From: Blastocatellia bacterium
GTDB lineage: Bacteria; Acidobacteriota; Blastocatellia; UBA7656
NCBI GenBank assembly: GCA_035293105.1
Contig: DATDOV010000100.1
Location: forward strand, 90,857 to 154,856
Direction of reading: 5' to 3'
Length of the DNA: 64,000 nucleotides
Part shown: in pieces, positions 1-64,000 of the stretch
Layout: every line of letters begins with the position of its first letter
Position numbering within the stretch: the stretch's first letter is position 1
Program-made: the position numbers and the translations under genes
The notes under the pieces: generated by a model
Database searches by the model: none
What the model saw: only the letters and a program-made list of their open reading frames with translations
What the model was told of the DNA's origin: nothing

Positions 1-519
1 ACGACCTGCCATAATCCGCACTCATCGGATGTGTCGGATATGTTGAAGGCTCCGGCAATCGACCTGTGCTTTGCTTGTCACACCGATAAGCAAGAAGAGT
101 TCAACACCAAGAAATTCACGCACGCGCCGCTGAAGGACTTGGGTTGCCCGACCTGTCACAACCCGCACGCCTCCGATGTCGCTCCTATCTTGAAGGCGGA
201 AAAGAACACTATTTGCACGTCGTGCCATAAGCTAAACGCCAAACTTCAGAGGAAAGCGGAAGGCACGTTCGTCGCCTTCGGCGACACCGTCGTGACAGCA
301 GAGTATCTCAGCAGGGCCAAGAAGATTCTCCTGAGTCCTGACGGAAAGGGTCATCCGTATGTCGGGCACCCGGTTAGCGGGGTTGCCGATCCTTCAGCAA
401 AGGAGAAACATCTGGCCTGCACGAGCTGCCACAACCCGCATTTCGGCAATTATGTCCAGAGATTTCAGAAGGACCTCAGAGGTCAGGCCTTGTGCGACAC
501 GTGCCACAAGCAGCAATGA
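1..519 (+). CDS. multihaem c-type cytochrome, 5'-truncated by window edge
   Basis: Frame is open from nt 1 (TTCHNPH...) and carries CFACH, CPTCH, CTSCH, CTSCH and CDTCH motifs, giving >=5-6 CxxCH haem sites in 172 aa. Confidence 0.8.
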   Translation, partial: TTCHNPHSSDVSDMLKAPAIDLCFACHTDKQEEFNTKKFTHAPLKDLGCPTCHNPHASDVAPILKAEKNTICTSCHKLNAKLQRKAEGTFVAFGDTVVTAEYLSRAKKILLSPDGKGHPYVGHPVSGVADPSAKEKHLACTSCHNPHFGNYVQRFQKDLRGQALCDTCHKQQ

Positions 520-530
520 CGAGGTGACGA

Positions 531-1616
531 ATGGCCCCAGTTAATGCACCAGCAAGCCGCGGACGCGGGCTTATCCTGCTCGCGCCCGTCGTGCTCCTGC
601 TGGCAGTTCCTTCACTGCTAGCTTCGGACAAAAAGAAGAATGAGAAGGTCAGGAAAGACGTACCGGACCTAGTGTGGCCACTTCCACCCGAGAAGCCCCG
701 CATCAAGTATGCAGGTTGGGTTTCAGATAACACGGACGTCGAACCTCCGCAGAAGAAGGGATGGCTATCGAAGCTTATCAATGAAGAGGAAACACGCAGG
801 GTGTTCGGGATGACGCGGCCCGCCGGCATCGCGGTCGACTCGTCGGGGAGGATCTACGTCGCCGATACGCTCAAGGCGGTTGTCTTCGTGTTTGACATGG
901 ACAAGAAGAGGCTCAGTTTGCTGGGCGGTGATGCACGCGGCAGACTTGCCGGGCCGTTCGGGATCGCAATAGACGATAAGGACAACGTCTACGTTTCGGA
1001 CACTGGGCTAAAGCGAGTCAATGTTTACGACAAGAGCGGGAAACTGACCGCTGCAATCAAGAAGGTGGGGAGTGAAACTATAGTCAATCCTGCGGGGCTT
1101 GCGATCGACCCGGGCAGAGGCCGCTTGTACATCGTCGATTCCCAGGGCCATAGGGTTTTCTGGGCCGATTTGAATCAACTCGACAAAGGAGGCTCTTTTG
1201 GCACGAGGGGAGAAGACGACAATGAGTTCAACTTTCCCTCGTACGTCGCCGTAGACCCGCAGGGCAATCTCTACGTCACGGACACGTTGAATTTCTGCGT
1301 CAAGGTGTTCGACAAAGACTTCAAATTCACGAGGCGAATCGGAGAACACGGTACAGGGTTCGGCATGTTCGATCGCCCGAAAGGAATTGCGCTCGACAGC
1401 GAAGGCAATATCTACGTTGTCGACGCAACATTCAGCAACTTCCAAATCTTCAATCCCGAAGGCCAGCTACTGCTTTTCGTAGGTGGCTTCGGGGAGGAGC
1501 CGGGTTCCTTCCGCCTACCGTCTGGAATATTCATAGATAAAAAAGACCGGATTTACGTTTCGGATCAGATAAACAGACGGCTGCAGATCTTTCAGCTTCT
1601 AAGAGGAAAATCATAA
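531..1616 (+). CDS. secreted NHL-repeat (six-bladed beta-propeller) protein
   Basis: N-terminal signal peptide (LILLAPVVLLLAVPSLLAS). Repeated ~45-aa units with YV[AS]D..N.R[IV].V[FY]D pattern (e.g. IYVADTLKAVVFVFD, VYVSDTGLKRVNVYD, LYIVDSQGHRVFWAD, LYVTDTLNFCVKVFD, IYVVDATFSNFQIFN, IYVSDQINRRLQIFQ). Confidence 0.75.
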   Translation: MAPVNAPASRGRGLILLAPVVLLLAVPSLLASDKKKNEKVRKDVPDLVWPLPPEKPRIKYAGWVSDNTDVEPPQKKGWLSKLINEEETRRVFGMTRPAGIAVDSSGRIYVADTLKAVVFVFDMDKKRLSLLGGDARGRLAGPFGIAIDDKDNVYVSDTGLKRVNVYDKSGKLTAAIKKVGSETIVNPAGLAIDPGRGRLYIVDSQGHRVFWADLNQLDKGGSFGTRGEDDNEFNFPSYVAVDPQGNLYVTDTLNFCVKVFDKDFKFTRRIGEHGTGFGMFDRPKGIALDSEGNIYVVDATFSNFQIFNPEGQLLLFVGGFGEEPGSFRLPSGIFIDKKDRIYVSDQINRRLQIFQLLRGKS

Positions 1617-1648
1617 GCGCCGCTGTGAAACCAGTGGGCGCTTTTCAT
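1616..1648 (+). terminator. rho-independent terminator-like hairpin after NHL gene
   Basis: AAGCGCC-gctgtgaaaccagt-GGGCGCTTTTC sits immediately after the TAA stop at 1614-1616. Confidence 0.5.
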
Positions 1649-1671
1649 AATCTCGGAAAGGAGAAGCTGTA

Positions 1672-2385
1672 ATGTTGATCAAAAGGCTTCTGGTGTTGGT
1701 GTTTGTCTTTGCGCTCGGTGGTTATGCATACGCACAATACACTGGCGATGGGTCGAAGTCGGCGATCGTAGGCACCAACCACGACCTGAGGAGCGAATTC
1801 AGCGGTGCGACGGCAGTCTGCGAATTCTGCCACGCTCCGCACAAACTCAGTAACCCGACGATCACGGCTCCATTACTATGGAACGTTCAGGTGAAGACGG
1901 GGAGCTACGGCACCTACAGTAGCTCGACGTTGGATGCCACGGATGTTCGCAACCCGGCTTCGGCTAGCAGCGCCAACAGCGCGGCATTCATGAGCCTGCT
2001 GTGTCTCAGTTGCCACGATGGCACGGTCACTGAAGCCGCTTTCTACAACAGGGAAGGCCTTGGAGGATCGGGTTCCTTCAGCCCTCCCAATATCGGCGAA
2101 CAATCGACGGCTGGCTTGACTAACGACCATCCAGTCGATTTTACGTACAGCGCCGCATTAGCAACGGCGGATGGGGGGCTCGCGACACCAACAGAAGGAA
2201 CCGGTGTCAGGGTTCCGTATGTTGGAAGCGGGGCCAACAGCCTACCGCTTTTCAAGGATGCCTCGACCGACGCCAGCGGGCGTCTGGAGTGCGCTACGTG
2301 TCACAATCCTCATAACAACGCCAACGACCCCTTCCTGAGAAGGAGTAATGGCGCAAGCGCTCTCTGTACGTCGTGTCATACCTAA
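1672..2385 (+). CDS. tetrahaem c-type cytochrome (secreted)
   Basis: Signal peptide MLIKRLLVLVFVFALGGYAYA. Carries CEFCH, CLSCH, CATCH and CTSCH. Ser/Thr/Gly-rich linker. Confidence 0.8.
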   Translation: MLIKRLLVLVFVFALGGYAYAQYTGDGSKSAIVGTNHDLRSEFSGATAVCEFCHAPHKLSNPTITAPLLWNVQVKTGSYGTYSSSTLDATDVRNPASASSANSAAFMSLLCLSCHDGTVTEAAFYNREGLGGSGSFSPPNIGEQSTAGLTNDHPVDFTYSAALATADGGLATPTEGTGVRVPYVGSGANSLPLFKDASTDASGRLECATCHNPHNNANDPFLRRSNGASALCTSCHT

Positions 2386-2440
2386 CAACGGTGCAGAGGT
2401 GTGAGGGGCAGGCCTCACACCTCGCTGTTGCTCCAGAGAG

Positions 2441-3550
2441 GTGTCCATGAAAAAGAAAGCGGTAGTGTACCTAGTCGGCGCTTCGTCGCTCGCCGTTCTT
2501 CTCGCTCTGTATTTCCTGGCCAAGGGCAACGGCGTTGCCGAATCCCCAGAGCTGAGCACTCCCATCGAATCCGGGAGTGCCAAGCCGGCGCTTCATGAGC
2601 AAGTCTCATCCCGGTTCCCGCTTGCTTTGCCGCTCCCCGCCAAACCCGAAGACACAGGCAAAAACTCTGCGAGTCCCGGCGTTGTGGCGACCGTGAACGG
2701 CATTCCGATAACGGCAAAGGAGGTCGAAGAAGAACTCAACAGGCTCCTGATGTCCCCGACAGCCCACGGCGGGATGGACGCGAGAAGGAAAGATGATGTG
2801 CGAAAGTCCGCGCTTGACGAACTGATTGTCCGCGAACTGGCGTTTCAAAGGGCCAAGGCGATGAGATTGACGGTCGACGCGGATGAGGTCGCCGCTTCGA
2901 TCAAGACAATAAGACAGCGTTACAACTCGGAGCAGCGTTTCCAGAGAGCACTAAAGATCGAAGGGATGACCGAAAACGAGTTTCAGCAGAGAGTTGAGAG
3001 AGATCTCCTTCTCAAGAAGATTCACCAGGTGGAAATCGAGGACAAAGCTCAAGTCGGCGAAGACGAAGTAAGAAAATACTACGAGGAGAACAAGGTTAAG
3101 TTTTTGCTCCCCGAGTCCATTCAACTGAAACACATCGTCGTCAGGATCGGCGCGCGGAAAGAGCCCGAGGCCAAAAAGCTGATCGACACGATCAGCGAGA
3201 AGCTGAAGAAGGGAGAAGACTTCTTCGACCTGGCCTACAAGTTCTCAGAGGACGAGTATCGCGTCGTTGGCGGTGATTACGGCTCGGTGCATCTGGGACA
3301 ATTGGATCCCGAACTTGAGGCAGTCGCGTTTGCTGCTGCGGTGAACCAATTGACGGGTCCGTTCAAGACCAGCCGCGGCTGGCACATCATCAGCCTCGAG
3401 AAGAAGCAGGCCGAGCGGCAACTGAAGTACGAAGACGTAAAGGAAAAGATCAAAGGCGGCCTCCAACAGAAGCTGCGGAGCAAGAGGCGGTCGGAGTTCG
3501 TCAGTGAGTTGAGGGCTTTGGCCCAAATCCAGTACCTGAGCCGCCGCTGA
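2441..3550 (+). CDS. SurA-like periplasmic chaperone / PpiC-type (parvulin) peptidyl-prolyl isomerase
   Basis: Signal/anchor, then a SurA_N-like helical region, then a parvulin rotamase signature (GGDYGSVHLGQLDPELEAVAFAAAVNQLTGPFKTSRGWHIISLEKK). Confidence 0.7.
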   Translation: MSMKKKAVVYLVGASSLAVLLALYFLAKGNGVAESPELSTPIESGSAKPALHEQVSSRFPLALPLPAKPEDTGKNSASPGVVATVNGIPITAKEVEEELNRLLMSPTAHGGMDARRKDDVRKSALDELIVRELAFQRAKAMRLTVDADEVAASIKTIRQRYNSEQRFQRALKIEGMTENEFQQRVERDLLLKKIHQVEIEDKAQVGEDEVRKYYEENKVKFLLPESIQLKHIVVRIGARKEPEAKKLIDTISEKLKKGEDFFDLAYKFSEDEYRVVGGDYGSVHLGQLDPELEAVAFAAAVNQLTGPFKTSRGWHIISLEKKQAERQLKYEDVKEKIKGGLQQKLRSKRRSEFVSELRALAQIQYLSRR

Positions 3551-3565
3551 TCAAAGAATGTGTGA

Positions 3566-5437
3566 GTGCGCGCAATGAAACGCCCGGTGTCACAACTTGC
3601 CGTCTTGATGCTGATCGCTCAGTGCTTCGCTCCTGCCTACTCGCAGGAGAGACTAAACCTGAGCGGGGTACTGACCATGGGCTACTCCAAGACGCAGCAG
3701 ACCGCTCAGGCCGTGAACCCTGATGTCGTCACCGAGAATCAATCGCGCGAATTCGGTATCGGTCTTGACTTGAACCTGGGCGCATATATCATCGACCCTC
3801 GTTTCATTAAGGTCTCGTTCGAGTCGAGCTTTCTTCGCAACAAGGGGGCCTTCGATGAATTCCAGACGCGGTACGGTATAACAGGGAAGAATGTCTATGT
3901 TGATTTCCTCCCGACCTCGCCTTATCCATTCAGGTTTCACTACATCAATCAGAGCAGCAACTATCTCCAGAGGCCGATTGCCTCGGCGGCCACCGGGCGC
4001 CGGAGCCTGGGCTTCAACTGGGCGCTGAGATTGCCAAAGTATCCCAAGCTCAGTGTGAGCTACGACAGCACGAGTTTTGACTACAGCTTTACTTCAGGCG
4101 TTATGGCCAAGAGTCACACCAGGACGTTCAACGCCGGAGTTTCGGGTAGCTATAGAGGGTGGGACTTCACCTCCGGATATGACAACCAGACGACGACCGA
4201 TGGGCGCTTGCAGCTAGGAACGTATCAGAACCTTTGGCGCCTCGACGCACGCAAGCCTGTATCGAAGAAGTCAAACCTGTACGTCGGCACTTTCTACCAG
4301 GGACTTAGGTTTTCGAGCGAGGTTACGGGGTTGAGACAACGATTGTCATTCTTCGATATTCACTCGGAGTTCAGCACTCAACACACTAACAAGCTCAGCA
4401 GCAGATTCGCGCACCAGTTCTATTACAACACCAGCACCCAGGAGACTGATCAGCAAGGCGTTCGACCCGAAGCGGGAGCCGTCGCTGCTCCAGCGGTGCC
4501 GGCGCTACGTCCCACGCGCACAACTACACAGTTCAACGTCGTCGATGGCCTGGTGGCCTACCGAGTACGGTCGGAGGTCACGGTCAGCGGGACCCTCAGC
4601 ACCCGGCTGACGAATGCTCCGAACGAATCAACCGAAGCAGCGACTCGATTCTTCGATCTTGGAGGAACAATCACCTGGAACAGGAGAATCGCCTTCGCCG
4701 AAACAAGGGCTGCCTACAGCCAGGGCCTCGAATACGCCGGGTCGAACATGGGCAGTAGCCGAAGGACCGAGCACCATAGCCTCGCGGCGGGCCTTAGTCT
4801 GGGTAACAGGAAGCGCGCCCTCGTCACCGCTGATTTCAACCTGTCTTATCGCCCCGATATTTTTCAAGCCGGCGGATTCTTCTCACAGAAGTACTTCAAC
4901 GCCGGTGTCGAGAGCGAAGCGTTGAGGGCTCTCAGGTTGAGCGCGTCGGTCGGGAAAAACGAGGTCGAATACCTGACTTTCAACGGACGTGAGCACTTGC
5001 GCCGCACGTCGTATTCGGCCGGCGTGGATCACCGGCGATTCACGCTGGTCTTCTCACGAAACTCGAACGCCGGATTGCGAGACGTCTTCGCGATCCCCGT
5101 ACCGTTGGAGCCAAATCGGATCTTCAGAGTTCTGCCCGTCGGTTCGCTGATCAGCAATCCCCTATTAAACACCTCCGCGTTCAATACCTTTGCTCTGCTG
5201 AGAGTGCGGCCCAGAAGGAATCTGGACCTGGAAGCGAGGTATTACCAGGACAGGGCGCTGTTCGTGACAACAAACAATGTCTTCGTCAAGCAGTGGGACG
5301 TGATCGCTACATACAAACTCGGGAAGTTCACCTTCTACGGGGGCGCGCTGTTTTACAAGCAGACAACCGAGGGATTGTTGTCCAGAGACAGGACGTACTA
5401 TTTCGTCCGGGTAACTCGGCCGTTCAAGGTGCTTTGA
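3566..5437 (+). CDS. putative outer-membrane beta-barrel (porin-like) protein
   Basis: Signal peptide MRAMKRPVSQLAVLMLIAQCFAPAYSQ. 623 aa rich in S/T/N/G/Y/R with alternating amphipathic beta-strand-like stretches. C-terminus is ...YYFVRVTRPFKVL. No enzymatic motifs were seen. Confidence 0.5.
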   Translation: MRAMKRPVSQLAVLMLIAQCFAPAYSQERLNLSGVLTMGYSKTQQTAQAVNPDVVTENQSREFGIGLDLNLGAYIIDPRFIKVSFESSFLRNKGAFDEFQTRYGITGKNVYVDFLPTSPYPFRFHYINQSSNYLQRPIASAATGRRSLGFNWALRLPKYPKLSVSYDSTSFDYSFTSGVMAKSHTRTFNAGVSGSYRGWDFTSGYDNQTTTDGRLQLGTYQNLWRLDARKPVSKKSNLYVGTFYQGLRFSSEVTGLRQRLSFFDIHSEFSTQHTNKLSSRFAHQFYYNTSTQETDQQGVRPEAGAVAAPAVPALRPTRTTTQFNVVDGLVAYRVRSEVTVSGTLSTRLTNAPNESTEAATRFFDLGGTITWNRRIAFAETRAAYSQGLEYAGSNMGSSRRTEHHSLAAGLSLGNRKRALVTADFNLSYRPDIFQAGGFFSQKYFNAGVESEALRALRLSASVGKNEVEYLTFNGREHLRRTSYSAGVDHRRFTLVFSRNSNAGLRDVFAIPVPLEPNRIFRVLPVGSLISNPLLNTSAFNTFALLRVRPRRNLDLEARYYQDRALFVTTNNVFVKQWDVIATYKLGKFTFYGGALFYKQTTEGLLSRDRTYYFVRVTRPFKVL

Positions 5438-5438
5438 C

Positions 5439-6524
5439 ATGCGCTTAGCGATGAGTTCAAACAAGCCGAAGCTCACTAAGCTTGTCGCTGCCACTCTCTT
5501 TGGCGTTGCACTCGTTTTCTCGCTCTTCATAGCGTCAAACGGCGAGCACGGCGACAAAGAGAAAGAGCTGTACTGGCCCAGCCCGCCTGATCCGCCGCGA
5601 ATCAAGTACGTGCGCAGCATCGCGTCTCCGCGGGACCTTAAGCTCAAGCAGTCGTCGTTTCTCAAACGCGTGGTCAAGAAGATCATCGGGACCGAGGATC
5701 CCGAACCAGCCATGATGTCGCCATACGGCATCGTCACCGACAGCCGCCAGCGCATCATCGCAGTCGATTCAAAGGCGAGGATGATACACGTCTTCGATCC
5801 GCAGGAGAAGAAGTACGTCGCCATCAGGGCGCCGAAGAAAGAGATGTTCGTCTCGCTGGTCGGCGTAGCCGTCGACGGACAGGACAACATCTACGTCTCG
5901 GACTCGTACACCGGGAAGATATTCATCTTTGATCGAAACGGCAAACTCATTAAGAGGATTGGTTCCGAGGAAGGAAGCTTCAATCGGCCCACCGGCATTG
6001 CGATAGACAAGGCTTCGCGGCGCCTGTACGTCGTCGAAACCGTGAAAGGCGAGGTCGACGTGCTGGACCTTGACGGGATTGGATTATTCAAGTTCGGCAA
6101 GCGCGGAGAAGGCCAGGGCGAGTTCAATCACCCGACGCAAATATGCGTCAGCGGCGACAGCGTGTATGTCACCGACACGCTGAACGCTCGCATTCAAGTC
6201 TTCGACAAGGACGGACATTTTATTTCGGTGGTGGGGCGGCACGGCGATGGCATTGGGGATTTGGACAAACCCAAAGGCGTCGCGATCGATAGCCACGGGC
6301 ACATCTATGTCGTCGAAGGGCTTCGCGACCGGGTTCAGATATTCGATAAGGAAGGGAACCTTCTCCTCGTGTTCGGCGAGACGGGATCCGACAGAGGAGA
6401 GTTCTACTTGCCGACGGCCATCCACATAGACGCCGACGACAATATCTACATCTCCGATTCCAGCAATCGGAGAATCCAGGTCTTTAGGTACCTGAGAACG
6501 CCAGGGGCAGCGATAAGGGATTGA
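5439..6524 (+). CDS. secreted NHL-repeat protein, paralog of 531..1616
   Basis: Same length (361 aa) and same repeat pattern (IYVSDSYTGKIFIFD, LYVVETVKGEVDVLD, VYVTDTLNARIQVFD, IYVVEGLRDRVQIFD, IYISDSSNRRIQVFR). Signal anchor present. Confidence 0.75.
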   Translation: MRLAMSSNKPKLTKLVAATLFGVALVFSLFIASNGEHGDKEKELYWPSPPDPPRIKYVRSIASPRDLKLKQSSFLKRVVKKIIGTEDPEPAMMSPYGIVTDSRQRIIAVDSKARMIHVFDPQEKKYVAIRAPKKEMFVSLVGVAVDGQDNIYVSDSYTGKIFIFDRNGKLIKRIGSEEGSFNRPTGIAIDKASRRLYVVETVKGEVDVLDLDGIGLFKFGKRGEGQGEFNHPTQICVSGDSVYVTDTLNARIQVFDKDGHFISVVGRHGDGIGDLDKPKGVAIDSHGHIYVVEGLRDRVQIFDKEGNLLLVFGETGSDRGEFYLPTAIHIDADDNIYISDSSNRRIQVFRYLRTPGAAIRD

Positions 6525-6527
6525 TCT

Positions 6528-8423
6528 ATGAGAGCGAGGAGATTGCTGCTAATAGGTTTTTTCTGTTGCGTGCTCGGCGAAGTGGTCCATAGCCAGAGTT
6601 CCAAGGCGCAGTTGTTCAACTCAAAGCACGACTTCAGGGTCAACAGCAGCGCCGCCATTCGCTCCACAGCGGAAGGCCGAATCTGCGTTTTCTGCCACTC
6701 GCCCCACAACGGCAATCCGAGCCCCCAGATATGGAACCACAAGACGTCATCGGTTTCGAACTATCCCCTCTACGGCAGCACGACCATGCGGGCGACCACC
6801 ACCCAACCGACTAGTTCAGACTCGTCGAAATTGTGCCTGAGCTGTCACGACGGAACCGTGGCGCTGGGTGATACGGTGAACAACGGCCTCATTCCTTTCA
6901 TTCAGGGTTCGAACTTCACGCTTCCCGCGTCTTCGTCTTCGAACCTTCATAAAGGCGTCGGTTTTTCCGATGATCACCCGTTCGCTTTTCTGCCGGTCAC
7001 CGGCTCGGAGATAAGAAACCCGCCTGCGGGTGACGCGGTGAAGCTGGACCGATCGGGCAAGATGCAGTGCACGTCCTGTCACGATCCTCACGTTCAATCG
7101 AAGGACGCAACCGTCGGCAAGTTTCTCGTCGAATCGAATCTGAAATCGGCCCTTTGCACCACCTGTCATACTAAGACAGGCTGGACTGCGGCATCGCACA
7201 AACAGCCTGCAAGCGGTGCGAATGACAACAGGTACGGAACCTCGCAGGGCGCGCACACCGGTTACACGGGCGTGTCGAACAACGGCTGCGAAAGTTGTCA
7301 TCGCCCGCACTCGCCCGCGGTGGGACAGCGTCTGCTCAAGTTTGTGGAGGAAGACACTTGTTACAAGTGCCATAACGGTTCGGTCGCAGACACCAACAAG
7401 AACATACAATCGGAGTTCCAGACTAAGACGTACCGGCATCCGGTGTCGACCACGCCATCGGTGCACGACGCATCAGAAGGTCCGGCCTCGCTGACCTATA
7501 AACTGCCGGAGAGTTCGTCGGGAGCCGCGCGGCACGCCGAATGCGCGGACTGCCACGACCCTCACGCCGCGAATCCGCAAACCGGTTCGCCGCCGTCCGT
7601 CGCCGGCTACTTGCGTGAAGTCGCGGGCATTTCATCCTCGGGCACGGAAGCTTCGAGCGCGAATTACGAATACGAGGTGTGTTTCAAGTGTCACGCCGAC
7701 AGCGCGAACAAACCACAGCTTCTCGGCGGTGTGAGCTTTGGCCGGAATCCGCTGCGACAGACCGACGATAACAATCCCAGCCGCTTCAATTCCCGATTTG
7801 AGTTCAACTCGAGTGTCGCCTGGCATCCGGTGATAAACCCACGAGGCCTCTCAACAGGAACGAGCGGGTTCGTTCCGAGCCTCAGGTCAGCGCCGCTTGG
7901 GACCAACGGCCAGCCGCTGCCGGGAAGGTCGCTCTCGGCAAGCAGCTTCATATACTGCACCGACTGCCACAACAACAGCTCGGGAAGGAACCTCGGAACG
8001 GGAACGGGTCCCAGCGGCCCGCACGGCTCGAACATCATTCACCTGCTCGAGCGCAACTACTCATACAACACGCCTCCTGCAAATCCGGGCGGGACGATGG
8101 GACAGGTGACTTACTCGACCGCCGCTTATGCTCTGTGCAACAAGTGCCACGACGTCGACGGCAGCATCGTACAGAACCGAAGCTTCAAGGAGCACGACAA
8201 GCACATTCGTGGAGAAGGGGCCTCGTGCTCGGTATGTCACGACTCGCATGGGATCAACGGCGGCAACGCGACCAACAACAAGTTTCTGATCAATTTCGAT
8301 CTGAGCATAGTCGGCCCGGACAGCAGCGGCCGGCTCAGGTATGAATCGACTGGTTTTCGACGAGGCAGTTGTTACCTGACCTGCCACGGCGAGGAGCACA
8401 ACCCTAAGACATACAGTCAGTGA
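6528..8423 (+). CDS. large multihaem c-type cytochrome (~12 haems), secreted
   Basis: Signal peptide. Carries CVFCH, CLSCH, CTSCH, CTTCH, CESCH, CYKCH, CADCH, CFKCH, CTDCH, CNKCH and CSVCH, plus a C-terminal CX3CH variant (CYLTCH). Confidence 0.85.
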   Translation: MRARRLLLIGFFCCVLGEVVHSQSSKAQLFNSKHDFRVNSSAAIRSTAEGRICVFCHSPHNGNPSPQIWNHKTSSVSNYPLYGSTTMRATTTQPTSSDSSKLCLSCHDGTVALGDTVNNGLIPFIQGSNFTLPASSSSNLHKGVGFSDDHPFAFLPVTGSEIRNPPAGDAVKLDRSGKMQCTSCHDPHVQSKDATVGKFLVESNLKSALCTTCHTKTGWTAASHKQPASGANDNRYGTSQGAHTGYTGVSNNGCESCHRPHSPAVGQRLLKFVEEDTCYKCHNGSVADTNKNIQSEFQTKTYRHPVSTTPSVHDASEGPASLTYKLPESSSGAARHAECADCHDPHAANPQTGSPPSVAGYLREVAGISSSGTEASSANYEYEVCFKCHADSANKPQLLGGVSFGRNPLRQTDDNNPSRFNSRFEFNSSVAWHPVINPRGLSTGTSGFVPSLRSAPLGTNGQPLPGRSLSASSFIYCTDCHNNSSGRNLGTGTGPSGPHGSNIIHLLERNYSYNTPPANPGGTMGQVTYSTAAYALCNKCHDVDGSIVQNRSFKEHDKHIRGEGASCSVCHDSHGINGGNATNNKFLINFDLSIVGPDSSGRLRYESTGFRRGSCYLTCHGEEHNPKTYSQ

Positions 8424-8543
8424 AGTGAGCCGACTCCGGACGCGGAGAGGATCGGTGGGAGTCCGAATGAAGCCGACATGTTCGACAGGCCACACCAAGT
8501 CCCGAGACATCGCTCGGCCGAAGTTGATGGGCTAACCAGCGCA

Positions 8544-8618
8544 GCAATGAGCCACCTGCCCGCGCGTCACAAAGAGCCGTGATGGCTGTCATAGATTCCC
8601 TCAAAGCCAAATCTCTAG
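8544..8618. repeat. direct repeat, copy 1 (~76 bp) upstream of TPR gene
   Basis: gcaatgagcc..ccgcg.gtcac...agccgtgatggctgtcatagattccCtcaaagccaaatctctag. It is ~85% identical to 11344-11421, and the 45-bp core differs by a single base. Confidence 0.6.
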
Positions 8619-8680
8619 ACTCACTTCACGTTGGCAAAGCCAACAGGTGAGGGTGCATTCACAGTCATCGGAGGTAGCTA

Positions 8681-11161
8681 ATGAAGCGCGCGGTCTTGTA
8701 CGTCGTTGTCACGATGCTCATCTGCTTTTCGTTCAACGTCCCTGCGGTCGCGCAAGACACTCAGGGATCCTATTCCCTGCCGCCGGGCCATGTCATCCCC
8801 GGCCGGCCCTGGTCCAGCATTATCCCCGATCCCGACAGGTTCGACTGGACAGCTCGCGACGGCGGCCGGCCAGGTTACCGGTACCGCGGGATGCTGCCCA
8901 TGCAGCAGCGGTTCTACGACTACATCCAGCAGCAGCGACGTGCCAACATACCCCTGAGTTGGGCGGAGCAGGCGACGATCCGCTGGCTCATCTCGTCTCG
9001 GCGGTGGCCCGAAGCGCCCCGGCCCAACGCTTTCTGGTCGGCTTTCATGCGCTACCTCCGCGACCAACCGACCAGGAACCTCAACATCGCCCAGTCCATC
9101 ATGCTGGACCAGCTACGCTCGCGTGGCCTCGTGCCCGTCGACAGGGCTCCTGATCCCAATTTCGCGCGCATACGCGACTACCTCAACTCCGGTCCCTTTC
9201 ATTCGCGCAACTGGTTCGAGCGCGTTTTCGGCCGCGCCGAGCCTTGGATGGACAATCTCTACGCGGGTTGGGGGTATGACCTTCGGCCCAGCGCGCCGTC
9301 CGGCAATTCCTTCCCTGCGGGCGACCCTTTCAACGGCTTGAAGATCACTTATAACGTCAGCGGCGCGACGCTGAGCGCACCTGTCGACAGCGGGAGCTTC
9401 ACCATCAATCGCAGCTTCAAAGGAGTCCTGGGAACCGGCATGCTCGCCATTTCCGGCACGGTTCGCGTCGGCGGCTACGGCGCGGACGTCAGCCTCAGCG
9501 TCTGGGCGGGCGACAAGAAGGAAGAGAAGAAGTTCTACGTCGAGAACAAGGGCAGCAACGGCAACCCTCAGAACTTCAACCTCTCGGTGCCGATCCCCGG
9601 GGGGGCGCGCACCGGCGGCTTCGCCATTCGACTAGACGGCCGCTACTCGATGGGCGGCGGCCACCGCGGCTGCTACGTGACGGGTGAGTTCGGTCCCTCA
9701 CAAGCCCAGATCGACGCCGATCGCGCCGCTGCCGACGCCAAGTGGCGCCGGGAGGTCGAGGACACCCTCGCCCGCCTCGGTTATCAGAACACGCCCGAGG
9801 GCAAAGAGATCGAGGAGATGCGCAAAGCCCTGGCCGGCGGCGACGCGGCATGGAAGGCCTTCGTTGATGACCGTCTCGAACGGATGCGCGGGGACGACTC
9901 TCCCGAGATTGCGGAGTACAAGGAACTGGAGAACGCGATGACGGCCGGCGGCGCGGAGTGGGATAAATACGTCGCGGCTCATGGCACGTCCGGATCGACC
10001 GGTAGTCGCGGCAACGCCGTGGCGGCTTCGTCACTCATAAAACAGGGCCGCGACTACTACGAGAAGAACAAGTACAACGAAGCCGCCGATGCCTTCACGA
10101 AGGCGATCGAAGCCAATCCTGATTCGGCGGAAGCCTACACGGGCCGCGGCAACGCCAGGCGCAGCTTGCGCGACTATGCAGCCGCAAGCGCCGACTTCAA
10201 CAAGGCGATTGCACTCGATGCGCGAGCTTCCGAAGCCTATCGCGGTCGCAGCATGGTCAAGCGCGCGCAGAATGATTTCAGCGGCGCGCTGGCGGACGCG
10301 AATCGCGCGATCGATCTCGCGCCGAATTTCGATCGCGGTTATTTGACGCGGGGACTCGCGCGCGAAGGTCTGAAGGACCTCGCCGGCGCGCTCTCCGATT
10401 ACAACCGCGCGATCTCGCTTGATCCGAGCTACGCTATGTCCCACTACTATCGCGGCCGCGTGCTATTTGAGAGCAAGGACTACGCGAGGGCGATCCCGGA
10501 CTTCAACCGCGCGATCTCGCTCGACCCAAGTTACGCGATGTCCTATTTCCAGCGCGGACGCGCGCGATATGCGAGCAAGGACTACGATGGCGCGCTTGCA
10601 GACTACAACCGTTACATCGAGATGAACGCGACCGACAGCGCTGCGTTCAACAATCGCGGCCTGGTGAAGGAACGACTGGGAGACAAGAACGGGGCTATCG
10701 CTGATTACGAAAAAGCAGTCAGCATTAATCCTCAGAACGAAATCGCGAAGGGAAACCTCAGTCGTTTGCGAGCGACCTCCACAGCGACAAACCCATCCGG
10801 CTATCCCGATGTCGCGGGCGAGTGGGTTGAAGTATCGGGATATCCCTCGAACGGGAGCCCGATCACTATCACTCAATCCGGCGCTAACATTGTCGCAGTC
10901 GGTCGCTACACCATCGGGAATACTGCAATTGCATATAGAGTCGACGGGACCCTGACGCGTGACGGAGTGATCACTGGGCGGCTGGTCCACACCAAGGGCG
11001 TCTCGCCCGGTTCGCCGGGATTTGCCCAGGACCGGCGGATGACGCTCACGCCAGACGGCAACACCCTCAACATCTCGACAGCGTCGGTGGGTGGTGGAGG
11101 CGCGCATCAACTGAGTTGGCGGCGACGGGATCCAACGTCAACGAAGACAACCCCGCCTTAG
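8681..11161 (+). CDS. secreted TPR-repeat protein (826 aa) with unknown N- and C-terminal domains
   Basis: Signal peptide MKRAVLYVVVTMLICFSFNVPAVAQD. About 10 TPR units in aa ~450-700 (AEAYTGRGNARRSLRDYAAASADFNKAIALD..., YYRGRVLFESKDYARAIPDFNRAISLDP..., FNNRGLVKERLGDKNGAIADYEKAVSINP). Confidence 0.7.
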   Translation: MKRAVLYVVVTMLICFSFNVPAVAQDTQGSYSLPPGHVIPGRPWSSIIPDPDRFDWTARDGGRPGYRYRGMLPMQQRFYDYIQQQRRANIPLSWAEQATIRWLISSRRWPEAPRPNAFWSAFMRYLRDQPTRNLNIAQSIMLDQLRSRGLVPVDRAPDPNFARIRDYLNSGPFHSRNWFERVFGRAEPWMDNLYAGWGYDLRPSAPSGNSFPAGDPFNGLKITYNVSGATLSAPVDSGSFTINRSFKGVLGTGMLAISGTVRVGGYGADVSLSVWAGDKKEEKKFYVENKGSNGNPQNFNLSVPIPGGARTGGFAIRLDGRYSMGGGHRGCYVTGEFGPSQAQIDADRAAADAKWRREVEDTLARLGYQNTPEGKEIEEMRKALAGGDAAWKAFVDDRLERMRGDDSPEIAEYKELENAMTAGGAEWDKYVAAHGTSGSTGSRGNAVAASSLIKQGRDYYEKNKYNEAADAFTKAIEANPDSAEAYTGRGNARRSLRDYAAASADFNKAIALDARASEAYRGRSMVKRAQNDFSGALADANRAIDLAPNFDRGYLTRGLAREGLKDLAGALSDYNRAISLDPSYAMSHYYRGRVLFESKDYARAIPDFNRAISLDPSYAMSYFQRGRARYASKDYDGALADYNRYIEMNATDSAAFNNRGLVKERLGDKNGAIADYEKAVSINPQNEIAKGNLSRLRATSTATNPSGYPDVAGEWVEVSGYPSNGSPITITQSGANIVAVGRYTIGNTAIAYRVDGTLTRDGVITGRLVHTKGVSPGSPGFAQDRRMTLTPDGNTLNISTASVGGGGAHQLSWRRRDPTSTKTTPP

Positions 11162-11343
11162 AACGCGATCAACATTATTGGCGAGGATTGCGTGGAACAT
11201 GATGGAGCGCGCCAAAGCCGTGACTTTCACCGGGAAGTAGCCGTCAGGCTACTTGCGCGGATTCATACTATGGGCTTGGTGCGTCGGGGCAATTCGAGCA
11301 TCTGGAATTCAGTTACTAACCCTGGATCTCGCTTGCCGGCGTG

Positions 11344-11421
11344 GCAATGAGCACCCACGCGCCCGCGAGTCACTGACAGCCGTGATGGCTGTCATAGATT
11401 CCATCAAAGCCAAATCTCTAG
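11344..11421. repeat. direct repeat, copy 2 (~78 bp) downstream of TPR gene
   Basis: Matches 8544-8618. It lies in the convergent intergenic region between the TPR gene and the STAND NTPase gene. Confidence 0.6.
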
Positions 11422-11504
11422 CACGACCGAGGCTGAGCTGCTAGTTCTTTCGGGCACGTGACTGGCAGGGGAGCAGCCGAAAGCGGACTGACGAACCGTC
11501 AGTC

Positions 11505-13481
11505 TCAACGTTGAGAGTCTACAGGTCGCACCGGTCCGCCCGTCACGATCTCCCTTATCTTTCTCACTTCCGCTTCAGCCTTATTCAACTCGTCGTAGGA
11601 AGATTTGCGGAGGGCGAGGTAACTATTGCAATCCACGGGCAATCGATACGCGCTCTTCAGACGATTTATTTCGCCTTCGGCCCTCAATCCTTGTTGCTCT
11701 ATTTGTCTCGACAGTTGTCTCAATCTGTCCACCTCAGCGACCATTCTCATTTCATCCCGTCCATTGGTTGCATCGGCTATTGCCTCGTCTCTTTCTTGCT
11801 CAAGCGCCGCCGCCTTGGTAGTCAGCGCACTCACCTTGCCGTCAAGTTCTTTCCTGGCCTTCTCAGCCTCCTGGTACGCCGCCAGCGCTGCCTCCTCCGC
11901 AAACAATGCGTCCGCACGCCCCATTTCCGCAAACGCCCTCGCATCGTCGGCTTTCTTCACGAGGTCGTCCCGCACCGCCTTCTCGTACGCGGCCTGACCC
12001 CTCGCCTCGATTTCTTGACGTGCCGAGTCACGATCAGCAAGCGCATCTCTAACTTCGGTTCTAGCGATAGCCGCCTCAGTCCTAGTTTGAATCACCAGGA
12101 CGGCCACTGAAGCTATTACGAGAGCGGCCATTAGACAGATACCAACCAGCCAGTACAACCGTCGTCTCCTGACTCGGTCCGCTTCCTCAAGTCTACGGCG
12201 CTCGATCTCCGCCAGTCGTTCCACCTTCTTTTGACTTATCCATGGAACGAGAAACTCACTGACGATGTCATAGAAGTAGGTATTGTACCGTCGTTCCCGA
12301 CGGACAAGTTTGGTGTCCTCCACCAAGGCATTCAAAGCAGCTTTCAACCGGCCTTCAGGGATGTTCTCGCCGTCAGGCGCCCGACCGATCAGGTCTTCTT
12401 CGGAAACGACGTTGCGTGTACCGGCGGCGGTTACGAGGCGGCTTAGCAAAGCTACAGCCGGGTCTCGGAGATCATCTGCACGACGCGAGCTGTCGCTGGC
12501 TAACCGGGCACCGGAAAGCAACGCCATGGCCGGACTCGGCGGATCACCTGCAAGCTGGTTAAGAGCGTCCGATAGATAGTCCTCCAGAAGACCCTGAACG
12601 CCTCTCTGTTTGAACAAGCCTCCGGGGTCGGGGGACTCCCACAGCCTTCGGCAGGCAATCTGAACCTCGGACAAGCTGAGCGCCCCGGATTCCGTTCGCT
12701 CATCAATGGCGGCTGCCAAATCCTGAGCCAGTTCCGGTGAGAGTTCCGCCCTAAAGCTCCCTGGGAACCTCTCGAAAGGTCCACGGATAATGTTATCCAA
12801 TGCCTTCGTACGCAGCGTCGTTAGCCGCAGGTATTGATCCGGCAATTCGGGGCAGAGCACGAATAACTTCGTGAGCTTCGCCAGGTAGTCTTCCCTGAAT
12901 GTGAACAGGAGCTTCACCCCAAGCCGCGGGTCGCGCATCAACTCGACCACAGCCTGGAGAATCGCCTGCTGCGCGGCTTGAGCTTCTTTCAAAGCCTCGC
13001 CTCGCGGGGCTTCCTCGAACAAGGTGACGAACTCTTCAAACTGGTCGAAGATCAACAACGGTTGCCGGTCGGCCGCTGCGGCCCTGAGCTTCTCCATGAA
13101 AGCGCTAATAGAGAGCACGATGCGCGGGCGCTCCTCGTCATCGGCGAAGACCGACGGCAGGAACGGTGCCTTGCCGTCGCCGGGAATCGAGATGCGCTCG
13201 ACGACGATCTCCTCATTGCGGGGAGGCTGAACGCGTAGTCTTTCCGGCGTAAAGCCCTCGGTGATCGTCGCTGGGATCAATCCCGCGTTGATCAGAGAAG
13301 ACTTGCCCGAGCCCGATTCGCCGTAGAACAACACGCCGCGATAGATCGTGACGTAGCGCAGCAGCTTCCTAGTTTCTTCCTCTCGCGCGAAGAAGATCGC
13401 TTGATCGGCATAGCGGAAGGAGTCGATTCCGCGGTAGGGCGACTCGGGCAGCGAAAGCGGCGCGGTTGCAGAGCTTGTCAT
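11505..13481 (-). CDS. nSTAND/NACHT-like P-loop NTPase with C-terminal transmembrane helix and long coiled coil
   Basis: The N-terminus PYRGIDSFRYADQAIFFAREEE...VLFYGESGSGKSSLINAGLIP (Walker A) and Walker-B-like LLIFDQFEEFVTLFEE are the pattern of bacterial STAND NTPases usually fused to WD40/TPR. Here aa ~447-470 form a TM helix (LYWLVGICLMAALVIASVAVLVI) followed by ~190 aa of heptad-rich coiled coil. The start overlaps the stop of the upstream SIR2 gene (ATGA). Confidence 0.75.
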   Translation of the reverse strand: MTSSATAPLSLPESPYRGIDSFRYADQAIFFAREEETRKLLRYVTIYRGVLFYGESGSGKSSLINAGLIPATITEGFTPERLRVQPPRNEEIVVERISIPGDGKAPFLPSVFADDEERPRIVLSISAFMEKLRAAAADRQPLLIFDQFEEFVTLFEEAPRGEALKEAQAAQQAILQAVVELMRDPRLGVKLLFTFREDYLAKLTKLFVLCPELPDQYLRLTTLRTKALDNIIRGPFERFPGSFRAELSPELAQDLAAAIDERTESGALSLSEVQIACRRLWESPDPGGLFKQRGVQGLLEDYLSDALNQLAGDPPSPAMALLSGARLASDSSRRADDLRDPAVALLSRLVTAAGTRNVVSEEDLIGRAPDGENIPEGRLKAALNALVEDTKLVRRERRYNTYFYDIVSEFLVPWISQKKVERLAEIERRRLEEADRVRRRRLYWLVGICLMAALVIASVAVLVIQTRTEAAIARTEVRDALADRDSARQEIEARGQAAYEKAVRDDLVKKADDARAFAEMGRADALFAEEAALAAYQEAEKARKELDGKVSALTTKAAALEQERDEAIADATNGRDEMRMVAEVDRLRQLSRQIEQQGLRAEGEINRLKSAYRLPVDCNSYLALRKSSYDELNKAEAEVRKIREIVTGGPVRPVDSQR

Positions 13482-14359
13482 AGCGGCATCTCCTCGCCCG
13501 TAACGGCACGGTACAGTTTCGGAAGGAAAGTCCAGACGTCCTGCGCGATGAACTTGACGTACTGCTCCTGGTCGGCCAATACCTTAACTAACAAGAGGTC
13601 GGGATGGGGATCCACGGAATACGTGTTCGGGCGGTTCGCTTTATCGATCCGCCAGCGCAGGGTCTTGAACAGCAGCCGGAGGTTGTAATCCATGAGGCTG
13701 TAACCCACGAACAACGTCGGCCAGCGCTTGAAGTTGTAGCGGAAGGTCTCCGGCACCGGGTGGTAGGGGTCCTTGTCGCTCATACGCAAGACGAACTGAA
13801 TGTAGTCTTCATCGGTGACGACGATGGATTCGGGTTTCTGGATATCGCCATGAATCTTGAAGACGAAAGGCCGCGTGCTGGTCGCGTCAGTGTAGTCGGC
13901 CGTCACGGTGTACTCTTCCTTGCTGTAGACGCCGATGTATGGGTCCTTTGCCGCGTCCCACAGCGCTCTTTCATAGAGTTGGTCGTAGTTGGTGGTGATG
14001 ACGAGCGGAAAGTTCAATCGCGCGAGCGCGCGAAGCACGGGCGAAGGCTTCTTCCCGACCTGCACAGCACTGACCATCTCTTCGACCAACTCGCGCCGCG
14101 AGCGTTTCGTCTCGTAGTACAGCGACACTCTTTGGAGATTGCCCGTGCTCTCGCGGGGGAACTGCTCGGCAAAGCCGCTCTTGGCGGCGAGCCGCTCGGA
14201 GAGCGCGCGGCCGAGCGGCGGGCGCTCGGATTCAGGGTAGCTGTACTTCGAACCTTCGGGCGGCGGGTAATGCACACCAGCTCCCATGAAGAGAATACAC
14301 TGACCGTTGTTCACCTTCTCGGCAATCGCAGCAATCGTCGCCTCGTCGGCATGCTCCAT
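13478..14359 (-). CDS. SIR2-like (SIR2_2 / DSR-ThsA-type) NADase-domain protein
   Basis: Motifs CILFMGAGV, NFPLVITTNYDQLYERA, FKIHGDIQKPESIVVTDEDY and LFVGYSLMDYNLRLLF are characteristic of the SIR2_2 family. The start was chosen at MEHADE (ATG 14359), with RBS AAGGAG 8 nt upstream. The longer ORF (to 14626) would overlap the vWA gene. Confidence 0.8.
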   Translation of the reverse strand: MEHADEATIAAIAEKVNNGQCILFMGAGVHYPPPEGSKYSYPESERPPLGRALSERLAAKSGFAEQFPRESTGNLQRVSLYYETKRSRRELVEEMVSAVQVGKKPSPVLRALARLNFPLVITTNYDQLYERALWDAAKDPYIGVYSKEEYTVTADYTDATSTRPFVFKIHGDIQKPESIVVTDEDYIQFVLRMSDKDPYHPVPETFRYNFKRWPTLFVGYSLMDYNLRLLFKTLRWRIDKANRPNTYSVDPHPDLLLVKVLADQEQYVKFIAQDVWTFLPKLYRAVTGEEMPL

Positions 14360-14538
14360 CGTAGTCCGCTCCTTCGTGACGGTCAGGTGACTTGCAATGA
14401 GATTTATGATTGCGCGGCGGATATCGACAGGGGTTACATCCGCGTCGTGGCTAATCCTACTACAAAAAGCAGCGTGACTGATAGTAGGGAGGAGGTGGCC
14501 GTCAAAAGGGACTCTGGGAATCGAGAGGTCCGGAGGAG

Positions 14539-16230
14539 TCAACGCTTCGCCCGCAGGACAACCACTTTGTCTTCGCCTTCCTTGACCTCGAAGTCTATGC
14601 GGTCGTACTCGCCCTTCTGCCTCCAACCGGTGACGCTGTATCGCCCGGGAGTAAAGGGGTACTTTTCGTTCGAGTTCCTGAAGATTCTCTCATTGCCGTT
14701 GGCTGTGCTGGCGAAGCACCGATCGGGTTTATCCGGCGTGCCATCGGCCTTCTGATAGACGAAGGTCACGTGGCCGACCGGAACCGTGATGTCGAAGTGC
14801 TGCTGCTTCTGGTCGGTCACCACGATCCCGGTCTTGACGTACGGTGTCAGAGCGTTGGGCAAACGCACATCGTAGACGCCGGGAAGCACAGTCTCGCCCA
14901 GCGTCATGTGCACGCGGTACCTCTTCTCGCCGTTTTGCCATAGCTCGTAGTTCTCGCGAAACCATATTCCCGAGCCCGACGCCACCATCTTCACCGTCAC
15001 CCGAACCGTGTGGGCCATGCCGAAGACGATTTCTTTGCGTTCTCCGGCGGCGATTGTTGCCGTCGTCGAGAGATCATTCGCAGCGTTAGGCCGCGCGCGA
15101 AACTCGTAGGCGCCTTCATCGACGAAGACCTCATCAAAATAGCGGAAACTGAAGACCTCTTTGCCGTCTTGAAAAGCATGGACCAGCGAGCCGCGCTGAT
15201 CCTCGCCCTGGTCGGTGAATCGCGCTCTCACGGTTGGCGGCGTGGGGACCTCGACCTTGACCACAGTCGCGCCGGTATCCGCGACTTGGACGCTCTTGGT
15301 CACGGGCCTGTACATATTGCCGTTAGCCGTCGGAACCCCGGCCGTCAGCGTGTACTGGCCGGCCTCGACGCGGCCGGCGCTGCTGCTTGTAACTTTGTAA
15401 AGGTCCCGGCCCTCGCGCGAGAGAACGCCGACGACTCTTATGCGGCTCCCCGCTGCGTCGACGCCCTGTAACCAGAATCCCGCGAGGGCTGCTTGCGCTT
15501 GCTTATGGATCTTCCCCATTTCATCAGCCAGCGTTAAAGCCGACTGGGCATCGTGATACTGGGTGCCTGCTGCGTTGGAGATGCACTCGAGGGTCTGTCG
15601 CTCTTTTTCGCCGAGTCCGAAGCCGACGACGTGAACCTTGATCTTCACGTTTTTGTTTTTCCACTCGCGGACCAGCGCGCACGGGTCGGCTTCGCAAGAC
15701 TCGATGCCGTCGCTGATGAGGATAATCTCGCCGGGCCGGTCGCCGAAATCTTTGAGGGCCTCAGCGAGGCTGTACGTTATCGGCGTTCTGCCAATCGCGT
15801 TTATTCGCTTGATCGACTCCTTGAACTGAGCGACGACTTTTTCGGGAGGGCCGAAGGGAATTAGAAGCTCAGAATCCGCGCAATCCTCTTTTCTCCGGTG
15901 GCCGTAGACTCGAAGCGCGAGGTCGTAACCGGGAAAATCCTTGGCGACGAAATCCTGGAGTACCTGTTTGGCCGCATCGATCCGGCGCGACTTGTCGGGC
16001 AAACGCGCCATCATCGAGCCCGACGCGTCGAAGATGATATAGATGCCGGCCGCTTTGTTTTCCTGCTGGGCAGCTTGAGCCGCAGAGTCGGGTGAGGGGG
16101 CATCATCGCTGCGCTTCTCAACTACCGGTGTAACCACCGCCGGGTTGTTGCCCGCGTCGCCTGACGGCGGAGCGGTGGAGCAACCGGCGATGGCGCATAC
16201 GACCGCGATGTAAATCAGTTCAATCTTCAT
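14539..16230 (-). CDS. von Willebrand factor A (vWA) domain lipoprotein with C-terminal beta-rich domains
   Basis: Lipoprotein signal MKIELIYIAVVCAIAGCS. vWA MIDAS-type start IYIIFDASGSM...LISDGIESCEADPC...VHVVGFGL. Confidence 0.7.
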   Translation of the reverse strand: MKIELIYIAVVCAIAGCSTAPPSGDAGNNPAVVTPVVEKRSDDAPSPDSAAQAAQQENKAAGIYIIFDASGSMMARLPDKSRRIDAAKQVLQDFVAKDFPGYDLALRVYGHRRKEDCADSELLIPFGPPEKVVAQFKESIKRINAIGRTPITYSLAEALKDFGDRPGEIILISDGIESCEADPCALVREWKNKNVKIKVHVVGFGLGEKERQTLECISNAAGTQYHDAQSALTLADEMGKIHKQAQAALAGFWLQGVDAAGSRIRVVGVLSREGRDLYKVTSSSAGRVEAGQYTLTAGVPTANGNMYRPVTKSVQVADTGATVVKVEVPTPPTVRARFTDQGEDQRGSLVHAFQDGKEVFSFRYFDEVFVDEGAYEFRARPNAANDLSTTATIAAGERKEIVFGMAHTVRVTVKMVASGSGIWFRENYELWQNGEKRYRVHMTLGETVLPGVYDVRLPNALTPYVKTGIVVTDQKQQHFDITVPVGHVTFVYQKADGTPDKPDRCFASTANGNERIFRNSNEKYPFTPGRYSVTGWRQKGEYDRIDFEVKEGEDKVVVLRAKR

Positions 16231-16355
16231 CGGACCCTCTGTTCGCTTGTCTTCCTTCGCAGTGGTTCGTCTCCGAATCAGTAGGCGCGACAACTTGGTG
16301 GATAAAAGCCAGTGTGAATAAACCGTAGTCGCGGCGCCGGCAAGCCCGCCGGGAA

Positions 16356-16958
16356 TCAGAATGACACCTGGATGCGTATCTCTATCTTGACGCTGCCGGA
16401 GCCATGCTTCCCGTAGTCATCGGCGGCCTTGCGGTTCATCTCAACGCCCAGCTTGATCTTGTAGTTGGCCCCGACCTTCCACTCGCCCAGATCGGCTTTG
16501 GCCCTATTGAGAAACTTCCGGGCCTTGTCGTTCTTGTCTCTCTCGTCTCTGGCGGGCGGGTCCTGCAGGCTGATCGAATCGAGCTGCTTTTCCAGGTCGT
16601 CGAGTTTCTTCTTAAGCACGTCTGCCTTAGCTTTCAAGCTCCGCATGCAGCCGACGAAGGTCTCAGCCACCAATCGATATGCCTTGGCCCAGTCGTCCCA
16701 CTCTTCTTTCGGCGCGCCGTCCGCCGGACGATTCGCCTTCGCAAACTGTTGGAAGGTGTCAAAATTCAACGAGCACTGTTCAAGCTGGTTCAGCGTCTGA
16801 TTATAAGCGGCCACCGTCGCATCGTAGGTTTCTTCGACCGACTGTTCCCGGCCGAACGCAGACGCGGGAAACGCGAGCGCGACGACAATCGCCGCGAGCA
16901 CTACGACCGCCGTATAGCGAGCGCCCCTTCTGTCACCGTCGGTCAACACGCTTCTCAT
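16356..16958 (-). CDS. small secreted coiled-coil protein (hypothetical)
   Basis: Signal peptide MRSVL...AFPASAFG. EEWDDWAKAYRLVAETFVGC motif shared with 18797..19285. Confidence 0.45.
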   Translation of the reverse strand: MRSVLTDGDRRGARYTAVVVLAAIVVALAFPASAFGREQSVEETYDATVAAYNQTLNQLEQCSLNFDTFQQFAKANRPADGAPKEEWDDWAKAYRLVAETFVGCMRSLKAKADVLKKKLDDLEKQLDSISLQDPPARDERDKNDKARKFLNRAKADLGEWKVGANYKIKLGVEMNRKAADDYGKHGSGSVKIEIRIQVSF

Positions 16959-16988
16959 GATGCCCTCCTTCCATCCAATCATCCGTGG

Positions 16989-17690
16989 TCAGTCTTTGTT
17001 TCCTCGCTTCAGCCCTTCCAACGCCTTTTTTACATCCGCGCCTTCCGTGATTGTCACATCTGACGGGATTGCGAACTTATCGGCGGGAATCGAGGCGTCC
17101 GCGTCGAATCTCGTAGCCGTACTCGTGATCTCCATCCCGGCCATCTTCGTTTGCACCTTCAAGGTCACAGAGTTCCAGACCCAGCTCTTGCTGCCGAGGT
17201 TTTTCACCTCCCAGACGTCGCACATCTTGCCGGCTACCTCTTCAGAGCCGGTCTTCACTCCTCCCATGTCTCTCATCATCTTTTCGCCAAGCTCGGCCAG
17301 GTCTTTCGTACCGGCACGGTCGGTGATCTGTTTGAACAAGGGGTTCTGTGTTTTCGCGCCGGTCCTTTTGTCGAGGTCGATCGCGTAAATCCACTCGCCG
17401 TCCAACAACGTCAGCCTGTTGGATCTCTGAGTCATTCCTGCGACGGTTAATTCGCTCCTGGTGTACTTTGCTTCGCGCATTCCCCATCGGTCGAAGTACA
17501 CGGTTTCGGCGCCCTTCTGCGCGCCGCTCATCGTGTACTCAACGATGCCGGACTCTATCTGATATCGCTTAAAGCCGGCGTCCTTCATTCCCTCGCTCTT
17601 CATCTCGCCGCTGCTTGTGCCACTCGGTTTACTGCATGCGCTTGCGAGCGACACTAGCAACAGAAGGGCAAACAGGCTCCACGTTTTCAT
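16989..17690 (-). CDS. hypothetical lipoprotein
   Basis: MKTWSLFALLLLVSLASACS lipobox. ATG at 17690. Confidence 0.5.
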   Translation of the reverse strand: MKTWSLFALLLLVSLASACSKPSGTSSGEMKSEGMKDAGFKRYQIESGIVEYTMSGAQKGAETVYFDRWGMREAKYTRSELTVAGMTQRSNRLTLLDGEWIYAIDLDKRTGAKTQNPLFKQITDRAGTKDLAELGEKMMRDMGGVKTGSEEVAGKMCDVWEVKNLGSKSWVWNSVTLKVQTKMAGMEITSTATRFDADASIPADKFAIPSDVTITEGADVKKALEGLKRGNKD

Positions 17691-17730
17691 GAAAACTCTC
17701 CTCCGTGACTGGTTTGAATGAACCGGTGGA

Positions 17731-18768
17731 TCAAGGCTTCTGCGGCTGTCCTCTGAACCGCACCAGGTGGTTTCTGGCAAGGCCGCTGCCCGAAGTTATT
17801 TCCGCGACTGAGTACTTCTCTTCAACAGTGGTTACCCTGAGCGTGCCGACCTTTCGATCCGGCGTGCCGAGCGTCTTTCCGGTCTCAGGATCCACGAGGG
17901 GCGGCTGCTGATGATAGACGTCAAACTCCATTCCAGGGCGAATGCCTTGTTCCGATCCGGCGTTGATGTAGACAAGCCCCTCGCGCACGTCGATGACGCG
18001 TCCCGACCACGGGACCGCCTTCATTCCCGAGACGATCGCCGCCACGGCGTTTTCGATTGCCTCGCGCGAGGCGTGGCCGAGCGGCGTGTTCTTGAAGCCC
18101 GACACGCTGAACTCCTGATCGCGGCGTGTAAGCTCCGCGCTGGCGCCCGTCATCGACGCCTTCCCCTCCGCGCGTTGTGAGAAGATCACTTCGCTGGTTA
18201 CCGCGTCGACGAGCCGGATGTCGAGGGCCACCATCGCCGTCACCCGGTCCGATTTCGCCTTCAGTATCTTTATCGGTTTGAAAGTGCCGCCGATCGATGT
18301 CTGGTTGTAGGCGAACTCCGTTATGTCACCGGTGATGAGGGTCTGCGCCCCGATGACGCGGCCACTGGCGGCTGCCGTTTCCTTGTTGACCCGCCCCGAA
18401 GCGCCGAAGTCCTGCTCGCCGGTTACGTCCTTGATGGATGCGCGCTCGACGACGATGAACCGGCCCGTCTTCACCAACTCGGTCGTGAGCATCTCGGTGA
18501 GCCCAAGCGCAAATTCAGCCGGGGGGGGAAGCGCGATGGTCGTGCTGCGAGAATCACGGTCCTCTTTGACATACTCCCTGAAGGCGGTGCCCGAGATGCT
18601 CATTACCGCGATGCGCAGCTTCGGGCCGGTCCAGGGCGGCTGTACTTCCTTCTGCCCGAATGTCGCCGGCGGAAGAAACGCCAGTAGACAAAGGGTCGCC
18701 GTGGCACAGGCCATAAGCTGAAAGTTGCCGGTACGGTCGATTCCTGACCTGTCGAGCATTCGATTCAC
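17731..18768 (-). CDS. CsgG-like (curli-secretion-channel family) lipoprotein with extra C-terminal domain
   Basis: LTEMLTTELVKTGRFIVVERASIKDV...ASGRVIGAQTLITGDITEF...VALDIRLVDAVTSEVIFS matches the CsgG-family core pattern. Signal peptide present. Confidence 0.55.
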   Translation of the reverse strand: MNRMLDRSGIDRTGNFQLMACATATLCLLAFLPPATFGQKEVQPPWTGPKLRIAVMSISGTAFREYVKEDRDSRSTTIALPPPAEFALGLTEMLTTELVKTGRFIVVERASIKDVTGEQDFGASGRVNKETAAASGRVIGAQTLITGDITEFAYNQTSIGGTFKPIKILKAKSDRVTAMVALDIRLVDAVTSEVIFSQRAEGKASMTGASAELTRRDQEFSVSGFKNTPLGHASREAIENAVAAIVSGMKAVPWSGRVIDVREGLVYINAGSEQGIRPGMEFDVYHQQPPLVDPETGKTLGTPDRKVGTLRVTTVEEKYSVAEITSGSGLARNHLVRFRGQPQKP

Positions 18769-18796
18769 TCTTTCCTCCTAAGCGGCTCTCGGACGC

Positions 18797-19285
18797 TCAC
18801 TTCTTCTTCCTGGCTCGAAGCCGGTCGAGCCTGGCTCTAAGCTGCTTTATTATCGGAGGCTGCTGGTCAATTCGCTTCTGCTGGTCGAGAAGCTTTTGTC
18901 TCATTCTCGCCATCGCCTCGTCCTCTCTTTCACCCACCGCGATGTTGGGAAGCCTCGACAGGAGTTCGGCGACTCTCTTCTTCAAAGCGCCGATTGCGCT
19001 TTCCAGATTGGCGACACACTTCTCAGCTTCGTCAACCTTCTGCTTGTATTTCTCCCACTCTTCATCCGGCGCATCCTCAGCAGGCACCGCGATCAATTGA
19101 ATGCTCGCGTCGCAGAGTTCCACACCGTAACGAAAGCCGAGTATTTGCTGCTCGAGCCTTTCAATCTCCTTGGCAATATCGCCCTGAGCGGCGAAAGAGC
19201 GAGGCGGGAGCACTAGTACACACGTCAGCGCAAGTCCGACAATCAGGGTCTCAAGCGTTCTCGTTCTCATCATTCTCTCCTTCAT
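18797..19285 (-). CDS. small secreted coiled-coil protein, paralog of 16356..16958
   Basis: Signal peptide. DEEWEKYKQKVDEAEKC... aligns with EEWDDWAKAYRLVAETFVGC of the other gene. Confidence 0.45.
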   Translation of the reverse strand: MKERMMRTRTLETLIVGLALTCVLVLPPRSFAAQGDIAKEIERLEQQILGFRYGVELCDASIQLIAVPAEDAPDEEWEKYKQKVDEAEKCVANLESAIGALKKRVAELLSRLPNIAVGEREDEAMARMRQKLLDQQKRIDQQPPIIKQLRARLDRLRARKKK

Positions 19286-19323
19286 TGAAATCTGCGAATA
19301 GCAGGTTGTTCAATGCTTCGATC

Positions 19324-19731
19324 TCATTCTTCCTCCTGGATGATGATCTTGGGCGTTACCAAGAGGACCAGGCATTTGCTTCTGGTTTCAGAGTTTCCCT
19401 TGTTGAAAAAGATCCTCTGGATATAAGGAATCTTGTCGCAGACTATCTCGACATCGTGCTTGCCTCCCAGAGGCTTTCCGGTGCCGGGATGCCGGACATT
19501 GATGGCTCGGAACAGAAACACCTTGTTGTGCTCGGTTATGGTATAGCCGTTCACGCGCGCGTCGTTTGTCAGGTCGACGGTCTTTCCCTTCTCCTCTCTC
19601 TGCGCAGCCGGTCCGGCGACGTGGGCAGCGGCCGTCCAGGTAGCCACAGAGAAGACCATCAAAGACGCGATTGCGATTAAACAACTCGATGCTCGAAAAA
19701 CGGCGTTTGCCGTCTTGCTACTATTTTTCAT
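19324..19731 (-). CDS. small exported protein with secretin-like C-terminal motif
   Basis: Signal anchor. C-terminal DKIPYIQRIFFNKGNSETRSKCLVLLVTPKII resembles the secretin C-domain signature (PvLgdiPvlGwLFrs....tELlifiTPrIv). Confidence 0.45.
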   Translation of the reverse strand: MKNSSKTANAVFRASSCLIAIASLMVFSVATWTAAAHVAGPAAQREEKGKTVDLTNDARVNGYTITEHNKVFLFRAINVRHPGTGKPLGGKHDVEIVCDKIPYIQRIFFNKGNSETRSKCLVLLVTPKIIIQEEE

Positions 19732-19996
19732 CTCATTCTCCTTACTCAGAGCCAAACGCCCAAAAGCCGTCTTTCCGCATCAGGATGGTTCGCCCGCTGA
19801 AAGCTACAAGAACAGCAGCGAGCGCAGTCGGCTGGGCTTCGCAAGCGTTTCACTGCGTTTCATCGAGTTGGGGACTCAACTGGCGCTCAACGTCAGCTTC
19901 GCCTTGAATGCCCCATCCTTCGTCGCATCAAGCGTGACCACAACTTTGCCTTTGCCCACGCCGCGAGTCTCACCACCGACCACAGGCAATGATGCC

Positions 19997-20398
19997 TTAA
20001 CAGTCCCCCCGCTTCTGTTCCAGTTTCAGGTTTACCTTGTACGTGCCCTCGTGTCTGGTAGACAGCGTGACCTCTACCTTGTCACCCTTTTTCAGGGCCG
20101 GACTAAAAGTTATGGTTGGCCTGGTGCTGTCATTCGTACCAGCCTTAACTGTGTAGGCGGTGGTCAATTGACCATTGATCTTAACTTCCAAGACCGTCAT
20201 CCCACCCGTGTCCACGCCACTTGGCTTCGATATTTTTCCGCAGTTAGTGCCGTCTGCGGCGGCCGTGGCCGAAGCCGTGGCCGTGCCCGAAGCAAAAGCT
20301 TCCTTCACCCCGAGGGCCAGAACGACGACGCCGACCATCAACAACGCGCCCATGGATCTTCGAGTGCTCACCGAACTACTCTTGATTGTTCGTTTCAT
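19997..20398 (-). CDS. small secreted protein (hypothetical)
   Basis: Start MKRTIKSS at 20398, with RBS AAGGAGA 7 nt upstream. Signal peptide present. Confidence 0.5.
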   Translation of the reverse strand: MKRTIKSSSVSTRRSMGALLMVGVVVLALGVKEAFASGTATASATAAADGTNCGKISKPSGVDTGGMTVLEVKINGQLTTAYTVKAGTNDSTRPTITFSPALKKGDKVEVTLSTRHEGTYKVNLKLEQKRGDC

Positions 20399-20552
20399 AC
20401 TGATTCTCCTTATCGACAGTTTTGCCGGAAAGACGCGCGACGGCCCTTTCTGCTTTACAGCCATCGCTTCGCCTTCGGTAGTCCAAAGTTTGGCCGAACT
20501 AACTTCAACCCCAAGCCGGCCTCGTCAAAAGCCGGCCAGTATAGCTGCACGC

Positions 20553-20640
20553 ATTTACCTTCAACAGACATTTTTGATGTTTGATGCCTGGCTGAACAGA
20601 TCATTTCTCGCCCTCAGGGAATCGGGATGACGGTGCTCAA
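20553..20640 (-). promoter_or_regulatory. conserved ~88-nt upstream element, copy A
   Basis: ~70% identical to 22733-22820. On the minus strand it ends in AAAATGTCTGTTGAAGGTAAA. It lies 155-240 nt upstream of the 19997..20398 start. Confidence 0.5.
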
Positions 20641-20662
20641 CGCGTCAAGCCACAATGAACAA

Positions 20663-22126
20663 TCACCTTCGCGGTGGATGAACCACTTCATACGAGATCG
20701 AAAAGGCGCCGGCGCTCAGGCCCCTGAGGTTCACTGGGATGCTCCCATTAGGGTCTCTTACGGTCAGCACTGCCTCGTCACCGGCGGTTCTCGCGCCGGC
20801 GACGTTCATGGTGACCACTCCGGGCGTGTTGTTCTTAAAGCGAATCTCTGAACCACGTCGCAACGATTGGTACTGTGCGGTAGCGGTTAGTTGTTCGCCG
20901 CGGCGAATCGTCGTCCGGGGCGCGCTCACCTCGAAGCTGAAGACGTTTGTCTCAAAGCTCTTGCTCTCACCATAGGGGTTGCGAACCCACGCTTCCTGCG
21001 GGCCGAGTTTGGGCGTATCCACGTAAGCGGTCACCTGGTTCACAGAGGAAGCCAGCGTCTCCTGAATCTGATTACCGACGACCACGTCGCATTGCCTGCC
21101 AAGACTGCTGCCAGGAATCGTGACCACGTCGCCTCGGCGGAGATCGGTAGGAATGTCATTGATGATTGGCCGGCTGACAACATCCGGCGCCGGTCCAGGC
21201 AGCACGCGGGTCTGAGTGCGCGCTATCTCTTTGCCGGTGGAATCGAACACTCGCACAATTGCCGTGGTAGCCGTCGTCAGCCTGGCCACGGAGTCGGGAA
21301 GCGAAAGTAATGCGCCGCCACGCTGATCAGTTTTAGCCTCGGCGGTTTGTCCGGCTACTTCCGTAGTTACGACGCAGCCCTCAAGCGTGCGCGGGCCGCG
21401 AACCGTCGTGGTTGCGACTTCGTCAGCGTAAACCTCTCCCGACACGAAGATCGCCGGCTGGCCGATCAAAGCAGTTTTCGAGTTTTCTGCCGGCGGCAGC
21501 AAGACCAGAGTGTAGTCACCTTTGTCGATCTTCTTCTTGTTTGCCTCGTTGAGTTGGTCGTACCACTCCTGGCGCCGCTTCTTGAGCTCGTCGATCTCGC
21601 CTTTGGATAGTCCGGTCGTTTCGGCGTTCTTGATCTCGAGGTCGTAGGCTTCGATTTCGTTGATAGCGGCCCCTTTGTCGTCGGTGTACCATTTGCCGTC
21701 GGCGGCTTGCGCGCCGTGGCCGCCGATCTCGTGGATCTTCGTGGACGCAAGCCAGCCGATTGAAGGGGTTTTGCCATCAGTCGGATCAAAGAAGGCCGGT
21801 TCACCTATGGTCGTCTTGACCTTCTTCTTGTCGTCGCCCGCGCGTACCGTCTCGCCTTCTCCTTCTACGTCCGGATCGTAAGATGGCTCTTCGCTGAGAT
21901 TGCCCGATGGGATCTTGTAATGCTTGTCCGTCAACTGGATGAGCTTGTTCTTGGCGTCCTTTATCTTGGCGGCGTCACCGTCCTTGAGGGCTTTCTGAAC
22001 TTCGTCCATCGCCTGCTGGAGTTCTTTCATTTGCTCCGCGCTCGGTTTGACTTGCGCGGACGCACCAAACGCCACTGCCAGCGACAGCCCTACGACAGCG
22101 AATAACTTCAAGGCAACTCTTAACAT
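20663..22126 (-). CDS. secreted protein, 487 aa (hypothetical, beta-rich C-terminal half)
   Basis: Signal peptide MLRVALKLFAVVGLSLAVAFGASAQ. No recognisable catalytic motif. Confidence 0.5.
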   Translation of the reverse strand: MLRVALKLFAVVGLSLAVAFGASAQVKPSAEQMKELQQAMDEVQKALKDGDAAKIKDAKNKLIQLTDKHYKIPSGNLSEEPSYDPDVEGEGETVRAGDDKKKVKTTIGEPAFFDPTDGKTPSIGWLASTKIHEIGGHGAQAADGKWYTDDKGAAINEIEAYDLEIKNAETTGLSKGEIDELKKRRQEWYDQLNEANKKKIDKGDYTLVLLPPAENSKTALIGQPAIFVSGEVYADEVATTTVRGPRTLEGCVVTTEVAGQTAEAKTDQRGGALLSLPDSVARLTTATTAIVRVFDSTGKEIARTQTRVLPGPAPDVVSRPIINDIPTDLRRGDVVTIPGSSLGRQCDVVVGNQIQETLASSVNQVTAYVDTPKLGPQEAWVRNPYGESKSFETNVFSFEVSAPRTTIRRGEQLTATAQYQSLRRGSEIRFKNNTPGVVTMNVAGARTAGDEAVLTVRDPNGSIPVNLRGLSAGAFSISYEVVHPPRR

Positions 22127-22145
22127 TGCTGGGCCTCCTTTGTTC

Positions 22146-22640
22146 TCACTTGATGGAGAACTTCACAGGGGTTGACTTCAATCGCCCCTTCCACGCCGGC
22201 GGCAGTTTCAGCGCGGGCGGCGCGTCCTGTTTGTTCTCGTAGAACGCCGTGACCGTGTACTCGCCCGGCGTTTCGAACGTGTGTGAGCGCGCGAGATTGT
22301 AAAGCCTGCCAAAAATCTGCTTGGTCTCGAGGGTCATGAACTCGCGGCTTTCGAAGCTCTCTCGGATGCGCGCTTCGAAAGGGACCAGCTTGCCGTCAGG
22401 CCCGGTTATCTGGAAGAAGATCTCATGCGGGCCGATCGGACGATTCACCAATAGTCGTCGGTTGATGACAACGTCGGTCGGGCTGAGGTTCTCAATCAAG
22501 ACCCGAGCGATGATCGGCTCGCCTGCGCTGTACTGAGTCTCTTCGAGTTGAAGCGTCAGGCGGAGTTCGGGCGCTCTTGCTTGAAAAGAACTTCCGGCCA
22601 CGCTTGCCGCAAGAAACGCTATGGAGATCAAAGCTTTCAT
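22146..22640 (-). CDS. secreted protein, 164 aa (hypothetical)
   Basis: Signal peptide MKALISIAFLAASVAGSSFQA. Confidence 0.5.
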   Translation of the reverse strand: MKALISIAFLAASVAGSSFQARAPELRLTLQLEETQYSAGEPIIARVLIENLSPTDVVINRRLLVNRPIGPHEIFFQITGPDGKLVPFEARIRESFESREFMTLETKQIFGRLYNLARSHTFETPGEYTVTAFYENKQDAPPALKLPPAWKGRLKSTPVKFSIK

Positions 22641-22732
22641 TTGGACCTACTTTCCACCTCATCCGACGAGGTTTGATGCGACGCCGCGGAGTAGCGGACC
22701 GTCATCGCCACGACCAGCCGGAAAACTCCGCT

Positions 22733-22820
22733 GTTTATCTTCAACAGACATTTTCTCTGTTTGGGCCTCGGCGCAAACGGATTCTTTCTCACCTCAGGGA
22801 ACGACAATGACCGTGCTCAC
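22733..22820 (-). promoter_or_regulatory. conserved ~88-nt upstream element, copy B
   Basis: Aligns with copy A, including AAAATGTCTGTTGAAGATAAA and TGAGCACGGTCAT...TTCCCTGAGG. It lies 95-180 nt upstream of the 22146..22640 start. Confidence 0.5.
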
Positions 22821-23150
22821 GTAAGGCCCACCCGCCGTTTGCGTGAGCTTGGCGTTTCCCCTGTAGATCGTCTTCGAGCTTCCGGAGCCCACCTCAGCCC
22901 TGGCGATCGCCCTGCACCTGGTTGTATCAATCGCGCCGCAAGCGGCACGGATGACGAGGGTCACGTATCCGCGGCCGTCTGTTCGTCCGCTGACCGACCC
23001 CGTTTTGCAATCGCAGCCGTCCCCGTCCACGCTCACCTGAACCGTCGTGCCTTCGGGCAGCGCTGAATTGCCCGCCTTAATCCTAACCGTCGCATCTCCA
23101 CCTTCGATAAACAGACCCACGACGATCAGGCATATGAGCGCCAGCTTCAT
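22794..23150 (-). CDS. small secreted Cys-containing protein (hypothetical)
   Basis: Signal peptide MKLALICLIVVGLFIEGGDA. RBS GAGAGGG. Confidence 0.45.
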   Translation of the reverse strand: MKLALICLIVVGLFIEGGDATVRIKAGNSALPEGTTVQVSVDGDGCDCKTGSVSGRTDGRGYVTLVIRAACGAIDTTRCRAIARAEVGSGSSKTIYRGNAKLTQTAGGPYVSTVIVVP

Positions 23151-23204
23151 ATCGCCCTCTCGTCACGTACAACAGACAAATCTGACGACCAGGCCGGGAA
23201 TCGC

Positions 23205-26051
23205 TCACCGGTGATTGCCGGCCAGTACGAACGGCGCCCAGTAACGAGGGTGGGAGAGCTCTCTGCGGTTGCCCGCTTCGACGAACGGAAGCTCGCCTCT
23301 GATCATCGCCCTCTGGGTCTCGGCGAGGGCCTCGCTCGTTTCTTTCGTTTGCAGGTTCTTGTAGAAAGCCTTCATGAACTCGGTCGTTGGCCGGTCGCTG
23401 ACGGGCAGAAGGCTGGCCATCACGCTTCTGGCTCCCGCGTGCAGGAACGCTTCGATCAGTCCGATGCGGTCTGCTTCGGCCAGCTCGTCTCCGGTGGATG
23501 AATAGCTCTGACCGGTTTGGCAGGCCCCGAGCGTCACAAGCTCCGCTTCGAGCCCCAGATCGAGTATTTCGCGGGCCGTCAGGTTGCCATCGTCTTCGAC
23601 TGTGCTCTGGAGCTTCAGCCGGCTCAGCAAGGGCATCTCGGGCTCGGAAACGGCGTGCGTGGCAAGATGAACGTACTTGAAGTGCGGAGCAAGCTGTTTC
23701 AACTCGCTCTCGCTTGCTTCCTGATCGCTGCGCGTGTCGCCCCCGAACATCCCGGCCACGGCGCGAGCTTCTTCAACGGCGAACTCAAGCGGCAGTAGCT
23801 CCGGTTCGTCCGATTCGTTCCTCCCGAAGCTGAGCATTCCGAGCTGCGGTCGAGTTGTTTGTCGCTGAGGTTGACGTGAAACGTTCGCCAGGTAGGTCGC
23901 GGACGGCGTGCGGAATATCGAATAGTCTTCGACCAGAAACCTGATTCCATCTCCTTCTGCCCGAGCCAGCGCAGCAAAGGGAAGATCGTGAAGCGAGCCA
24001 AATGGAACGACTCCCAGCCGGCGAATGCCCGCGAGCGAGCCTGTTCGCTCGATCGGCTCAATCAACGAGCGATGCAGATCTTCGGCAACGGGCTTCCAGT
24101 CAAATCCCCCTCGATCATCCTGCGAACCATCGAATATCAGCGAGCGGAATAGCTTCACCTTGGACGACAGGTTGGTCCTGGTGACCGGTAAAGCTACGCT
24201 TGCACAAGTCGATCGAGTGATGACAAGCGCGAAGACCTTCTCGCCCGCGAACACGTATTCGACCAGCGCGGTGTCGGGGCTCAAAGCGCTCTGCGCAGCT
24301 TCAAGCTCGACCGGCTGCGCTTCGCGAACAAGCCTGTATCGTGGCTCGTTCAACACCGATCTCAAAGTCTGGTCTTCATAGTCGCTGTAGGCCCGCCGAA
24401 GCCGCGCTCTCATCTCAGCGCTGCCTTCGCCCTTGAAGCTGTTGAAAGCCTTTTCGATCCGCGACAGCGCCTCTTTTTCCTCGCCAGCAGGCCGCGCGTT
24501 GGATTTCTTCTCGCTCAGTTGCAGCACGAGATTTCTGAATGAGCTGTATCTCAACTGTTCAAGGAAGCGAAAGGCCAACTCCAGCTCCGGGCCGTTTCCT
24601 CCCCGGCCAAGCAAGAGTTCGAAGGTGCGGTCATACAACATTCTGCTCTGGCCCGAGACGAGTATCGTCCCGCTCGATCGAAACCGCTCCGATTGCATCT
24701 CTGCTGCTTCGGCCAGATAACTCAGAGCCTCGGTGCGCCGGCCCTGAAGCTCCATGAACTCGGCCATCAACAAACTGTGGCCAAGCGAGCGATCAGCGGC
24801 CTCCTCTTTCGCTCTGATGGTTTCGGCTTGGTCGAACAGCTCGCCCGCCTTCGGCATGTTGCCAAGCTGCATATACGCTTCCCCCAGGAACATCGTCGTC
24901 GTTCCGGTCGATCTGATGTCGGGATCGCCTATCAACCGCTCCAGCTCGAGCACCTTCTCAAAGTACTGGCGGGCAGTTTCAGCGTCCCCTTTGAGCAAGT
25001 GGCAATACGCCAGGCCGCCCAGGTACCGCTTGGCGTGAAATGGATTCTCGCGCTCTCGCTCGAGCACGCGATTGAGCAATCCGATAACCCGGTCGTACTC
25101 ACCCAGGCGCGTGTAGATGCTCGCCAGCACGTCTTCTTCTTTGGGGCCCAGGCCGTATCCGATTTGCCGGCTGATCTCGACGCTCTTCAAGTAGTATTCA
25201 CGCGCTTTTCTGTAATTGCCCATCCCCTCATACGAGCTGCCGAGGAAAAAGTAGGAATCGCAAAGCCCCGCCTTGTCGCCGACACGGAGCTTAAGCTCGA
25301 CGCTTTCATTCTGATATTTGAAGAACTGAAACAAGTCGCCTTTCAGCGAATGAACCAGCGCGATGTTGCAAAGCGTGATTGCGGCGCTGCGCCACTCGCC
25401 CAGCCGTCTGTATATCTCAAGCGCGGGATCGTAGTAGTCGGCAAGCGGGCGGTCGAGTTCACCCTTGAACCACCAGTAGACGACTCCGATATTGCGAAGC
25501 GCGTCAGCCTCGATGATCTCGTCGCCGGTTTCGCGTCCGATTACGAGCGCCTCCCCGAGGTGCTCGAGCGCCTTGTCCGACTTGCCTTTGAGGTGATAGA
25601 GCACGCGGCTCAGATCGATCAGCGCGTGGCCTTCAATCCGCTGGTCTCCGATCTCTCTCGCGAGTTCCAGGCTCTGGATGTGACGTTGAACGGCCGCATC
25701 GGCTTCGTTGGAATTAAAATGGTTGACTCCCGCGGCGTTGAGCACGCGAGCGCGCAGCCGCGCGTCGAGCGGCTCGTCGATCAGGCGGTGAATCTCCTGT
25801 TGAGACGCGGTGAATTCGCCGCGAAGCTGGTGGCACAGGGCTATCTCAAACCGCACGTCCGCGGCGCGCGGGTCGAGCATTAGCGCCCATCGCAGTCTCT
25901 CAAGGGCATCGTCGAGCCGCCACTCACGTTTGGCTTCGATGGCCTGAGCGAAGAGGTAGCTCGCGACGGGCTTGCGCATGAGGACCCCGGCTGCCGACAG
26001 GGTCACCGTTGCCGCGATGATTATGAGCCACCTGCGGATTCTTGAACTCAC
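23205..26051 (-). CDS. CHAT-domain (caspase-like) protein with N-terminal TPR array
   Basis: C-terminal HLATHAVSE...LVTLGACQTGQS supplies the His/Cys dyad of the CHAT peptidase fold. Many TPR-like repeats in the N-terminal ~600 aa. GTG start. Confidence 0.75.
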   Translation of the reverse strand: MSSRIRRWLIIIAATVTLSAAGVLMRKPVASYLFAQAIEAKREWRLDDALERLRWALMLDPRAADVRFEIALCHQLRGEFTASQQEIHRLIDEPLDARLRARVLNAAGVNHFNSNEADAAVQRHIQSLELAREIGDQRIEGHALIDLSRVLYHLKGKSDKALEHLGEALVIGRETGDEIIEADALRNIGVVYWWFKGELDRPLADYYDPALEIYRRLGEWRSAAITLCNIALVHSLKGDLFQFFKYQNESVELKLRVGDKAGLCDSYFFLGSSYEGMGNYRKAREYYLKSVEISRQIGYGLGPKEEDVLASIYTRLGEYDRVIGLLNRVLERERENPFHAKRYLGGLAYCHLLKGDAETARQYFEKVLELERLIGDPDIRSTGTTTMFLGEAYMQLGNMPKAGELFDQAETIRAKEEAADRSLGHSLLMAEFMELQGRRTEALSYLAEAAEMQSERFRSSGTILVSGQSRMLYDRTFELLLGRGGNGPELELAFRFLEQLRYSSFRNLVLQLSEKKSNARPAGEEKEALSRIEKAFNSFKGEGSAEMRARLRRAYSDYEDQTLRSVLNEPRYRLVREAQPVELEAAQSALSPDTALVEYVFAGEKVFALVITRSTCASVALPVTRTNLSSKVKLFRSLIFDGSQDDRGGFDWKPVAEDLHRSLIEPIERTGSLAGIRRLGVVPFGSLHDLPFAALARAEGDGIRFLVEDYSIFRTPSATYLANVSRQPQRQTTRPQLGMLSFGRNESDEPELLPLEFAVEEARAVAGMFGGDTRSDQEASESELKQLAPHFKYVHLATHAVSEPEMPLLSRLKLQSTVEDDGNLTAREILDLGLEAELVTLGACQTGQSYSSTGDELAEADRIGLIEAFLHAGARSVMASLLPVSDRPTTEFMKAFYKNLQTKETSEALAETQRAMIRGELPFVEAGNRRELSHPRYWAPFVLAGNHR

Positions 26052-26100
26052 ACTTTGAGTCAGGCGTTCAGAGTACCGGCTTCAGCCGGGCAGTTTCGTC

Positions 26101-26757
26101 TCACCGCTCGAATGAGAACTTGGATATCAGCGAAACGACCGCAACACCGTCGGGCGATTTGGCGGTCACGTACCAGAAGTAGCTCTTCCCGCTCTCGAAC
26201 CGCCCCGCCGCATTCATAACCGCGCGTTCCTCGATCGCAGTAACACTGACGAGGACATCGCCCTTTTCGTTCAACAGAGTAAGCGAATAACTCTCCGCGC
26301 CCTGGACCTTCGCCCAACGGAACTCAATAAGATCGGACGACAGTCTGGCCCCGGTGACAGGAGCCAGCAATTTGGGCGCGGTCGAGATTTGCTCTTCCTG
26401 GCGCAGGCGATCATTCGGAAGGCGTTCGGATGGGCCGATGAGAAGAACCGCCGACAGCCCTATCGCGAGTAGCACCGCCGCGGCGGCTCCCGCATACCGC
26501 ATCCGCGCGCCGAATACGAAAGACGGTCTCTTGATTCTCCCGCCCGGCGACATGGATCTAACGCGCGCCTTGAGCCAACGCGGAAGCGGCGCCGCCGCCT
26601 GCTCGGGTCTCGACGCGACGTAACCAATAGCGAGTCCACGGCAGCACGCGCGACAGCGGCCGAGATGAGTCTCGAACCTATCGCGCGCATCGTCGGCCAC
26701 CGATCCCGCAAGGTAGCTATTCATGTCTTCGTTGGTCAAGCAGTCCATCGCTGACAT
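26101..26757 (-). CDS. anti-sigma factor (zf-HC2 type) with TM helix and periplasmic domain
   Basis: N-terminal HLGRCRACCRG zinc-finger anti-sigma motif, a TM segment AAAAVLLAIGLSAVLLIG, and a beta-rich C-terminus. Confidence 0.65.
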   Translation of the reverse strand: MSAMDCLTNEDMNSYLAGSVADDARDRFETHLGRCRACCRGLAIGYVASRPEQAAAPLPRWLKARVRSMSPGGRIKRPSFVFGARMRYAGAAAAVLLAIGLSAVLLIGPSERLPNDRLRQEEQISTAPKLLAPVTGARLSSDLIEFRWAKVQGAESYSLTLLNEKGDVLVSVTAIEERAVMNAAGRFESGKSYFWYVTAKSPDGVAVVSLISKFSFER

Positions 26758-26788
26758 CCCTAAACAATTACAACAGACAAAACAGAGA

Positions 26789-27628
26789 TCACTTCACTGC
26801 GCGCTTCAGCTCTTTCAGCGCGTCCCTGAGCAGAATCTTGATCTCCTTTTCCGTCGCGTGAAGCACGCGGGCCGTATCCTTCAGGCTCAGCCCTTCTTCG
26901 TAGCGAAACTCGACGGCGAGTCGCTGGCGCGCCGTTAGGCACTCCATCGCCCGGTTCATCCGGGCTTCGGCTTCCCGTTCGAGCAACGCCATTTCGGGAT
27001 CGGTTCTGTAGTCGAGGAGCTGAACGGCGAACCCCGTCTCTTCGTCGACTTCATCGATTGAAACTTCACCACGCGCCCGAGCGAGGTTGCCCATCAGCCG
27101 CCAGAGTTTCTTTCGGCTCAAGAGGGAAAAAATGCGCTCGAGAGAATCCAGCACGGAGACGAGGTCGGTGTCGGTGTTGGTTTCCAGGTGCAACTGTTCG
27201 CGGATCGCCGAGGGAGTCAGCCCCTTCCAGAAGTAGAGCTCGAAGATGCGCTGTTCTCGCAGCGGCAGCCGCGTAATAGGCTTGAGCAGCCGTTTTCGTC
27301 CTTCTTCCGACCAGGCCCAGTTGATCGAGAGGTTCCTGACGACTTGAAGCAACCAGGGCGTCAACTCGCCGCTGTTGCCGGCATAACGAACCGATTTCAA
27401 CCTTCGAAAATCCTGCTCCGAGAGCTTTTCGCAGATGTAAACGAACCGGTCCATCGCCCGGTCGTAATCGAAGCCCTGCCGCTGAAGGAACGCGAATATG
27501 ACGTCGGAATAGCGATCTATGAAGACCTCCCACGCGCGCTGCGGGTCGGAGTGAAAGAGCGCGATAAGCTCCGCGTCAGGCGGCGTGGCAGCGACAATCG
27601 CGTCACCAGAGGCCTCGCTTGTCTTCAT
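26789..27628 (-). CDS. sigma-70 family (ECF-like, extended) RNA polymerase sigma factor
   Basis: Region-2-like LTPWLLQVVRNLSINW and region-4 HTH LTARQRLAVEFRYEEGLSLKDTARVLHATEKEIKILLRDALKEL. Confidence 0.65.
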   Translation of the reverse strand: MKTSEASGDAIVAATPPDAELIALFHSDPQRAWEVFIDRYSDVIFAFLQRQGFDYDRAMDRFVYICEKLSEQDFRRLKSVRYAGNSGELTPWLLQVVRNLSINWAWSEEGRKRLLKPITRLPLREQRIFELYFWKGLTPSAIREQLHLETNTDTDLVSVLDSLERIFSLLSRKKLWRLMGNLARARGEVSIDEVDEETGFAVQLLDYRTDPEMALLEREAEARMNRAMECLTARQRLAVEFRYEEGLSLKDTARVLHATEKEIKILLRDALKELKRAVK

Positions 27629-27735
27629 TATCGGCTAAGAATAGTCCGAGCGGCCTCGCCTGTCACCTCCGAACTGGCCGTCGAGCCGATGGCCGCAAGC
27701 GCCCGGCCCCTCAGATAGGTCCGATGTCTGCGGAC

Positions 27736-28212
27736 TCAATCTCCAACTTTTCGGATCCTCTCGATGATCTCAGTTGTCGACGAGCCGGCCACAAAAGGCA
27801 GCGATACCACCGATCCGCCCGCGGCTTCGACTTCATCCCGGCCGACTATCTGCTCAACCGGCCAATCGCCGCCCTTGACCAACACATCAGGTAAGAGCAC
27901 GGCGATCAACTCGCGCGGCGTCTCCTCTTCGAAGATCACGACATAGTCGACGGCTTCGAGCGCCGCTATTACCTCAGCCCGCTCCCGCTCGTTGAGTATC
28001 GGCCGCCCCGCGCCCTTGAGCGAGCGCACAGAGCGGTCACTGTTGAGGGCCACAACCAAGGCATCTCCCAGCGCACGGGCCTGGCAAAGGTAACGCACGT
28101 GGCCGGCGTGCAGCAGGTCAAAGCAGCCATTGGTGAAGACGACGCGTTTGCCTTCAAGGCGCAAACGCCGCCGTTCTTCCTGGAGAGACGCCCTGTCCAG
28201 AATCTTGGTCAT
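27736..28212 (-). CDS. D-beta-D-heptose 1-phosphate adenylyltransferase (RfaE/HldE domain II-type cytidylyltransferase)
   Basis: [36 protein letters not shown] nucleotidyltransferase HxGH motif. 158 aa single domain. Confidence 0.7.
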
Positions 28213-28365
28213 CGCCGATAACCAGTCTTATAGCATACGGCCCCGAGTCTACGCACCAGGGTAGCCGCGCGCAATCGGCGGGTTCCTGAACGAGTCGCCT
28301 CCAGCAGCGTTTGACAGACTCGGAGGAACCTGACAGTTTGCCTCTCGTCCGCGACTCCACGAGTT

Positions 28366-29334
28366 ATGCGATCAACCTTCGCGTCATTCTTCAATACCCG
28401 GCACAAGCTCAGCTTGCTCAACTGGGCGGCGTTTGTAAAAAACCTACGGAGCAGCAAGAATGTCGGCTGGCGCCTGGCACGCATCGGTCTGATGACCTTC
28501 GCCGGCGTCGCGATTCTCATAATGGGATTTGAAGACAGGCTTATTTACTTCCCGTCGAAGTACCCCGAAGGCTTGTGGGATGTCAGTCGGATTCCCCAAG
28601 TAGAAGGTGAGATTGTCCCAAACATCGAGGACTGCTACTTCGTGACGAGCGATGGCGTGAAGCTCCACGGGTGGTTCTGCACTCCTCGCCGGACGGCACG
28701 TGGTTCGCTCGAGCCAATCCCGGCCGACATGGTGCTGTTGTGGTTTCACGGGAACGCCGGCAACGTGACCGACCGCTACGATATGATTCGAGTAATGATG
28801 GGAATCCCGGTGCAGGTGTTCATCGTCGATTATCGCGGCTACGGCAAGAGCGAGGGCAGCCCGTCGGAGCAGGGTCTGTACCTCGACGCGCGCGCGGCCT
28901 GGGATTACCTTGTCTCCGAGCGCGGCGTCCGGCCCGGGAACATCATCATTCTTGGTAAATCACTCGGCGGCGTGCCGGCGATAGACCTTGCGAGTAAGGT
29001 TGACCCCGCCGGGCTGATCGTTCAGTCGAGCTTCACGTCTGCTCACGATATGGCTGCGGCGGTGATGCCGCTGCTGCCGCGCTTTCTGATTCACAGCAGG
29101 ATGGAATCGGTGAAGAAGATCCCGGTGGTGCGCTGTCCGAAGTTGTTCATTCACAGCCCGCGCGACGAAGTCGTGCCGTATGAACTTGGCCGCCGCCTGT
29201 TTGACGCCGCTTCCGAACCGAAACAGTTCTACACCGTCGAAGGCGCAGGTCACAACGAGACTTACTTTGTGGGTGGCAACCGGTATGTCGAAGCGGTTCG
29301 TCAGTTTGTCGAGTCGTGCCGTCCGCCGGAATAG
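28366..29334 (+). CDS. alpha/beta hydrolase (BAAT/Bem46-like)
   Basis: HGNAGN oxyanion region, nucleophile elbow GKSLGG, C-terminal His. N-terminal TM. Start codon uncertain. Confidence 0.6.
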   Translation: MRSTFASFFNTRHKLSLLNWAAFVKNLRSSKNVGWRLARIGLMTFAGVAILIMGFEDRLIYFPSKYPEGLWDVSRIPQVEGEIVPNIEDCYFVTSDGVKLHGWFCTPRRTARGSLEPIPADMVLLWFHGNAGNVTDRYDMIRVMMGIPVQVFIVDYRGYGKSEGSPSEQGLYLDARAAWDYLVSERGVRPGNIIILGKSLGGVPAIDLASKVDPAGLIVQSSFTSAHDMAAAVMPLLPRFLIHSRMESVKKIPVVRCPKLFIHSPRDEVVPYELGRRLFDAASEPKQFYTVEGAGHNETYFVGGNRYVEAVRQFVESCRPPE

Positions 29335-29359
29335 GCGCGACCACCGCTGCAAATAACCG

Positions 29360-30037
29360 CTAATCGAAAAGCCTCTCAAGCTCCTCGATCGAGAGTCCGA
29401 CGAGGCTGTCGCGCACGAGATCGGCGCGCCGGAGTTGCTCTCGAGAGTAGGAGTTGCAAACGGCCAGGCTCCTCATTCCGGCGTCGAGGGCCGCTTGAAT
29501 GCCTGGAATGGAATCCTCGATGACCAGGCACTCCGCGGGCTGGATCGGCTGCGCCTCTGCCGCGTTAAGAAGCGCCAGAGCGCGAAGAAACGGATCCGGG
29601 TGCGGCTTTCCGCGCGCGGTGTCGCCGGCGCAAACCAGTTCCTGAAAGCAGCCGCGAATGTCGCCGTGCGCGAGGATCGCTTCGACTTCGTGGCGAACCG
29701 CGCCGGAAGCGATGGCGAGGGGGTACCGCTCAGCCGCCAGCCGCACGAAATCAACAACGCCAGGGAATATCCGAAGTTTAGCGCGCAAGACCGGCTCGAA
29801 GTTCTCCCCTTTTCGGCGAAGCAGCGACTGCAGTTCCGATTCCGGCAGCGGGCGCTCGCGGTCGGCATAGACCTGAAGGAAACAGTGTCGGTCGTCGAGC
29901 GCGAGGTAGCGGCTGTAGTAGTCATCCTCGGTGAGAGTAATGCCTTCCGCGTCAAGCACGCTGCGAAACGCGGCCAGGTGAAGCGGTTCAGTGTCGGCGA
30001 TAACGCCGTCGCAATCAAGGACTATTGTCCGAAGCAT
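29360..30037 (-). CDS. HAD-superfamily hydrolase (beta-phosphoglucomutase-like)
   Basis: Motif I LDCDGVIADTE. Start set at MLRTIV (ATG 30037). The longer ORF to 30205 is an unlikely extension. Confidence 0.65.
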   Translation of the reverse strand: MLRTIVLDCDGVIADTEPLHLAAFRSVLDAEGITLTEDDYYSRYLALDDRHCFLQVYADRERPLPESELQSLLRRKGENFEPVLRAKLRIFPGVVDFVRLAAERYPLAIASGAVRHEVEAILAHGDIRGCFQELVCAGDTARGKPHPDPFLRALALLNAAEAQPIQPAECLVIEDSIPGIQAALDAGMRSLAVCNSYSREQLRRADLVRDSLVGLSIEELERLFD

Positions 30038-30214
30038 CGGGTAGAGAGTACGGCAGGGACAGACGCAAGACAAGACGGGTGGATAGTTGCGATAGTTGCT
30101 GAAGGGTGGATAGTTCCGGCGGAGGCCGCGCCGATCCCGCGCAAAAAAATGCCGGGGCCATCCGAACCCGGCCCCGGCAGTCGCACACCCCAGTCCCCAC
30201 CCCATTCTGTTCTG

Positions 30215-30910
30215 TTACTGGGGCTGGGCTTGTTGCTGCTTCTTCTTGGCCGCGTCGGCCATCTGCTTCATCGCTTGCGCGGCTTCGTCCCGCGGGATTG
30301 AGCCGTCCTTGTTAAGATCGAGCGCTTTGAACATCTTCTCGTTGGTCAGTTCATCGGGAGTGATCTTGCCATCTTTGTTCTTGTCGTTGTTCGCGAAGAA
30401 ACTGCCAACGTCGACGCCGCCAGTCGCCTGGGCTTGCGCCTCGTTTACCGCTTGAAGGAAGCGGCCCAGTTCTTCTTGATTGACCTGTCCATCGTGATCT
30501 TTGTCGAGGACGTCGAACAACTGGAGCAGCTTTGCAAACTCCTCGCGTGATACTTTCGTGTCGGCGTCAGCGTCGAGGAATTTGGTGAGGTTCTCGTTAA
30601 GGCGCATTCCGCCGCCGCCCGGTCCGCCCATCATCATCCTCGACCTCGAGCGGTTGACTTCTTCCTCGTCGAGAACGCCATCTTTGTTTTCGTCGAGGCG
30701 ATCGAAGAACTGCTGCGGACCCGGGAATTCATCCTTGCTGATCTTCTTGTCCTTGTTCTTGTCCATTTCCTCGAAGGTCGGCATCTGAAATCGCATCGTC
30801 TGCATACCGCCCGGGGGCGGCATTGGAGGCGGCTCTTGCGCTGGCACAACAGCGACGCAGCCGGCAACCGCAATCGATGCGAGTGCAAGGCGACATAGAA
30901 TCCTGATCAT
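30215..30910 (-). CDS. secreted EF-hand calcium-binding repeat protein
   Basis: Six DxDxDG-type loops (DKNKDKKISKDEF, DENKDGVLDEEE, DADADTKVSREEF, DKDHDGQVNQEEL, DKNKDGKITPDEL, DLNKDGSIPRDE). Signal peptide with AGC lipobox. Confidence 0.7.
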   Translation of the reverse strand: MIRILCRLALASIAVAGCVAVVPAQEPPPMPPPGGMQTMRFQMPTFEEMDKNKDKKISKDEFPGPQQFFDRLDENKDGVLDEEEVNRSRSRMMMGGPGGGGMRLNENLTKFLDADADTKVSREEFAKLLQLFDVLDKDHDGQVNQEELGRFLQAVNEAQAQATGGVDVGSFFANNDKNKDGKITPDELTNEKMFKALDLNKDGSIPRDEAAQAMKQMADAAKKKQQQAQPQ

Positions 30911-30941
30911 ATCAACTCCCCCTCTCGTTTCAGTGACTCAG

Positions 30942-33900
30942 TTAGAAGCTGAACCTCATCGCGAGCTCGATCCTGCGAGGCTGGCCCGCGCGGTTCGCTC
31001 TCCCGAAGAAGGACGACGTGAGAACGCCGTTGTAGTTCATGAAGTTCGTGTGGTTGAAGATATTATTCGCGTTGACGCTGATGGTGACGTTGTACTTGTG
31101 CCGGTTGTTGCCGAAGAACCCGGCCATCGCACCGGCCATCCCTCCGCCTCCGCCCCCGCCGCCGCGCGGCATCCCTCCGCCGATCGCGCCGGGAATGGCG
31201 AAGCCACCCCCGCCCTGACCGCCGCGGTTACCGCCGCCCTGGTTTCCCCCCCGGCCGCCGCCGCCCCGGCCTCCCTGATTCTGCGCTTGTTGGCCGGTTT
31301 GCGGTTGCGCTTGACCTTGACCACCTTGTCCGCCGCCGGCAGCACGCGCCCCAAAAGCGTTGTTCGGAGGCGGCCCGAAACCAAACGTCTTCGAGACGCT
31401 GACGTTCGCATTGAACGCGCCGGGTCCCTGACCGAAGTTCCGCGGGATGATCTCGTCACTCGGAAGCGGATTCGGATTGAAGACCCCGAAGCGAGTGACC
31501 ACGGCTCCGCTCTGCCCGACTCTGCCAAAGGCCGGCCGGTCCGTTGTGACTACGTTATCGCGATTGTTGTCCCGGCCGGTGGTGATGTTGAAAGGACGGC
31601 CCGAGTTCGCGGTGACGAACGGGCTTATTCGCAAACCCCACGGCAGCGAGATCGATCCGCCGACGAATACCTGATGCCGGGCATCCGAGCCGGCGCGGCC
31701 ATACTCTGAAGACAGATCGTAGGAATTGGCTGGGAAGCTCCCCGCGCCATCCGCGTCGCTTCGGGTCGAGGCGAGCGTGTAGTTGCCGAACAATGAAAAC
31801 GTGCGGCTGATGTTGGTCCTGATCCCGAACCTCAGCTCGTGCCGGTTCGACAAGCCAGTAGACTCGTACTGATAGATAGGTCCCTTGTCGGGGAAAGGTC
31901 GGGCCAGCGGGTCCGAAGAACCCAAGAACGGCACGTTGATGTTCCGACTTCTCAACAAGTGTACGCCGCGACTAAACGAGTAGCCCACAGACCCGAACAG
32001 CTTCAGGGGTAACTGCCGCTCGTAGTTGACCTGCGAAACGATCACGTATGGAGCGTTGAGGCCCTCTGACTTCTGACGCGTGGTCGGCTGGCGGGCCGCG
32101 CCGAACGAATCCGGAATTTTGGGAAAGAAATTCGGTGACGGAATCACGAATTGCTGCTGCCGAGCCGGATCGGACCTGAGAACACTGAACGTGATTCCGC
32201 TATCGATCTGGCTGTAGAAGATCCCGGCTCCCAATCGAATCGTGCTTTTCGCCTTCTTGTCCGGCACCCACGCCAGCCCGAATCGCGGCGCGAAATTGAG
32301 CTTGTCCTGAAGGTGCGTCTGGAACTCATGACGAACCCCGTACGACAGCGTCAGCCTGGGTGAGATTCTCCAGTCGTCCTGGACGAACCAGCCCATCTCC
32401 CACTGCGAGAGTCCGACGAACGGGTCGCCGCGGTTTATGGAGAACTGAGTCGGGTTATAGCCGGGCCGCGCGGCCAGCACACGGCGATAGAGTTCAATCG
32501 GCCGGATCGGAACCGGCGCCTTGCCGCTCAACGCCGATGGATTTCCATCCTCGTCGATCGGACGGCCTTGAGCGTCGCGCTCGAAGTCCGAGCCGAACGT
32601 AAATGTCCCGCCGAAGTTTCCCCGGTCCAGGTTCTCCAGGTGAACACCTTCGGCGCGATAACCAGCTTTGATGGTGTGCTTCTTGTAGGTGTAGGTAACG
32701 GTGTCAGTGAAGTCGAGGTTGTCGTTCGAATTGTCCTGAAACAACGATCCTTGATTACCGCCGCGGTTGAACGACTCAAGGACGACGATTGCCGTCTCAT
32801 CAGTCAGAGCCCGTGAATGCGTAGTCCTTCGGCTGAGCTGGAGCCGCGCCTCGTTGACTGAGTGCTCAGAGACTATCGTAGTGAGCGAGAATCTCAACGT
32901 GTGTTCCCGCGAAGAGCGGTTGAAGGCTCGCTCCGGAAGGTCGAATCCGCTGCCCAGCCCCTGATTCAACGCCGTGTTCTTGAAAACCCTGTAGCCAAAC
33001 CCCACAGTGTGTTTCTTCGTGGCGAGGTAGTCCGTTCGAATATCAAAATTGACGACCCTCGTCGGCGTTATCACCGTGGTGACGAAGGGCACGGCAGCGA
33101 AGCTCGCCGGATCGAGCACCGTTGCGTTGACAACGTCGTTCTCGCTCTGATCGCGCCGGTCAAGGTTCACGAAGAAGCCCCATCGGTTCCTGATGATCGG
33201 CCCGTTGAAGTTGCCGCCGTAGTTCTTCACCTGAAGCGGATCGCGTTGCGTGGCAAACGCATTGCGGCCGTTGAGCGACTCATCGTTGAAATTGAATCTG
33301 AACCCGCCGTGGAACGTGTCGGTACCCGGTTTAGTGACGATCTCGATTCGCATGTTGCCCGGTTCGGAGAACTCGGCCGAAAACGGATTGGCGTTTATGC
33401 GAATCATCTGGATCGCTTCCTTTGGCGGGATGCGGCCGCGCTCGCGGAAGCCTCCGACGTAGATTGCGGCGTCGTCGGACCCCCCGGCGGCGCCCGCCAT
33501 TGCCTTGAGCTGCGCCAGCATCTCGTCCGGGTCGTCGGGAAGCGCCTCAAGGTCCTTCTCGGTCAGCGTGATCGACGAGAGGTTTTTATCAGGTTCGGTC
33601 GAGACGCCGGCCGCCTCGTCCTTTACTTCCATCTGTTCGGCGATGAAAACCTTGAGCTTTATGTCCAGAGCGGTGGCGCGCCTGGAGGTGAGTTCGACTT
33701 GCTGGGTGAACTTCGCGAAGCCCTCGACTTCGACGGTCAGCGTGTAGGCGCCCGGTCTGATGCCGGTGATTCGATACCGGCCCTTCTCGTCTGTTTGCGC
33801 CGTGTACTTGTGTCCCTTCCCATCGTCAAGGACCACCGGCGCGGCCGCCAGAAAAGCGCCCGTCTCGTCAATCACCGTGCCGTGAACCTCCAACGTGGCT

Positions 33901-33998
33901 TGCGCGTAAGCGGTCCCGCGCGGATCGAGTCCACCGTAACCGGCCGCCAATAAAAGCAGGCTGAGGGTTGCTGCGATTGTTCTTTTCATCATCTTCAA
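30942..33998 (-). CDS. TonB-dependent-receptor-like outer-membrane protein with N-terminal CarboxypepD_reg domain
   Basis: Signal peptide. VHGTVIDETG...KGRYRITGIRPGAYTLTVEVEGF (carboxypeptidase-regulatory fold). 1018 aa with a C-terminal ...RRIELAMRFSF beta-barrel terminus. Gly/Gln-rich low-complexity insert. Confidence 0.7.
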   Translation of the reverse strand: MKMMKRTIAATLSLLLLAAGYGGLDPRGTAYAQATLEVHGTVIDETGAFLAAAPVVLDDGKGHKYTAQTDEKGRYRITGIRPGAYTLTVEVEGFAKFTQQVELTSRRATALDIKLKVFIAEQMEVKDEAAGVSTEPDKNLSSITLTEKDLEALPDDPDEMLAQLKAMAGAAGGSDDAAIYVGGFRERGRIPPKEAIQMIRINANPFSAEFSEPGNMRIEIVTKPGTDTFHGGFRFNFNDESLNGRNAFATQRDPLQVKNYGGNFNGPIIRNRWGFFVNLDRRDQSENDVVNATVLDPASFAAVPFVTTVITPTRVVNFDIRTDYLATKKHTVGFGYRVFKNTALNQGLGSGFDLPERAFNRSSREHTLRFSLTTIVSEHSVNEARLQLSRRTTHSRALTDETAIVVLESFNRGGNQGSLFQDNSNDNLDFTDTVTYTYKKHTIKAGYRAEGVHLENLDRGNFGGTFTFGSDFERDAQGRPIDEDGNPSALSGKAPVPIRPIELYRRVLAARPGYNPTQFSINRGDPFVGLSQWEMGWFVQDDWRISPRLTLSYGVRHEFQTHLQDKLNFAPRFGLAWVPDKKAKSTIRLGAGIFYSQIDSGITFSVLRSDPARQQQFVIPSPNFFPKIPDSFGAARQPTTRQKSEGLNAPYVIVSQVNYERQLPLKLFGSVGYSFSRGVHLLRSRNINVPFLGSSDPLARPFPDKGPIYQYESTGLSNRHELRFGIRTNISRTFSLFGNYTLASTRSDADGAGSFPANSYDLSSEYGRAGSDARHQVFVGGSISLPWGLRISPFVTANSGRPFNITTGRDNNRDNVVTTDRPAFGRVGQSGAVVTRFGVFNPNPLPSDEIIPRNFGQGPGAFNANVSVSKTFGFGPPPNNAFGARAAGGGQGGQGQAQPQTGQQAQNQGGRGGGGRGGNQGGGNRGGQGGGGFAIPGAIGGGMPRGGGGGGGGMAGAMAGFFGNNRHKYNVTISVNANNIFNHTNFMNYNGVLTSSFFGRANRAGQPRRIELAMRFSF

Positions 33999-34072
33999 GT
34001 CTCACTGTTCTCGCCGAGCGAGTTTGACTCCACTGTGTACAACTATCAGCAGGGACTATGAGAATGCCGCGG

Positions 34073-34480
34073 TCATCTCTTTTGACCCTGGTGCCCTTTC
34101 TCGCGATCCTTACCGCGGTCATCCTGTCTCCTGAGCATCTCTTCGAATTTGGGCACCTGTTGCGGCGTGAGGATGGCGCGAATCTTCTCGCGGCCTTGTT
34201 GTCGAACAGCCGTCATACGCGGCTCCATTTCTTTTCGAATCTCGCTGTAACGGGAGAAGGTCTCATCGAGCACCGCGCCGATCTGTTCCCGCTGTTCGGG
34301 AGCGAGCGCAAGTTCGTCGGTCATCTTCTTGAGGATGAACTCCCGCGGGTTCCCGCGAGGTCCGGGTCCTCCGGCGCGAAGGTAGAGGTTCATCGAGAGC
34401 CCCCCGGCCGCGAAGCCGATCACGAAGATCGCCAACACTACAAACCCCGCCTTTGTCTTACTCGTAGCCCTACTTTCCAT
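34073..34480 (-). CDS. Spy/CpxP-family periplasmic protein (LTxxQ motif)
   Basis: LAPEQREQIGAVLDE and LTPQQVPKFEEMLRRQ LTxxQ-type repeats. Signal anchor present. Confidence 0.55.
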   Translation of the reverse strand: MESRATSKTKAGFVVLAIFVIGFAAGGLSMNLYLRAGGPGPRGNPREFILKKMTDELALAPEQREQIGAVLDETFSRYSEIRKEMEPRMTAVRQQGREKIRAILTPQQVPKFEEMLRRQDDRGKDREKGHQGQKR

Positions 34481-35006
34481 CTTCCCTCTCCTCGACCGCC
34501 ACTAACCTTTCGAGCTCGTCGGCCGGCGTCGGCACCGGAGCCTCGAACGCGCGGATCATCGCTGAATCGACGGACTGGCTGACTGAGACCGGCGCAGATG
34601 GCGACCAACGCTCGATCAGCAAGGTTGCCCCGATGATCAGCACCAGCAGCATCGCCATCGCGGGTATCAATTGGCGGGCGGCCAGCGTGAGCACCGCCGC
34701 CCACGAATCGTCGCGACTCGCGGCGAGTTGTTCTTCGTCGTTGGGTCCGCGCGCGATTCTCGCACGCAAGAGAGCGAAAAACTCCCTGCCCGGTTCGATC
34801 ACGTCCGGCGCCGCCGCTGCGTCGAGCGCCGCCCGGCTCAGGAGAAAGACCTCATGCTCACGCGCGCACGCGGGACACCCCTCCAGATGATCGCCGAGCG
34901 CGAGCCGGACTTCCGGCGGCAACTTGGAGTTTGGCGCGGCCAGCGCGCCGAATGATCTACGCGTCTGCCTGCATCCAATTCGCGTCTCTCTACCTTGTCT
35001 GTTCAT
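34470..35006 (-). CDS. anti-sigma factor (zf-HC2)
   Basis: HLEGCPACAREHE motif and a TM helix LIPAMAMLLVLIIGATLLI. It overlaps the upstream sigma gene by 4 nt. Confidence 0.55.
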   Translation of the reverse strand: MNRQGRETRIGCRQTRRSFGALAAPNSKLPPEVRLALGDHLEGCPACAREHEVFLLSRAALDAAAAPDVIEPGREFFALLRARIARGPNDEEQLAASRDDSWAAVLTLAARQLIPAMAMLLVLIIGATLLIERWSPSAPVSVSQSVDSAMIRAFEAPVPTPADELERLVAVEEREDGK

Positions 35007-35770
35007 TTGTTCATCCTCTGCTTGTGCTCGGCGCTCAACAGCAACCGTTTCATCGCCGATCGCAGCGTCCGGCGCGCGCGAAAGGCGCGCACCTTAACTT
35101 TCGAGATTCCCCATCCAGTCATCTCGGCCACTTCCTTCACCGAGAATCCGTCCCTGTCAATCAGCACCAGCACCAATCGATCCTCGGGGTCGAGCTTTGC
35201 CAGCAACCGCTCTGCAACCGCGGCCGCCTCACGCTGCCGCTCCGCGCTTTCATGCCTGTCGCGCGCAACGGTCAGCATCTGGACTTCGAGCCACTCGTCT
35301 TCCTGCTCGACCGTCCGCGGCATCTGGTACTCGATGCGGCGGCGTTGCGCCCTCAGGTGATCGTAGCACGCGTTGACCGCGATCTTTGCGACCCACGCCT
35401 CGAACGACCGTCCTTGAGTGAAGCTCCGAAGTGAGAAGTACGCTCGGGCGAAGACTTCTTGCGCGATGTCCTCAACCACGTCCCGCCGCCGAAAAAAGCT
35501 GGCGATGATGCTGAAGACTCGCGGGCTGAACCGCCGGACCAGCACCTCGAATGCGTCGTGATCCCCTTCGAGGCTCCGATTGATCAACTCATCATCAGGA
35601 GCATCCTGCAGCGACCCGGCCGGAGGCTCTGCTTCCAGACGGCTGCTCCCCGCATCGATCCCACCGTCTTTCAGCGCTTCCCGATCCGAGCGGACCGTCG
35701 GTTCCGCGTGTCCCCTACTATGCGCGTGCTGAACCTCGGCCTCGATCTGGCTTTTAGGCTGCCCTCGCAA
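35003..35770 (-). CDS. ECF RNA polymerase sigma factor
   Basis: Region 2 FEVLVRRFSPRVFSIIASFFRRRDVVEDIAQEVFARAY...AWVAKIAVNACYDHLR and region 4 FSVKEVAEMTGWGISKVKVRAFRARRTLR. The N-terminal extension may be shorter than the ORF. Confidence 0.75.
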   Translation of the reverse strand: MRGQPKSQIEAEVQHAHSRGHAEPTVRSDREALKDGGIDAGSSRLEAEPPAGSLQDAPDDELINRSLEGDHDAFEVLVRRFSPRVFSIIASFFRRRDVVEDIAQEVFARAYFSLRSFTQGRSFEAWVAKIAVNACYDHLRAQRRRIEYQMPRTVEQEDEWLEVQMLTVARDRHESAERQREAAAVAERLLAKLDPEDRLVLVLIDRDGFSVKEVAEMTGWGISKVKVRAFRARRTLRSAMKRLLLSAEHKQRMNK

Positions 35771-36129
35771 CTGATTCTGCCTTCCTTATCTTTCGCGCCT
35801 GTAAAGCCGGCGCGAACGGGTGGTCCTGCCTTGGTGTCAATCCCGACTAACGCATCAACGTTAACTTTGTTCTGGTTTTTCCTCAACCACGAACACCGCT
35901 GCGAGCAGCCCGGCCTGTCTCTTCTGTTGACAAAGAACGGTTCGATCGCCGACCGAGCTCGATTTGATGCGGCCAGCCAGCGAAGGAAATCTCAATGGAT
36001 ATTCAACCGCCGGCCGTGCTTCCGCGGCCTCCCACACGGCCAACACCCTTATAGACGCACACTAAATCCGCATGGTTACGGAAAATACCGTTACCGTGGG
36101 TGAGGCGGAATCAAATTCCGGCGTGCGGG

Positions 36130-36789
36130 CTACGCGTTGTTGGGGATGACGTAAAACAGCACCGCGAAGTAGTGACAGATGCTCCCGCCAAGGACGAAGA
36201 CGTGCCAGATTGCGTGGTTGAAGGGAACCCGCTTCCACGCATAGAACACCACTCCGGTTGTATACAGGAGGCCACCCGCGAACAGCCACACGATTCCACC
36301 AAGCGCAACGTAGGTGAACAACGGCTTGACCGCGACGACCGCAAGCCAGCCCATCAGCACGTAGATCGCAGTGGACAGGATTGGGAATCTGTTCACGTGA
36401 AAAACCTTGAACAGCATCCCGAGGAGGCACAGGACCCAGATCACACCCAACAGCGCCCAGCCCCACGACCCCCTCAGATTGACCAGCGTGAACGGCGTGT
36501 AGGTCCCGGCGATGAGCAGGTAAATCGCGGCATGATCTACGATCTTGAGAACGTGCTTTGCCCGCGGGGAGCGTGAGCTGTGGTAGAGAGTGGAAGCGGC
36601 GTAGAGAGACACCAGACTTACGCCGAAGACGCTGCATCCCACTATGTGCCACGCGGTGCCGCGAAGGACCGCCAGCACGACGAGAAGGATCAGACCGGCA
36701 ACGCTCAGACCAAGCCCGACGCCGTGAGTGACGCTGTTCGCGGCCTCCTCTACCAAGTTCTTTCGGTGTTCGTGCATCCGCCCAGCCAA
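36130..36789 (-). CDS. hemolysin III / PAQR family channel protein
   Basis: Seven predicted TM helices. N-terminal EEAANSVTHGVGLGLS and C-terminal HAIWHVFVLGGSICHYFAV are characteristic of the HlyIII family. Confidence 0.7.
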   Translation of the reverse strand: MAGRMHEHRKNLVEEAANSVTHGVGLGLSVAGLILLVVLAVLRGTAWHIVGCSVFGVSLVSLYAASTLYHSSRSPRAKHVLKIVDHAAIYLLIAGTYTPFTLVNLRGSWGWALLGVIWVLCLLGMLFKVFHVNRFPILSTAIYVLMGWLAVVAVKPLFTYVALGGIVWLFAGGLLYTTGVVFYAWKRVPFNHAIWHVFVLGGSICHYFAVLFYVIPNNA

Positions 36790-36870
36790 CGCCCCTCTGC
36801 TTGAAGTTCCTCACTCGCGCCGGTCGCGCCTGGGTTAGCCGTGGTAGGCTCCATTTCCGAGGCGCGCCCG

Positions 36871-38577
36871 CTACTTTATGAACGAGCGAAGCTCCTCGAT
36901 TCGCTTGCCCAACTCGACCGGTGAGAGATGACGGTATGCTTCTGGAATCATCTCGCGCGAAGTAGCCTCGCGCGCCGCAACCAGGATCTGATACTCGACC
37001 GCGATCTCGTCACGCGCAGGACTGAACTCGTTAGCCACCCGCTCGACGTCCTCTTGAGTGACAACCGTGCGGCCAGCGGTCCGGCTCAGGCGGCGCGACC
37101 GGATCAGCATCGACTCGATGTCGGCGCCTGAGAGCGTGATTTCATTGCGAGTGATCGGCGACCAGTCGGTCACTTCGTGGGCGATCTTGTTCTTGCGGAG
37201 CATCGCGTCGACGATCGCCGCCCGGTCCCCTTCGGAATCGGGATAAAAGAGCGAGATGTGTTCTTCGGCCCGCCCTTGCCGCTTCAAGTCGATCGGCAGC
37301 AGATCGGGCCTGCTCGTCATCAGAATCCAGAGAACCCGTCCGCGGTTCCGCGTATCGCCCATTGCCCCGGCGAGCTTCGAGAATATCCGCGCATCGACGC
37401 CCGAGTCGCCTCCGCTCTCGCGCGACCCCAGCGTCGCGTCCGCTTCGTCGACCAGCACCACGATGGGGGCAAGCGTCTGCACCAGGTTGAGTATCTTTTC
37501 GAGGTTCGCCTCGCTCGACCCGACCCACCGCTCGCGAAAGTTCTTGAACGCGACGACGTTCAGCCCGCAATCGTGCGCGAAGCACTCGGCGAGAAAAGTC
37601 TTGCCGGTCCCGACCGGACCCGATATCAGAATGCCCATCGGCGCTTCTTCAACCAAACCATCGCGGATCGTTCTGGCGATGATTTCGAGAAACTCCTTCG
37701 CCTTAGCCATCCCGCCTACGGAATCCAGACCGAAGCGGGGTTGGACGAATTCAACGAGGCCGACGCACTCGGTTTCGATCAACTCCTTTTTTTTCTGCCG
37801 AATCTTGTCGAGCGTCAGTCCGTCTTTTTCGGCAGCCGCGCTCCGGAGCAGTGAGTTGAGGTGCACGCGGTTGAGCCCCGAGGTCATCAGCGACAGTTGC
37901 TCATCGGTCACGTCCATCTGCAGTTGTGGAAGCTGGGCCCGCACGTGCTTGATGAATTCACACCGCTCGGCGTCGTCGGGATACGGAACTTCGATCGCGA
38001 CCATCCGCGAGTTCTGACGTATGCGCGGGTGTATCTCGGCCAGGCTCTCGGCAACCAGGATGACGATATTGTCCTTCTTGAGCAGCCGCGAGCTGGTAAT
38101 CCATCGCTGGATAGCGACCATGTTCGTGCGATCGTCGCCCGACATATAGCTCACGTCGCCGGCGGGGATGACGGTGTCGAGGAAGTTGATGATGACCGCG
38201 ACCTGGTCCCCCGCCAACAGAAAATGCTCTATCAATGGCAGCGCGCGCGCCGGGTCTTTCGGAAGTTGCTTCATCGCGTCGCGTCCTCCGATGGGATCGG
38301 CGACCCGCAGGAGGGCAGCGAAGGCGCGCTCGGCTTCAGGCGACCCGAACTTGATGCCCTCGCTGCGATTGTAGGTGACCAGCAGTTTAGTGCCGACCAG
38401 CTCGCGTTGAAGGTAATTCAGGAGGCTGATGTACTCGGACGCCGATCGAACAAGGTCGTAGATGTTGTTGTGCAGCAGGAAGTGACTGGCCTCGCCCGCA
38501 TAATACTTGCGGGCCATCTTCGCGCCCCACCCGGGCAACTGGTCTATCTCGTCAAGTAGTAATCGCGTTCGTGACAT
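36871..38577 (-). CDS. AAA+ family ATPase
   Basis: Walker A GILISGPVGTGKTFLAE and Walker B IVVLVDEAD, with the second region of homology. N-terminal ~300 aa unknown. Confidence 0.7.
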   Translation of the reverse strand: MSRTRLLLDEIDQLPGWGAKMARKYYAGEASHFLLHNNIYDLVRSASEYISLLNYLQRELVGTKLLVTYNRSEGIKFGSPEAERAFAALLRVADPIGGRDAMKQLPKDPARALPLIEHFLLAGDQVAVIINFLDTVIPAGDVSYMSGDDRTNMVAIQRWITSSRLLKKDNIVILVAESLAEIHPRIRQNSRMVAIEVPYPDDAERCEFIKHVRAQLPQLQMDVTDEQLSLMTSGLNRVHLNSLLRSAAAEKDGLTLDKIRQKKKELIETECVGLVEFVQPRFGLDSVGGMAKAKEFLEIIARTIRDGLVEEAPMGILISGPVGTGKTFLAECFAHDCGLNVVAFKNFRERWVGSSEANLEKILNLVQTLAPIVVLVDEADATLGSRESGGDSGVDARIFSKLAGAMGDTRNRGRVLWILMTSRPDLLPIDLKRQGRAEEHISLFYPDSEGDRAAIVDAMLRKNKIAHEVTDWSPITRNEITLSGADIESMLIRSRRLSRTAGRTVVTQEDVERVANEFSPARDEIAVEYQILVAAREATSREMIPEAYRHLSPVELGKRIEELRSFIK

Positions 38578-38584
38578 AACGAAA

Positions 38585-38840
38585 GGATTTAGGAGCTAGG
38601 ATTTAGGGGCTAGTAGTTAGTAGGGGGCTAGGATCATAGAATTGATGCGCACGGCATCGTCGGCACCAATCCTCGTTGTAGGAAATCCTTGCTCACGGAG
38701 GCTCTCGATCCACGAGATTTTCCCAATCGTCCGTTGCGCCCCCCCTCGCGGCCACTAACAACCGCTCACTCCTAGCTAGATCCCAGTCCTAAATCCTAAA
38801 TCCTAAATCCTAAATCCTAAATCCCAGTTCCTAAATCCTA
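38585..38840. repeat. (CCTAAAT)n heptamer tandem repeat with an inverted (AGGATTT) arm
   Basis: 38788-38838 holds cctaaat x5-6. 38585-38635 holds aggatttagg units in opposite orientation. Both flank a ~150-bp unique segment. Confidence 0.6.
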
Positions 38841-39676
38841 TTCTGCACTATCGGGGGCCGCATGGCTTGCTGTGAACTACGTTCGGCCGCATCAAGCTGA
38901 TTCAGCACCGGGGCTGTCTCTTCCAGTATTTCCTTCGTCATCTCAATCGACGACAGCAGCGAGTCGAAATCGAGCGACGATATATGTTCGGGGCTCGGCA
39001 TTGTGATCACCTGATCGTTGACCAGCCCGAAGAAGCTCTCGATCGACTGAAGCTGGGCCTCGACTTGCTTCATCGACCGCTCGATGTCGGTGGAGGTCTG
39101 TAATCGCTTTTGAAGGAACTCCAGGTTCTTCTCGAACAGGCGCTGCGTGCTCTCATCGGAAGCCGCCGCAATGGACCGCTCGGTCTGCTGAATCTGATTC
39201 TGTATCGTCTGGCGGTTGATCGACCTCAGGTGGTTCTTTCGGCGGCGATAGGTGTCGAGAAAATCGACGTAGGACTCCCACGCGTTCTCCAGCCCCTGAA
39301 TATTGTTTGGAAGGGTCGAGATGCCGGTGACCTTCTGAAAGTTCTGATAGATCTGGTTCTTCATCCAGCGAAGGTACTCGACGGCTTCGCGCTCGCGCGG
39401 GTCGAAGGTCTTTATCAGCTCCTCCCGCCTGCGCCCCCGGTCGGCCAGTTCTCTTCGCCGCGCGCGCCGGTCAACCAGCCTCCGATAGGCGCTCGTTGCG
39501 GGTAGGGCCGCGAGGTAGAGCGTTTCGGCGGCCGCTCCAGCGGCGAGCGGCACCCACGCGAGAATACCGATGTCATTAGTGGCGGCGAGAACCGACCCGG
39601 CCAGACAGATGACGATACCCCAAATGTTCAGCGGTTCTTTGAACGCCTCTTTAACGTAGTTTGGGTTTTCAGACAT
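38831..39676 (-). CDS. PspA-associated membrane / coiled-coil protein (hypothetical)
   Basis: Two N-terminal TM helices then a coiled coil. Located directly downstream of pspA. Confidence 0.5.
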   Translation of the reverse strand: MSENPNYVKEAFKEPLNIWGIVICLAGSVLAATNDIGILAWVPLAAGAAAETLYLAALPATSAYRRLVDRRARRRELADRGRRREELIKTFDPREREAVEYLRWMKNQIYQNFQKVTGISTLPNNIQGLENAWESYVDFLDTYRRRKNHLRSINRQTIQNQIQQTERSIAAASDESTQRLFEKNLEFLQKRLQTSTDIERSMKQVEAQLQSIESFFGLVNDQVITMPSPEHISSLDFDSLLSSIEMTKEILEETAPVLNQLDAAERSSQQAMRPPIVQNRI

Positions 39677-39680
39677 AGGG

Positions 39681-39808
39681 TGAATTGGGTCATTGGGTCA
39701 TTGAGTCATTGAGTCATTGAGTCATTGAGTCATTGGGTCGTTGATTCATTGGGCCATCGCTTCATTGTTTCATCAGATTCACTGGCTCAATGACCCAATG
39801 ACTCAATC
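39681..39808. repeat. (GTCATTGR)n octamer tandem repeat (~11 units) plus downstream inverted partial copy
   Basis: gggtcattgggtcattgagtcattgagtcattgagtcattgagtcattgggtcgttgattcattggg... with inverted ctcaatgacccaatgactcaatcc at 39786-39808. It abuts the start codon (39674-39676) of 38831..39676. Confidence 0.65.
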
Positions 39809-39811
39809 CCT

Positions 39812-40573
39812 TCATTCCAGCGCCTTGGCCTTGTCCGAGGGTCCGAGCGACTTCTCGCCCGGGCCGCTCTCGACAGCCAGAGGTGCGGGGGCGGGCGCCG
39901 CGACTTCGGGCTCGAGCCCCATCTGTTTCTTGTAGGCCGAGAGCGTATCTTCAATCTGGAAGTTGAGCGACTCGCGTTCGATGTCCTGAATCTGGGCCTC
40001 GACGCCACCGGTTGCAAGCTCCATCCGCGCTTCGGCCGACGCAGCCCGCCGCTGTATCCGCTCGCGCATCTCGCCGAAGGTGCCTGCGTCGTCTCCAATC
40101 TGAAACGACGCCATCGTCTGCGAGAGTTGCTCCTGCATCTTTGCTGCGCGGGCTTCGTTAACCAGTTGCTGGGCCTCGGCCGTGCGCTTCTTGACTTGGA
40201 GAATGTAGTTGTCGAGGAACTTCTTCGCCTGGGCCGAGGCGACGGTCGCAGTCTCGAGCTGCGCGCGGGACCGGTCAAGCGCCGTTTGTTTCTCCTGAAG
40301 CGCGGTGATGTAAGTCCGCGCGATGTCGTCCCGGTTCTGCTTGATGGAGGCCTTGACCTTTGCGTCGTAGTCAACGATCTCTCTTTCCAGCGTCGTGACT
40401 TCCTTCTGGAGCAGCTTCTCGGTTGCCATCACCTGCGCGACGTTGCTCTGCATCTGCGGGACCTTCTCGCGCATGTCGCGAATGGTCTGTTGCAGTATCA
40501 GCTCGGGGTCTTCGGCTTTCTCGATCAGTCCGCCGAATATCGCTCGGAACAGCCGCTTGAGTCTATTCCACAT
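39812..40573 (-). CDS. pspA: phage shock protein A (PspA/IM30/Vipp1 family)
   Basis: MWNRLKRLFRAIFGGLIEKAEDPELILQQTIRDMRE... is a typical PspA N-terminus, with coiled coil throughout. Start set at ATG 40573. Confidence 0.75.
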   Translation of the reverse strand: MWNRLKRLFRAIFGGLIEKAEDPELILQQTIRDMREKVPQMQSNVAQVMATEKLLQKEVTTLEREIVDYDAKVKASIKQNRDDIARTYITALQEKQTALDRSRAQLETATVASAQAKKFLDNYILQVKKRTAEAQQLVNEARAAKMQEQLSQTMASFQIGDDAGTFGEMRERIQRRAASAEARMELATGGVEAQIQDIERESLNFQIEDTLSAYKKQMGLEPEVAAPAPAPLAVESGPGEKSLGPSDKAKALE

Positions 40574-40933
40574 CTCCCCTCCTAAGGTTCCGACCCTCGG
40601 TCGACTCTCGAGAACATCAATGCCGGTGAGCGCAACTCCCGCCCAAGCATAACGAGGCGCACGGCGCGAGGCATCTAGGATTTCAAACCAGTCTATCATA
40701 CCAGCCAACTATCCAGAGTTTAAGCCGGCTTGCGACCCCGCCCGCCGCGGCACAAACCGAAAGCACCATACGTCGCTGGCGCGGGGCTTGTTCTGACGCG
40801 CCGGCAGGTCCACCGTGAAGATGCGGAGGATGTGATATGGTTGCCGACCCATTTCCGGTTTGTTATGATTGCGCGCGTTAACAACGTGAAGTGGCGTAGC
40901 ATGTTGTGCGGGGACTCGCCGGAGACTCACTCA

Positions 40934-41962
40934 TCCATGTCTAGTGGCCTACAGATTGGACCGCCCAATGCAACCGACGACTTGATGACACCGGAAGAAA
41001 TCTTCTCGCTGGTTCGAGACGACCTCCCGCTTGTTGAGCAGGAGTTCGAGCAACGAATCACCGACGCTTCTCCGGTTGTCGCTTCTGTGGCGCGCTACCT
41101 CCACGAAGGCGGCGGCAAGCGCATTCGGCCCTCGCTGCTCCTGCTTGCGTGCAGGCTCGTGAGCGGCGAAGCGCCGCCCTCCGCCATCCGGCTCGCGGCG
41201 GTGATGGAGATGCTGCACACCGCCACGCTTATGCACGACGACATAATAGATGAAGCGGGCGTCAGACGCGGACGCGAATCGGCAAACGCAAGGTGGGGAA
41301 ACGATGTAACTGTTCTCATCGGCGACTGGCTCTACATGACGGCGTTCGACATGAGCCTGCGGGAACGGAACTTCGAGATCCTCGACGCGCTTACGACGAT
41401 GACCCGGCTGATGGTCGAAGGTGAAATACTCCAACTCTCCTTGATCGGCAACAGCAGGATAACGGAGGCGCAACACCTCGAAATCGTAAGCCGCAAGACC
41501 GCCTTCATGTTCAGCACGTGTGCCGAAGTAGGCGCACTAGTCGCAGGCGCCCGACGCGACCAACAGCGGACGCTCGCGCGTTACGGCCTGTCGGTTGGGA
41601 TCGCTTTTCAACTGACCGACGACGTGCTGGATTTTGTCTCCACCGAGGCCAAACTCGGCAAGCCGGTCGCGAGCGACCTCCGCGAAGGCAAGCTCACGCT
41701 GCCTCTTATTTATCTTATGGAGGAAGGAAGCGAGGAAGACCGCTCTATGATAGAAACCGTCATGCGCGAGCGCGGTTTCGAGTCGGTGAGCCGCGAAGAG
41801 GTGCTCCGCCTTATTCACGAACGCGGCGCCCTGGAGCGCGCGCGAGTTGAGGCGCGACGTCACGCAGAGGAGGCGATCGATGCCCTCGGCATCTTCCCGC
41901 CGTCGCCATACCGCCAGGCCCTGCTGAGTGTGCCCCGGTTCATAGTCGAACGCGAAACTTAG
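40934..41962 (+). CDS. polyprenyl diphosphate synthase (trans-IPPS, IspB-like)
   Basis: FARM LHTATLMHDDIIDEAGVRRG and SARM FQLTDDVLDF. Start uncertain, between 40901 and 40985. Confidence 0.75.
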   Translation, partial: SMSSGLQIGPPNATDDLMTPEEIFSLVRDDLPLVEQEFEQRITDASPVVASVARYLHEGGGKRIRPSLLLLACRLVSGEAPPSAIRLAAVMEMLHTATLMHDDIIDEAGVRRGRESANARWGNDVTVLIGDWLYMTAFDMSLRERNFEILDALTTMTRLMVEGEILQLSLIGNSRITEAQHLEIVSRKTAFMFSTCAEVGALVAGARRDQQRTLARYGLSVGIAFQLTDDVLDFVSTEAKLGKPVASDLREGKLTLPLIYLMEEGSEEDRSMIETVMRERGFESVSREEVLRLIHERGALERARVEARRHAEEAIDALGIFPPSPYRQALLSVPRFIVERET

Positions 41963-42121
41963 GTGAATCACAGGCTATGAGTGATGGACGATGGGCCGGC
42001 CTGCCGTTTGTCATTCATCAGCTTCTCTAGCTTCTCTAATGAACTATCAGATGCTCGGCACTTATCGCTCGTCGCCCGTGTCTGATATATTTGACCCGTT
42101 CGTGCTGTTACCGGAGAGGAA

Positions 42122-44116
42122 ATGTACTGTAGTAACTGCAACGTAGAGTTTTTGGAAGGTCTTCGGTATTGCAAGTGGTGCGGCGGGCCGCTCATCGAAC
42201 GGCCGCGTGTGACCAGCGAGTTGTTGTCTTGTTCGGCATGTTTGGCGCCGGTGCAGCCTGGATGGGCTTTTTGTAAAGCATGCGGGGCGAAGCTCGCAGT
42301 AGCGCCTCCGCCTCCCCCGTCCCTCGCCGCGTGTCCGCGATGCGCCGCGCCGATCGAACGTGGCGTGCGGCGCTGCCCGAGTTGTGGCCAGGAGCTGACC
42401 CAGGAATTGGTTTCAGGCCCGGACGAGGCGACGACTCGCACTTACGCGCCGCTGCACTGTAGCTCTTGCGGCGAGACCGTCGAGTTCGGCGCCGCGTACT
42501 GCAAAGCGTGCGGTGAACCCGCTGGCGCACCTCAAGCACCCCCGACGTACACGCGAGTCTGCGCCGCGTGTCACAGTCACAACCTGCTCGGGTCGGACAC
42601 GTGCAGGATATGTGGCGCCGCTCTCCCCGATATGCCGACCGTCCCGTTTGACTCCGTTGCTCCGAGAGTTTCGGCGACGGTCGCCGAACAGCCCCGCCCA
42701 TCGGAACCGGCGCCCCGGAGATCGGGTGAGCAGCCGACGCTTGATATGTCCGCAGCGACGTTCGATCGAGGCGAGGCGCCCACGGTTGGGACGCCGATTC
42801 CCGCTTTGCCAGCCGCCTTGCACCGGGATACGGTAGCGCCCGCCGCCGGTCCGACCCCGCCGGCCGCAGCGGATACCAGCGCGCTTCCGGGAGTCGCCGG
42901 CTCAAAGGCCGAACACCAATTGCCGACCGGAGTGATCAAGAAAGCGCGTACAACCAGTCCCGTTGATGAAGAGTCCATCGAAGCCGAGTTGTCGGCTTCC
43001 GGCCCGCCTTCCGCCGACCTATTTGCTACCCGGACCGACGTCCCGATCCCGACTGAGTTTCAGCCTCAAGGTCACACGGGCAGCGACCTGATCGGCGTCA
43101 CCGAAACCGCCCAGCCTACGCCGGCTGAGATCGCTACGACGCGCGAAGTAAAGCTGGGCGAGTGGGCGGTCACCGGCGCCCAAGCAGCAACTCCGCAGCC
43201 CGCGGACCAGATCGCGGTTCCACCCACTGGCGCGCTGGCGGCTGTTCCGAAGACGAGGGTCGCCGGGGTTGTGGTGTCGATCGCCGCAGCGATCGTTGTG
43301 CTTGTCGTCTCGGCCTACCTGGTGTGGACTTTCGCCTTCTCAAAAAGCAAGTCTCAGACAGGCACAATTCAGCCGGGTCCGCCAGTGGCCGAAGCGCCGT
43401 CTGCACCCGCGCCCGGGCCGGACACCGAAGCAACGCCAACGCCGCCTGAGGGCATGGTATACGTCGCGGCCGGAACCTACATCGTGGGCAGAGACGATCG
43501 TGATCCGCTCGAGTCGCCAAAGCACAGCGTTCAGCTTTCAGCGTTCTTCATCGACAAGACCGAAGTGACTAACGCGGCTTACAAGAAGTTCGTCGATGCC
43601 ACGGGGCGTAGCGCGCCAAGCGGATGGGAAGGCGGCGTGCCGCCTCCGGGCGCCGACGACCTGCCGGTCACCGGCGTCACGTGGCAAGACGCCGCTGATT
43701 ACGCCGACTGGGTCGGCAAGCGGCTGCCTACCGAGGCTGAGTGGGAGGCGGCCGCGCGCGGGCTCGAAGGGCTCAATTATCCTTGGGGCAACCAATGGCG
43801 CAGTGACGTGGCCAATATAGGCGCGCTCGCTCGTGGAATTGACGCGGTTGGGACACACAAAGAAGGCGCGAGCCCCTCGGGTGCTTTGGACATGATCGGG
43901 AACGTGTGGGAGTGGACTGCCGATGAGTTCAGTCTGTACCCCGGCAGTAAGGCTCCGACGCCCAAGGTGATCGTGCCCGGGGCGAGCTTCCGCGTCATTA
44001 GAGGCGGCGCCTACGACGGCAAGGAGATTCACGATGCGTCATACCGCGGGTTCGTCGATGCCGCTCAGGGTTATCCAAAGACGGGATTCCGATGCGTGAA
44101 GAGCGCGCCCCGCTAG
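42122..44116 (+). CDS. zinc-ribbon / TM / FGE-sulfatase (SUMF1-like) domain protein
   Basis: Five CxxC...CxxC zinc-ribbon pairs at the N-terminus, a Pro/Ala-rich linker, a TM helix VVVSIAAAIVVLVVSAYLVW, then an FGE-sulfatase domain (VTGVTWQDAADYADWVGKRLPTEAEWEAAARG...GNVWEWTADEF...IRGGAY). Confidence 0.7.
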   Translation: MYCSNCNVEFLEGLRYCKWCGGPLIERPRVTSELLSCSACLAPVQPGWAFCKACGAKLAVAPPPPPSLAACPRCAAPIERGVRRCPSCGQELTQELVSGPDEATTRTYAPLHCSSCGETVEFGAAYCKACGEPAGAPQAPPTYTRVCAACHSHNLLGSDTCRICGAALPDMPTVPFDSVAPRVSATVAEQPRPSEPAPRRSGEQPTLDMSAATFDRGEAPTVGTPIPALPAALHRDTVAPAAGPTPPAAADTSALPGVAGSKAEHQLPTGVIKKARTTSPVDEESIEAELSASGPPSADLFATRTDVPIPTEFQPQGHTGSDLIGVTETAQPTPAEIATTREVKLGEWAVTGAQAATPQPADQIAVPPTGALAAVPKTRVAGVVVSIAAAIVVLVVSAYLVWTFAFSKSKSQTGTIQPGPPVAEAPSAPAPGPDTEATPTPPEGMVYVAAGTYIVGRDDRDPLESPKHSVQLSAFFIDKTEVTNAAYKKFVDATGRSAPSGWEGGVPPPGADDLPVTGVTWQDAADYADWVGKRLPTEAEWEAAARGLEGLNYPWGNQWRSDVANIGALARGIDAVGTHKEGASPSGALDMIGNVWEWTADEFSLYPGSKAPTPKVIVPGASFRVIRGGAYDGKEIHDASYRGFVDAAQGYPKTGFRCVKSAPR

Positions 44117-44175
44117 CCGAACGAAAACGTGAATAGGGGAAGATTGATCTTCTCCCCGGTTGCATCCCTGCCAAT

Positions 44176-45471
44176 ATGCGCTTGAGCCAGAAGCTTGGAG
44201 CCCTGTGCGCGGTCGCAGCAGCCGCGCCGATCGTCGCTGTATCGGTTCTGGTGCACTACCAGGTGTCTTCCTCATGGCGAGACCAGGTTGACCAGCGGCT
44301 CCAGAGCGACGCTCGCGCTGCTGAAGCCATCTACGAGCGGAGGCTCAGCGAATTGGTTTCGGCGGTCCAGCGGCTGGCTGAGGAAGTCGGCGAGAAAGCC
44401 GTCGTCAGCAGCACGCGCACCGAGAGGGAGGGCAGCAGCGCCCTTGCCCGGCTTCAGGACATGCTCCCCCGGGCCCAAAACGAGATGGGGCTCGATTTCG
44501 TGCTCATCACCGATCCGTCAGGCCGCGTCATCGCGCGAAACAACGACAAGCCCGCGGCCGGCGAAACCGTGATGGGTCCGAACGACAAGAACCCTATAGC
44601 CGAGCGAGTGATCGGCGAAAGCTCACAGCGGCGTAACTCGCCCGCGGCGGCTTGCGTCGTCGAAAGTGGCGACAGGCTCACGCGGATGGGGCTGGATTTG
44701 GTCGCCCAAGTGAAGAGGCCGGATGGCACAAGCGTGGACGGGGCGCTGATGCTGGAAGCCGGGGCGCCGGTAATCGCCGGCGGTAAGTTCGTCGGAGTCG
44801 TGCTCGCCGGTCAAATGCTCAACAACCTGTTCAAGATGAGGCCCGGCGCCTCTCACCTGCAAGCGCCCCTGGTCGCCGATATACGACAGTCGTTGTTTCG
44901 CGACTCAGACCCCAATTCCAACTCGAATTCGATCGAAGACGGAGGCGCTGTCATTGCTCTCGGCGACACCATAATTTCGTCGAGCGTGCCGCCGTCCGGT
45001 TCGGCGAGCGAGGTGGCGCTCAGGGGGCTCCGCCGCGATCCGGCGAGCTCGCTGGAAATCCTGCAAGATCAGGGTCGAGCGTACTCGCTTGCGTGGCGGC
45101 CGATCAGGTCGCTTGAGGGCGGCGCGATCGGAGCCGTCGGCATTGCCGTTCCGACGGAAGACCTCGCCGGTCCTATCCCCCCGCTGGACACGGCACTGCT
45201 GGTGACTGGGTTGATCGCACTTGTCCTGGCGGGCGCGGCAGGATTCGTATTCGGCCGCGCATTGGGAACACGTCTCTCGTGGTTGGCGGACGCGGCCAAT
45301 CGCATGAGTCTTGGGGAACTCACAACCCCGGTTGTCGACCCGACGGTGCCGCAACCAACTCGAGGGCTTCTGAACTTTCTCGTCCGCGATGAGGTCACCC
45401 GCCTCGCGGATCAGCTCGAGCAGTTGCGCGACAGCTTCAGAGGTGCGATCGAGCGAATGCGAAAGCGGTGA
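44176..45471 (+). CDS. membrane protein with periplasmic sensor-like domain (hypothetical)
   Basis: N-terminal signal anchor, a ~330-aa periplasmic region, a second TM LLVTGLIALVLAGAAGFVFG, and a short cytoplasmic tail. Confidence 0.5.
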   Translation: MRLSQKLGALCAVAAAAPIVAVSVLVHYQVSSSWRDQVDQRLQSDARAAEAIYERRLSELVSAVQRLAEEVGEKAVVSSTRTEREGSSALARLQDMLPRAQNEMGLDFVLITDPSGRVIARNNDKPAAGETVMGPNDKNPIAERVIGESSQRRNSPAAACVVESGDRLTRMGLDLVAQVKRPDGTSVDGALMLEAGAPVIAGGKFVGVVLAGQMLNNLFKMRPGASHLQAPLVADIRQSLFRDSDPNSNSNSIEDGGAVIALGDTIISSSVPPSGSASEVALRGLRRDPASSLEILQDQGRAYSLAWRPIRSLEGGAIGAVGIAVPTEDLAGPIPPLDTALLVTGLIALVLAGAAGFVFGRALGTRLSWLADAANRMSLGELTTPVVDPTVPQPTRGLLNFLVRDEVTRLADQLEQLRDSFRGAIERMRKR

Positions 45472-45686
45472 CCGACCTTGGAGCGCGGCGACGTGGCCCC
45501 GCTTTGGTAGTCCCTTCAAATGCGGCCGTCTCCGATGACCTTGTCGCGCTCATGCCGCTCTACCTTGAAGCGTCAGCCTGGACATCTGGACTACCACAGC
45601 GGCGCGCGCCTTGCTCCTCGATGCCCTCTCGCTTGTATAATTGCGGCTCGATCCAACCTTACTTCGGAATCCGAACGGAGGTTCTT

Positions 45687-46124
45687 ATGAAGAACAAACT
45701 CGTGCCGCTTGGCGTGATCTTGGGAATCGCTGTTGCGGCAACACTCGGCCTGACGGGTGTCTCAGCGTCGGGGCAGGGAACCGCGCAAGCCGAGAAACCA
45801 AAACCGGCCCCTACAGCCAAACCGAAGCCCCGGCCCAAGAAAAAAGTCCAGGCGATGCGCGGCGTGCCCAAGGGTGTTGGCGCGTGTTTGGATCATCTGG
45901 TCCAAATGGCGTCCGCTGATCCGCTGATCGACTACGCCGGTCATCCGGAGGAAATCGTCAACAATGGTTTGCTCTGGAACAACCCAAAATCCAGGTGCTC
46001 GATAGGCAGCGACGCGGCCCTCAGGAAGAAGGTCCTGGATATGGCCGCCGCCTGGCGCCGAAAGGACTCTGCGTCCGTTCGCTCGCTTTTGGCGGAGATC
46101 AAGGGCGCGGCGCCACAAAAGTAG
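45687..46124 (+). CDS. small secreted Lys/Pro-rich protein (hypothetical)
   Basis: Start MKNKLVPLGVILGIAVAA with a GGAGG RBS. The longer ORF from 45468 lacks an RBS. Confidence 0.45.
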   Translation: MKNKLVPLGVILGIAVAATLGLTGVSASGQGTAQAEKPKPAPTAKPKPRPKKKVQAMRGVPKGVGACLDHLVQMASADPLIDYAGHPEEIVNNGLLWNNPKSRCSIGSDAALRKKVLDMAAAWRRKDSASVRSLLAEIKGAAPQK

Positions 46125-46240
46125 TTCCGCCTGATAGTGCCGGTTCGGACCGGTCCTTGACCGTGGTGTCGAGCGTGCCTCAGCAGCGATCACTCGATTC
46201 GACTGTCGTCGGGCAGCCGTGTTTGTCAAAATAGGATCGA

Positions 46241-47266
46241 ATGGTGACGAGGGTTTTAGTTGCGGGGTTGATAGCGCTGGCCGGACTGTGTCTGGCTGGA
46301 TGCGGGATGCTGGGCGGGGATCAACAGATCGATGAAGGCGTCGTCATCGCGCCGAAGCTCAAGATAAAGTCGTCAACGGCCATGGTCGCGCTCGATCTCG
46401 CGGAACTGAAGCGCGGAGACCGGCTCGAGATACTTGAACAAACCGAAGTGAAGACGCCGACCAGGACTGACGAATGGTATAAGGTCCGGACAAAGGCGAA
46501 GGACCCGATCATCGGATGGGTCGAGGCTCGTTACGTCATCAACAAAGCCGTCGTCGACAAGATCGATGATCTGTACGAGAAGTCGAAGCAGACCCCGTCA
46601 CAGGGCATCGGCCGGTTGAAAGTCCAAACGAAGCTTCGCATCGAACCCGGCGGCGACGTTGCTACCCACCTGAGCCGCGGCACCTACGTTGACATCGTCG
46701 GCAAAGCGCGCACGATCGTGAAACCCGAGAAACAGCAAACCAGCGAAGGTAACGATGAACCGGCGGAGGAACCCGAAGCTCGCACGGTTCTCTGGTATCA
46801 GATTCGTCTCGGCGATTCCGATGTGCTGCGCGCGGGCTGGGTGGGCGCGCAACAGGTGCAGCTAGACGTGCCCGATGAGATTCTCCACCTGGAGGGCGAG
46901 GGCCGGAGGTTCACCGGCTGGATCGTGTTCGATCAGACGAGAACAAAAAAGGGCGAGCCCAGGAATACCTACATCGGATTGATGAAGAGCCTCAGCACCG
47001 AAGGCCCGATTGATTTCACCCGAATCTGGGTGTTGAACTACGCCCCGGACGAGGGCCGCTATATCGGCTCATACATCGAAGACAAGTTGCGCGGCATGTT
47101 GCCGGTCACCATCAGCCCTAGAGGGTTTACGATTCACGAGCTGGACGAGAACGACAAGCCGGTGCCGGTCCAATACGAAGCGATTCGCCGCGATCCCGCC
47201 CACCTGGTTGTGCATCGCCTCGCGCCGAAGTTCCAGTTCAAGCCGGTGAAAAAAGTGAAGCGATAG
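46241..47266 (+). CDS. lipoprotein (hypothetical)
   Basis: LAGC lipobox MVTRVLVAGLIALAGLCLAGC. Confidence 0.5.
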   Translation: MVTRVLVAGLIALAGLCLAGCGMLGGDQQIDEGVVIAPKLKIKSSTAMVALDLAELKRGDRLEILEQTEVKTPTRTDEWYKVRTKAKDPIIGWVEARYVINKAVVDKIDDLYEKSKQTPSQGIGRLKVQTKLRIEPGGDVATHLSRGTYVDIVGKARTIVKPEKQQTSEGNDEPAEEPEARTVLWYQIRLGDSDVLRAGWVGAQQVQLDVPDEILHLEGEGRRFTGWIVFDQTRTKKGEPRNTYIGLMKSLSTEGPIDFTRIWVLNYAPDEGRYIGSYIEDKLRGMLPVTISPRGFTIHELDENDKPVPVQYEAIRRDPAHLVVHRLAPKFQFKPVKKVKR

Positions 47267-47327
47267 TTCTTTCGCGACGCTGAGAGATCGAGGCCGCATA
47301 ACCAATCGATAACCCAGGGCGAGACCT

Positions 47328-48110
47328 CTAGCCCCGAACAATCTCAATCAATTTGCCCAGGCTCCGGTCGACTGTTTCAGCCAGCAACTCAACCATCGGT
47401 TTGGTATTCGCCGTATAGCCTTCTTCAACGGCTGCGCGGTAGGACGGAACCGTGTCGGGACTGATGATTATCGGCGGCAAGCCGACCCGCACGGTGAAGA
47501 GGGTCGCGGCCAGGAGCGCAACGGCTGCGTTGGCGACCTCGAACGGCTGAAGCTCGGTCAACCGCAGTAAGACAATGGCGGCCTGCTCAATCGGATTCAA
47601 TTCCGTGAACGACTCGGCGGCAAACCACTGGCACGTCGTCTCTAGTAGCACCGGCACGTGTTCGCCGGCGGGTGGTTTGACCGGACGAGTCGGTTCACCC
47701 GCGCCCGTGCGCAAACCCGCCGAGGCGCTGGTTAGAGCTTGATGCAGTCTCAAGAGCAGGGAAGGGGTCAGGGCGGCGGTGGCCCCGGATGATCGAGCAA
47801 ACGAATCAAGCAACCGAACCGCGGTGAGCATTCGCGCGATTGCCTGTTCCCCGTCGCTCAATTGTGAGCCGTCCCGTGAGGGGCCGTAAGCAACTCGAGC
47901 TACCTCCTCCTTCGAGACGCCGACACCTTCCACGAGCAACGTTGCATGCGCAAACCCGACTTCGGTCCAGCGGATCAATCGCTCGTGCTGTTCTGCCGAA
48001 GGTCTAAGCGCGACGAGTTCCTTGTGTTTCTGGTTGACGCGGTTGATCCACTCGTACGTCGGGAGTTGGAACAGAATCGGAGGCCGCCGTGAATCGGGAG
48101 GTCGCTGCAT
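47328..48110 (-). CDS. hypothetical protein
   Basis: ORF only. A weak Fic-like HPFxx motif (LQPFEVANAAV) lacks the full HxFx[DE]GNGR signature. Confidence 0.4.
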   Translation of the reverse strand: MQRPPDSRRPPILFQLPTYEWINRVNQKHKELVALRPSAEQHERLIRWTEVGFAHATLLVEGVGVSKEEVARVAYGPSRDGSQLSDGEQAIARMLTAVRLLDSFARSSGATAALTPSLLLRLHQALTSASAGLRTGAGEPTRPVKPPAGEHVPVLLETTCQWFAAESFTELNPIEQAAIVLLRLTELQPFEVANAAVALLAATLFTVRVGLPPIIISPDTVPSYRAAVEEGYTANTKPMVELLAETVDRSLGKLIEIVRG

Positions 48111-48294
48111 ACGTTGTCAATCTTGAAGGGGGCACGCTTGTGAGTCAACGCGCAGACCACACTCGCCGCACCCGCGCTTGACACCAACCCACTTCGCACG
48201 GGACACTTGGATCGCAATCGTAGCCCGTTGCAACGCAGGCATACTGGCGGGCATCAAGCGGGCATCAACGATCTTCGGCAGCCCGCGGCTAACC

Positions 48295-49128
48295 ATGCAC
48301 ACTGAGCGCGAAACCCGAAAGCAGATCGTCGAAATAGGCCGGGCCATCTACGAGAACGGCTTTGTCGCGGCGTCCGACGGCAATATCAGTGCGAGACTCG
48401 AAGACGGCAACATCCTCACGACGCCCACCATGGTGTGCAAGGGGAAGATGACCGAGGATATGCTCGTGCTGGTCGATATCGACGGCCGAAAGCTGCGCCG
48501 GGATGAGCGCAATCCGTCGTCGGAATTCGCAATGCATCGCGAGATCTACCGGCTGCGGCCCGACGTGCACGCCGTCGTCCATGCCCACCCGCCATTCGGA
48601 ACCGGCTTCGCGGTTGCTAACGTCCCGCTGGACAAGCCGCTGCTTTCCGAAGTAATCCTGACGCTCGGCTGCATTCCGCTGACGGCTTACGGTACGCCGT
48701 CGACGACCGAGTTGTCAGAATCGCTGACGCCGTTCATTCCCCACCACGACGCGCTGTTGCTCGCGAATCACGGCGCCGTGGCTTATGGCCCGGATCTGGA
48801 GACGGCTTACGCGCGAATGGAGACGCTCGAGCACTTCGCTAAGATCACTTTGATCGCGCGGCTGGTAGGCAGGCCGAAGGAACTGCCCGCCGAGGCAATT
48901 GAAAAACTGCTTGACGTACGCGAGCGGGCGGGGTATATGCCCGCCGAGGCGCGAAGCTGTCAGGCTTGCGGGTTTGTGAAAGGCCACGCCTCGACGTGCG
49001 CGCTCGGCGCCGCTACAGAGTCGTGGCGCGCTGGCAACGGAGATGAATCCGTCACCCTGACGCGCCGGGAGCTGACGGCGTTGATAACCGAAGCGGCGCG
49101 GCTCGTCGCGCGCGAGATGAAGAGTTGA
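48295..49128 (+). CDS. class II aldolase/adducin-family enzyme (fuculose/rhamnulose-1-P aldolase-like) with C-terminal extension
   Basis: GNISARL, metal-binding HAVVHAHPP...LLANHGAVAYG...H motifs. An ~85-aa C-terminal tail ends in the amphipathic helix LTRRELTALITEAARLVAREMKS. ATG at 48295. Confidence 0.8.
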   Translation: MHTERETRKQIVEIGRAIYENGFVAASDGNISARLEDGNILTTPTMVCKGKMTEDMLVLVDIDGRKLRRDERNPSSEFAMHREIYRLRPDVHAVVHAHPPFGTGFAVANVPLDKPLLSEVILTLGCIPLTAYGTPSTTELSESLTPFIPHHDALLLANHGAVAYGPDLETAYARMETLEHFAKITLIARLVGRPKELPAEAIEKLLDVRERAGYMPAEARSCQACGFVKGHASTCALGAATESWRAGNGDESVTLTRRELTALITEAARLVAREMKS

Positions 49129-49170
49129 GCCGTCACTGTGAAACGTCACTACTAGCGACATGGAGGAGAG

Positions 49171-49461
49171 ATGATGGAAGCGCTTGGAATGATCGAGACC
49201 AAGGGTCTCGTGGCAATGATAGAAGCCGCCGATGCGATGGTTAAGGCCGCAAACGTCACGCTCATCGGTTATGAGAAGATCGGAGCGGGACTCGTGACCG
49301 CCATCGTGCGCGGCGACGTCGCGGCGGTAAAGGCCGCCACGGATGCCGGCGCGGCGGCAGCGCGGCGAGTGGGCGAACTAGTCAGCGTTCACGTAATACC
49401 GCGCCCACACGCCGCGGTGGACGAGAACATGCCGGTGACTTACGACTCGCGCGCGAAGTAG
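49171..49461 (+). CDS. bacterial microcompartment shell protein BMC-H (PduA/CcmK/EutM family)
   Basis: [60 protein letters not shown] is the canonical Pfam00936 signature. Confidence 0.85.
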
Positions 49462-49572
49462 TGAGGCGCGAAACATGAGTTGCGATGCGCGATCGGGACG
49501 GTGGCGACTCGCTGAAGCCCGACCGGGACTCACGAACTCCGCATCGCGAATTAGGAATCTTCCTATTCGATT

Positions 49573-49845
49573 ATGATCCTTGCTCGCATAGTTGGAACGG
49601 TGGTCGCAACGCGGAAGGACGAGCGACTGCATGGCCGTAAGCTCCTCGTCGCGCGGCTGGTCGGTGTCGACGGCAAGGACGAGAAGGGTCATCTGATTGC
49701 CGTCGACACGGTTGGGGCCGGCGTGCGTGAAGTCGTCCTCATCGTCCAGGGCAGTTCGGCGCGCATGGCTTTCGGTTGCAAAGAGTGTCCGATCGACGCC
49801 GCCGTCGTCGGCATCGTAGACACGGTCGAGGTGAGTGATGCGTGA
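49573..49845 (+). CDS. bacterial microcompartment vertex protein BMC-P (EutN/CcmL/PduN family)
   Basis: MILARIVGTVVATRKDERLHGRKLLVARLV...VAVDTVGAGVREVVLIVQGSSARMA...DAAVVGIVD matches the Pfam03319 pattern. Confidence 0.8.
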   Translation: MILARIVGTVVATRKDERLHGRKLLVARLVGVDGKDEKGHLIAVDTVGAGVREVVLIVQGSSARMAFGCKECPIDAAVVGIVDTVEVSDA

Positions 49846-49918
49846 GAAGAACACGATGGAGAATCATTGTTCATGATTCCTCATTCATTACTCACCATTC
49901 ATCGTTTATCATTCATCC

Positions 49919-51652
49919 GTGAGCACCATCCGAATAGCACTCGCGCAGATCAACCCGACGGTAGGTGACCTCGCTGGGAACGTCGATCTCGCCCTCGATT
50001 ACGTCCGCCGCGCTCGCGAGCTTGAAGCCGAGATCGTCGCCCTTCCGGAACTCGCCCTCACCGGATACCCGCCGGAAGACCTCCTGCTCAAACCGCATTT
50101 TGCGCGCGACTGCCGCGCGGCGCTCGACCGGATTATACCCGCGACCTCGGACATCGTGGCCATCATCGGATTCGTCGATGGCGACGGGTCGGCCATCTAC
50201 AACGCCGCGGCGGTCATCGCGAACGGGCGGCTCGTGGACATCTACCACAAGTCTTTCCTTCCCAACTATGGCGTCTTTGACGAAGAACGCTATTTTCAAT
50301 CGGGCACGCGGTGTCCGGTATTCACGCTGGGCGACGCTCGCGTCGGCGTGAACATCTGCGAAGACATCTGGTATCCCGGCGGCCCGACAAGGCTTCAGGC
50401 GCAGGCCGGCGACGCCCATCTGATCGTTAACATATCGTCATCCCCGTATCACGCCGGCAAGACCCTGGACCGCGAGCGAATGCTGTGCACGCGTGCCGAG
50501 GACAATGCGGTCGCGGTGGCCTACTGCAACCTGATCGGCGGACAGGATGAGCTGGTCTTCGACGGCAACAGCCTGATAATCGGCGAATCGGGGAACATCA
50601 TCGCGCGCGGCCGGTCCTTCGAGGAAGATCTGGTCGTCGCGGACCTCAACGTCGAGCGCGTCTTCGCCGAACGGCTTCGCGACCCGCGGCGTCGGCGCGA
50701 AAAAGTAGACGTCGATGCGGACGATTCGCTCTACTTCATCAATATCGATGTCGCGCGTCGCGGCGAGCGCCCGGCTCTGCCTGCGAGAGTCGTCGAACAG
50801 TTGGAGGAGCCTGCCGAAGTGTACAAGGCTCTCGTCGTCGGGACGCGTGATTACGTGCGAAAGAACGGCTTCGACAAGGTGTATCTGGGGCTGTCAGGCG
50901 GGATCGACTCGGCGCTGACGGCGGTGATCGCGGCGGATGCTATCGGCCCCGAAAACGTGAACGCGGTCTTCATGCCTACGCGGTATTCCGCGTCGGAGAG
51001 CGGCCGGGACGCCCGGCTGCTGGCTGAGGCTCTAGGAATCGGCTTTCAGGTCATCCCGATCGAAGAGACCCTCAACGCGTACTCCAAGATGCTGGCGCCC
51101 GCGTTCGATGGGCTTCCCGAGGACACGACGGAAGAGAACATTCAGGCTCGCATCCGAGGGAACATCTTGATGGCATTGTCGAACAAATTCCAGGGCCTAG
51201 TGATTTCAACAGGTAATAAGAGCGAGATGAGTGTTGGATACTCGACGCTGTACGGCGATACGGCCGGCGGATTCGCATTGTTGAAGGACGTGCCGAAGAT
51301 GCTCGTCTACAAGCTTGCCGATTACGTCAACGCCCGACCGCCGCGCCCCGTGATACCGGAGTACGTCATCAAGCGCCCGCCCTCAGCGGAGCTGCGCGCC
51401 AACCAGACCGATCAAGACACGCTGCCGCCCTACGCCGTGCTGGACGCGATACTGGAAGCCTATGTTGAGAAGGACCTCAGCGCGGAGTCGATCGTCGCGA
51501 TGGGTTACCCGGCGGAAACGGTTCAATGGGTCATCGCGCGAGTCGACGCCGCCGAGTACAAGCGCCGCCAGTCGCCTCCCGGGATCAAGATCACTCCGCG
51601 CGCATTCGGCCGCGACCGCCGCATGCCGATCACAAACAAGTATCACGGCTGA
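49919..51652 (+). CDS. nadE: glutamine-dependent NAD+ synthetase
   Basis: N-terminal CN-hydrolase (nitrilase) domain, then a C-terminal NAD-synthase PP-loop VYLGLSGGIDSALTA. GTG start. Confidence 0.85.
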   Translation: MSTIRIALAQINPTVGDLAGNVDLALDYVRRARELEAEIVALPELALTGYPPEDLLLKPHFARDCRAALDRIIPATSDIVAIIGFVDGDGSAIYNAAAVIANGRLVDIYHKSFLPNYGVFDEERYFQSGTRCPVFTLGDARVGVNICEDIWYPGGPTRLQAQAGDAHLIVNISSSPYHAGKTLDRERMLCTRAEDNAVAVAYCNLIGGQDELVFDGNSLIIGESGNIIARGRSFEEDLVVADLNVERVFAERLRDPRRRREKVDVDADDSLYFINIDVARRGERPALPARVVEQLEEPAEVYKALVVGTRDYVRKNGFDKVYLGLSGGIDSALTAVIAADAIGPENVNAVFMPTRYSASESGRDARLLAEALGIGFQVIPIEETLNAYSKMLAPAFDGLPEDTTEENIQARIRGNILMALSNKFQGLVISTGNKSEMSVGYSTLYGDTAGGFALLKDVPKMLVYKLADYVNARPPRPVIPEYVIKRPPSAELRANQTDQDTLPPYAVLDAILEAYVEKDLSAESIVAMGYPAETVQWVIARVDAAEYKRRQSPPGIKITPRAFGRDRRMPITNKYHG

Positions 51653-51763
51653 GGAACCATCGAACGCCGACTGAGCGCGCTTGAGCGGGCCCTCGTCGCT
51701 CGCGCGCCGGTGCGAACGGTCTGCTCTTGAGGTCCGGGTGGCCTAGAAGCTTGTTGGAAGGAT

Positions 51764-51850
51764 CCTTCGTAGTAACGGATTCATTCGTTCCCACGTTGGC
51801 GAGAGGCGTATTCCTCAACAAACAGAACGAATGAACTCGTTACTACGAAG
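51764..51850. terminator. long inverted repeat (26-nt arms) between convergent genes; putative bidirectional terminator
   Basis: ccttcgtagtaacggattcattcgttc ...35 nt... gaacgaatgaactcgttactacgaag. Confidence 0.5.
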
Positions 51851-51871
51851 ACGCGTGATTCCGAGAGCCTT

Positions 51872-52870
51872 TTAGCGCGGCTCGGGAACAAGTTCAACCT
51901 TGCCTGCGGCACGGTAACGTCGCACGAAGAACCGGATCACGAGTCCCATCGGCAGCAGGATCAACACAGCGACCGGAACCAACACGATGATCAAGCGAAT
52001 GAGTCCGGTGACAATCGAAGCCGCAACGTCGACGCCGTCGCCAAAAGCTTGCTTGATGTCGTGGCCAAAACCTGCGGTGGTCGCGGTGACTAGCGGCGCC
52101 GCTGGCTGCAGAGTAACTGTGATCGTCGAGTAGCTCGATTGATTCTGAAGGAACCGGCGGCGCCCTTCGAGTCGCTCGATTTCAGTGCGGACGTTGGCAA
52201 TCTCGTTTTGCACCTCGAGCGCGTCGGAGACCTTCCGCGCCTGCTTCATGATTTCGAGGAACTGAGCCTCGAGTGCTTTCTTGGTGCGGATGCGGGCTTC
52301 GAGGTCGATGAATTCCTCGGTGACGTCCTGACCGGTGACCTTCTCTTGAACCACGCGCTGACCGACGTTGCGGATTCCTTCGAGGGCGCGGTTGAACTGG
52401 GCGGCCGGGACGCGAGCGACGAGGGTCACGACCTGATTGGGTTTCGATTGGCCGGCGCCTGCGCCCTGTCGGGAATCAGAGGAAACGATGAAGCCGCCAA
52501 GGATCTCCGCGATTGACGTGATCTTGCGTTGTCCCTCCGCGGCCGAGTCGATCTCGAGGCTCAACTCGGCGTTGCGAATGATCTTCCGGTCATCAGCGTG
52601 AGTTGCGGCCTGAATGGTTCCGAGATCGGCCTGGAGGTCAGATTGCACCGCCCTCCCGCCGACCGTTGTCGTCACCGCCGCCGACAAGGCACCTTCAGCA
52701 CCAACCTCTCTACGCAACGTCGCGTCAAGCTCGACGTTCTCTGAGGCGGGGCGGGCTGACGACGTCTCGTTGTTGCCCCCGGCAGGTCCGGCGGAGCTCT
52801 TGCTTCTAGTCTCATTACAGCCGGAAAACGCGAGTACCGTTCCCAAAACTACTGCCGTTGCAAGTTTCAT
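51872..52870 (-). CDS. lipoprotein with coiled coil and C-terminal TM segments (hypothetical, DUF4349-like)
   Basis: MKLATAVVLGTVLAFSGC lipobox. C-terminal hydrophobic helices. Confidence 0.5.
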   Translation of the reverse strand: MKLATAVVLGTVLAFSGCNETRSKSSAGPAGGNNETSSARPASENVELDATLRREVGAEGALSAAVTTTVGGRAVQSDLQADLGTIQAATHADDRKIIRNAELSLEIDSAAEGQRKITSIAEILGGFIVSSDSRQGAGAGQSKPNQVVTLVARVPAAQFNRALEGIRNVGQRVVQEKVTGQDVTEEFIDLEARIRTKKALEAQFLEIMKQARKVSDALEVQNEIANVRTEIERLEGRRRFLQNQSSYSTITVTLQPAAPLVTATTAGFGHDIKQAFGDGVDVAASIVTGLIRLIIVLVPVAVLILLPMGLVIRFFVRRYRAAGKVELVPEPR

Positions 52871-53045
52871 GTGTCACCTCCTCTGCTCCGCAACGCAGAT
52901 GGCCGGTGAATGTTCCTGGAACTCCGAGGGCTTTCGCGTCGGATGTGAAGGGCGGGATGCCGGCAGGGGTCCGATCCCAAATAAAAGAGGGCTATCGCGA
53001 TAGCCCTCAATCTCAGCAGCCTATGTTAATCGGCGGTTGGTTGTT

Positions 53046-53495
53046 CTACTTCTCGACGATGTCCTTCTTCAAACCCGCCAGCGCGGCGACCACTTCGTCC
53101 TGCTCCTTCTTCGGGACCTTGAACTGGTCGAGCGTCGCGCCGAGGTGCTTCACCGCGGTGTCCCAGTCCTTCTCGGTTATGCCGAGCCCTTTGTGGGCCG
53201 TCTTCATGTCGCGACCGATGTACACGCAAGGACCGCCCGTAGCCGCGCACAACTGATCGACGACGAGTTGACGGATTCTCATCTTGGAATTATCACTCGC
53301 GCCGATGAAGAAGCGGCCGAGGTCTTTGTCAGTCGCCAGCCGGGTGATGAATTCGTCGGTGACCGCCGCGAGCGCATCGTAGCCGCCGAGCCGTTTGTAA
53401 AGCGAGTCCCCCTTCATCTGAGCCGACACTGACGGCCCAAGCATGGAAAGGAAGAGTGCCGCGATTGAAACGTAAAGCGAGATTCTCTTATTCAA
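53046..53495 (-). CDS. truncated (2/2, group I-like) haemoglobin, exported
   Basis: LYKRLGGYDALAAVTDEFITRLATDKDLGRFF...GGPCVYIGRDMKTAHKGLGITEKDW matches trHb signatures (proximal His in HKGLGI). TTG start at 53495 with AAGGAGA RBS and signal peptide NKRISLYVSIAALFLSMLGPSVSAQ. Confidence 0.65.
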   Translation of the reverse strand: MNKRISLYVSIAALFLSMLGPSVSAQMKGDSLYKRLGGYDALAAVTDEFITRLATDKDLGRFFIGASDNSKMRIRQLVVDQLCAATGGPCVYIGRDMKTAHKGLGITEKDWDTAVKHLGATLDQFKVPKKEQDEVVAALAGLKKDIVEK

Positions 53496-54147
53496 TGTCT
53501 TGTCTCCTTTAAGGTGTTTCGAGTTAACATCACACAGGGCGAAAACAGTGCGAGTTCCGAATCCCATTTCCCGAAGATCAAGGGCACGTCCGACTCCGCA
53601 CTTCGCCGTGCCCGGACAGTACGGGACGGACCACCGGTTTGGATTGGTTCGGATGAAGCAACGAGTTACTTGCCCTGAAATGGGGAAGGGCACGACAAGC
53701 GGGACTGCTTCTCGTGCCCCAGGTTGAGCCTCCCCGGTTATCGGGCGACAACCGGATTACAGGCAGGGTTGAGGCTCATTCTCCTGAGCACGGGGAGGGG
53801 ATAGTCACCGCGCCCAGGATGTCAATGGCTGGCCAATGCAGGAACCAGCCGATACTGGCGGCATCGTTGCTTGAGCGGAAGGTCGCCGCCAAATACTAGT
53901 CCAAATCTCGTCATTACCCGTTACCCGACGATTCGTGCTATCAGTTCTGCATATCCCCTTCACCATTCATTGACGGAATCACCTTCGCAGTTTTTGCAGA
54001 CCGACAGAAAAAACTGAAAAAAACTTTGGTGGTGGATACTACGGGTGGGTAAGGCGGTTGTGTGGGCCTTATTGAGCCATCAGAAACAGCGCTAGCCCTA
54101 GGTCGGAAGATCGTGGATCAGAGTCGAGACCACGTCAGCAGAATAAT

Positions 54148-54186
54148 GACAACAAAAACGGGCCAGCCGTTGCCGGTTGGCCCGCA
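54148..54186 (-). terminator. rho-independent terminator for the BNR-protein gene
   Basis: On the minus strand: CGGGCCAACCGGCAACGGCTGGCCCG followed by TTTTTGTTGT, 25 nt after the stop. Confidence 0.55.
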
Positions 54187-54212
54187 TTGGTCCGATTATC
54201 GGGGATAGACAC

Positions 54213-57200
54213 TCACCGGTCCTTCCACTCCGGGATGCGCCCTGGGGTCCAGGGAGCGCCGGCGGCTTCCATCGCCTTTTCCAGCTTCATCAGGTCCACT
54301 TCGATCACGGAACGCAGCCTCGCCAGCACCTGCTCGAATTCCTGGCCCGCGTGTCGATACTGGTCGATTTGAGTCTGGGTCGGCCGCGAGGTCGACATCC
54401 GTTGCGCGCCGACGATTCCAAAAACCCGCCCGTTTATCGAGGGAGGTGTGTTCTCGTTTCGAGCCCGTGCGGTATTGTCACCGCGCAACGCCCGGAGGAT
54501 TTCGTTTGTGCGCTTCTCGATGGAAGCCGCATCTTGAGCCAGCCTGGCTTCCGCGGCGGGAGTTTCCTGAAGCGCTCGCTTGATCAACCCTATCCGCGTT
54601 CTCAAACCGTTCGCGCTTTCAACAGCGCCCGACACCGCGCGCTGAAGCCGAGCAACCTTCTGTTGAAACTCCACCAAAGCGGCACGGTCCGCGGCGGGCA
54701 AGGACGCCGCGCCATCCACAACGACCGCGAAGTCCTGCGGACCTGAGAGCTGGCTCACCACGCCGCCGACCCTCTTGGCCAGTGTTACTCTATATCGGCC
54801 CGGCATGACCAGCGGGCCGCCCGGAGGTTCGGCGAAGGGCTCGTCGTCAGCCTCCGGCGGGCGAGGTGGGGGAAGCGATGGCGCCGGCTCGCGCAGGTCC
54901 CAGTTGATTCGATGAACACCGGAGGTCAAGGGACCCGTCAATCTGCGGACGACCCTGCCCGCGGCGTCCAGAACAGTGACGAGCACCAGGGGCGGTTCCT
55001 CCTCTTCTTCCTCGCGAAGCTGGTCCCGCCCCGGCACTGGCGGAGCGGTCTTCTTTCTTTCGGCCTCTTTCTCAGCTTCTTGTCGCAGTTGCTTTTTCGT
55101 CTTGAGCGCATCCTTCAGATAGTACGTGAAGGTCGCGCCATAGGGCGCATTCTCCGCAGTGTAGAACGACTCGCCCTGAAAACTCTTGCCGCGCCCGCCC
55201 AACGGCTGCGACTGGATGTACATCAGCGCGTCTTTTGCGGGAAAGAGCAGACTGTCAGACGCGAGGGCTTCGGGCCGCAGGCCGCGAAGCGGCGTGTAGT
55301 TGTCCAGTACGTATATTCCGCGGCCGAACGTCGCGATGACCAGATCGTTTTCGCGCTTCTGGATGGCGATATCCCGGACGGCGATCGTCGGCAGGCCGCC
55401 CTTGAGCTGGACCCACTTCTGCCCGCCATCCATCGAAAGGAACAAGCCGAACTCGGTCCCGGCGAACAAGAGATTCGAATCGACATGGTCTTCGGCGACC
55501 GCGAGCACAGGACCGTTCGCGGGCAGGTTGCCTTTGATCGAATTCCACGTCCGGCCGGCATCGGTACTCTTCAACAAGTAGGGCGAAAAGTCCGCGTTCT
55601 TGTGGTTATCGAAAGCTGCATACACGGTGCCGGCGTCGTGGTTCGAGGCGGCGATCCGGCTGACGTACGTCGCGTCGGGAACGCTCGGGAACTTGTCGAT
55701 CTTGCGCCAGTTCTTGCCGCCGTCTTCGGTCACCTGGATCAAGCCATCGTCGCTGCCGACGTAGAGCACGCCCTCTTTTTTCGGCGACTCCGCCAGCGCC
55801 GTAACATTGCCGTAGAACGAGGTCGAAGCATGTCTGGCAACCGCATCGACGCCCCAAACTTTTCCCATCACCGGCAGCTTGTCGCGGTCGATGGCGCGCG
55901 ATAGCTCGCCGCTGACCGCGCGCCAACTGTCTCCCCGGTCGTCGGAACGAAACAGCTTGTTGGCGGCGAAGTAGAGGCGCGTGTGCGCATGCGGGCTGAT
56001 GATGAAAGGCGAGTCCCAATTCCACCGGAGTGGCTCTTCGCCGCTTCCGACCTCAGGTTGAATGCCCATTCGCTCGCCGCTTCGGCGATCAAAGCGGACG
56101 AGGCCGCCGTATTGGGATTCGGCATAAATGATATTTGGGTCCTCGGGGTCTACCTGCGAGCGAAAGCCGTCGCCGCCCTGGGTCACAAACCAATCGGAGT
56201 TCGTGATGCCCGAAGCGGACCGCGTCCGCGCCGGCCCGCCCATGCTGTAATTGTCCTGAGTGCCGCCGTATACGTTGTAGAACGGCGATGCGTTGTCGAC
56301 GGTGACGTCGTAGAACTGAGTGATGGGAAGATTGCTCTTGAACGACCACGTGGCGCCTCGATCAAAGCTCTCGTAGACTCCGCCGTCACATCCCGACAGG
56401 TAGTAATTCGTGTTCTTCGGGTCGACCCATAACGCGTGGTTGTCTACGTGTTTGGACCGCTCTCCCAGCCGCCGAAGCGTTCTTCCGCCGTCGTCGGACA
56501 CCATGTTGAAGACGTTCATCACGTAGATGCGATCAACATCCTTCGGGTCGGCAACGATCTGAGCGTAGTACATCGCGGTCGTGTCGAATTCGTTGCGCCG
56601 CTCCCAACTCGCGCCGCGGTCGGTCGAGCGGAAGATCCCGCCCTTTCGGTCGGCGGCTTCGATTGTCGCGTACACGACGTTGGGATCGGCAGGCGAGGCC
56701 GCCAGCCCGATTCTTCCCAGTTCGACCGTGGGCAGACCCGCCCTCAGTTTCGCCCACGTCGCGCCGGCGTCCGTCGACTTGTATAGCGCGCTCTCCGGGC
56801 CGCCATTGATGAGCGTCCAAACGTGCCGCCGCCGCTGATACGAGGCCGCCAACAACGTGTCCGGATTCTGAGGATCGATGACGACGTCGGTGACACCCGT
56901 GTTCTCGCTGATCGACAGCACGTTCTTCCACGTCTTCCCGCCATCGGTGGTCTTGAACAGTCCTCGGTCACCGCCGGGACCCCAGAGCGGCCCTTGCGCG
57001 GCGACATAAACCGTCTCTGAACTGCGGGGGTCGATGACGATGCGGCCGATATGTTCAGAAGACTTGAGGCCGACGTTTTTCCATGTCTTTCCGCCGTCGT
57101 CGGAGCGGTAAACTCCGTCGCCGTACGAGACGCTTCGCTGAGAGTTGTTCTCACCTGTGCCGACCCACACCGCAAGCGGGTTCTTCGGGTCGAGGACAAC

Positions 57201-57587
57201 GGCTCCAATCGAGTATGACCCTTCACTATCGAAGACCGGGGTCCACGTAGTGCCCGCGTTGGTGGTCCTCCAAACGCCGCCCGAAGCCGCCGCGACAAAG
57301 TAACTGCTGCGATCGTTGGGATCGACGGCGAAACCAACGACGCGCCCCGAGGTGAACGCGGGTCCGATCGACCGAAGTCTCAGACCGGAAAAAGTCGCCG
57401 ATGACATCGGGTCCGGTTTTTTTGGCTCTTCATTCTTGGGTTCTTCCTGTTGCGGCGGCTTTTCGGAAGTTGTTCGCTCAGCCTGGGCGAGCGCGCCGAG
57501 CGGCGCGAGCAAAAAGGCGAGCATCACGCAGGTCGCTACGAAACCTCGAAGTTTCAACGTTGTGTCCTCCTTGGAACGTCCGGGCAA
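54213..57587 (-). CDS. secreted BNR/Asp-box repeat (sortilin/Vps10-like beta-propeller) protein, 1124 aa
   Basis: Signal peptide. Multiple S-x-D-x-G-x-T-W Asp-boxes (ASGGVWRTTNAGTTW, SDDGGKTWKNV, TTDGGKTWKNV, STDAGATW, STDRGASW, TEDGGKNW, STDAGRTW, SMDGGQKW). C-terminal coiled-coil region. Confidence 0.65.
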   Translation of the reverse strand: MPGRSKEDTTLKLRGFVATCVMLAFLLAPLGALAQAERTTSEKPPQQEEPKNEEPKKPDPMSSATFSGLRLRSIGPAFTSGRVVGFAVDPNDRSSYFVAAASGGVWRTTNAGTTWTPVFDSEGSYSIGAVVLDPKNPLAVWVGTGENNSQRSVSYGDGVYRSDDGGKTWKNVGLKSSEHIGRIVIDPRSSETVYVAAQGPLWGPGGDRGLFKTTDGGKTWKNVLSISENTGVTDVVIDPQNPDTLLAASYQRRRHVWTLINGGPESALYKSTDAGATWAKLRAGLPTVELGRIGLAASPADPNVVYATIEAADRKGGIFRSTDRGASWERRNEFDTTAMYYAQIVADPKDVDRIYVMNVFNMVSDDGGRTLRRLGERSKHVDNHALWVDPKNTNYYLSGCDGGVYESFDRGATWSFKSNLPITQFYDVTVDNASPFYNVYGGTQDNYSMGGPARTRSASGITNSDWFVTQGGDGFRSQVDPEDPNIIYAESQYGGLVRFDRRSGERMGIQPEVGSGEEPLRWNWDSPFIISPHAHTRLYFAANKLFRSDDRGDSWRAVSGELSRAIDRDKLPVMGKVWGVDAVARHASTSFYGNVTALAESPKKEGVLYVGSDDGLIQVTEDGGKNWRKIDKFPSVPDATYVSRIAASNHDAGTVYAAFDNHKNADFSPYLLKSTDAGRTWNSIKGNLPANGPVLAVAEDHVDSNLLFAGTEFGLFLSMDGGQKWVQLKGGLPTIAVRDIAIQKRENDLVIATFGRGIYVLDNYTPLRGLRPEALASDSLLFPAKDALMYIQSQPLGGRGKSFQGESFYTAENAPYGATFTYYLKDALKTKKQLRQEAEKEAERKKTAPPVPGRDQLREEEEEEPPLVLVTVLDAAGRVVRRLTGPLTSGVHRINWDLREPAPSLPPPRPPEADDEPFAEPPGGPLVMPGRYRVTLAKRVGGVVSQLSGPQDFAVVVDGAASLPAADRAALVEFQQKVARLQRAVSGAVESANGLRTRIGLIKRALQETPAAEARLAQDAASIEKRTNEILRALRGDNTARARNENTPPSINGRVFGIVGAQRMSTSRPTQTQIDQYRHAGQEFEQVLARLRSVIEVDLMKLEKAMEAAGAPWTPGRIPEWKDR

Positions 57588-57677
57588 GTTTCAGTTTGTC
57601 GCATACATCCGAAATCCTCGGCGACGACGGCTCAGCGACAAACTCTCATTTGTCGAATGTCGCCGCGCCGCTCAGAT

Positions 57678-58136
57678 TCACGGAAGTCGCTCGAATGTGA
57701 ACTCAACTCCGGGATTGGCCACCGGTTTGACCGAGAGCTTGTTGCCTTCGAGCTTGAACTCCCATTTCACGGTTGTTCCCATCGAAGCCGGACTGGCCTG
57801 AGCAACTTGCGTCAACGTAATGATGTTGCCCTGTACCTCGAAGGTGCCGGCCGTTGCCGCAAGACCCTGATACGCGGCGATTATCTTCTTCGTACGATCC
57901 GCCTCAGCGTCTTGCTGGCTCCACCCTTCGCGGCCAACGCCGGCGCGCACGAAAGCCAGGTGCTTTCCGTGGACGACGAGCATTCCCTTGGCGTCGGCTT
58001 CAGTTTGTCCGCCACCCGGAAATGTAAGGCCGACGAACTTGTACGCGCCGTCGAGTTTTGGTTCCGCCGCAAGGCTCGCGCCCACGGCCGCCGACATCAC
58101 AATGATCGCAAAAACAGCAGTCCTGATTCTCACCAC
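57678..58136 (-). CDS. small secreted protein (hypothetical)
   Basis: GTG start with GAGGAGG RBS. Signal peptide VRIRTAVFAIIVMSAAVGASLAA. Confidence 0.45.
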   Translation of the reverse strand: MVRIRTAVFAIIVMSAAVGASLAAEPKLDGAYKFVGLTFPGGGQTEADAKGMLVVHGKHLAFVRAGVGREGWSQQDAEADRTKKIIAAYQGLAATAGTFEVQGNIITLTQVAQASPASMGTTVKWEFKLEGNKLSVKPVANPGVEFTFERLP

Positions 58137-58336
58137 TTTTCCTCCTCGGTTGTTAGCGTTCGCTTGGATCGGTAGGAATCTTCCACTGGCATCTGAGCGC
58201 GCAATCATACAAGCTGGTTCCCCTGGCGTTCAAGCGCGATGGATGGATGATGGATGACGAGATGGTCTATATCGGAATGCGGTTCCACCTTGCCTGCTTG
58301 CCCGCGGTCTTTACCCCCCGTGAGCATGCGACTACA

Positions 58337-58989
58337 ATGCGGGCATCATCGCTTCGCGAACCACTCTTGTTGCTGTTGCAGGCCTGTCATCGGGGACGGG
58401 CAAGACGACGCTGGTTTGCGAGTTGCTCCGGCGTTTTTCCGGCTGGGAAGCTATCAAGGTATCTCGCGGCCACTACCGGTCGTGCGGAAAGGACCCGAAA
58501 GCGTGCTGCGTCAGCCCGATGCTTGGCGAAAGACCCACGGTGTTAAGCAGCCGCGATGAAACCTACGCTCGCGGTAAGGACACCGGGCGATACTGGGACT
58601 CGGGCGCCGGCAATGTCCATTGGGTGATCTGCACGAGCGAGCAGGTGGCGGCCGGCGTGGAAACGGCCCTCGAGAGGGTGCAATCCGACGGCGTATTCGT
58701 CGAGGGAACCAGCGTGCTGAACCACGTCCAAGCTGACTACTCGATCATGGTAGTCGGGAAGGCGGTTGGCGAAATAAAACCTTCGGCTTCGCGGGTTCTG
58801 GAGAGAATCGACGCATTGTACTCGCCAGGGGGCGACGGCGACGTCAGAACCGAACTCGGTGAACGGCTGCTGAGGCGGGGGAAAGCGCTTCCGGCAGTGC
58901 CTCTGTACCTGGAGCGGGACCTTGACGCTCTAGCTGCCGAGGTCGGTCGCATCCACGCAGCACGCCGACCATTGCGGCCCCTCGGCTAG
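58337..58989 (+). pseudogene. MobB-like P-loop NTPase, apparently frameshifted or mis-sequenced at a G3 tract near the start
   Basis: ATG 58337 reads M-R then shifts. The -1 frame continues IIASRTTLVAVAGLSSGTGKTTLVCELLRRF... (Walker A) into ORF 58423..58989. Inserting one G into atgcGGGcatc would restore MRGIIAS... Confidence 0.4.
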
Positions 58990-59066
58990 AGCAACTCGGC
59001 CGACAATCGGCTTGAAATGTTCGTTTTTAAGGCGATCGCAACCCCTCGGCCAGCGTAGGGCCAGGG

Positions 59067-59372
59067 TCAGCAGGGAAGGAGCGACAGAATGTCCAGCGTG
59101 ATCTCCTGCTCCGAGTACTGCCGATCGAGGTAAACGTTGAATCGCTGGGTCGCGAGCAAAAAGAGGAAGATGTCCTGAGTCATCAGGTTGAAGTCCCGTT
59201 CACCTCCAGGGGCTTGCGCTTTGACCAGATTGGAAATCTTGCTCCAGATTGCATCTGAATCGTCTTCAAGTAACAGTTCCCGCCAGTTCCGCTCTTGTAC
59301 CGAGGCCGGCCTTGTCGGCAACAGCCTCAGACTCGCGCGCTGGGCAACCGACGTGAGGGCTTTCGTTGCCAT
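59067..59372 (-). CDS. hypothetical protein
   Basis: ORF only. Confidence 0.3.
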   Translation of the reverse strand: MATKALTSVAQRASLRLLPTRPASVQERNWRELLLEDDSDAIWSKISNLVKAQAPGGERDFNLMTQDIFLFLLATQRFNVYLDRQYSEQEITLDILSLLPC

Positions 59373-59603
59373 AGCGCCTCTCCTCTCTATTCCGTTAAGC
59401 CGGTTTGGGGGCCCAAACAGCCGCTAACAGCCGCCCCTTTCGAGGGGCGAGACCGTCACCCGCCGGCAGGGGACTATTATTAGCACACAGTTTATTCAAG
59501 CATCAAGGAACTTTGTACGGATTGCGAATTTATTTGCACTGTAAGGGAACCGGGGACGATCCAGCAAAAAGGCCGTTTGCGGCCAAAATACCAAACCGGT
59601 TAG

Positions 59604-59924
59604 ATGGAGGGCGAGTTGCCCGAGCGAAGGTTAGCGCGAAGATTCAGGGTTGGGTGGACGGTGACCGTGCGGGGCATCGACAGCGCAGGAGCCGCCTACG
59701 ACGAACCATCCCACCTCGAGAATCTCAGCTCGACCGGCGCATTCGTGTACCTCACGAAACCGGTAGGCGTGGGGGCAGAACTCGAGGTCCGCATTAAGGT
59801 GCCCTTCAAGAAGGAAAACTGGATGAGGTATCCAGCCGAAGTAGTCCGCGTCGAGAATGCGCCGAGCAAGGTCGGCGTTGCCGTCCGATTCGGCGCCAGT
59901 CGGCCGGTCTTCGTCGCCCACTAG
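59604..59924 (+). CDS. PilZ-domain protein
   Basis: RRLARRFRV (RxxxR) and NLSSTGAFV (D/NxSxxG) c-di-GMP-binding motifs. Confidence 0.6.
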   Translation: MEGELPERRLARRFRVGWTVTVRGIDSAGAAYDEPSHLENLSSTGAFVYLTKPVGVGAELEVRIKVPFKKENWMRYPAEVVRVENAPSKVGVAVRFGASRPVFVAH

Positions 59925-59941
59925 GTCGCGTCCCCATTGTC

Positions 59942-60496
59942 TCAACCGCGAGACGAGTGCTCCTTTGCATTCAGCCGCAAAAGGTTCTCCTTCAGTGACC
60001 TAATCAAGGAATCCCTCGCGCCCTGTGTATCGCAGCTTCTAAGCTCATCAACCAGACGATCGACTTCGCTGATGATTGCACGCCCCTCGTCGTCGCTCGA
60101 CTCCCTGTCGGGCGGGGGGAGCGGCCCGGCGGGGCGACCTAACAACTGGTCTACAGCGGTCCAGAATTCGTGGATATGAATGGGTTTCTCCAGGCAGCGA
60201 TCGGCTCCCGCAGCTTCGGCTTCGACGAGTATCATCGGTCCGCATCCGCTGATGACCAGTACCGGCGTAGACTTGATCACCTCGTCCTTTCGGACGTTAC
60301 CAATGAAATGCAGTCCGCTCTTTCCCGGCAATGCGATGTCGGTAATGATGAGGTCCGGCTGCGCGCCGACGGCCAGCTTCAACGCATGCTCGGCATCCGA
60401 CGCTGTGATGACTCCAAAGCCCTTGAGCCGTAACAGCTCGGCCAGCGGGTGCAATGTGTCGAAGTCATCCTCAACAATCAAGACCGATGTTGTCAT
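59942..60496 (-). CDS. response regulator receiver (CheY-like) protein with C-terminal extension
   Basis: VLIVEDDFD...DLIITDIALPGKSG...PVLVISG carry the receiver Asp pocket and the phospho-acceptor D in ITDIALP. Confidence 0.7.
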   Translation of the reverse strand: MTTSVLIVEDDFDTLHPLAELLRLKGFGVITASDAEHALKLAVGAQPDLIITDIALPGKSGLHFIGNVRKDEVIKSTPVLVISGCGPMILVEAEAAGADRCLEKPIHIHEFWTAVDQLLGRPAGPLPPPDRESSDDEGRAIISEVDRLVDELRSCDTQGARDSLIRSLKENLLRLNAKEHSSRG

Positions 60497-60758
60497 TTCG
60501 TCCTCGCAACTGAAAACTGTTACCGGTTCGTGAGGAAATCAAGTGAGGTCGTCGGAACGTAGTCCGCGGGGCGGATGCTTCGATCAGAATATACACGCGA
60601 ACGCGGCGGTGAACAATGGTGCGGCGGTGCAACGCTGTGAATGTGCAACGCGGTGAAGTTGAAAACGCGCCGGTACCGATGCTAGGCTATCCGCCAGCTA
60701 AGACCCCAACACATCGACTTGAGAGTTCTGCGTAGGCAGCGGGAGGTAGAAGCAAGTA

Positions 60759-63161
60759 GTGGGATCTGAACACTCGGTTAGCAGGGCGCGAGTATATTTC
60801 GGTGTCTTCCTGGTCAGCCTTTCCGTGTTGATGCTCGAGCTCGTTCTTACTCGAATATTCTCGGTAACGATGTATTATCACTTCGCCTTTATGGCGATAT
60901 CCCTCGCGCTGTTCGGCTCGGGCGCCAGCGGCGTGTTCGTCTACCTTCGCGCCGACCGCTTCACAGAAGAACGCGCGCAGAGACACATGGCCATCAGTTC
61001 GATGGCCATGGGCGTGTCGATAGTCGGCGGGCTTGTGGCCCTGCTGAACGTCGGAGTCGGACTTCTGCCGTCCCCGCGCACCTACCTGACGCTCGCCGGT
61101 CTCTACCTCGTATGCGCCGCGCCCTTTTTCTTCGGCGGCATCTGTCTATCGCTGGCAATGAAACACCTGGCTTCCCGATCAGGGAAGCTCTACTTCTTCG
61201 ATCTGGTTGGTGCAAGCTGCGGGTGCCTTTTGGTGATTCCGGCCTTGGGGCTGCTCGGCGGCCCGACCGCCATGTTACTCGTAGCTGCGCTAGCCGCCGC
61301 GAGCGCCGTCGCCTTTTCGCGCGGAGTGAGCCGGCGGCTGACTTCATGTGCGGTCGGGGTCGTCATCGCCATCTCCGCGCTCGCGGCGACAAACCAGCGC
61401 TTCGATCTGCTCACGATAGTGTGGGTCAAGGGCACTCGCGAGAAGCCTACACTGTTCACGAAGTGGAATTCATTCTCTCGCGTGACGGTGTCGGGCGACC
61501 CGAACGACCTCAAGCCTCTATGGATAACGATTGACTCAGACGCGGCGAGTTCGATACTGCGCTACAGCAACAACCCCGACGCGATGGAGTATGTCGAGGA
61601 GAAGGTCTCGGCCCTCGCCTATCAGATCAAGAGCGAGCCGTCGGTGCTGGTCATCGGTCCCGGCGGCGGCCGTGAGGTGGTCACCGCCCTTGAATCGGGC
61701 AGCCGCAACATCACCGCCGTCGAAGTCAATCCCATAATCGTCAACGACGTGATGCTGGCCGAGCCCTATCGCAGCTTTTCCGGCAATCTCTACGCGCGCC
61801 CGGAAGTGAAGGCCATCGTGGACGAAGGCCGGAGCTTCGTGCGCGGAAGCAGCGAACGGTTCGACATCATTCAGGCGTCCCTCATCGACACGTGGGCGGC
61901 GAATGCCGCCGGCGCATTCGCGCTCACCGAAAACAACCTCTATACCGTCGAGGCGTTCAAGCAGTATTCCGATCATTTGACCGACGACGGCATCCTGACC
62001 ATGACGCGGTGGCTGCTCGACCCGCCGCAGCAAGAACTCAGGCTGGTGAGCCTCGCGCGGGAGCTGATGGACCGAGAGCGAGTACCAAGGCCCGAACGCC
62101 ACCTTTGCGTCTTCAAGGGACAGGGCCGCGGCGAGCGGATCGAGACCAGCTTCTTGTTCAAGAAGAGCGAGTTCACCGACGACGAGATTCGCAAACTGGA
62201 AGCGCATGCCGCCGAAACCGGCTGCGAGGTCCTGTACACTCCTCTCACCCGGCCGGCCAATGTCTTCACCGAACTGGCGACCACCGGGAACCGCGAGGCG
62301 TTCTATGCTCGCTATCCGATTAACGTCCGGCCGACCTTTGACGACAGCCCCTTCTTCTTCTATCACCTCGCGGTCGAAGACATACCCAAGGCGTTTCGCC
62401 TGACCAACGAATCCCAGAAGACCAACATGGGCGTCTTCGTTCTGTTCAGCCTCATGATCATCACCGCCATCCTCGTCCTGGTTTTCATTCTCGGCCCGCT
62501 TGCGATTGCCCGGAGGCGGTCGCTCTACATCTCGTCGCGAACGACGGTGGGACGGCTGATCTACTTTGGCGGACTCGGAGTCGGCTTCATCGTCATCGAA
62601 ATGGCCATGATTCAACGGTTCATACTCTTTCTCGGCCGCCCGGTCTACGCGCTCGCCGTGGTCCTGTTTTCACTCTTGCTATTCAGCGGCGTTGGCAGCT
62701 TGCTGTCGTCAAAGGTGGCCGACACGCGTCTCGAGAAGACGGCGGCAAAGGTCCTCATGGCAATAGCCGGGATCACTCTCGCGTACGTTGCGTTGCTGCC
62801 GGCCGTCTATGATGGCTTTGGGGGGCATGCCCTCGTCTGGCGCGTATTCGTTTCAGTCGTGCTTCTGCTGCCGTTGGCGTTGCTGCTGGGAATGCCGATG
62901 CCGCTCGGGATCAGAATGCTCAGCCTGCGCGCGCCGGAGCTTGTTCCCTGGGCGTGGGGAATAAACGGCTCGGCGTCGGTGATGGGATCAGTCGCCGCGG
63001 TCATTATCGCGATGCACTGGGGATTCGGCGCGGCGCTCGTCGTCGGCGCGCTCGCCTATCTCTGCTCGACGGTACTGGTTGGCTTTGATCGTCGCGTCGA
63101 GCGCGAGCCGTCCGACCGGATCGAAGAACCGGCGCCCGCGCTCGCCTCAGCCGGCGACTGA
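60759..63161 (+). CDS. polytopic membrane protein fused to a spermidine/spermine-synthase-like (aminopropyltransferase fold) domain
   Basis: ~8 N-terminal TM helices, then VLVIGPGGGREVVTAL...NITAVEVNP...FDIIQASLIDTW (SAM-MTase/spermidine synthase motifs), then further C-terminal TM helices. Confidence 0.65.
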   Translation: MGSEHSVSRARVYFGVFLVSLSVLMLELVLTRIFSVTMYYHFAFMAISLALFGSGASGVFVYLRADRFTEERAQRHMAISSMAMGVSIVGGLVALLNVGVGLLPSPRTYLTLAGLYLVCAAPFFFGGICLSLAMKHLASRSGKLYFFDLVGASCGCLLVIPALGLLGGPTAMLLVAALAAASAVAFSRGVSRRLTSCAVGVVIAISALAATNQRFDLLTIVWVKGTREKPTLFTKWNSFSRVTVSGDPNDLKPLWITIDSDAASSILRYSNNPDAMEYVEEKVSALAYQIKSEPSVLVIGPGGGREVVTALESGSRNITAVEVNPIIVNDVMLAEPYRSFSGNLYARPEVKAIVDEGRSFVRGSSERFDIIQASLIDTWAANAAGAFALTENNLYTVEAFKQYSDHLTDDGILTMTRWLLDPPQQELRLVSLARELMDRERVPRPERHLCVFKGQGRGERIETSFLFKKSEFTDDEIRKLEAHAAETGCEVLYTPLTRPANVFTELATTGNREAFYARYPINVRPTFDDSPFFFYHLAVEDIPKAFRLTNESQKTNMGVFVLFSLMIITAILVLVFILGPLAIARRRSLYISSRTTVGRLIYFGGLGVGFIVIEMAMIQRFILFLGRPVYALAVVLFSLLLFSGVGSLLSSKVADTRLEKTAAKVLMAIAGITLAYVALLPAVYDGFGGHALVWRVFVSVVLLLPLALLLGMPMPLGIRMLSLRAPELVPWAWGINGSASVMGSVAAVIIAMHWGFGAALVVGALAYLCSTVLVGFDRRVEREPSDRIEEPAPALASAGD

Positions 63162-63202
63162 CATCGAACACGGACGGATACTCAAACCTTGCTCGCTTCA
63201 TA

Positions 63203-64000
63203 ATGCCCGGGTCACTATCCGACATCGCATCCTCGATCTCATCGCCCGTTGAAGCGCGTCTGTTCGCTGAGTACGGCGCCATCTTCGCGACCACGGCGAC
63301 GCCGCCTCCGGCGATCGTTTTCCCTGACGCCGATGCGGTTCGCGCGTACCAATCCCAACTCTGCATCCGCCGGGCAAGGCTCGGCGCGTGGGACCTCGAA
63401 CTGCAAGAGCCGGCGATGGACGCGCTCCTGGCTGCCACGGCGGAGGGGGCTGCAAGAGGTGCAAGCCTCACACCACGCGCAGCCGATGCGGCGAGACGAG
63501 ACTACGATGACACTGTGAGGCTTTGGAATCGAAACGTGACGCGCGGCCTCGAACACTGGCGCCGTGTCGGACGACTATCGGAGGACCGCGCGGAGGCGAT
63601 TCGTCGGCTTTCTCGGCTGGATCAAGTCGCAACCGTTTTGTCGATCGAAGACGGCGAGCAACTCTACTTCGGCACCTTCTTTGATCGATCCATACTCTAT
63701 TCAGTTGCGGCCCCTGGAGCGTCGCAGCACCTGTCGCTGCTCGCCTTCGATGTCGCCGAGCACGATGACCCAACCGTGGAACGCGTTCTCAACGAGCTCG
63801 GCTGGTTCCGCACCGTTGCCAACGACCTCCCGCACTTTACCTATCTGGGACACGAGTCGGACAATCTGCCAATCCTTGGACTGAGATTGGTCGAGCGGGA
63901 CGCTGGCGACCGCCGTTACAGCTTCTGGGTTCCCGACACGAACTTCCAACGTGGCCTTGGCGAAGGCCGACCCGACGATGGCAAAGATGTCTCATGTCTG
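63203..64000 (+). CDS. hypothetical protein, 3'-truncated by window edge
   Basis: Uninterrupted frame from ATG 63203 to the window end (MPGSLSDIASSISSPVEARLF...). It is absent from the ORF track because no stop falls inside the window. Confidence 0.45.
   Translation, partial: MPGSLSDIASSISSPVEARLFAEYGAIFATTATPPPAIVFPDADAVRAYQSQLCIRRARLGAWDLELQEPAMDALLAATAEGAARGASLTPRAADAARRDYDDTVRLWNRNVTRGLEHWRRVGRLSEDRAEAIRRLSRLDQVATVLSIEDGEQLYFGTFFDRSILYSVAAPGASQHLSLLAFDVAEHDDPTVERVLNELGWFRTVANDLPHFTYLGHESDNLPILGLRLVERDAGDRRYSFWVPDTNFQRGLGEGRPDDGKDVSCL

Follow-up and report, generated by a model that had tools for sequence, protein, structure and literature searches.

Extracellular filaments built from the cytochrome OmcE are the closest described counterparts of the locus analyzed here. 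In the omcE cluster as defined by Petersen et al. (2025; 10.1101/2025.10.22.684050), the genes for OmcE and a large beta-barrel are accompanied by those for two beta-propellers and two multihaem cytochromes; TPR proteins are mentioned for Geobacter-type clusters, and five phyla are listed, Acidobacteriota not among them. The physiological role of OmcS and OmcE filaments is disputed (PMC11077965). In the omcS-companion (osc) cluster of G. sulfurreducens, work by Shen et al. (2025, in Cell Chem Biol), as summarized in PMC13194489, assigned folding to the PPIase OscH, secretion to the channel-like outer-membrane proteins OscEFG and morphology to the propeller OscD. NHL propellers beside outer-membrane cytochromes have also been reported (Deng, 2018; PMC5815863), and in the clusters DFE_0448-0451 and DFE_0461-0465 of D. 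ferrophilus IS5 two NHL proteins are encoded in between the multihaem cytochromes, while no porin was recognized (PMC5815863; PMC9769857). Deletion of the NHL-linked cytochrome clusters in this species left Fe(III) oxide reduction unimpaired (PMC9769857). Within the Acidobacteriota, Fiorito et al. (2026; 10.64898/2026.05.27.727921) describe EET1, a “porin-scaffold-cytochrome system” with OmcE-like cytochromes that is transcribed in peat.

We have analyzed a stretch of 64,000 nucleotides, here called the window, from a Blastocatellia (Acidobacteriota) bacterium. With a probability of roughly 0.7, we think that its first genes encode an OmcE-type cytochrome nanowire system. The cluster is an acidobacterial member of the known OmcE system, and not a new kind of porin-cytochrome complex.

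Gene organization and conservation

Seven genes, all located on the plus strand and separated by 11, 55, 55, 15, 1 and 3 nt, were confirmed as open reading frames. The preliminary description had outlined the same co-directional array with gaps of 2-55 bp, of which the upper value is correct and the lower is not, the smallest gap being 1 nt. It had assigned at least six haems to the first cytochrome, of which the window holds the 3′ part (1-519, plus strand, 172 codons), the gene being cut by the window edge. This agrees with the six motifs seen there, five complete CXXCH motifs and one that is cut by the edge, but the full-length protein on the identical contig L002 (7940-8848) has 302 aa and nine CXXCH motifs and is thus a nonahaem c-type cytochrome. 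The four haems given for the second cytochrome and the approximately 12 for the third were accurate, with four CXXCH motifs in the former and 11 CXXCH motifs plus an invariant CX3CH, in total 12 haem motifs, in the latter. Likewise, the 623-aa protein put forward as a beta-barrel candidate was modeled as an outer-membrane barrel of about 28 strands. The Pfam domain Paired_CXXCH_1 is present in all three cytochromes, which are the only open reading frames with two or more CXXCH motifs in the 64 kb of the window.

The identical cluster is carried by six independent metagenome contigs. Just upstream of the window, L002 contains genes for a porin of the MtrB/PioB family and for a multi-monohaem cytochrome c. 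On the other side, 257 nt downstream of the cluster, lies a gene (8681-11161, plus strand; Pfam TPR) whose 826-aa product carries TPR repeats and a signal peptide, and this gene is also present on contigs from the same organism. Some Desulfobulbaceae clusters are followed by TPR proteins, and in L007, the closest acidobacterial relative, no such gene was found behind the cluster; it is uncertain whether the TPR protein is part of the module.

The counts of loci refer to the best 80 OmcE-like loci. The combination of OmcE, NHL, small cytochrome, barrel, NHL and 12-haem cytochrome was recovered in 42 of these, covering more than 15 phyla, and many of the loci outside the 42 complete ones are located on short contigs. 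The phyla with the six-gene set include the Acidobacteriota, Bacteroidota, Planctomycetota, Ignavibacteriota, Calditrichota and Nitrospirota, and the set is also found in the Gammaproteobacteria. Counted one by one, the OmcE-like gene was identified in 70 loci, the barrel in 62, the 12-haem cytochrome in 61 and at least two NHL genes in 53. Recurrence of this set in 42 of 80 loci outside the genome analyzed here shows that the arrangement is not due to chance.

The OmcE-like tetrahaem cytochrome

The defining element of the locus, overlooked in the preliminary description, is the 4-haem protein. Judged from its sequence, this 237-aa cytochrome (1672-2385, plus strand) is a full-length homolog of the nanowire subunit OmcE in which every haem ligand has been retained. 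It aligned over its full length with the PDB entries 7TFS (E = 2.5e-25, residues 27-236 of 237) and 9YUQ (E = 6.5e-17), the profile of the OmcE-like family gave 1.8e-50 and 5e-38 with the same two structures, and OmcE of G. sulfurreducens is 35% identical to it (E = 1e-28). Besides the CXXCH motifs there are exactly four other histidines, and all eight histidines align with conserved positions in 26 homologs and in OmcE. Three of the non-motif residues (H37, H153 and H214) do not vary among the 26 aligned sequences, and the fourth, H57, is found in 23 of them. The haem-free AF2 model had a pLDDT of 52, which is too poor for a fold test.

We therefore consider the protein a candidate filament subunit on the basis of this homology. 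Polymerization has been shown only for members from the Desulfuromonadia. Tetrahaem OmcE-like proteins are furthermore very common, with matches in at least 554 species, and not every one of them need form a wire.

The structural matches also speak to an alternative that we find highly improbable, namely that the locus encodes a periplasmic multihaem enzyme, similar to nitrite, hydroxylamine or sulfite reductases, next to an unrelated outer-membrane protein. Parts of the cytochromes are indeed weakly similar to NrfB, NrfH and NrfA, but none of these matches comes near the family cut-offs, and strong structural similarity was seen to the extracellular OmcE filaments only, which are also the best matches. 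In addition, the barrel gene is conserved in the module as a single copy.

Two predicted RNA structures flank the subunit gene. A weak terminator-like hairpin followed by a short U-run (1615-1650, plus strand; dG -19.6 kcal/mol, z -2.3) is located in the interval between NHL1 and the OmcE-like gene and was not detected in a scan for consensus terminators. Immediately 3′ of the OmcE-like stop codon there is an 18-bp stem-loop (2386-2430, plus strand; dG -30.9 kcal/mol, z -3.55), matched in stability by 1 of 200 shuffled sequences and lacking a clear U-tract. We infer that it possibly acts as an attenuator or mRNA stabilizer that sets an excess of the subunit. In G. sulfurreducens, a canonical intrinsic terminator is located directly 3′ of omcE, and both this terminator and the hairpin in the window fit a highly expressed major subunit. 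An attenuating hairpin behind the gene for the major subunit is a known theme in chaperone-usher pili.

The nonahaem cytochrome and the NHL propellers

The nonahaem cytochrome starts with a hydrophobic signal or anchor. Its homologs at the omcE locus in G. sulfurreducens are the cytochromes c370 (E = 4e-28) and c330 (E = 8e-26), and the similarity extends to the C-terminal HPVSG...CxSCHNPH segment. It is probably a periplasmic electron-input cytochrome. We take the genes of the G. sulfurreducens locus to be GSU0615/0616 for the cytochromes, GSU0617 for the NHL protein and GSU0618 for OmcE.

NHL1 (531-1616, plus strand, 361 aa) is a six-bladed NHL beta-propeller (Pfam NHL, 3e-34) with an N-terminal signal or anchor, and NHL2 (5439-6524, plus strand, 361 aa) is a second propeller, likewise matched by Pfam NHL, with 39% identity to the first. 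Both matched the NHL protein encoded at the omcE locus in G. sulfurreducens (E = 2e-59 for NHL1 and 5e-61 for NHL2), and the N-terminal motif WPLPPEKPRI in NHL1 and the motif WPSPPDPPRI in NHL2 correspond to WPPLPERPRI in that protein. The Geobacter protein has the lipobox LCAGC, and a lipobox-like motif is located just upstream in 17 of the 29 related NHL proteins, out of 130, that match the strict pattern WP..P..PRI, whereas neither a cysteine nor a lipobox was found in the N-termini of NHL1 and NHL2.

The succession of a propeller and a cytochrome, to which the preliminary description had drawn attention, is conserved. NHL2 is closely coupled to the 12-haem cytochrome gene with a gap of 3 nt, and NHL2-type genes are located immediately 5′ of such a gene in 50 of 59 cases, while NHL1-type genes adjoin the OmcE-like gene in 52 of 65 cases.

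The barrel, the PPIase and the conduit alternative

The 623-aa protein (3566-5437, plus strand) has a signal peptide and is modeled as a plain outer-membrane barrel that contains no plug, POTRA or other accessory domain. It had no match at E <= 0.01 to any model in Pfam or NCBIfam, MtrB_PioB (PF11854) included, and the structural likeness of the model is to barrels in general and nothing narrower. A comparison with the barrel of the Geobacter omcE locus gave no HMM match and a probability of 2.8% in hhalign. The protein is a candidate for a secretion channel, sheath or anchor.

The gene in front of the barrel codes for a 369-aa SurA-N and parvulin (PPIC) peptidyl-prolyl isomerase (2441-3550, plus strand) with an N-terminal hydrophobic segment (Pfam Rotamase_3, 2e-21; SurA_N_3, 1.5e-18), and is a candidate folding chaperone. 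It scored 59.7 bits against the SurA model PRK10770 (cut-off 394) and 119 against the best generic PPIase model (cut-off 303), and the SurA equivalog was rejected because the protein is below every NCBIfam equivalog cut-off. A PPIase was identified in 6 of the 80 related loci, each time between the OmcE-like gene and the barrel. Its absence in the other 74 shows that it is not a core part of the module, and no counterpart was found in the Desulfuromonadia loci L087, L090 and L091.

We also considered the possibility of an Mtr/Pcc-like conduit without a filament, the reading of the preliminary description. The nonahaem cytochrome would then be placed in the barrel, the 12-haem cytochrome would be a terminal reductase at the surface, the NHL proteins would be scaffolds and the OmcE-like protein a monomeric accessory. 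The parts list, with a barrel, a periplasmic and a large multihaem cytochrome, is similar to MtrA/B/C, the 12-haem family is similar in its middle part to MtrA, 6QVM and 6I5B, and acidobacterial EET1, compared here by description, was modeled as Mtr-like by Fiorito et al. (2026; 10.64898/2026.05.27.727921). However, we found no membership in the MtrB/PioB, DmsE/MtrA, OmcA/MtrC or GSU2203 families. The MtrCAB family was rejected with scores of 73, 25 and 47 against 192 bits for TIGR03508 (DmsE/MtrA) and 15.6 against 209 bits for TIGR03507 (OmcA/MtrC). Among the models in the libraries used, which include none dedicated to Pcc, the one nearest to Geobacter Pcc, the NCBIfam GSU2203 decahaem, scored 60 bits with a cut-off of 325. 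The Pcc/Mtr-type assignment made in the preliminary description is thus supported neither by these scores nor by a match to MtrB_PioB. Moreover, such a conduit does not explain the near-constant presence of a full-length OmcE homolog with all ligands, seen in 70 of the 80 loci. For these reasons we consider the filament-free version unlikely, although a conduit and a wire are compatible in the sense that the former could form the base of the latter.

The 12-haem cytochrome

The last gene of the cluster encodes a dodecahaem cytochrome of 631 aa (6528-8423, plus strand), in which an entire OmcE-like tetrahaem domain spans residues ~22-215. The 12 motifs and 28 histidines of the protein are all invariant among 25 sequences. 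The profile of the family matched 7TFS (2.6e-47) and 9YUQ (5e-39), as well as 6QVM (6e-8), MtrA (6R2Q_A; 1e-6) and 6I5B (2e-5), and it is the middle region that is similar to the multihaem cytochromes 6QVM and 6I5B. The 12-haem cytochrome was not found in the three Desulfuromonadia omcE loci (L087, L090, L091), and the OmcE operons examined by Petersen et al. (2025; 10.1101/2025.10.22.684050) encode no tip candidate.

A tentative hypothesis, which we regard as possible but not as the probable outcome, is that this protein is an end-piece of OmcE-type nanowires. Its OmcE domain would join the OmcE polymer by the same His-haem contact, and the eight extra haems would serve at the base, connecting the wire to the barrel and the periplasmic cytochrome, or else constitute a reactive tip. 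The idea that the filament has a conserved, OmcE-fused 12-haem cytochrome as its base or tip is possibly new to the literature. If true, a “conduit-plus-wire” machine of six genes, with the 12-haem cytochrome, its NHL2 partner and the barrel of ~28 strands, would be widespread, occurring in more than 15 phyla, and would differ from the omcE cluster of the Desulfuromonadia.

A model for the proposed nanowire system

In the OmcE-type nanowire system that we favor, electrons from the quinol pool would be passed to the periplasmic nonahaem cytochrome, and the barrel would provide both a passage through the outer membrane and a mounting point. After export by Sec and haem loading, the OmcE-like subunits would be held in an assembly-competent state by the SurA/parvulin protein and would polymerize outside the cell. 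A haem wire would arise as each subunit gives one histidine to the haem of the next, as in the two solved OmcE filaments. Each propeller would have one cytochrome partner, NHL1 the OmcE-like protein and NHL2 the 12-haem cytochrome, and may serve as an assembly or morphology factor, while the 12-haem cytochrome would link the conduit to the wire via its OmcE-like domain, or cap the wire.

The same hardware might also run in the reverse direction and take up electrons, with Fe(II), reduced minerals, cathodes or partner cells as their source. Clusters of the kind seen in the window are present in sulfur-oxidizing Gammaproteobacteria (Thiodiazotropha, Sedimenticola, Thioalkalispiraceae), the NHL-associated clusters in D. 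ferrophilus, likened here by description, have been linked to uptake from electrodes under donor limitation (PMC5815863), and the upstream porin and multi-monohaem cytochrome on L002 are consistent with this idea. Yet the sequence cannot decide in which direction electrons flow, haem wires being reversible, and we consider uptake rather unlikely.

Comparison with known systems

The preliminary description was right in outline in that the locus was proposed to be an extracellular electron-transfer module. Its suggestion that propeller partners were undescribed has to be abandoned. NHL proteins by outer-membrane cytochromes were published in 2018 (PMC5815863), and nanowire cytochromes accompanied by a propeller, a barrel and a PPIase followed in 2025 (10.1101/2025.10.22.684050; Shen et al., 2025, as summarized in PMC13194489). 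The claim of novelty fails because such NHL, PPIase and barrel neighbors are on record (Deng, 2018; Petersen et al., 2025; Shen et al., 2025; Fiorito et al., 2026).

By analogy only, the locus can be compared with chaperone-usher pili, which have a periplasmic chaperone, an outer-membrane barrel, a polymerizing subunit and possible minor or adaptor subunits. MtrCAB and Pcc (OmaB-OmbB-OmcB) differ in that the window adds NHL propellers, a PPIase and an OmcE subunit, and in that MtrB has 26 strands compared to the approximately 28 predicted for the barrel in the window. The order of NHL2 and the 12-haem cytochrome resembles, by description, that in D. ferrophilus, where the NHL gene DFE_0463 is located directly 5′ of DFE_0464, which encodes a cytochrome predicted to be extracellular. 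EET1, likewise compared by description, is from the same phylum but from Terriglobales/UBA7540, and has been read as an Mtr-like conduit. The osc cluster, as summarized in PMC13194489, has the same kinds of helpers beside a nanowire cytochrome and resembles the window by domain kind alone; OmcS is a hexahaem protein with no sequence similarity to OmcE.

The closest likeness is to the omcE clusters. The window has the composition of the minimal cluster of Petersen et al. (Desulfuromonas soudanensis WTL OmcE bundles, PDB 9YUQ), except that the propellers are lipoproteins in their definition whereas NHL1 and NHL2 lack this feature. In the Desulfuromonadia loci L087, L090 and L091, the cytochrome pair consists of proteins of 330-370 aa, without the 12-haem OmcE fusion. 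Compared to the G. sulfurreducens omcE locus, the window has an extra 12-haem OmcE-domain cytochrome, a second NHL protein and a PPIase, it has no downstream glycosyltransferase genes, its NHL proteins are not lipoproteins, and it belongs to a different phylum. The G. sulfurreducens barrel, with 752 aa, is of a family not detectably related to the 623-aa barrel. Shared between the two loci are an OmcE homolog, an NHL protein with the WPxxPxxPRI motif, a periplasmic 8-9-haem cytochrome and a large barrel near the subunit gene, and the gene-by-gene homology of cytochrome, NHL protein and OmcE is repeated in two further loci from the Desulfuromonadia.

A Candidate OmcE-Like Nanowire Subunit in a Seven-Gene Array

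Seven consecutive ORFs occupy the beginning of the window, all on the forward strand and separated by gaps of 11, 55, 55, 15, 1 and 3 nt. Window position 1 falls within the first of these, a cytochrome gene that is thus incomplete at its 5' end (1-519). It is followed by an NHL gene (531-1616), a second cytochrome gene (1672-2385), a gene for a protein with SurA-N and parvulin PPIase domains (2441-3550), a gene for a predicted barrel (3566-5437), another NHL gene (5439-6524) and a third cytochrome gene (6528-8423). Pfam assigned the three cytochromes to the doubled-CXXCH cytochromes and recognized the NHL repeats and the PPIase domains, but made no assignment for the barrel; NCBIfam added no family-level assignment for the seven genes. 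The first gene contains five complete haem motifs and one split by the window edge, the third contains four, and the seventh contains 11 CXXCH motifs and one CX3CH motif, while no further ORFs with two or more CXXCH motifs were found elsewhere in the 64 kb window. Gene content and layout are as in the preliminary description, apart from small details. The identical cluster is borne by six independent metagenome contigs, one of which (L002) contributes the 5' end absent from the window, which makes the first cytochrome a protein of 302 aa with nine CXXCH motifs. Proteins matching those of the cluster are labelled at NCBI as belonging to a MAG of the Blastocatellia (Acidobacteriota). A TPR protein (8681-11161) was considered as a further member of the module and rejected because its position is not conserved in the nearest relative. 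Scans for consensus promoters and terminators gave counts indistinguishable from shuffled sequences and nothing useful, and a tRNA scan of the window found none.

The product of the third gene is 35% identical to OmcE, the nanowire subunit of Geobacter, and matched the OmcE bundle of D. soudanensis (9YUQ) with an E-value of 6.5e-17. A profile built from 26 OmcE-like homologues reached 1.8e-50 and 5e-38 against solved OmcE structures. There are exactly eight histidines in the window protein: four belong to the CXXCH motifs, four lie outside them, and every one occupies a conserved ligand position. An AF2 model based on the 26 homologues had a pLDDT of 52, too low for a fold search. Judging from the sequence, we consider it probable (roughly 0.7) that the cluster is an acidobacterial instance of the OmcE nanowire kind. 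The proposal of a role in extracellular electron transfer is upheld, and the 623-aa product of the fifth gene is indeed predicted to be a barrel. Electron uptake by the same hardware is conceivable but rather doubtful, and a periplasmic enzyme system is very unlikely.

Hairpins flank the OmcE-like gene on both sides (1615-1650 and 2386-2430). The second, located directly 3' of the subunit gene, has an unusually high stability (dG -30.9, z -3.55); at the equivalent place, Geobacter omcE has a canonical terminator. At the same place, locus L025 has a GC-rich hairpin with a stability not above that of shuffled sequence (z -0.89), and no hairpin was found after the OmcE-like gene of the closest acidobacterial relative (L007). 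The strong hairpin and the terminator after Geobacter omcE fit over-production of a major subunit, which is suggestive only.

The analysis establishes the sequence homologies, the prediction of a barrel and the conservation of the module, and a working model for a nanowire system can be proposed from them. Electrons would enter in the periplasm via the nonahaem cytochrome, and the barrel would provide both passage and mounting. The SurA/parvulin protein may maintain the subunits in an assembly-competent state, the OmcE-like subunits would polymerize outside the cell through cross-ligation between histidines and haems, and each NHL protein could serve one cytochrome. The 12-haem protein encoded by the seventh gene might link conduit and wire, or cap the wire.

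A Fixed Module in Many Phyla

A scan with an OmcE alignment against one genome per GTDB species turned up relatives in at least 554 species. For the best 80 loci, which were retained, ORFs were called and then searched with the window proteins and an iterated barrel profile. Among these best 80 of at least 554, an OmcE-like gene was recovered in 70 loci, exactly one barrel of the window family in 62, a 12-haem homologue in 61 and two or more NHL genes in 53, with all four components together in 42 of the 80; short contigs make up many of the incomplete loci. The PPIase was identified in six loci, in each of which its gene separates the OmcE-like gene from that of the barrel. The commonest order in this set is OmcE, NHL, 5-9-haem cytochrome, barrel, NHL and 12-haem cytochrome, and the gene order in the window is that of the acidobacterial loci. 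The two NHLs are distinct paralogs, each with a fixed partner: in the same best 80 loci, the NHL2 type is immediately 5' of the 12-haem gene in 50 of 59 cases and the NHL1 type is next to the OmcE-like gene in 52 of 65.

Among the matches listed, the carriers are labelled as Acidobacteriota, Bacteroidota, Ignavibacteriota, Calditrichota, Planctomycetota, Verrucomicrobiota, Nitrospirota, Myxococcota, Thermodesulfobacteriota, Gammaproteobacteria and others. They include a cultured isolate, Desulforhopalus sp. IMCC35007 (L073), and a MAG related to Ignavibacterium album (L065). Complete OmcE/NHL/barrel/NHL/12-haem clusters were also observed in a Thermoplasmata archaeon bin (L037) and a Chlamydiota bin (L024); the presence of an outer-membrane barrel in the archaeal bin points to faulty binning rather than to gene transfer. 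In L084, L016, L027 and L062, two or three OmcE-like genes occur in tandem or inside the cluster, and further genomes with two or three such genes are represented by L009, L010, L014, L041, L050 and L058.

Experimental work on cytochrome nanowires has been carried out in very few organisms, chiefly Desulfuromonadia. The Blastocatellia, an acidobacterial class of soil and sediment, are not noted for metal respiration, and the window locus puts a complete OmcE-type cluster into this class. It belongs to one fixed module found in many phyla, consisting of the subunit, two paralogous propellers, a small cytochrome, the barrel and an OmcE-fused 12-haem cytochrome.

The OmcE-Fused 12-Haem Cytochrome

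The most interesting remaining point of the cluster is the 631-aa cytochrome. A second complete OmcE-like domain spans its residues ~22-215 (E-value of 2e-17 against 7TFS, the G. sulfurreducens OmcE filament), and the E-value improved to 2.6e-47, spanning the whole OmcE chain, with a profile of 25 12-haem sequences. The mid-part of this profile is similar to the PDB multihaem cytochromes 6QVM (6e-8) and 6I5B (2e-5), which are surface cytochromes from Gram-positive metal reducers, and also to MtrA. Within the family there is no variation in the twelve haem motifs or in 28 histidines. An Mtr-like conduit without a filament would accommodate the likeness to MtrA, but the Pfam and NCBIfam scores speak against the membership in the Pcc/Mtr systems that had been proposed, and we find such a conduit unlikely.

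Under the nanowire interpretation, it is possible that the conserved OmcE-fused cytochrome is the base or the tip of the wire, and the recurrent module supplies a concrete candidate for these positions. This idea is testable in cultured carriers, such as Desulforhopalus sp. IMCC35007 and relatives of Ignavibacterium album. In L009, a separate 4-haem OmcE-like gene and a 7-haem gene are located at the site of the fused 12-haem gene elsewhere, an arrangement that may point to the way in which the fusion originated or came apart.

Neighboring Genes

Directly upstream of window position 1, and on the same strand as the cluster, L002 (1-7800) encodes an MtrB_PioB-family porin (731 aa), a 5-haem cytochrome, a molybdopterin oxidoreductase with a TAT signal (817 aa), a 4Fe-4S protein, an NrfD-type membrane subunit, a TorD-like chaperone and a protein with four CXXCH motifs, in this order. 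These genes may represent a quinol-linked input module or a second extracellular electron transfer system.

On the reverse strand at 11505-16293, genes for an nSTAND1 NTPase (658 aa), a SIR2-like protein (382 aa; best PADLOC match ThsA, 1.7e-21) and a VWA-domain protein (584 aa) follow one another. They resemble an anti-phage defence locus that has no connection with the cytochromes. Elsewhere in the window we observed a 948-aa protein with TPR and CHAT (caspase-like) domains (23205-26051, reverse), a 1018-aa outer-membrane protein with CarboxypepD_reg and OMP_b-brl_4 domains (30942-33998, reverse) and a 664-aa protein with multi-zinc-ribbon and FGE-sulfatase domains (42122-44116, forward). 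Two long ORFs had no Pfam match (20663-22126, reverse; 60759-63161, forward).

Comparison With Known Systems

The propeller partners were initially regarded as new, which is incorrect because such companions are described in several reports. Genes for NHL propellers were reported to lie among the outer-membrane cytochrome genes of D. ferrophilus (Deng et al., 2018; PMC5815863), and for OmcS wires, the part of the work of Shen et al. (2025) conveyed in PMC13194489 assigns folding to the PPIase OscH, secretion to OscEFG and morphology to the propeller OscD. Fiorito et al. (2026; bioRxiv 10.64898/2026.05.27.727921) presented a "porin-scaffold-cytochrome" system from Acidobacteriota in which cytochromes of the OmcE-like type take part. 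The minimal omcE cluster of Petersen et al. (bioRxiv 10.1101/2025.10.22.684050) contains two multihaem cytochromes, two beta-propeller lipoproteins, OmcE and a large beta-barrel; these authors identified omcE clusters in five phyla, Acidobacteriota not among them, favored a porin-mounted assembly model and noted that the operons encode no tip candidate. The window cluster is in itself an expected instance of an already published kind.

The omcE loci of the Desulfuromonadia (L087 of G. sulfurreducens, L090 and L091) contain two cytochromes of 330-370 aa, one or two NHLs, OmcE, a barrel of 740-752 aa and glycosyltransferases, whereas the 12-haem protein and the PPIase are absent from all three. 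Their barrel family has no detectable relation to that of the window: three rounds of HMM iteration, hmmsearch with --max and hhalign gave no signal between the window barrel and the 752-aa Geobacter barrel, and the Geobacter-type barrel was found in none of the best 80 of at least 554 loci. A protein of 480-521 aa without a Pfam match is also conserved in the Desulfuromonadia loci (L091 10850-13537; L087 14191-15693). Near its N-terminus it carries 'YGNTFFNQWTYDD' or a motif like it, and its gene is situated among omcE, the barrel gene and the glycosyltransferase genes. A gene-by-gene comparison with G. sulfurreducens showed that the first cytochrome of the window is homologous to both cytochromes upstream of omcE (4e-28 and 8e-26). 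Likewise, the NHL pair is homologous to the Geobacter NHL (2e-59 and 5e-61); the Geobacter protein has a lipobox whereas both window proteins lack it, and all share the N-terminal motif WPxxPxxPRI.

Follow-up and report, generated by a model that had tools for sequence, protein, structure and literature searches.

In the fused SIR2-STAND protein EfAvs5, NADase activity is activated by STAND-driven filamentation (PMC11897194), and KomC, the SIR2 protein of Kongming, acts in a filamentous complex (PMC13454610). Every bacterial STAND sensor characterised so far (Avs1-21, bNACHT and Avs5) detects phage proteins in the cytoplasm (PMC12803255, PMC11897194), while nSTAND1 NTPases have been proposed for conflict systems of 'multicellular' bacteria (PMC8195603). 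Here, we analysed a 64,000-nt stretch of DNA from a Blastocatellia bacterium (GCA_035293105.1, DATDOV010000100.1:90857-154856; hereafter the window), in which a first-pass annotation had proposed a split SIR2-effector/STAND-NTPase operon with an antiphage role. Reading the window sequence placed both annotated ORFs (293 and 658 aa) on the minus strand, with the following features:

13478-14359, minus strand: SIR2_2-family protein of 293 aa, a predicted NAD+-consuming effector (Pfam SIR2_2, 4e-26)
14369-14374, minus strand: AAGGAG ribosome-binding site of the SIR2 gene (sequence reading)
14360-14538, minus strand: intergenic stretch of 179 nt from the VWA lipoprotein gene to the SIR2 gene, a possible promoter region (G+C 0.547)
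14273-14293, minus strand: LFMGAGV, SIR2 residues 23-29, the Rossmann-type glycine-rich NAD-binding loop (sequence reading)
13964-13999, minus strand: ITTNYDQLYERA, SIR2 residues 121-132, holding the conserved Asn124 (sequence reading)
13844-13861, minus strand: FKIHGD, SIR2 residues 167-172, holding the conserved His170 (sequence reading)
13478-13481, minus strand: ATGA overlap of the SIR2 stop TGA and the nSTAND1 start ATG, translational coupling (sequence reading)
11505-13481, minus strand: nSTAND1 NTPase ORF of 658 aa (Pfam nSTAND1, 1.3e-31)
12162-13481, minus strand: nSTAND1 NTPase module, residues 1-440, with P-loop domain, helical domain and winged helix
13296-13322, minus strand: Walker A GESGSGKSS, NTPase residues 54-62 (sequence reading)
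13032-13058, minus strand: Walker B LLIFDQFEE, NTPase residues 142-150 (sequence reading)
12090-12170, minus strand: RRRR stop-transfer motif and single transmembrane (TM) helix, NTPase residues 438-464, hydrophobic core 446-464 (hydropathy, AF2, charge bias)
11508-12089, minus strand: predicted extracytoplasmic tail, NTPase residues 465-658, all-helical, Ala/Arg/Glu-rich, coiled-coil-like (AF2)
11488-11506, strand not assigned: hairpin GACTGACG-AAC-CGTCAGTC, overlapping the nSTAND1 stop codon (sequence reading)

The SIR2 gene starts with the ATG at 14359, and the AAGGAG noted in the first-pass annotation is indeed present 9 nt 5' of it. The longest ORF extends as far as a TTG at 14626, but nearly all homologues measure 293-300 aa, in line with the start that gives 293 aa. 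The annotated ATGA junction was likewise seen, and an identical 4-nt overlap is called in 19 related loci. The region upstream of the pair had been described as an AT-richer promoter of its own; its G+C is in fact slightly lower than that of the window (0.547 versus 0.594), but the promoter itself was not borne out, as the scan of 14360-14538 returned no sigma-70-type consensus match on the coding (minus) strand, and an independent promoter is unproven because the upstream VWA gene shares the strand of the pair. The hairpin downstream is possibly a terminator, albeit one devoid of a T-tract, and was not called in the terminator scan.

Every SIR2_2 motif quoted in the annotation was found in the 293-aa protein, including VVTDEDY (residues 180-186) and LFVGYSLMDYNLRLLF (residues 216-231), and the protein matches the SIR2_2 profile (PF13289) with 92.2 bits against a cut-off of 24.5. 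The catalytic motifs are intact: C21-G28 of the NAD loop (including G26, A27 and G28), T122, T123, N124, Y125 and D126, and K168, H170 and G171 are all invariant in 20 homologues. The best PDB sequence-profile matches are KomC (4.6e-19), ThsA and DSR2, and PADLOC profiles of ThsA (9e-22, restricted to the SIR2 part, positions 59-218 of 478) and Dsr2 (5e-8) are matched as well. With the AF2 model (pLDDT 86.6) as query, the best 50 Foldseek structures are all KomC, ThsA or DSR2 (E 2e-14 to 4e-11), with no deacetylase sirtuin among them. Judged by sequence and predicted fold, the protein thus belongs to the KomC/ThsA/DSR2 class of anti-phage NADases, in agreement with the annotated likeness to Thoeris and DSR effectors and with Kongming as an additional relative; it is therefore a predicted NADase.

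KomC (PDB 8zsf, 9v0g; PMC13454610) is the closest solved SIR2 protein by sequence as well as by structure (Foldseek 2e-14, TM score ~0.7), and both are small stand-alone SIR2 proteins working with a partner, although their sequence identity is only ~22-24%. The partner of KomC is KomB, with activation by dITP made via KomA and a phage kinase, whereas the partner here is a membrane STAND NTPase; Kongming was rejected since the locus lacks KomA (adenosine deaminase) and KomB (non-canonical NTP pyrophosphatase) and the neighbours are nSTAND1, VWA and TPR genes. ThsA and DSR2 have the SIR2_2 NADase domain class in common with the window protein. However, ThsA binds its signal through a SLOG or Macro domain and acts together with the TIR protein ThsB, while the window SIR2 ends at residue 293 and is devoid of any sensor domain. 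Thoeris was dismissed on these grounds, the ThsA match being limited to the SIR2 part, and a scan of ten neighbouring genes (window 2441-11161 and 14539-19680) turned up no TIR gene. DSR2, a tail-tube sensor, is a single fused polypeptide of ~1000 aa as against 293 aa here, and was likewise ruled out by the window protein's NCBIfam Dsr2 score of 30.8 bits against a cut-off of 1400. SIR2-HerA (Nezha) was rejected too, as the partner is an nSTAND1 protein with no HerA match.

The annotated STAND-type P-loop NTPase is a bona fide nSTAND1 member by its Pfam score (PF20703, 111 bits against a cut-off of 27.1, residues 15-293). It shows the P-loop, helical and winged-helix arrangement with intact Walker motifs, and its N-terminal motif PYRGIDSFRY (residues 15-24) is in place; across 40 NTPase homologues, G57, G59, K60, S61 and S62 of Walker A are invariant, as are L143 and F145-E150 of Walker B. 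There is almost no N-terminal extension for effector docking, the first conserved motif beginning at residue 15. As in other nSTAND1 conflict NTPases (Kaur et al. 2021, PMC8195603), an unchanging NTPase is joined by sensor and effector parts that vary, but the described systems have fused bDLD3/EAD10-type adaptors or are EACC1 systems, whereas the SIR2 lies here in trans. The text of Kaur et al. 2021 makes no mention of a SIR2-in-trans, single-pass TM architecture, and Kaur et al. 2020 makes no mention of SIR2.

Avs5 (AVAST type V; EfAvs5, PDB 9jap; PMC11897194) similarly couples a SIR2 NADase to a STAND-type NTPase switch and, by analogy, activation of the NADase through oligomerisation would be the expected common logic. 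In Avs5, however, SIR2 is fused to the N-terminus of STAND and the sensor is cytosolic and SAMD9-like, while here the two are separate, translationally coupled polypeptides and a TM helix is predicted to place the variable C-terminus outside the cell. Neither a PADLOC AVAST match nor a PDB profile match relates the NTPase to Avs5, and Avs5 identity was rejected given two ORFs and an nSTAND1-family NTPase without detectable sequence similarity to it.

The two genes form a real, widely conserved cassette of soil bacteria. nSTAND1 lies directly downstream of SIR2 on the same strand in 78 of 80 SIR2-anchored loci from at least nine phyla (the exceptions comprise the end of a contig, an IS element lodged between the two genes, and a fusion of a caspase to SIR2), and SIR2 lies upstream in 29 of 30 NTPase-anchored loci at ≥40% identity. 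The reverse association was also recovered in a further close set (3/3) and for distant NTPases (24/35). Pairwise distances of the two proteins correlate with r = 0.86, which none of 2000 Mantel permutations reached, so the pairing is both obligate and co-evolving, and the split operon proposed by the first-pass annotation, including its gene order, stands. None of the sequence-level outcomes that it had named as speaking against its proposal (missing profile matches, genes that never co-occur, a conserved housekeeping module) was encountered: the cassette has a patchy distribution, can occur in several copies and is not part of any conserved housekeeping operon. The only apparent SIR2-STAND fusion (P0117) was discarded as a frameshift artefact, its SIR2 homology being lost after residue 224.

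Directly after the winged helix, the NTPase carries a single TM helix (residues 446-464), an assignment based on hydropathy (Kyte-Doolittle 19-residue mean of 2.96), charge bias and a continuous AF2 helix at residues 411-470. Of 65 complete SIR2-linked partners, 63 have an equivalent helix, as do 99 of the 120 top NTPase homologues; some partners lack it, notably pentapeptide-repeat and TIR-bearing forms. K+R counts average 6.2 before the helix versus 3.1 after it and are higher before it in 61 of 64 proteins and lower in none. Because the TM helix is combined with a uniform positive-inside bias, the hypervariable tail should lie outside the cytoplasm, and we model the nSTAND1 partner as a single-pass membrane protein with its NTPase in the cytoplasm and its tail predicted to be extracytoplasmic. 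This helix between NTPase and C-terminal region was absent from the first-pass annotation, and with it the protein would be expected to survey the envelope or exterior rather than to sense phage proteins in the cytosol.

The tails evolve very differently from the module that carries them: all 1431 pairs of NTPase modules are alignable versus 156 of 1431 pairs of tails, and partner lengths span 539 to 1730 aa. Downstream of the TM helix, relatives carry WD40, PASTA, FGE-sulfatase, PG-binding (PG_binding_1), TonB-C (TonB_C) or GH25 domains. The annotation had expected a non-canonical sensor region in place of TPR/WD40, which fits the window tail, in which no Pfam domain was found, but not the family, since 37 of 65 relatives retain WD40 after the TM helix. 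To our knowledge, WD40 propellers seldom face outward. The window tail has no homologue in the 80 loci or among the tails of 54 close relatives, gives only weak coiled-coil matches against the PDB, and lacks the superstructure-forming repeats or lectin-type domain by which nSTAND1 C-terminal sensors are recognised. Its AF2 helices (478-573, 581-612 and 618-647) belong to a low-confidence model (pLDDT ~45-75). We regard it as a candidate lineage-specific sensor.

Partial precedents exist for such a topology. Some bacterial NACHT/NLR-like STANDs carry C-terminal TM segments (Kibby et al., bioRxiv 10.1101/2022.07.19.500537), and DGR-diversified CLec sensors indicate that variable sensor domains may be periplasmic (Doré et al., bioRxiv 10.1101/2023.09.22.558884). 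As far as the available passages of these preprints go, however, their TM-bearing proteins fall into other NTPase clades, chiefly NACHT, and have their effectors fused, none is paired with a separate SIR2, and no experimental test of a TM-bearing STAND is reported. Zorya (ZorAB; PMC11890865) offers a conceptual parallel as an inner-membrane-anchored defence with proposed envelope detection relayed to cytoplasmic effectors, but its proteins are unrelated, comprising a MotAB-like stator and nuclease or helicase effectors with no STAND or SIR2 core.

Nothing in the genomic surroundings demonstrates the antiphage role originally proposed. The pair is flanked in the window by envelope or periplasmic proteins, including VWA and TPR proteins, the nearest relative's cassette sits among housekeeping genes, and no sign of a defence island appeared in either locus or across the 124 genes that flank related loci. 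Among the 124 flanking proteins, 13 PADLOC families, mostly domain-level, match sparsely, with neither a recurrent third gene nor conserved neighbours. No close relatives were found on phages, plasmids or viral contigs, and no PADLOC system matches the two-gene cassette. The literature searched contains no description of a SIR2 plus TM nSTAND1 cassette; that it is undescribed rests on this search and cannot be proved.

On balance, we lean towards the locus being a self-contained two-gene conflict (immune-type) module, in which a STAND receptor facing outward would set off the depletion of NAD+. The tail, a helical coiled-coil-like rod of ~190 residues, would perceive a foreign or damage-related ligand at the envelope, and the juxtamembrane helix would pass the signal to the NTPase, which would exchange or hydrolyse nucleotide and oligomerise within the membrane plane. 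Cytoplasmic SIR2 subunits physically associated with it would thereby be brought together as active oligomers that hydrolyse NAD+, with growth arrest or cell death ensuing. The trigger may be phage adsorption or injection, bacteriocins, contact-dependent attack or predators. Favouring such a module are the domain identities, the effector class of the SIR2, the pairing, the topology, post-TM modules that are typically extracytoplasmic (PASTA, PG_binding_1, TonB_C, FGE-sulfatase and GH25), the sensor-like evolution of the tails, the paralogous cassettes of some genomes, the caspase-SIR2 fusion, the TIR-bearing partner and the Avs5/KomC precedent. Against it count the missing defence-island context, a SIR2 whose conservation across phyla (53% identity as the pairwise mean) is unusually high for an immune effector, the near absence of an NTPase docking extension, TM-less partners, the low-confidence tail model and the outward WD40.

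Alternatively, the protein might be a conventional cytosolic sensor that is merely membrane-tethered, with the outside tail only anchoring, spacing or oligomerising it and NAD+ depletion proceeding as in Avs5; the trigger (for instance a phage protein or membrane depolarisation) would then be sensed by the NTPase, winged helix, juxtamembrane region or TM helix. Coiled-coil tails like that of the window are classic oligomerisation elements and not ligand-binding domains, TM-less family members exist, and the characterised bacterial STAND sensors all recognise cytosolic phage proteins (PMC12803255, PMC11897194). Nevertheless, a mere anchor should neither exchange WD40, PASTA, FGE-sulfatase, PG-binding, TonB-C and coiled-coil modules nor evolve so much more rapidly than the remaining protein, and the highly conserved cytoplasmic part (100% of pairs alignable) is unlike a surface diversifying against phage ligands, so that we consider this rather unlikely. 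The envelope and housekeeping neighbours, the highly conserved SIR2 sequence, a local base composition with no sign of recent horizontal transfer, and PASTA, PG-binding and TonB-C tails resembling the sensors of cell-wall signalling kinases would all suit a TM STAND receptor that reports the state of the wall or periplasm and controls a non-lethal SIR2 acting, for instance, as a protein deacylase, ADP-ribosyltransferase or moderate modulator of NAD+ turnover. Such envelope signalling appears decidedly unlikely given the sparse distribution (~148 matches in 185,579 species genomes in a pattern-limited search), several divergent paralogous cassettes in some genomes, the lack of conserved neighbours, similarity that does not follow taxonomy (the window SIR2 shares 64% identity with an actinomycete copy versus only 51-57% with other Blastocatellia copies), and nearest relatives in sequence and fold that are all NADase effectors. 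Moreover, the caspase-SIR2 fusion and the TIR-bearing partner tie the family to the domain vocabulary of cell death and conflict.

The same outward-facing variable domains could instead recognise bacterial, predator or non-kin surface molecules, toxins or secretion apparatus, with altruistic death or dormancy following, much as in the NLR-based heterokaryon incompatibility of fungi. Soil lineages that lead complex lifestyles, a myxobacterium (L066) among them, have expanded sets of paralogues, and neither the 124 flanking proteins nor the searches of phages, plasmids and viral contigs revealed a phage-linked context. For nSTAND1 (PMC8195603) and, in the passages available, for the DGR-diversified, partly periplasmic sensors (bioRxiv 10.1101/2023.09.22.558884), a place in conflict systems of 'multicellular' bacteria has been put forward. 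Yet every SIR2 NADase partner characterised to date is anti-phage, and a self/non-self or anti-competitor receptor of this kind, which we hold to be very unlikely, overlaps in mechanism with the conflict module that we favour and differs from it only in the trigger.

We tentatively raise the further possibility that the family represents a large, so far uncharacterised class of bacterial NLR-like receptors, which would monitor the periplasm, cell wall or cell surface via rapidly diversifying tails and signal across the membrane through a STAND switch to a separate SIR2 NADase. If so, bacterial NLR-like immunity would extend to extracytoplasmic surveillance, unlike that of the characterised STANDs, and would place a receptor-kinase or TLR-like 'outside-in' logic on an NLR-type engine, so that the cell could react to phage adsorption or injection, bacteriocins or predators ahead of any foreign expression in the cytoplasm. 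It would also raise the mechanistic question of how a STAND oligomerises and signals while tethered to the membrane. The family would, moreover, form a natural 'split' counterpart of Avs5 and help in studying how STAND assemblies activate SIR2 enzymes. Large catalogues likely missed it because their counts were restricted to fused effectors and sensors no shorter than 400 aa (PMC12803255), and because it occurs mostly in uncultured soil phyla and apparently outside defence islands.

The ~76-bp direct repeat noted next to the operon is real: its copies at 8546-8618 and 11346-11421 are ~90% identical, occur exactly twice and have a chance expectation of none. The segment that they bracket is the neighbouring TPR gene, not the SIR2-nSTAND1 operon.

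The SIR2 and NTPase reading frames picked out in the first-pass annotation are both found on the minus strand where it had placed them:

13478-14359, minus strand: SIR2 gene, 293 aa, ATG start 9 nt after an AAGGAG
11505-13481, minus strand: nSTAND1 NTPase gene, 658 aa, Pfam PF20703 at 1.3e-31

Pfam SIR2_2 matches the 293-aa protein at 4e-26 (92 bits against a cut-off of 24.5), so that, together with the nSTAND1 match of its partner, the identities proposed from motifs are borne out by profiles; all five of the SIR2 motifs quoted in that annotation are present. The ATGA overlap likewise holds, the TGA stop of the SIR2 gene sharing bases with the ATG of the 658-aa ORF. A longer, TTG-initiated SIR2 reading exists, which would run into the preceding VWA gene; because nearly all SIR2 homologues are 293-300 aa long, the short form is favoured. 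In the NTPase, Walker A (GESGSGKSS, residues 54-62) and Walker B (LLIFDQFEE, residues 142-150) are canonical, and only ~14 residues precede the first conserved motif. The region upstream of the SIR2 gene, described as an AT-richer promoter, is barely AT-richer (G+C 0.547 vs 0.594), and a promoter scan found no sigma-70-like site there on the coding strand; a terminator scan downstream of the cassette found no canonical terminator.

The SIR2-nSTAND1 pairing is real in both directions. With a 20-sequence SIR2 alignment as the query, 80 loci were drawn from species-representative genomes of Acidobacteriota, Actinomycetota (mostly Solirubrobacterales), Gemmatimonadota, Verrucomicrobiota, Chloroflexota, Myxococcota, Nitrospirota, Planctomycetota, Bacteroidota and Rokubacteria, and an nSTAND1 gene follows the SIR2 gene on the same strand in 78 of them. 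One cultured carrier is Corallococcus carmarthensis CA043D, whose cassette is on NZ_RAWE01000010.1 (L066, range 86110-98958). One of the two exceptions is a contig that stops 262 nt past the SIR2 gene, and the other (L074) carries a caspase-SIR2 fusion without the NTPase. Starting instead from the NTPase, SIR2 lies directly upstream on 29 of 30 metagenome contigs at identities of at least 40% and on 3/3 at 33-40%, while 24 of 35 remote nSTAND1 relatives (24-33% identity) are likewise preceded by a SIR2, one that has diverged correspondingly. Pairwise distances of the SIR2 proteins and the NTPase modules (residues 1-440) are tightly correlated over 71 pairs (r = 0.86; 0/2000 Mantel permutations as high). 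At cluster level, the two proteins have 2170 and 1803 matches at E <= 0.001, and databases contain an identical pair of proteins from a Blastocatellia (Acidobacteriota) metagenome-assembled genome. Large negative 'gaps' between the two genes are spurious and come from placing starts by longest ORF in high-GC DNA.

Several individual loci depart from this arrangement. At L074 (4900-6858, plus strand), the 653-aa product joins a caspase (Peptidase_C14, 9e-16) to a cassette-family SIR2 (8e-21), no nSTAND1 gene lies downstream, and the fusion may be an alternative deployment of the effector, independent of the NTPase. In an actinomycetotal locus counted within the 78 (L012; 7127-8839, minus strand), a DDE-family transposase of an IS element sits between SIR2 and nSTAND1, an insertion that probably uncouples or inactivates the cassette. 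The sole apparent SIR2-nSTAND1 fusion in the database, a 1028-aa protein with both Pfam domains (P0117), was considered as a Rosetta stone and rejected as a frameshift artefact, because its SIR2 homology stops at residue 224, short of the invariant WPTLFVGYSL block, and is followed by out-of-frame-looking sequence.

The SIR2 protein resembles the effectors of known anti-phage systems. In the 20-sequence alignment, neither the NAD loop nor Asn124 or His170 varies, and the C-terminal segment (residues 245-293) is conserved. The nearest solved proteins by profile are KomC of Kongming (4.6e-19), SeThsA, BcThsA and DSR2. With the AF2 model (pLDDT 86.6) as the query, the top 50 Foldseek matches are all anti-phage SIR2 NADases, with no deacetylase sirtuin among them. 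PADLOC matches (ThsA, PDC-S25, LmuA, Dsr1/2 and pAgo-associated SIR2) span the SIR2 domain only.

The most interesting aspect of the cassette is its predicted membrane topology. The first-pass annotation had read the pair as a SIR2 effector and a STAND sensor in separate polypeptides, and while the domains and their pairing support that interpretation, the transmembrane (TM) helix and the outward orientation had been missed. The NTPase module ends in a winged helix, to which an arginine-rich stretch (RRRR, residues 438-441) and then a strongly hydrophobic segment of 19-21 residues (444/446-464; Kyte-Doolittle mean 2.96) are directly joined, and AlphaFold renders residues 411-470 as a single continuous helix. 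An equivalent TM segment is found in 99 of the 120 closest NTPase homologues, in 63 of 65 complete SIR2-linked partners and in 27/35 of the remote nSTAND1 branch; exactly one is present in 62 of the 65 partner tails. Lys and Arg, counted over 15 residues, average 6.2 before the segment vs 3.1 after it, with the larger number before it in 61 of 64 proteins and the smaller in none. An NTPase requires cytoplasmic ATP, and the SIR2 protein has no signal peptide; the region beyond the TM helix is therefore predicted to be extracytoplasmic, on the far side of the cytoplasmic membrane. The domains that follow the TM segment in relatives, namely PASTA, PG_binding_1, TonB_C, FGE-sulfatase and GH25 lysozyme with TPR, are typical extracytoplasmic modules, which fits this predicted placement. 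WD40 propellers make up 37 of the 65 tails. A minority of relatives without a TM helix have pentapeptide-repeat tails, one of them with a C-terminal TIR as well: at L082 (2337-6119, plus strand), a cassette-family SIR2 is paired with this TM-less nSTAND1 protein, and the cassette thus holds two NAD-related domains, SIR2 and TIR.

The tail of the window's own NTPase (residues 465-658) has no Pfam match. Searched by phmmer against the locus ORFs and the 120 homologues, it returned weak coiled-coil noise only, and a PDB profile search gave only tropomyosin-like matches (E > 0.004). Ala, Glu, Arg, Lys, Gln, Leu and Asp make up 70% of its residues, and the AF2 model is all-helical with modest confidence (helices at 478-573, 581-612 and 618-647). 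Its closest relatives, mostly Acidobacteriota, have tails of 100-220 aa with a like composition and little alignable similarity: among them, BLASTP picks up only 156 of 1431 tail pairs vs 1431/1431 module pairs. The cytoplasmic engine has therefore stayed constant, whereas the outside tail evolves fast, a pattern typical of recognition surfaces on which diversifying pressure acts.

How such a cassette would work can be inferred from STAND signalling generally and from EfAvs5 in particular, in which filamentation driven by the NOD stabilises the active SIR2 dimer (PMC11897194); KomBC also acts as a filamentous complex (PMC13454610). A ligand would engage the extracytoplasmic tail, the long juxtamembrane and TM helix would relay the signal, and the NTPase would be licensed for nucleotide-dependent oligomerisation, arranging the SIR2 subunits into an active NADase and leading to NAD+ collapse. 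Translational coupling and tight co-evolution suggest that SIR2 and NTPase form a stoichiometric complex. Phage adsorption or injection, Tol/Ton-parasitising bacteriocins, cell-wall damage and contact with a competitor or predator would all be compatible triggers.

The cassette is predicted to be a conflict system of the STAND plus SIR2 NADase kind. Its workings would be like those of Avs5, but it does not belong to that family, being split rather than fused, membrane-anchored and equipped with an NTPase from a different family; nor does it have the architecture that defines Thoeris, Kongming, DSR or SIR2-HerA. The name nSTAND1 comes from Kaur et al. 2021, who gave it in connection with EACC1 systems and systems with fused death-like adaptors (PMC8195603); a SIR2-nSTAND1 pair is described neither in that text nor in Kaur et al. 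2020, which makes no mention of SIR2. In the relevant passages, Kibby et al. list bacterial NACHT proteins whose C-termini bear TM segments as one category (bioRxiv 10.1101/2022.07.19.500537) and Doré et al. predict that some NACHT targets have DGR-diversified sensor domains in the periplasm (bioRxiv 10.1101/2023.09.22.558884); the idea of an outward-facing STAND sensor had therefore already been raised, and these passages report no experimental test of a TM-bearing member. A 2026 STAND catalogue of 589 clades is, by its stated criteria, classed by fused effectors or DefenseFinder proximity and restricted to sensors of at least 400 aa (PMC12803255), so a split-effector, short-tail system outside defence islands would probably escape it.

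The cassette lies outside any recognisable defence island. At the 80 loci, the closest ORF on either flank was searched with PADLOC and Pfam: neither a convincing enrichment nor a conserved third gene emerged, no Pfam family occurs in more than 6 of the 124 flanking proteins, and PADLOC matches are sparse and mostly domain-level. Neighbours in the window are a SurA-like chaperone, an NHL propeller, a multihaem cytochrome, a secreted TPR protein, a VWA lipoprotein and a CsgG-like protein; those of the nearest relative's cassette are a peptidase, coproporphyrinogen oxidase and a phosphatase. Searches of plasmid and phage sequences by tblastn, and of IMG/VR contigs, yielded no close copies, only distant SIR2 proteins (<= ~35% identity), and local composition is unremarkable, with no sign of recent transfer. 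A housekeeping role is argued against by the cassette's rarity (~148 matches in 185,579 species genomes in a pattern-limited search), by the two to four divergent copies in some genomes and by SIR2 similarity out of step with taxonomy, the window's SIR2 being 64% identical to an actinomycete copy vs 51-57% to other Blastocatellia copies. This paralogue expansion is reminiscent, by analogy, of NLR repertoires. Multi-copy genomes include Solirubrobacteraceae SMAG_U3187 (L013, L025, L029, L030) and Blastocatellia SMAG_U1603 (L021, L068); the copies with a complete NTPase (L013, L021, L068) differ in tail length.

The genes that immediately precede SIR2 on its own strand form an envelope-gene run (14539-18768, minus strand) that may be co-transcribed with the pair:

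17731-18768, minus strand: CsgG-like lipoprotein
16989-17780 and 16356-16982, minus strand: two ORFs without Pfam matches
14539-16293, minus strand: VWA-domain lipoprotein, 584 aa

At the nearest relative's locus (L081), a VWA gene lies ~2.4 kb upstream; VWA is not recurrent in the other loci. Elsewhere in the window, a 623-aa ORF without a Pfam match (3566-5437, plus strand) lies between the SurA-like and NHL-propeller genes, upstream of the multihaem cytochrome gene.

The direct repeat reported beside the operon is real (8546-8618 and 11346-11421, plus strand; about 67-78 nt, copies ~90% identical), but it flanks the neighbouring TPR gene rather than the operon, one copy lying ~60 nt upstream of the ATG of this secreted protein's gene and the other downstream of the gene. 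Its core, AGCCGTGATGGCTGTCATAGATTCC, is the same in both copies and occurs exactly twice in the window, where none is expected by chance. The repeat contains a 7-bp hairpin (GACAGCC-GTGAT-GGCTGTC), the downstream copy has a sigma-70-like match (CTGACA-16-TAGATT, 11373-11400), and Rfam gave no match at E <= 0.1 over 8000-15000; possible readings are a promoter or operator that was duplicated and a small-RNA element. Inside the TPR-protein gene, a tandem 102-nt duplication (10373-10576, plus strand; 75% identity) fits TPR repeat units and is probably ordinary.

Follow-up and report, generated by a model that had tools for sequence, protein, structure and literature searches.

What does a STAND NTPase respond to, and on which side of the membrane, if a hydrophobic segment and a long helical tail stand where a sensor is expected? 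This question is raised by a gene on the minus strand of a 64,000-nucleotide stretch of Blastocatellia DNA (the window). An initial annotation had described its product as a STAND NTPase with a transmembrane helix and a coiled coil instead of a repeat-type sensor. It had called this architecture unusual, and had proposed either membrane-localised sensing or a scaffold role similar to that of SMC or EzrA. The features of the locus are compiled in Table 1.

Table 1. Features of the nSTAND1 gene and its partner gene. Positions refer to the window; residue numbers refer to the nSTAND1 protein.
Feature	Position	Strand	Basis and remarks
nSTAND1 STAND NTPase gene	11505..13481	minus	658 aa plus stop codon; continuous ORF
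Tail, residues 467-658 (192 residues), predicted outside the cytoplasm	11508..12083	minus	Ala/Glu/Arg-rich, helical, heptad-like pattern
Terminal helix (distal cap), residues 619-646	11544..11627	minus	AF2
Cys618, sole Cys of the tail, in loop 613-618 between the two terminal helices	11628..11630	minus	Sequence
Long predicted helix, residues 492-612 (121 residues)	11646..12008	minus	AF2/DSSP, pLDDT 50-79; ~18 nm if straight
Single transmembrane helix WLVGICLMAALVIASVAVLVIQT, residues 444-466	12084..12152	minus	Kyte-Doolittle; position conserved in 133/150 representatives
Basic juxtamembrane helix, residues 411-443, ends RVRRRRLY	12153..12251	minus	AF2, part of continuous helix 411-481
Winged-helix region, residues 339-410	12252..12467	minus	AF2 secondary structure; conserved SEFLVPW motif (408-414) at C-terminal edge
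25-residue insertion, residues 312-336	12474..12548	minus	Protein-specific: absent in 45/45 aligned homologues; low pLDDT
Pfam nSTAND1 match, residues 15-293 (nucleotide-binding domain and helical domain)	12603..13439	minus	Profile match
Walker B PLLIFDQFEE, residues 141-150	13032..13061	minus	D146, Q147, F148, E149, E150 invariant (46 homologues)
Walker A GESGSGKSS, residues 54-62	13296..13322	minus	G57, G59, K60, S61, S62 invariant (46 homologues)
ATGA overlap, SIR2 stop TGA and nSTAND1 start ATG	13478..13481	minus	GAGGAG 9 nt upstream
SIR2_2-family predicted NADase gene, 293 aa	13478..14359	minus	ATG at 14359; GAAGGAG 9 nt upstream

The assignment as a STAND NTPase was borne out. The protein matches the Pfam family nSTAND1 (PF20703) with 111 bits against a cut-off of 27.1 (E 1.3e-31), and all 55 scanned relatives likewise match this HMM; judged by its sequence, the 658-residue protein is a member of the nSTAND1-family STAND NTPases. 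Walker A and Walker B motifs, and thus the marks of a P-loop NTPase, are intact. The AF2 model has the nucleotide-binding, helical and winged-helix domains in the order typical of STAND proteins, with pLDDT >90 over residues 10-310 and 340-465. The structural matches found with Foldseek are ORC/Cdc6, the archaeal ATPases 2qen and 2fna, ZAR1 (6j5t) and CED-4 (E 4e-8 to 2e-5), and the columns of the SEFLVPW motif are nearly invariant in the homologue alignment. A tandem DNA duplication was considered as the origin of the 25-residue insertion; a DNA repeat was looked for and none was found.

None of the known defence-system models in PADLOC or NCBIfam matches the NTPase. This includes the Avs (AVAST) types 1-5, for which no PADLOC model matched with an E-value of 0.1 or below; the only matches obtained were weak ones to the P-loop (mad3, JetC, LmuB, mad8). 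A sequence search of the PDB with the NTPase module gave no matches. By a strict scan, no intrinsic terminator follows the stop codon of the gene; a hairpin GACTGACG-gtt-CGTCAGTC followed by CGCTTTTCGG is visible beyond it.

The hydrophobic segment was confirmed, and its position was refined from nt ~12075-12145 to nt 12084-12152. The Kyte-Doolittle maximum over 19 residues is 2.96 at residues 444-466, compared to values below 1.6 for all other segments of the protein. The hydrophobic core comprises 23 uncharged residues, and AF2 models an uninterrupted helix from residue 411 to 481, with pLDDT 93-96 across the hydrophobic stretch. Lysine and arginine are concentrated on the N-terminal side: among 98 homologues, the mean K+R count is 6.7 in the N-terminal flank versus 3.2 in the C-terminal flank, and the former exceeds the latter in 98% of the proteins. 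This positive-inside pattern indicates a stable bitopic insertion, and hydropathy and charge counts agree with an N-in/C-out orientation. We infer that the NTPase is cytoplasmic and that the C-terminal tail lies outside the cytoplasm.

Some of the domains that follow the helix in relatives are in line with this topology. They include PASTA, PG_binding_1, TonB_C and GH25; TonB_C and PG_binding_1 are placed at the end of a spacer of 120-150 residues, and the closest homologue, P0002, has a PASTA domain at its C-terminus. In some relatives, however, the hydrophobic helix precedes FHA or classical WD40 domains. Domains of these types are usually found in the cytoplasm, and their presence does not fit well with a C-out topology throughout the family.

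A homologue search for the same C-terminal architecture, which the initial annotation had suggested, placed the helix in a wider context. The nSTAND1 clade comprises 23,103 cluster representatives at E up to 1e-3 and 472 at E up to 1e-30. Among the 150 representatives that are closest by ranking on the NTPase alone, 133 (~89%) possess the same helix about 28 residues past the winged helix. The layout of NTPase, transmembrane helix and tail occurs in genomes of five phyla; half of the relatives have large folded domains C-terminal to the helix, and the tails of helix-bearing members include WD40, FGE-sulfatase and TPR plus GH25. This architecture is thus the norm in the nSTAND1 clade, and it appears unusual only when set against the Avs and NLR proteins that have been characterised. 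Phage genomes and viral contigs yielded no relatives; plasmids contain only distant nSTAND1 proteins (25-31% identity) that are fused to other effectors.

These data also settle whether the gene is an artefact, an outcome that the initial annotation had named as a refutation of its description. An NTPase gene and a membrane coiled-coil gene joined by a frameshift or an assembly error would be expected to differ in conservation, and the tail does differ sharply from the NTPase in this respect. However, the frame is continuous, the protein is identical to a 658-residue ORF predicted in a Blastocatellia MAG (P0001), and the identical protein was called independently on three contigs. The unbroken helix modelled from the winged helix through the transmembrane segment likewise speaks against a fusion. 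Since the same architecture is found in more than 100 homologues, an artefact can be dismissed.

The tail is rich in Ala, Glu and Arg, as originally described (33, 22 and 22 of the last 184 residues, respectively). It was also said to form an uninterrupted, heptad-rich coiled coil up to the C-terminus. Its helical and heptad-like character is supported, whereas the continuity is not. In the AF2 model, which is continuous through the transmembrane segment, the helix of the tail is of low confidence and briefly broken within residues 473-497. The long helix that follows, which has a pLDDT of only 50-79, ends at the loop 613-618, and residues 649-658 are probably disordered (pLDDT <50). Moreover, there are three or four shifts of the heptad register, and Ala occupies many of the core positions. 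The heptad a/d score of the tail is 2.3 sd above that of shuffled sequences, a value reached by 2% of the shuffles, and its hydrophobic periodicity of 3.5 residues is matched by 2.2% of them. Across the family the signal is strong: the median heptad z of 81 homologous tails is 3.7 and 85% of them exceed 2, compared to 0.56 and 1% for the NTPase region of the same proteins. Heptad periodicity in a long helix, the hallmark of a coiled coil, is therefore modest in this protein and pronounced in its relatives.

Salt-bridge pairs at i/i+3 and i/i+4 are enriched in the tail (z 2.5). A pure single alpha-helix (ER/K) domain was considered instead of a coiled coil. It is unlikely because charged residues, at 39%, are too few; strongly hydrophobic residues account for 21%. 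A sequence search of the PDB revealed no relative of the tail. The prediction that results is an elongated helical stalk of about 18 nm, probably a coiled coil, that would extend in the direction of the cell wall; in relatives, domains that bind or cleave peptidoglycan take up this region. In a coiled coil without further domains, no ligand pocket is apparent. It was also asked whether the last 52 residues are homologous to a cap that is conserved at the C-terminus in a subgroup of relatives; the two are loosely alignable, and the similarity is not significant.

The predicted position of the tail bears on the scaffold role that had been proposed. Resemblance to EzrA and SMC proteins consists of a long helical, coiled-coil-like region, of membrane attachment in the case of EzrA and of an ATPase in the case of SMC. 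EzrA has an N-terminal anchor followed by a cytoplasmic coiled coil and lacks an NTPase; in SMC proteins, an antiparallel coiled coil, which carries a hinge, divides an ABC-type head. The present protein, in contrast, has a STAND/AAA+-like ATPase and an internal anchor, and the predicted location of its coil is extracytoplasmic, so that the membrane would separate the coil from the ATPase. This topology is the reverse of that of EzrA. No Pfam match to the EzrA or SMC families was found, and PADLOC yielded only weak matches to JetC (E 0.0028) and LmuB (E 0.018) that are confined to the P-loop residues 48-66. A scaffold of this type is thus not supported.

A different question is whether the tail carries any signal. 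The transmembrane helix and the coil might merely hold a pre-formed dimer or oligomer at the inner membrane, for instance close to where phage DNA enters the cell, with sensing in the cytoplasm by the NTPase and winged helix or by SIR2. Coil-type tails contain no recognisable ligand-binding domain and are poorly conserved, which fits a structural role: NTPase modules that are 93% identical have tails of 60% identity, and at 83% the tails have dropped to 39%. This rapid divergence may be due to weak constraint and need not indicate diversifying selection. In addition, coiled coils are typical devices of constitutive oligomerisation, and the one Cys near the distal end could serve to lock a dimer; of the 81 homologous tails, 49 contain one, two or four Cys residues, mostly in their C-terminal part. 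On the other hand, STAND sensors normally occupy the position of the tail, and relatives hold functional domains there, namely FGE-sulfatase and WD40 besides the PASTA, PG_binding_1, TonB_C and GH25 domains mentioned above. A repeat-type sensor is absent from the entire protein, as had been stated, and the AF2 model contains no other sensor-like part in the cytoplasmic portion of 440 residues. A role as a mere anchor is accordingly judged unlikely, though it comes closest among the alternatives.

The strongest clue to function is a conserved pairing with a SIR2 gene, which the initial annotation had not addressed; it had likewise not remarked on the predicted location of the tail outside the cytoplasm or on the architecture as a family norm. 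The ATGA overlap of the two genes indicates translational coupling. The partner matches SIR2_2 in Pfam (E 7e-26) and the ThsA-type SIR2 model in PADLOC (E 1.7e-21), and its best relatives in the PDB are KomC, DSR2 and ThsA. As expected for a SIR2 enzyme, the predicted catalytic Asn (in TTNYD) and His (in KIHGD) are retained, the latter aligning with H146 of KomC. Each of the 17 close genome loci, which belong to Acidobacteriota, Actinomycetota, Chloroflexota, Verrucomicrobiota and Bacteroidota, has a SIR2 gene immediately upstream, and so have the three loci of coil-tailed homologues that were examined (P0007, P0022, P0044). The homologous partner genes encode 294-296 residues, and in P0117 SIR2, nSTAND1, transmembrane helix and WD40 are fused to one protein. 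For the vWA lipoprotein encoded further upstream (14539-16293), a counterpart was found in none of 80 related loci, so that the module has two genes. Judging by these similarities, the SIR2 and nSTAND1 genes probably constitute a two-gene conflict module, that is, an anti-phage or regulated cell-death system.

The genomic neighbourhood gives little additional guidance. The flanking genes are mostly of the housekeeping type (UDG, GCV_T, SOD, SelB), and very few of the 94 ORFs that flank the 17 loci gave PADLOC matches at E up to 1e-10, the specific ones being SoFic, JetD, PDC-S04 and PDC-S24. The support for a defence island is therefore weak.

One might thus regard the genes as a non-immune pair that connects envelope and cytoplasm: the ATPase would report the status of the cell wall, and SIR2 would be a regulated deacylase or ADP-ribosyltransferase and not a suicide enzyme that depletes NAD+. 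The housekeeping flanks with their weak PADLOC enrichment fit this idea, as does the order UDG ... SIR2-nSTAND1 ... SOD, which is kept in two Pyrinomonadaceae genomes. So do the peptidoglycan-related tail domains of relatives, which recall the PASTA kinases of the PknB type that regulate growth. However, the partner belongs to the SIR2_2 group, and its nearest solved relatives are all defence NADases. The distribution of the pair across phyla is patchy at 45-51% identity, with two loci in one MAG, and the tails are hypervariable. Furthermore, fusions to TIR, trypsin, caspase, CHAT and kinase domains occur in the family; SIR2 is thus exchanged for other effectors, and effector swapping is typical of conflict systems (PMC8195603, PMC7159879). 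In view of this evidence, a housekeeping function is quite unlikely.

The presence of SIR2 also bears on the function of the transmembrane helix, which could itself be an effector. After sensing in the cytoplasm, STAND oligomerisation would bring helices and tails together to form a pore or a lesion of the membrane, and SIR2 would serve as a second effector. Transmembrane effectors are common in bacterial immune systems, a published list of the domains of bacterial NACHT proteins includes transmembrane segments (bioRxiv 10.1101/2022.07.19.500537), and the helix is the most conserved feature of the protein after the NTPase. Yet a single helix at the sensor-side position, with large folded domains C-terminal to it in half of the relatives, is receptor-like, and the adjacent gene already supplies a dedicated enzymatic effector. 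As the positive-inside pattern moreover indicates stable insertion, we consider such a lesion improbable.

The evidence thus favours membrane-localised sensing, one of the two roles that were originally proposed. In our reading, to which we assign a probability of roughly 50%, the locus encodes a SIR2/nSTAND1 conflict module in which a membrane-crossing STAND protein bears a helical stalk and an event at the envelope may activate SIR2. Membrane anchoring, an outward stalk and the pairing with SIR2 suggest that the module may be an alarm for trouble at the envelope and not inside the cell. It can be speculated that such an event, for which phage adsorption or ejection, cell-wall damage and attack by a competitor are candidates, would alter the oligomeric or conformational state of the stalk. 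The transmembrane helix, together with the juxtamembrane helix with which it is continuous, might pass the change on to winged helix and NTPase, where it would induce STAND oligomerisation. The oligomer would then switch on the partner SIR2, and NAD+ hydrolysis would stop growth, which is the mode of action of Avs5, DSR2 and ThsA.

More tentatively, the whole nSTAND1 clade might represent transmembrane NLR-like receptors with NTPase and SIR2 in the cytoplasm and a sensor or stalk in the periplasm or cell wall, the gene described here being a minimal form. If this were true, envelope events would trigger NAD+ depletion before or without invasion of the cytoplasm, and one protein would combine roles that are split in eukaryotes between surface receptors and intracellular NLRs. 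Should the prediction hold, it becomes testable whether NLR-like machines can sense extracytoplasmically and relay the signal into the cell by way of one helix; the SIR2/nSTAND1 pair, which totals about 950 residues, would be a compact two-gene test system.

How does this module compare to known systems? The nSTAND1 family was named by Kaur, Iyer, Burroughs and Aravind in 2021 (PMC8195603), and nSTAND1 proteins diversified by a DGR have been reported from Thiohalocapsa, with targets predicted to be cytoplasmic (bioRxiv 10.1101/2023.09.22.558884). The described nSTAND1 conflict NTPases belong to the same family and share a constant NTPase core, interchangeable effectors and variable C-terminal regions. 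In the described examples, EAD or Death-like adaptors link the effectors, and FGE-sulfatase, WD40 or TPR domains are the sensors. The present protein, in contrast, lacks an adaptor domain; SIR2 is encoded by a separate overlapping gene, a single-pass transmembrane helix is present, and the tail is solely a helical stalk. In the literature, no paper was found that describes the SIR2 pairing or the transmembrane architecture of nSTAND1, and no mention of either was found in PMC8195603 or bioRxiv 10.1101/2023.09.22.558884.

Avs5 (AVAST type 5) is an anti-phage STAND protein composed of SIR2, NOD and sensor (PMC11897194, PMC12931631). In both systems a SIR2 NADase is under the control of a STAND NTPase, and P0117 even has the domain order of Avs5. 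However, Avs5 is a single soluble polypeptide whose large C-terminal sensor is cytosolic, whereas here two genes, a different NTPase clade, a membrane-crossing protein and a tail of 192 residues are found; the architecture is thus not that of Avs5. Short tails of this kind also fall outside the sensor clustering of a 2026 STAND survey, because only sensors of at least 400 residues were clustered there (PMC13581612). For bacterial NACHT proteins with a C-terminus classified as "TM regions", intramembrane or periplasmic signal recognition was suggested by the authors (Kibby et al., bioRxiv 10.1101/2022.07.19.500537). These are likewise STAND proteins with membrane segments at the sensor position. 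They differ in being of the NACHT clade and in typically having multiple transmembrane segments, which are sometimes inserted in the NTPase; the nSTAND1 protein has one helix, an extended tail predicted to lie outside and a conserved SIR2 partner.

With KomC (Kongming), DSR2 and ThsA (Thoeris), the partner shares the SIR2_2 fold and the catalytic residues. It is a bare SIR2 domain of 293 residues and has no SLOG domain, no sensor of the DSR2 type and no ThsB or KomA/B neighbours. The locus is thus not a Thoeris system: its neighbours are nSTAND1 and the vWA lipoprotein, and a TIR gene is absent. The layout of a cytoplasmic module, one transmembrane helix and an extracytoplasmic sensor is that of PASTA Ser/Thr kinases of the PknB type and of ToxR-like regulators. 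There is no homology to these proteins, and the output is given here by a STAND NTPase with a separate SIR2 enzyme. To our knowledge, the characterised bacterial STAND and NLR-like immune proteins (Avs1-5, Avs7, bNACHTs) have all been described as soluble cytoplasmic sensors of phage proteins. The layout of the nSTAND1 clade departs from this: by prediction, the membrane separates the sensor position from the NTPase, peptidoglycan-binding domains are often found at this position, and a SIR2 NADase is coupled to the NTPase.

The nSTAND1 protein is a clear member of the known nSTAND1/STAND family. Its N-terminal part scores 111 bits against Pfam nSTAND1 (PF20703; cut-off 27.1), and the Walker A (GESGSGKSS) and Walker B (LLIFDQFEE) motifs are intact and invariant across 46 homologues. 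An identical protein (P0001), annotated as hypothetical, stems from a metagenome-assembled genome of the Blastocatellia (Acidobacteriota). The AlphaFold2 (AF2) model, calculated from an alignment of homologues, has a mean pLDDT of 83, with values above 90 over most of residues 10-465. Structural matches by Foldseek were ORC/Cdc6, the archaeal ATPases 2qen and 2fna, ZAR1 from plants, and CED-4; no solved relative of the NTPase module was detectable by sequence search. According to the model, the core has the AAA+/STAND order of nucleotide-binding domain, helical domain and winged helix. A 25-residue insertion (GDPPSPAMALLSGARLASDSSRRAD) lacks a counterpart in all 45 aligned homologues and is modelled with low confidence. 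Its PAMALLS resembles a conserved PAVALLS shortly downstream, and a search for a DNA repeat behind it detected none. Directly after the stop codon, a hairpin GACTGACG-gtt-CGTCAGTC followed by CGCTTTTCGG resembles a weak intrinsic terminator ending the two-gene operon; it lies below the criteria of a strict scan.

Features of the SIR2/nSTAND1 module and of other genes in the window
Feature	Position	Strand	Residues	Basis or remark
nSTAND1 gene	11505-13481	-	658 codons	ORF; hydrophobic helix and tail in its 3' third
SIR2_2 partner gene	13478-14359	-	293	Pfam E 7e-26; ATG at 14359, ribosome-binding site GAAGGAG
Insertion in nSTAND1	12474-12548	-	312-336
Hydrophobic helix	12084-12152	-	444-466	Kyte-Doolittle
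Broken helix			473-497	AF2, low confidence, short breaks
Long helix			492-612	AF2, 121 residues, pLDDT 50-79
Loop			613-618	AF2, holds Cys618
Last helix			619-646	AF2, then low-confidence end, probably disordered
Cys618	11628-11630	-	618	sole tail cysteine
Hairpin	11470-11504	-
NHL/PPIase/cytochrome cluster	531-8423	+
TPR-array protein	8681-11161	+	826	convergent with nSTAND1
vWA-domain protein	14539-16293	-		lipoprotein-like
CsgG-like lipoprotein	17731-18768	-
TPR-CHAT protein	23205-26051	-	948
Zinc ribbon/FGE-sulfatase protein	42122-44116	+	664

The strongly hydrophobic segment noted in the initial annotation was placed correctly to within less than 10 nt. The 19-residue Kyte-Doolittle maximum of this segment (WLVGICLMAALVIASVAVLVIQT) is 2.96, and values stay below 1.6 in the rest of the protein. 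In the AF2 model, one unbroken helix covers residues 411-481: it begins where the winged helix ends, continues as the strongly basic juxtamembrane stretch …RVRRRRLY and includes the whole hydrophobic segment. A strongly hydrophobic segment preceded by an Arg/Lys cluster was found at the same place in 101 of the 120 best database matches. In order to avoid a bias from tail similarity, 1.84 billion cluster representatives were also searched with the NTPase module alone, which yielded 23,103 matches at E ≤1e-3 and 472 at E ≤1e-30. The helix is present in 133 of the 150 best matches (89%) and starts at a median of 28 residues past the winged helix. A membrane-tethered layout, initially regarded as unusual, is thus the norm within the nSTAND1 family, and it is scarcely credible that the combination of NTPase, helix and tail is an assembly artefact. 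That the helix is itself a pore-forming effector is very improbable.

Among the 133 helix-bearing representatives, the tail comprises 60-320 residues in 54 and is longer in 79. In a combined sample of 207 helix-bearing relatives, the tails contain WD40 propellers (71), FGE-sulfatase (5), TonB_C (3), GH25 muramidase, PG_binding_1, TPR or FHA (2 each), or PASTA domains (1). The 121 tails without any surveyed domain have a median length of 169 residues, and in 72 of them A/E/K/R/Q/L/D account for at least 60%. Pentapeptide repeats are frequent in tails of relatives without the helix and occur only there. FGE-sulfatase also forms the C-terminal part of a protein with N-terminal double zinc ribbons encoded in the window.

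The tail of the nSTAND1 protein (residues 467-658) is rich in Ala, Glu and Arg. Its heptad a/d score has a z value of 2.3 relative to shuffled sequences, 2% of which reach this score; its hydrophobicity has a 3.5-residue periodicity (p 0.02), and salt-bridge spacing is enriched (z 2.5). The heptad register is interrupted by several shifts, and Ala occupies many of the core positions. With 39% charged residues, a classic ER/K single helix is unlikely. Across 81 homologous tails of 90-320 residues, the median heptad z is 3.7 and exceeds 2 in 85%, versus 0.56 and 1% for the NTPase regions of these 81 homologues, which served as control. The Pfam models Tropomyosin (E 6e-7) and HALZ leucine zipper (E 5e-4) each match the tail of one relative, both below the Pfam cut-off. 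On this evidence we regard the tail as a helical stalk of the coiled-coil type, albeit a weaker example than most relatives. The composition and the helical, heptad-type character proposed initially therefore hold, but the coiled coil is not uninterrupted, given the breaks and the loop in the model and the register shifts.

One, two or four cysteines occur in 49 of the 81 coil-type tails (P0003-P0113), mostly toward the C-terminal part, for example as L-x-K-x-C at the extreme end or as C-x15-22-C. They are compatible with, though no proof of, disulfides in an oxidising compartment outside the cytoplasm, and would also fit a parallel coiled coil whose chains are locked together. It is unlikely that the tail is an anchor or oligomerisation device only. 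A subgroup of relatives (P0012, P0013, P0016, P0017, P0019, P0020, P0022, P0027, P0028, P0029, P0031, P0034) has a conserved helix-loop-helix cap at the stalk tip (last ~45 residues), often with two Cys. The last 52 residues of the nSTAND1 protein align loosely with this cap, without significant similarity.

A signal peptide is absent from the 440-residue NTPase part, which depends on nucleotide in the cytoplasm; with one membrane-spanning helix, the tail would accordingly lie outside the cytoplasm. Within 15 residues on each side of the helix, homologues contain on average 6.7 Lys+Arg before versus 3.2 after it, and these residues are more numerous on the N-terminal side in 98% of 98 homologues. 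Moreover, tails of relatives include domains that normally bind extracytoplasmic peptidoglycan or act on it. Spacers of 120-150 residues, heptad-rich in the TonB_C example, precede TonB_C and PG_binding_1, which suggests that the coiled coil may be a stalk positioning its distal end at the cell wall. If straight, the 121-residue helix would span ~18 nm. A caveat to this topology is that FHA (residues 471-536 in the relatives P0102 and P0120) and classical WD40 domains, which are usually cytoplasmic, also follow the hydrophobic helix in some relatives. We infer a bitopic protein (N-in/C-out) with a helical, probably coiled-coil, stalk toward the cell wall. Of the two roles initially suggested, membrane-localised sensing is plausible, whereas an SMC/EzrA-like scaffold is not supported. 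The initial observation was real, with details corrected, and its interpretation partly right.

What had been missed is the SIR2 partner gene. Its stop codon overlaps the nSTAND1 start codon (ATGA; CTATGACA), with GAGGAG 9 nt upstream. The partner protein matches the PADLOC ThsA-type SIR2 (E 1.7e-21), among solved structures it is closest to the defence NADases KomC, DSR2 and ThsA, and it retains the TTNYD asparagine and the KIHGD histidine, which aligns with KomC H146. Among genomes scanned at one per species, all 17 close loci (37-51% protein identity with the query) carry a SIR2 homologue (E 1e-49 to 1e-111) that ends at the nSTAND1 start; these loci belong to Acidobacteriota, Actinomycetota, Chloroflexota, Verrucomicrobiota and Bacteroidota. 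Independent gene calls place a SIR2_2 gene of 294-296 residues directly upstream in three of three coil-tail homologues, larger SIR2-like genes occupy this position at many more distant loci, and the homologue P0117 is a natural SIR2-nSTAND1-TM-WD40 fusion. Upstream of SIR2, on the same strand, lie the vWA gene, two ORFs without family match and the CsgG-like gene. Since the vWA lipoprotein gene is not conserved beside the pair in other genomes, the module consists of two genes.

Elsewhere in the family, TIR, trypsin, caspase, CHAT or kinase domains replace SIR2. Divergence is much faster in the tail than in the NTPase core: pairwise identity of the tails is 60% where the modules are 93% identical, and 39% where they are 83% identical. 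A constant NTPase combined with interchangeable death effectors and a hypervariable C-terminus is what characterises the NTP-dependent conflict systems of Kaur et al. (PMC7159879, PMC8195603). A defence assignment of the pair is nevertheless uncertain: most flanking genes are of housekeeping type, PADLOC models match only a handful of 94 flanking ORFs, and a search of phage genomes and viral contigs found no relatives. A housekeeping pair for envelope signalling is an improbable alternative. In two Pyrinomonadaceae-type genomes, at the loci of the homologues P0007 (L081/L082) and P0022 (L085), the pair lies between GCV_T, UDG and a hypothetical gene on one side and Fe-SOD and urate oxidase on the other; with this shared housekeeping context, similar NTPases and different tails, the two loci would be a useful natural pair for tail divergence. 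In the window, ~9 kb from the SIR2/nSTAND1 pair, the TPR-CHAT protein (a caspase-like protease with TPR array) is another architecture of conflict-system type. Further genes encode NHL beta-propeller proteins, a SurA-like PPIase, a 631-aa multihaem cytochrome with paired CXXCH motifs and a probably secreted TPR-array protein.

The 2021 paper naming nSTAND1 mentions neither the TM helix nor SIR2 pairing (PMC8195603). Among bacterial NACHT C-termini, Kibby et al. distinguish a class termed 'TM regions', in which multiple TM segments are usual, and propose intramembrane or periplasmic sensing (bioRxiv 10.1101/2022.07.19.500537). The main text of a 2026 survey of 589 STAND clades including nSTAND clades, in which sensors were clustered only if they had at least 400 residues, does not discuss membrane topology (PMC13581612). 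No paper on a SIR2/nSTAND1 pair with single-pass helix and coiled-coil tail was found in an incomplete coverage of the literature. Judged from sequence, the bitopic layout with external stalk and coupled SIR2 gene appears to be a widespread variant for which we found no description.

The operon structure, the conserved association with SIR2, the catalytic motifs and the conservation of the hydrophobic helix are established; the most likely mechanism, as follows, is speculative. An envelope event would alter the state of the stalk, this change would be relayed by the TM helix and by the juxtamembrane helix continuous with it, promoting STAND oligomerisation, and the oligomer would turn on SIR2, leading to NAD+ depletion. 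PASTA kinases and ToxR-like regulators are bitopic receptors. The likeness to these is functional, whereas in the nSTAND1 protein the switch is of the STAND type and the output comes from a separate NADase. The logic of SIR2 plus STAND is common to the pair and Avs5, whose assembly switches on NAD+ hydrolysis (PMC11897194, PMC12931631).
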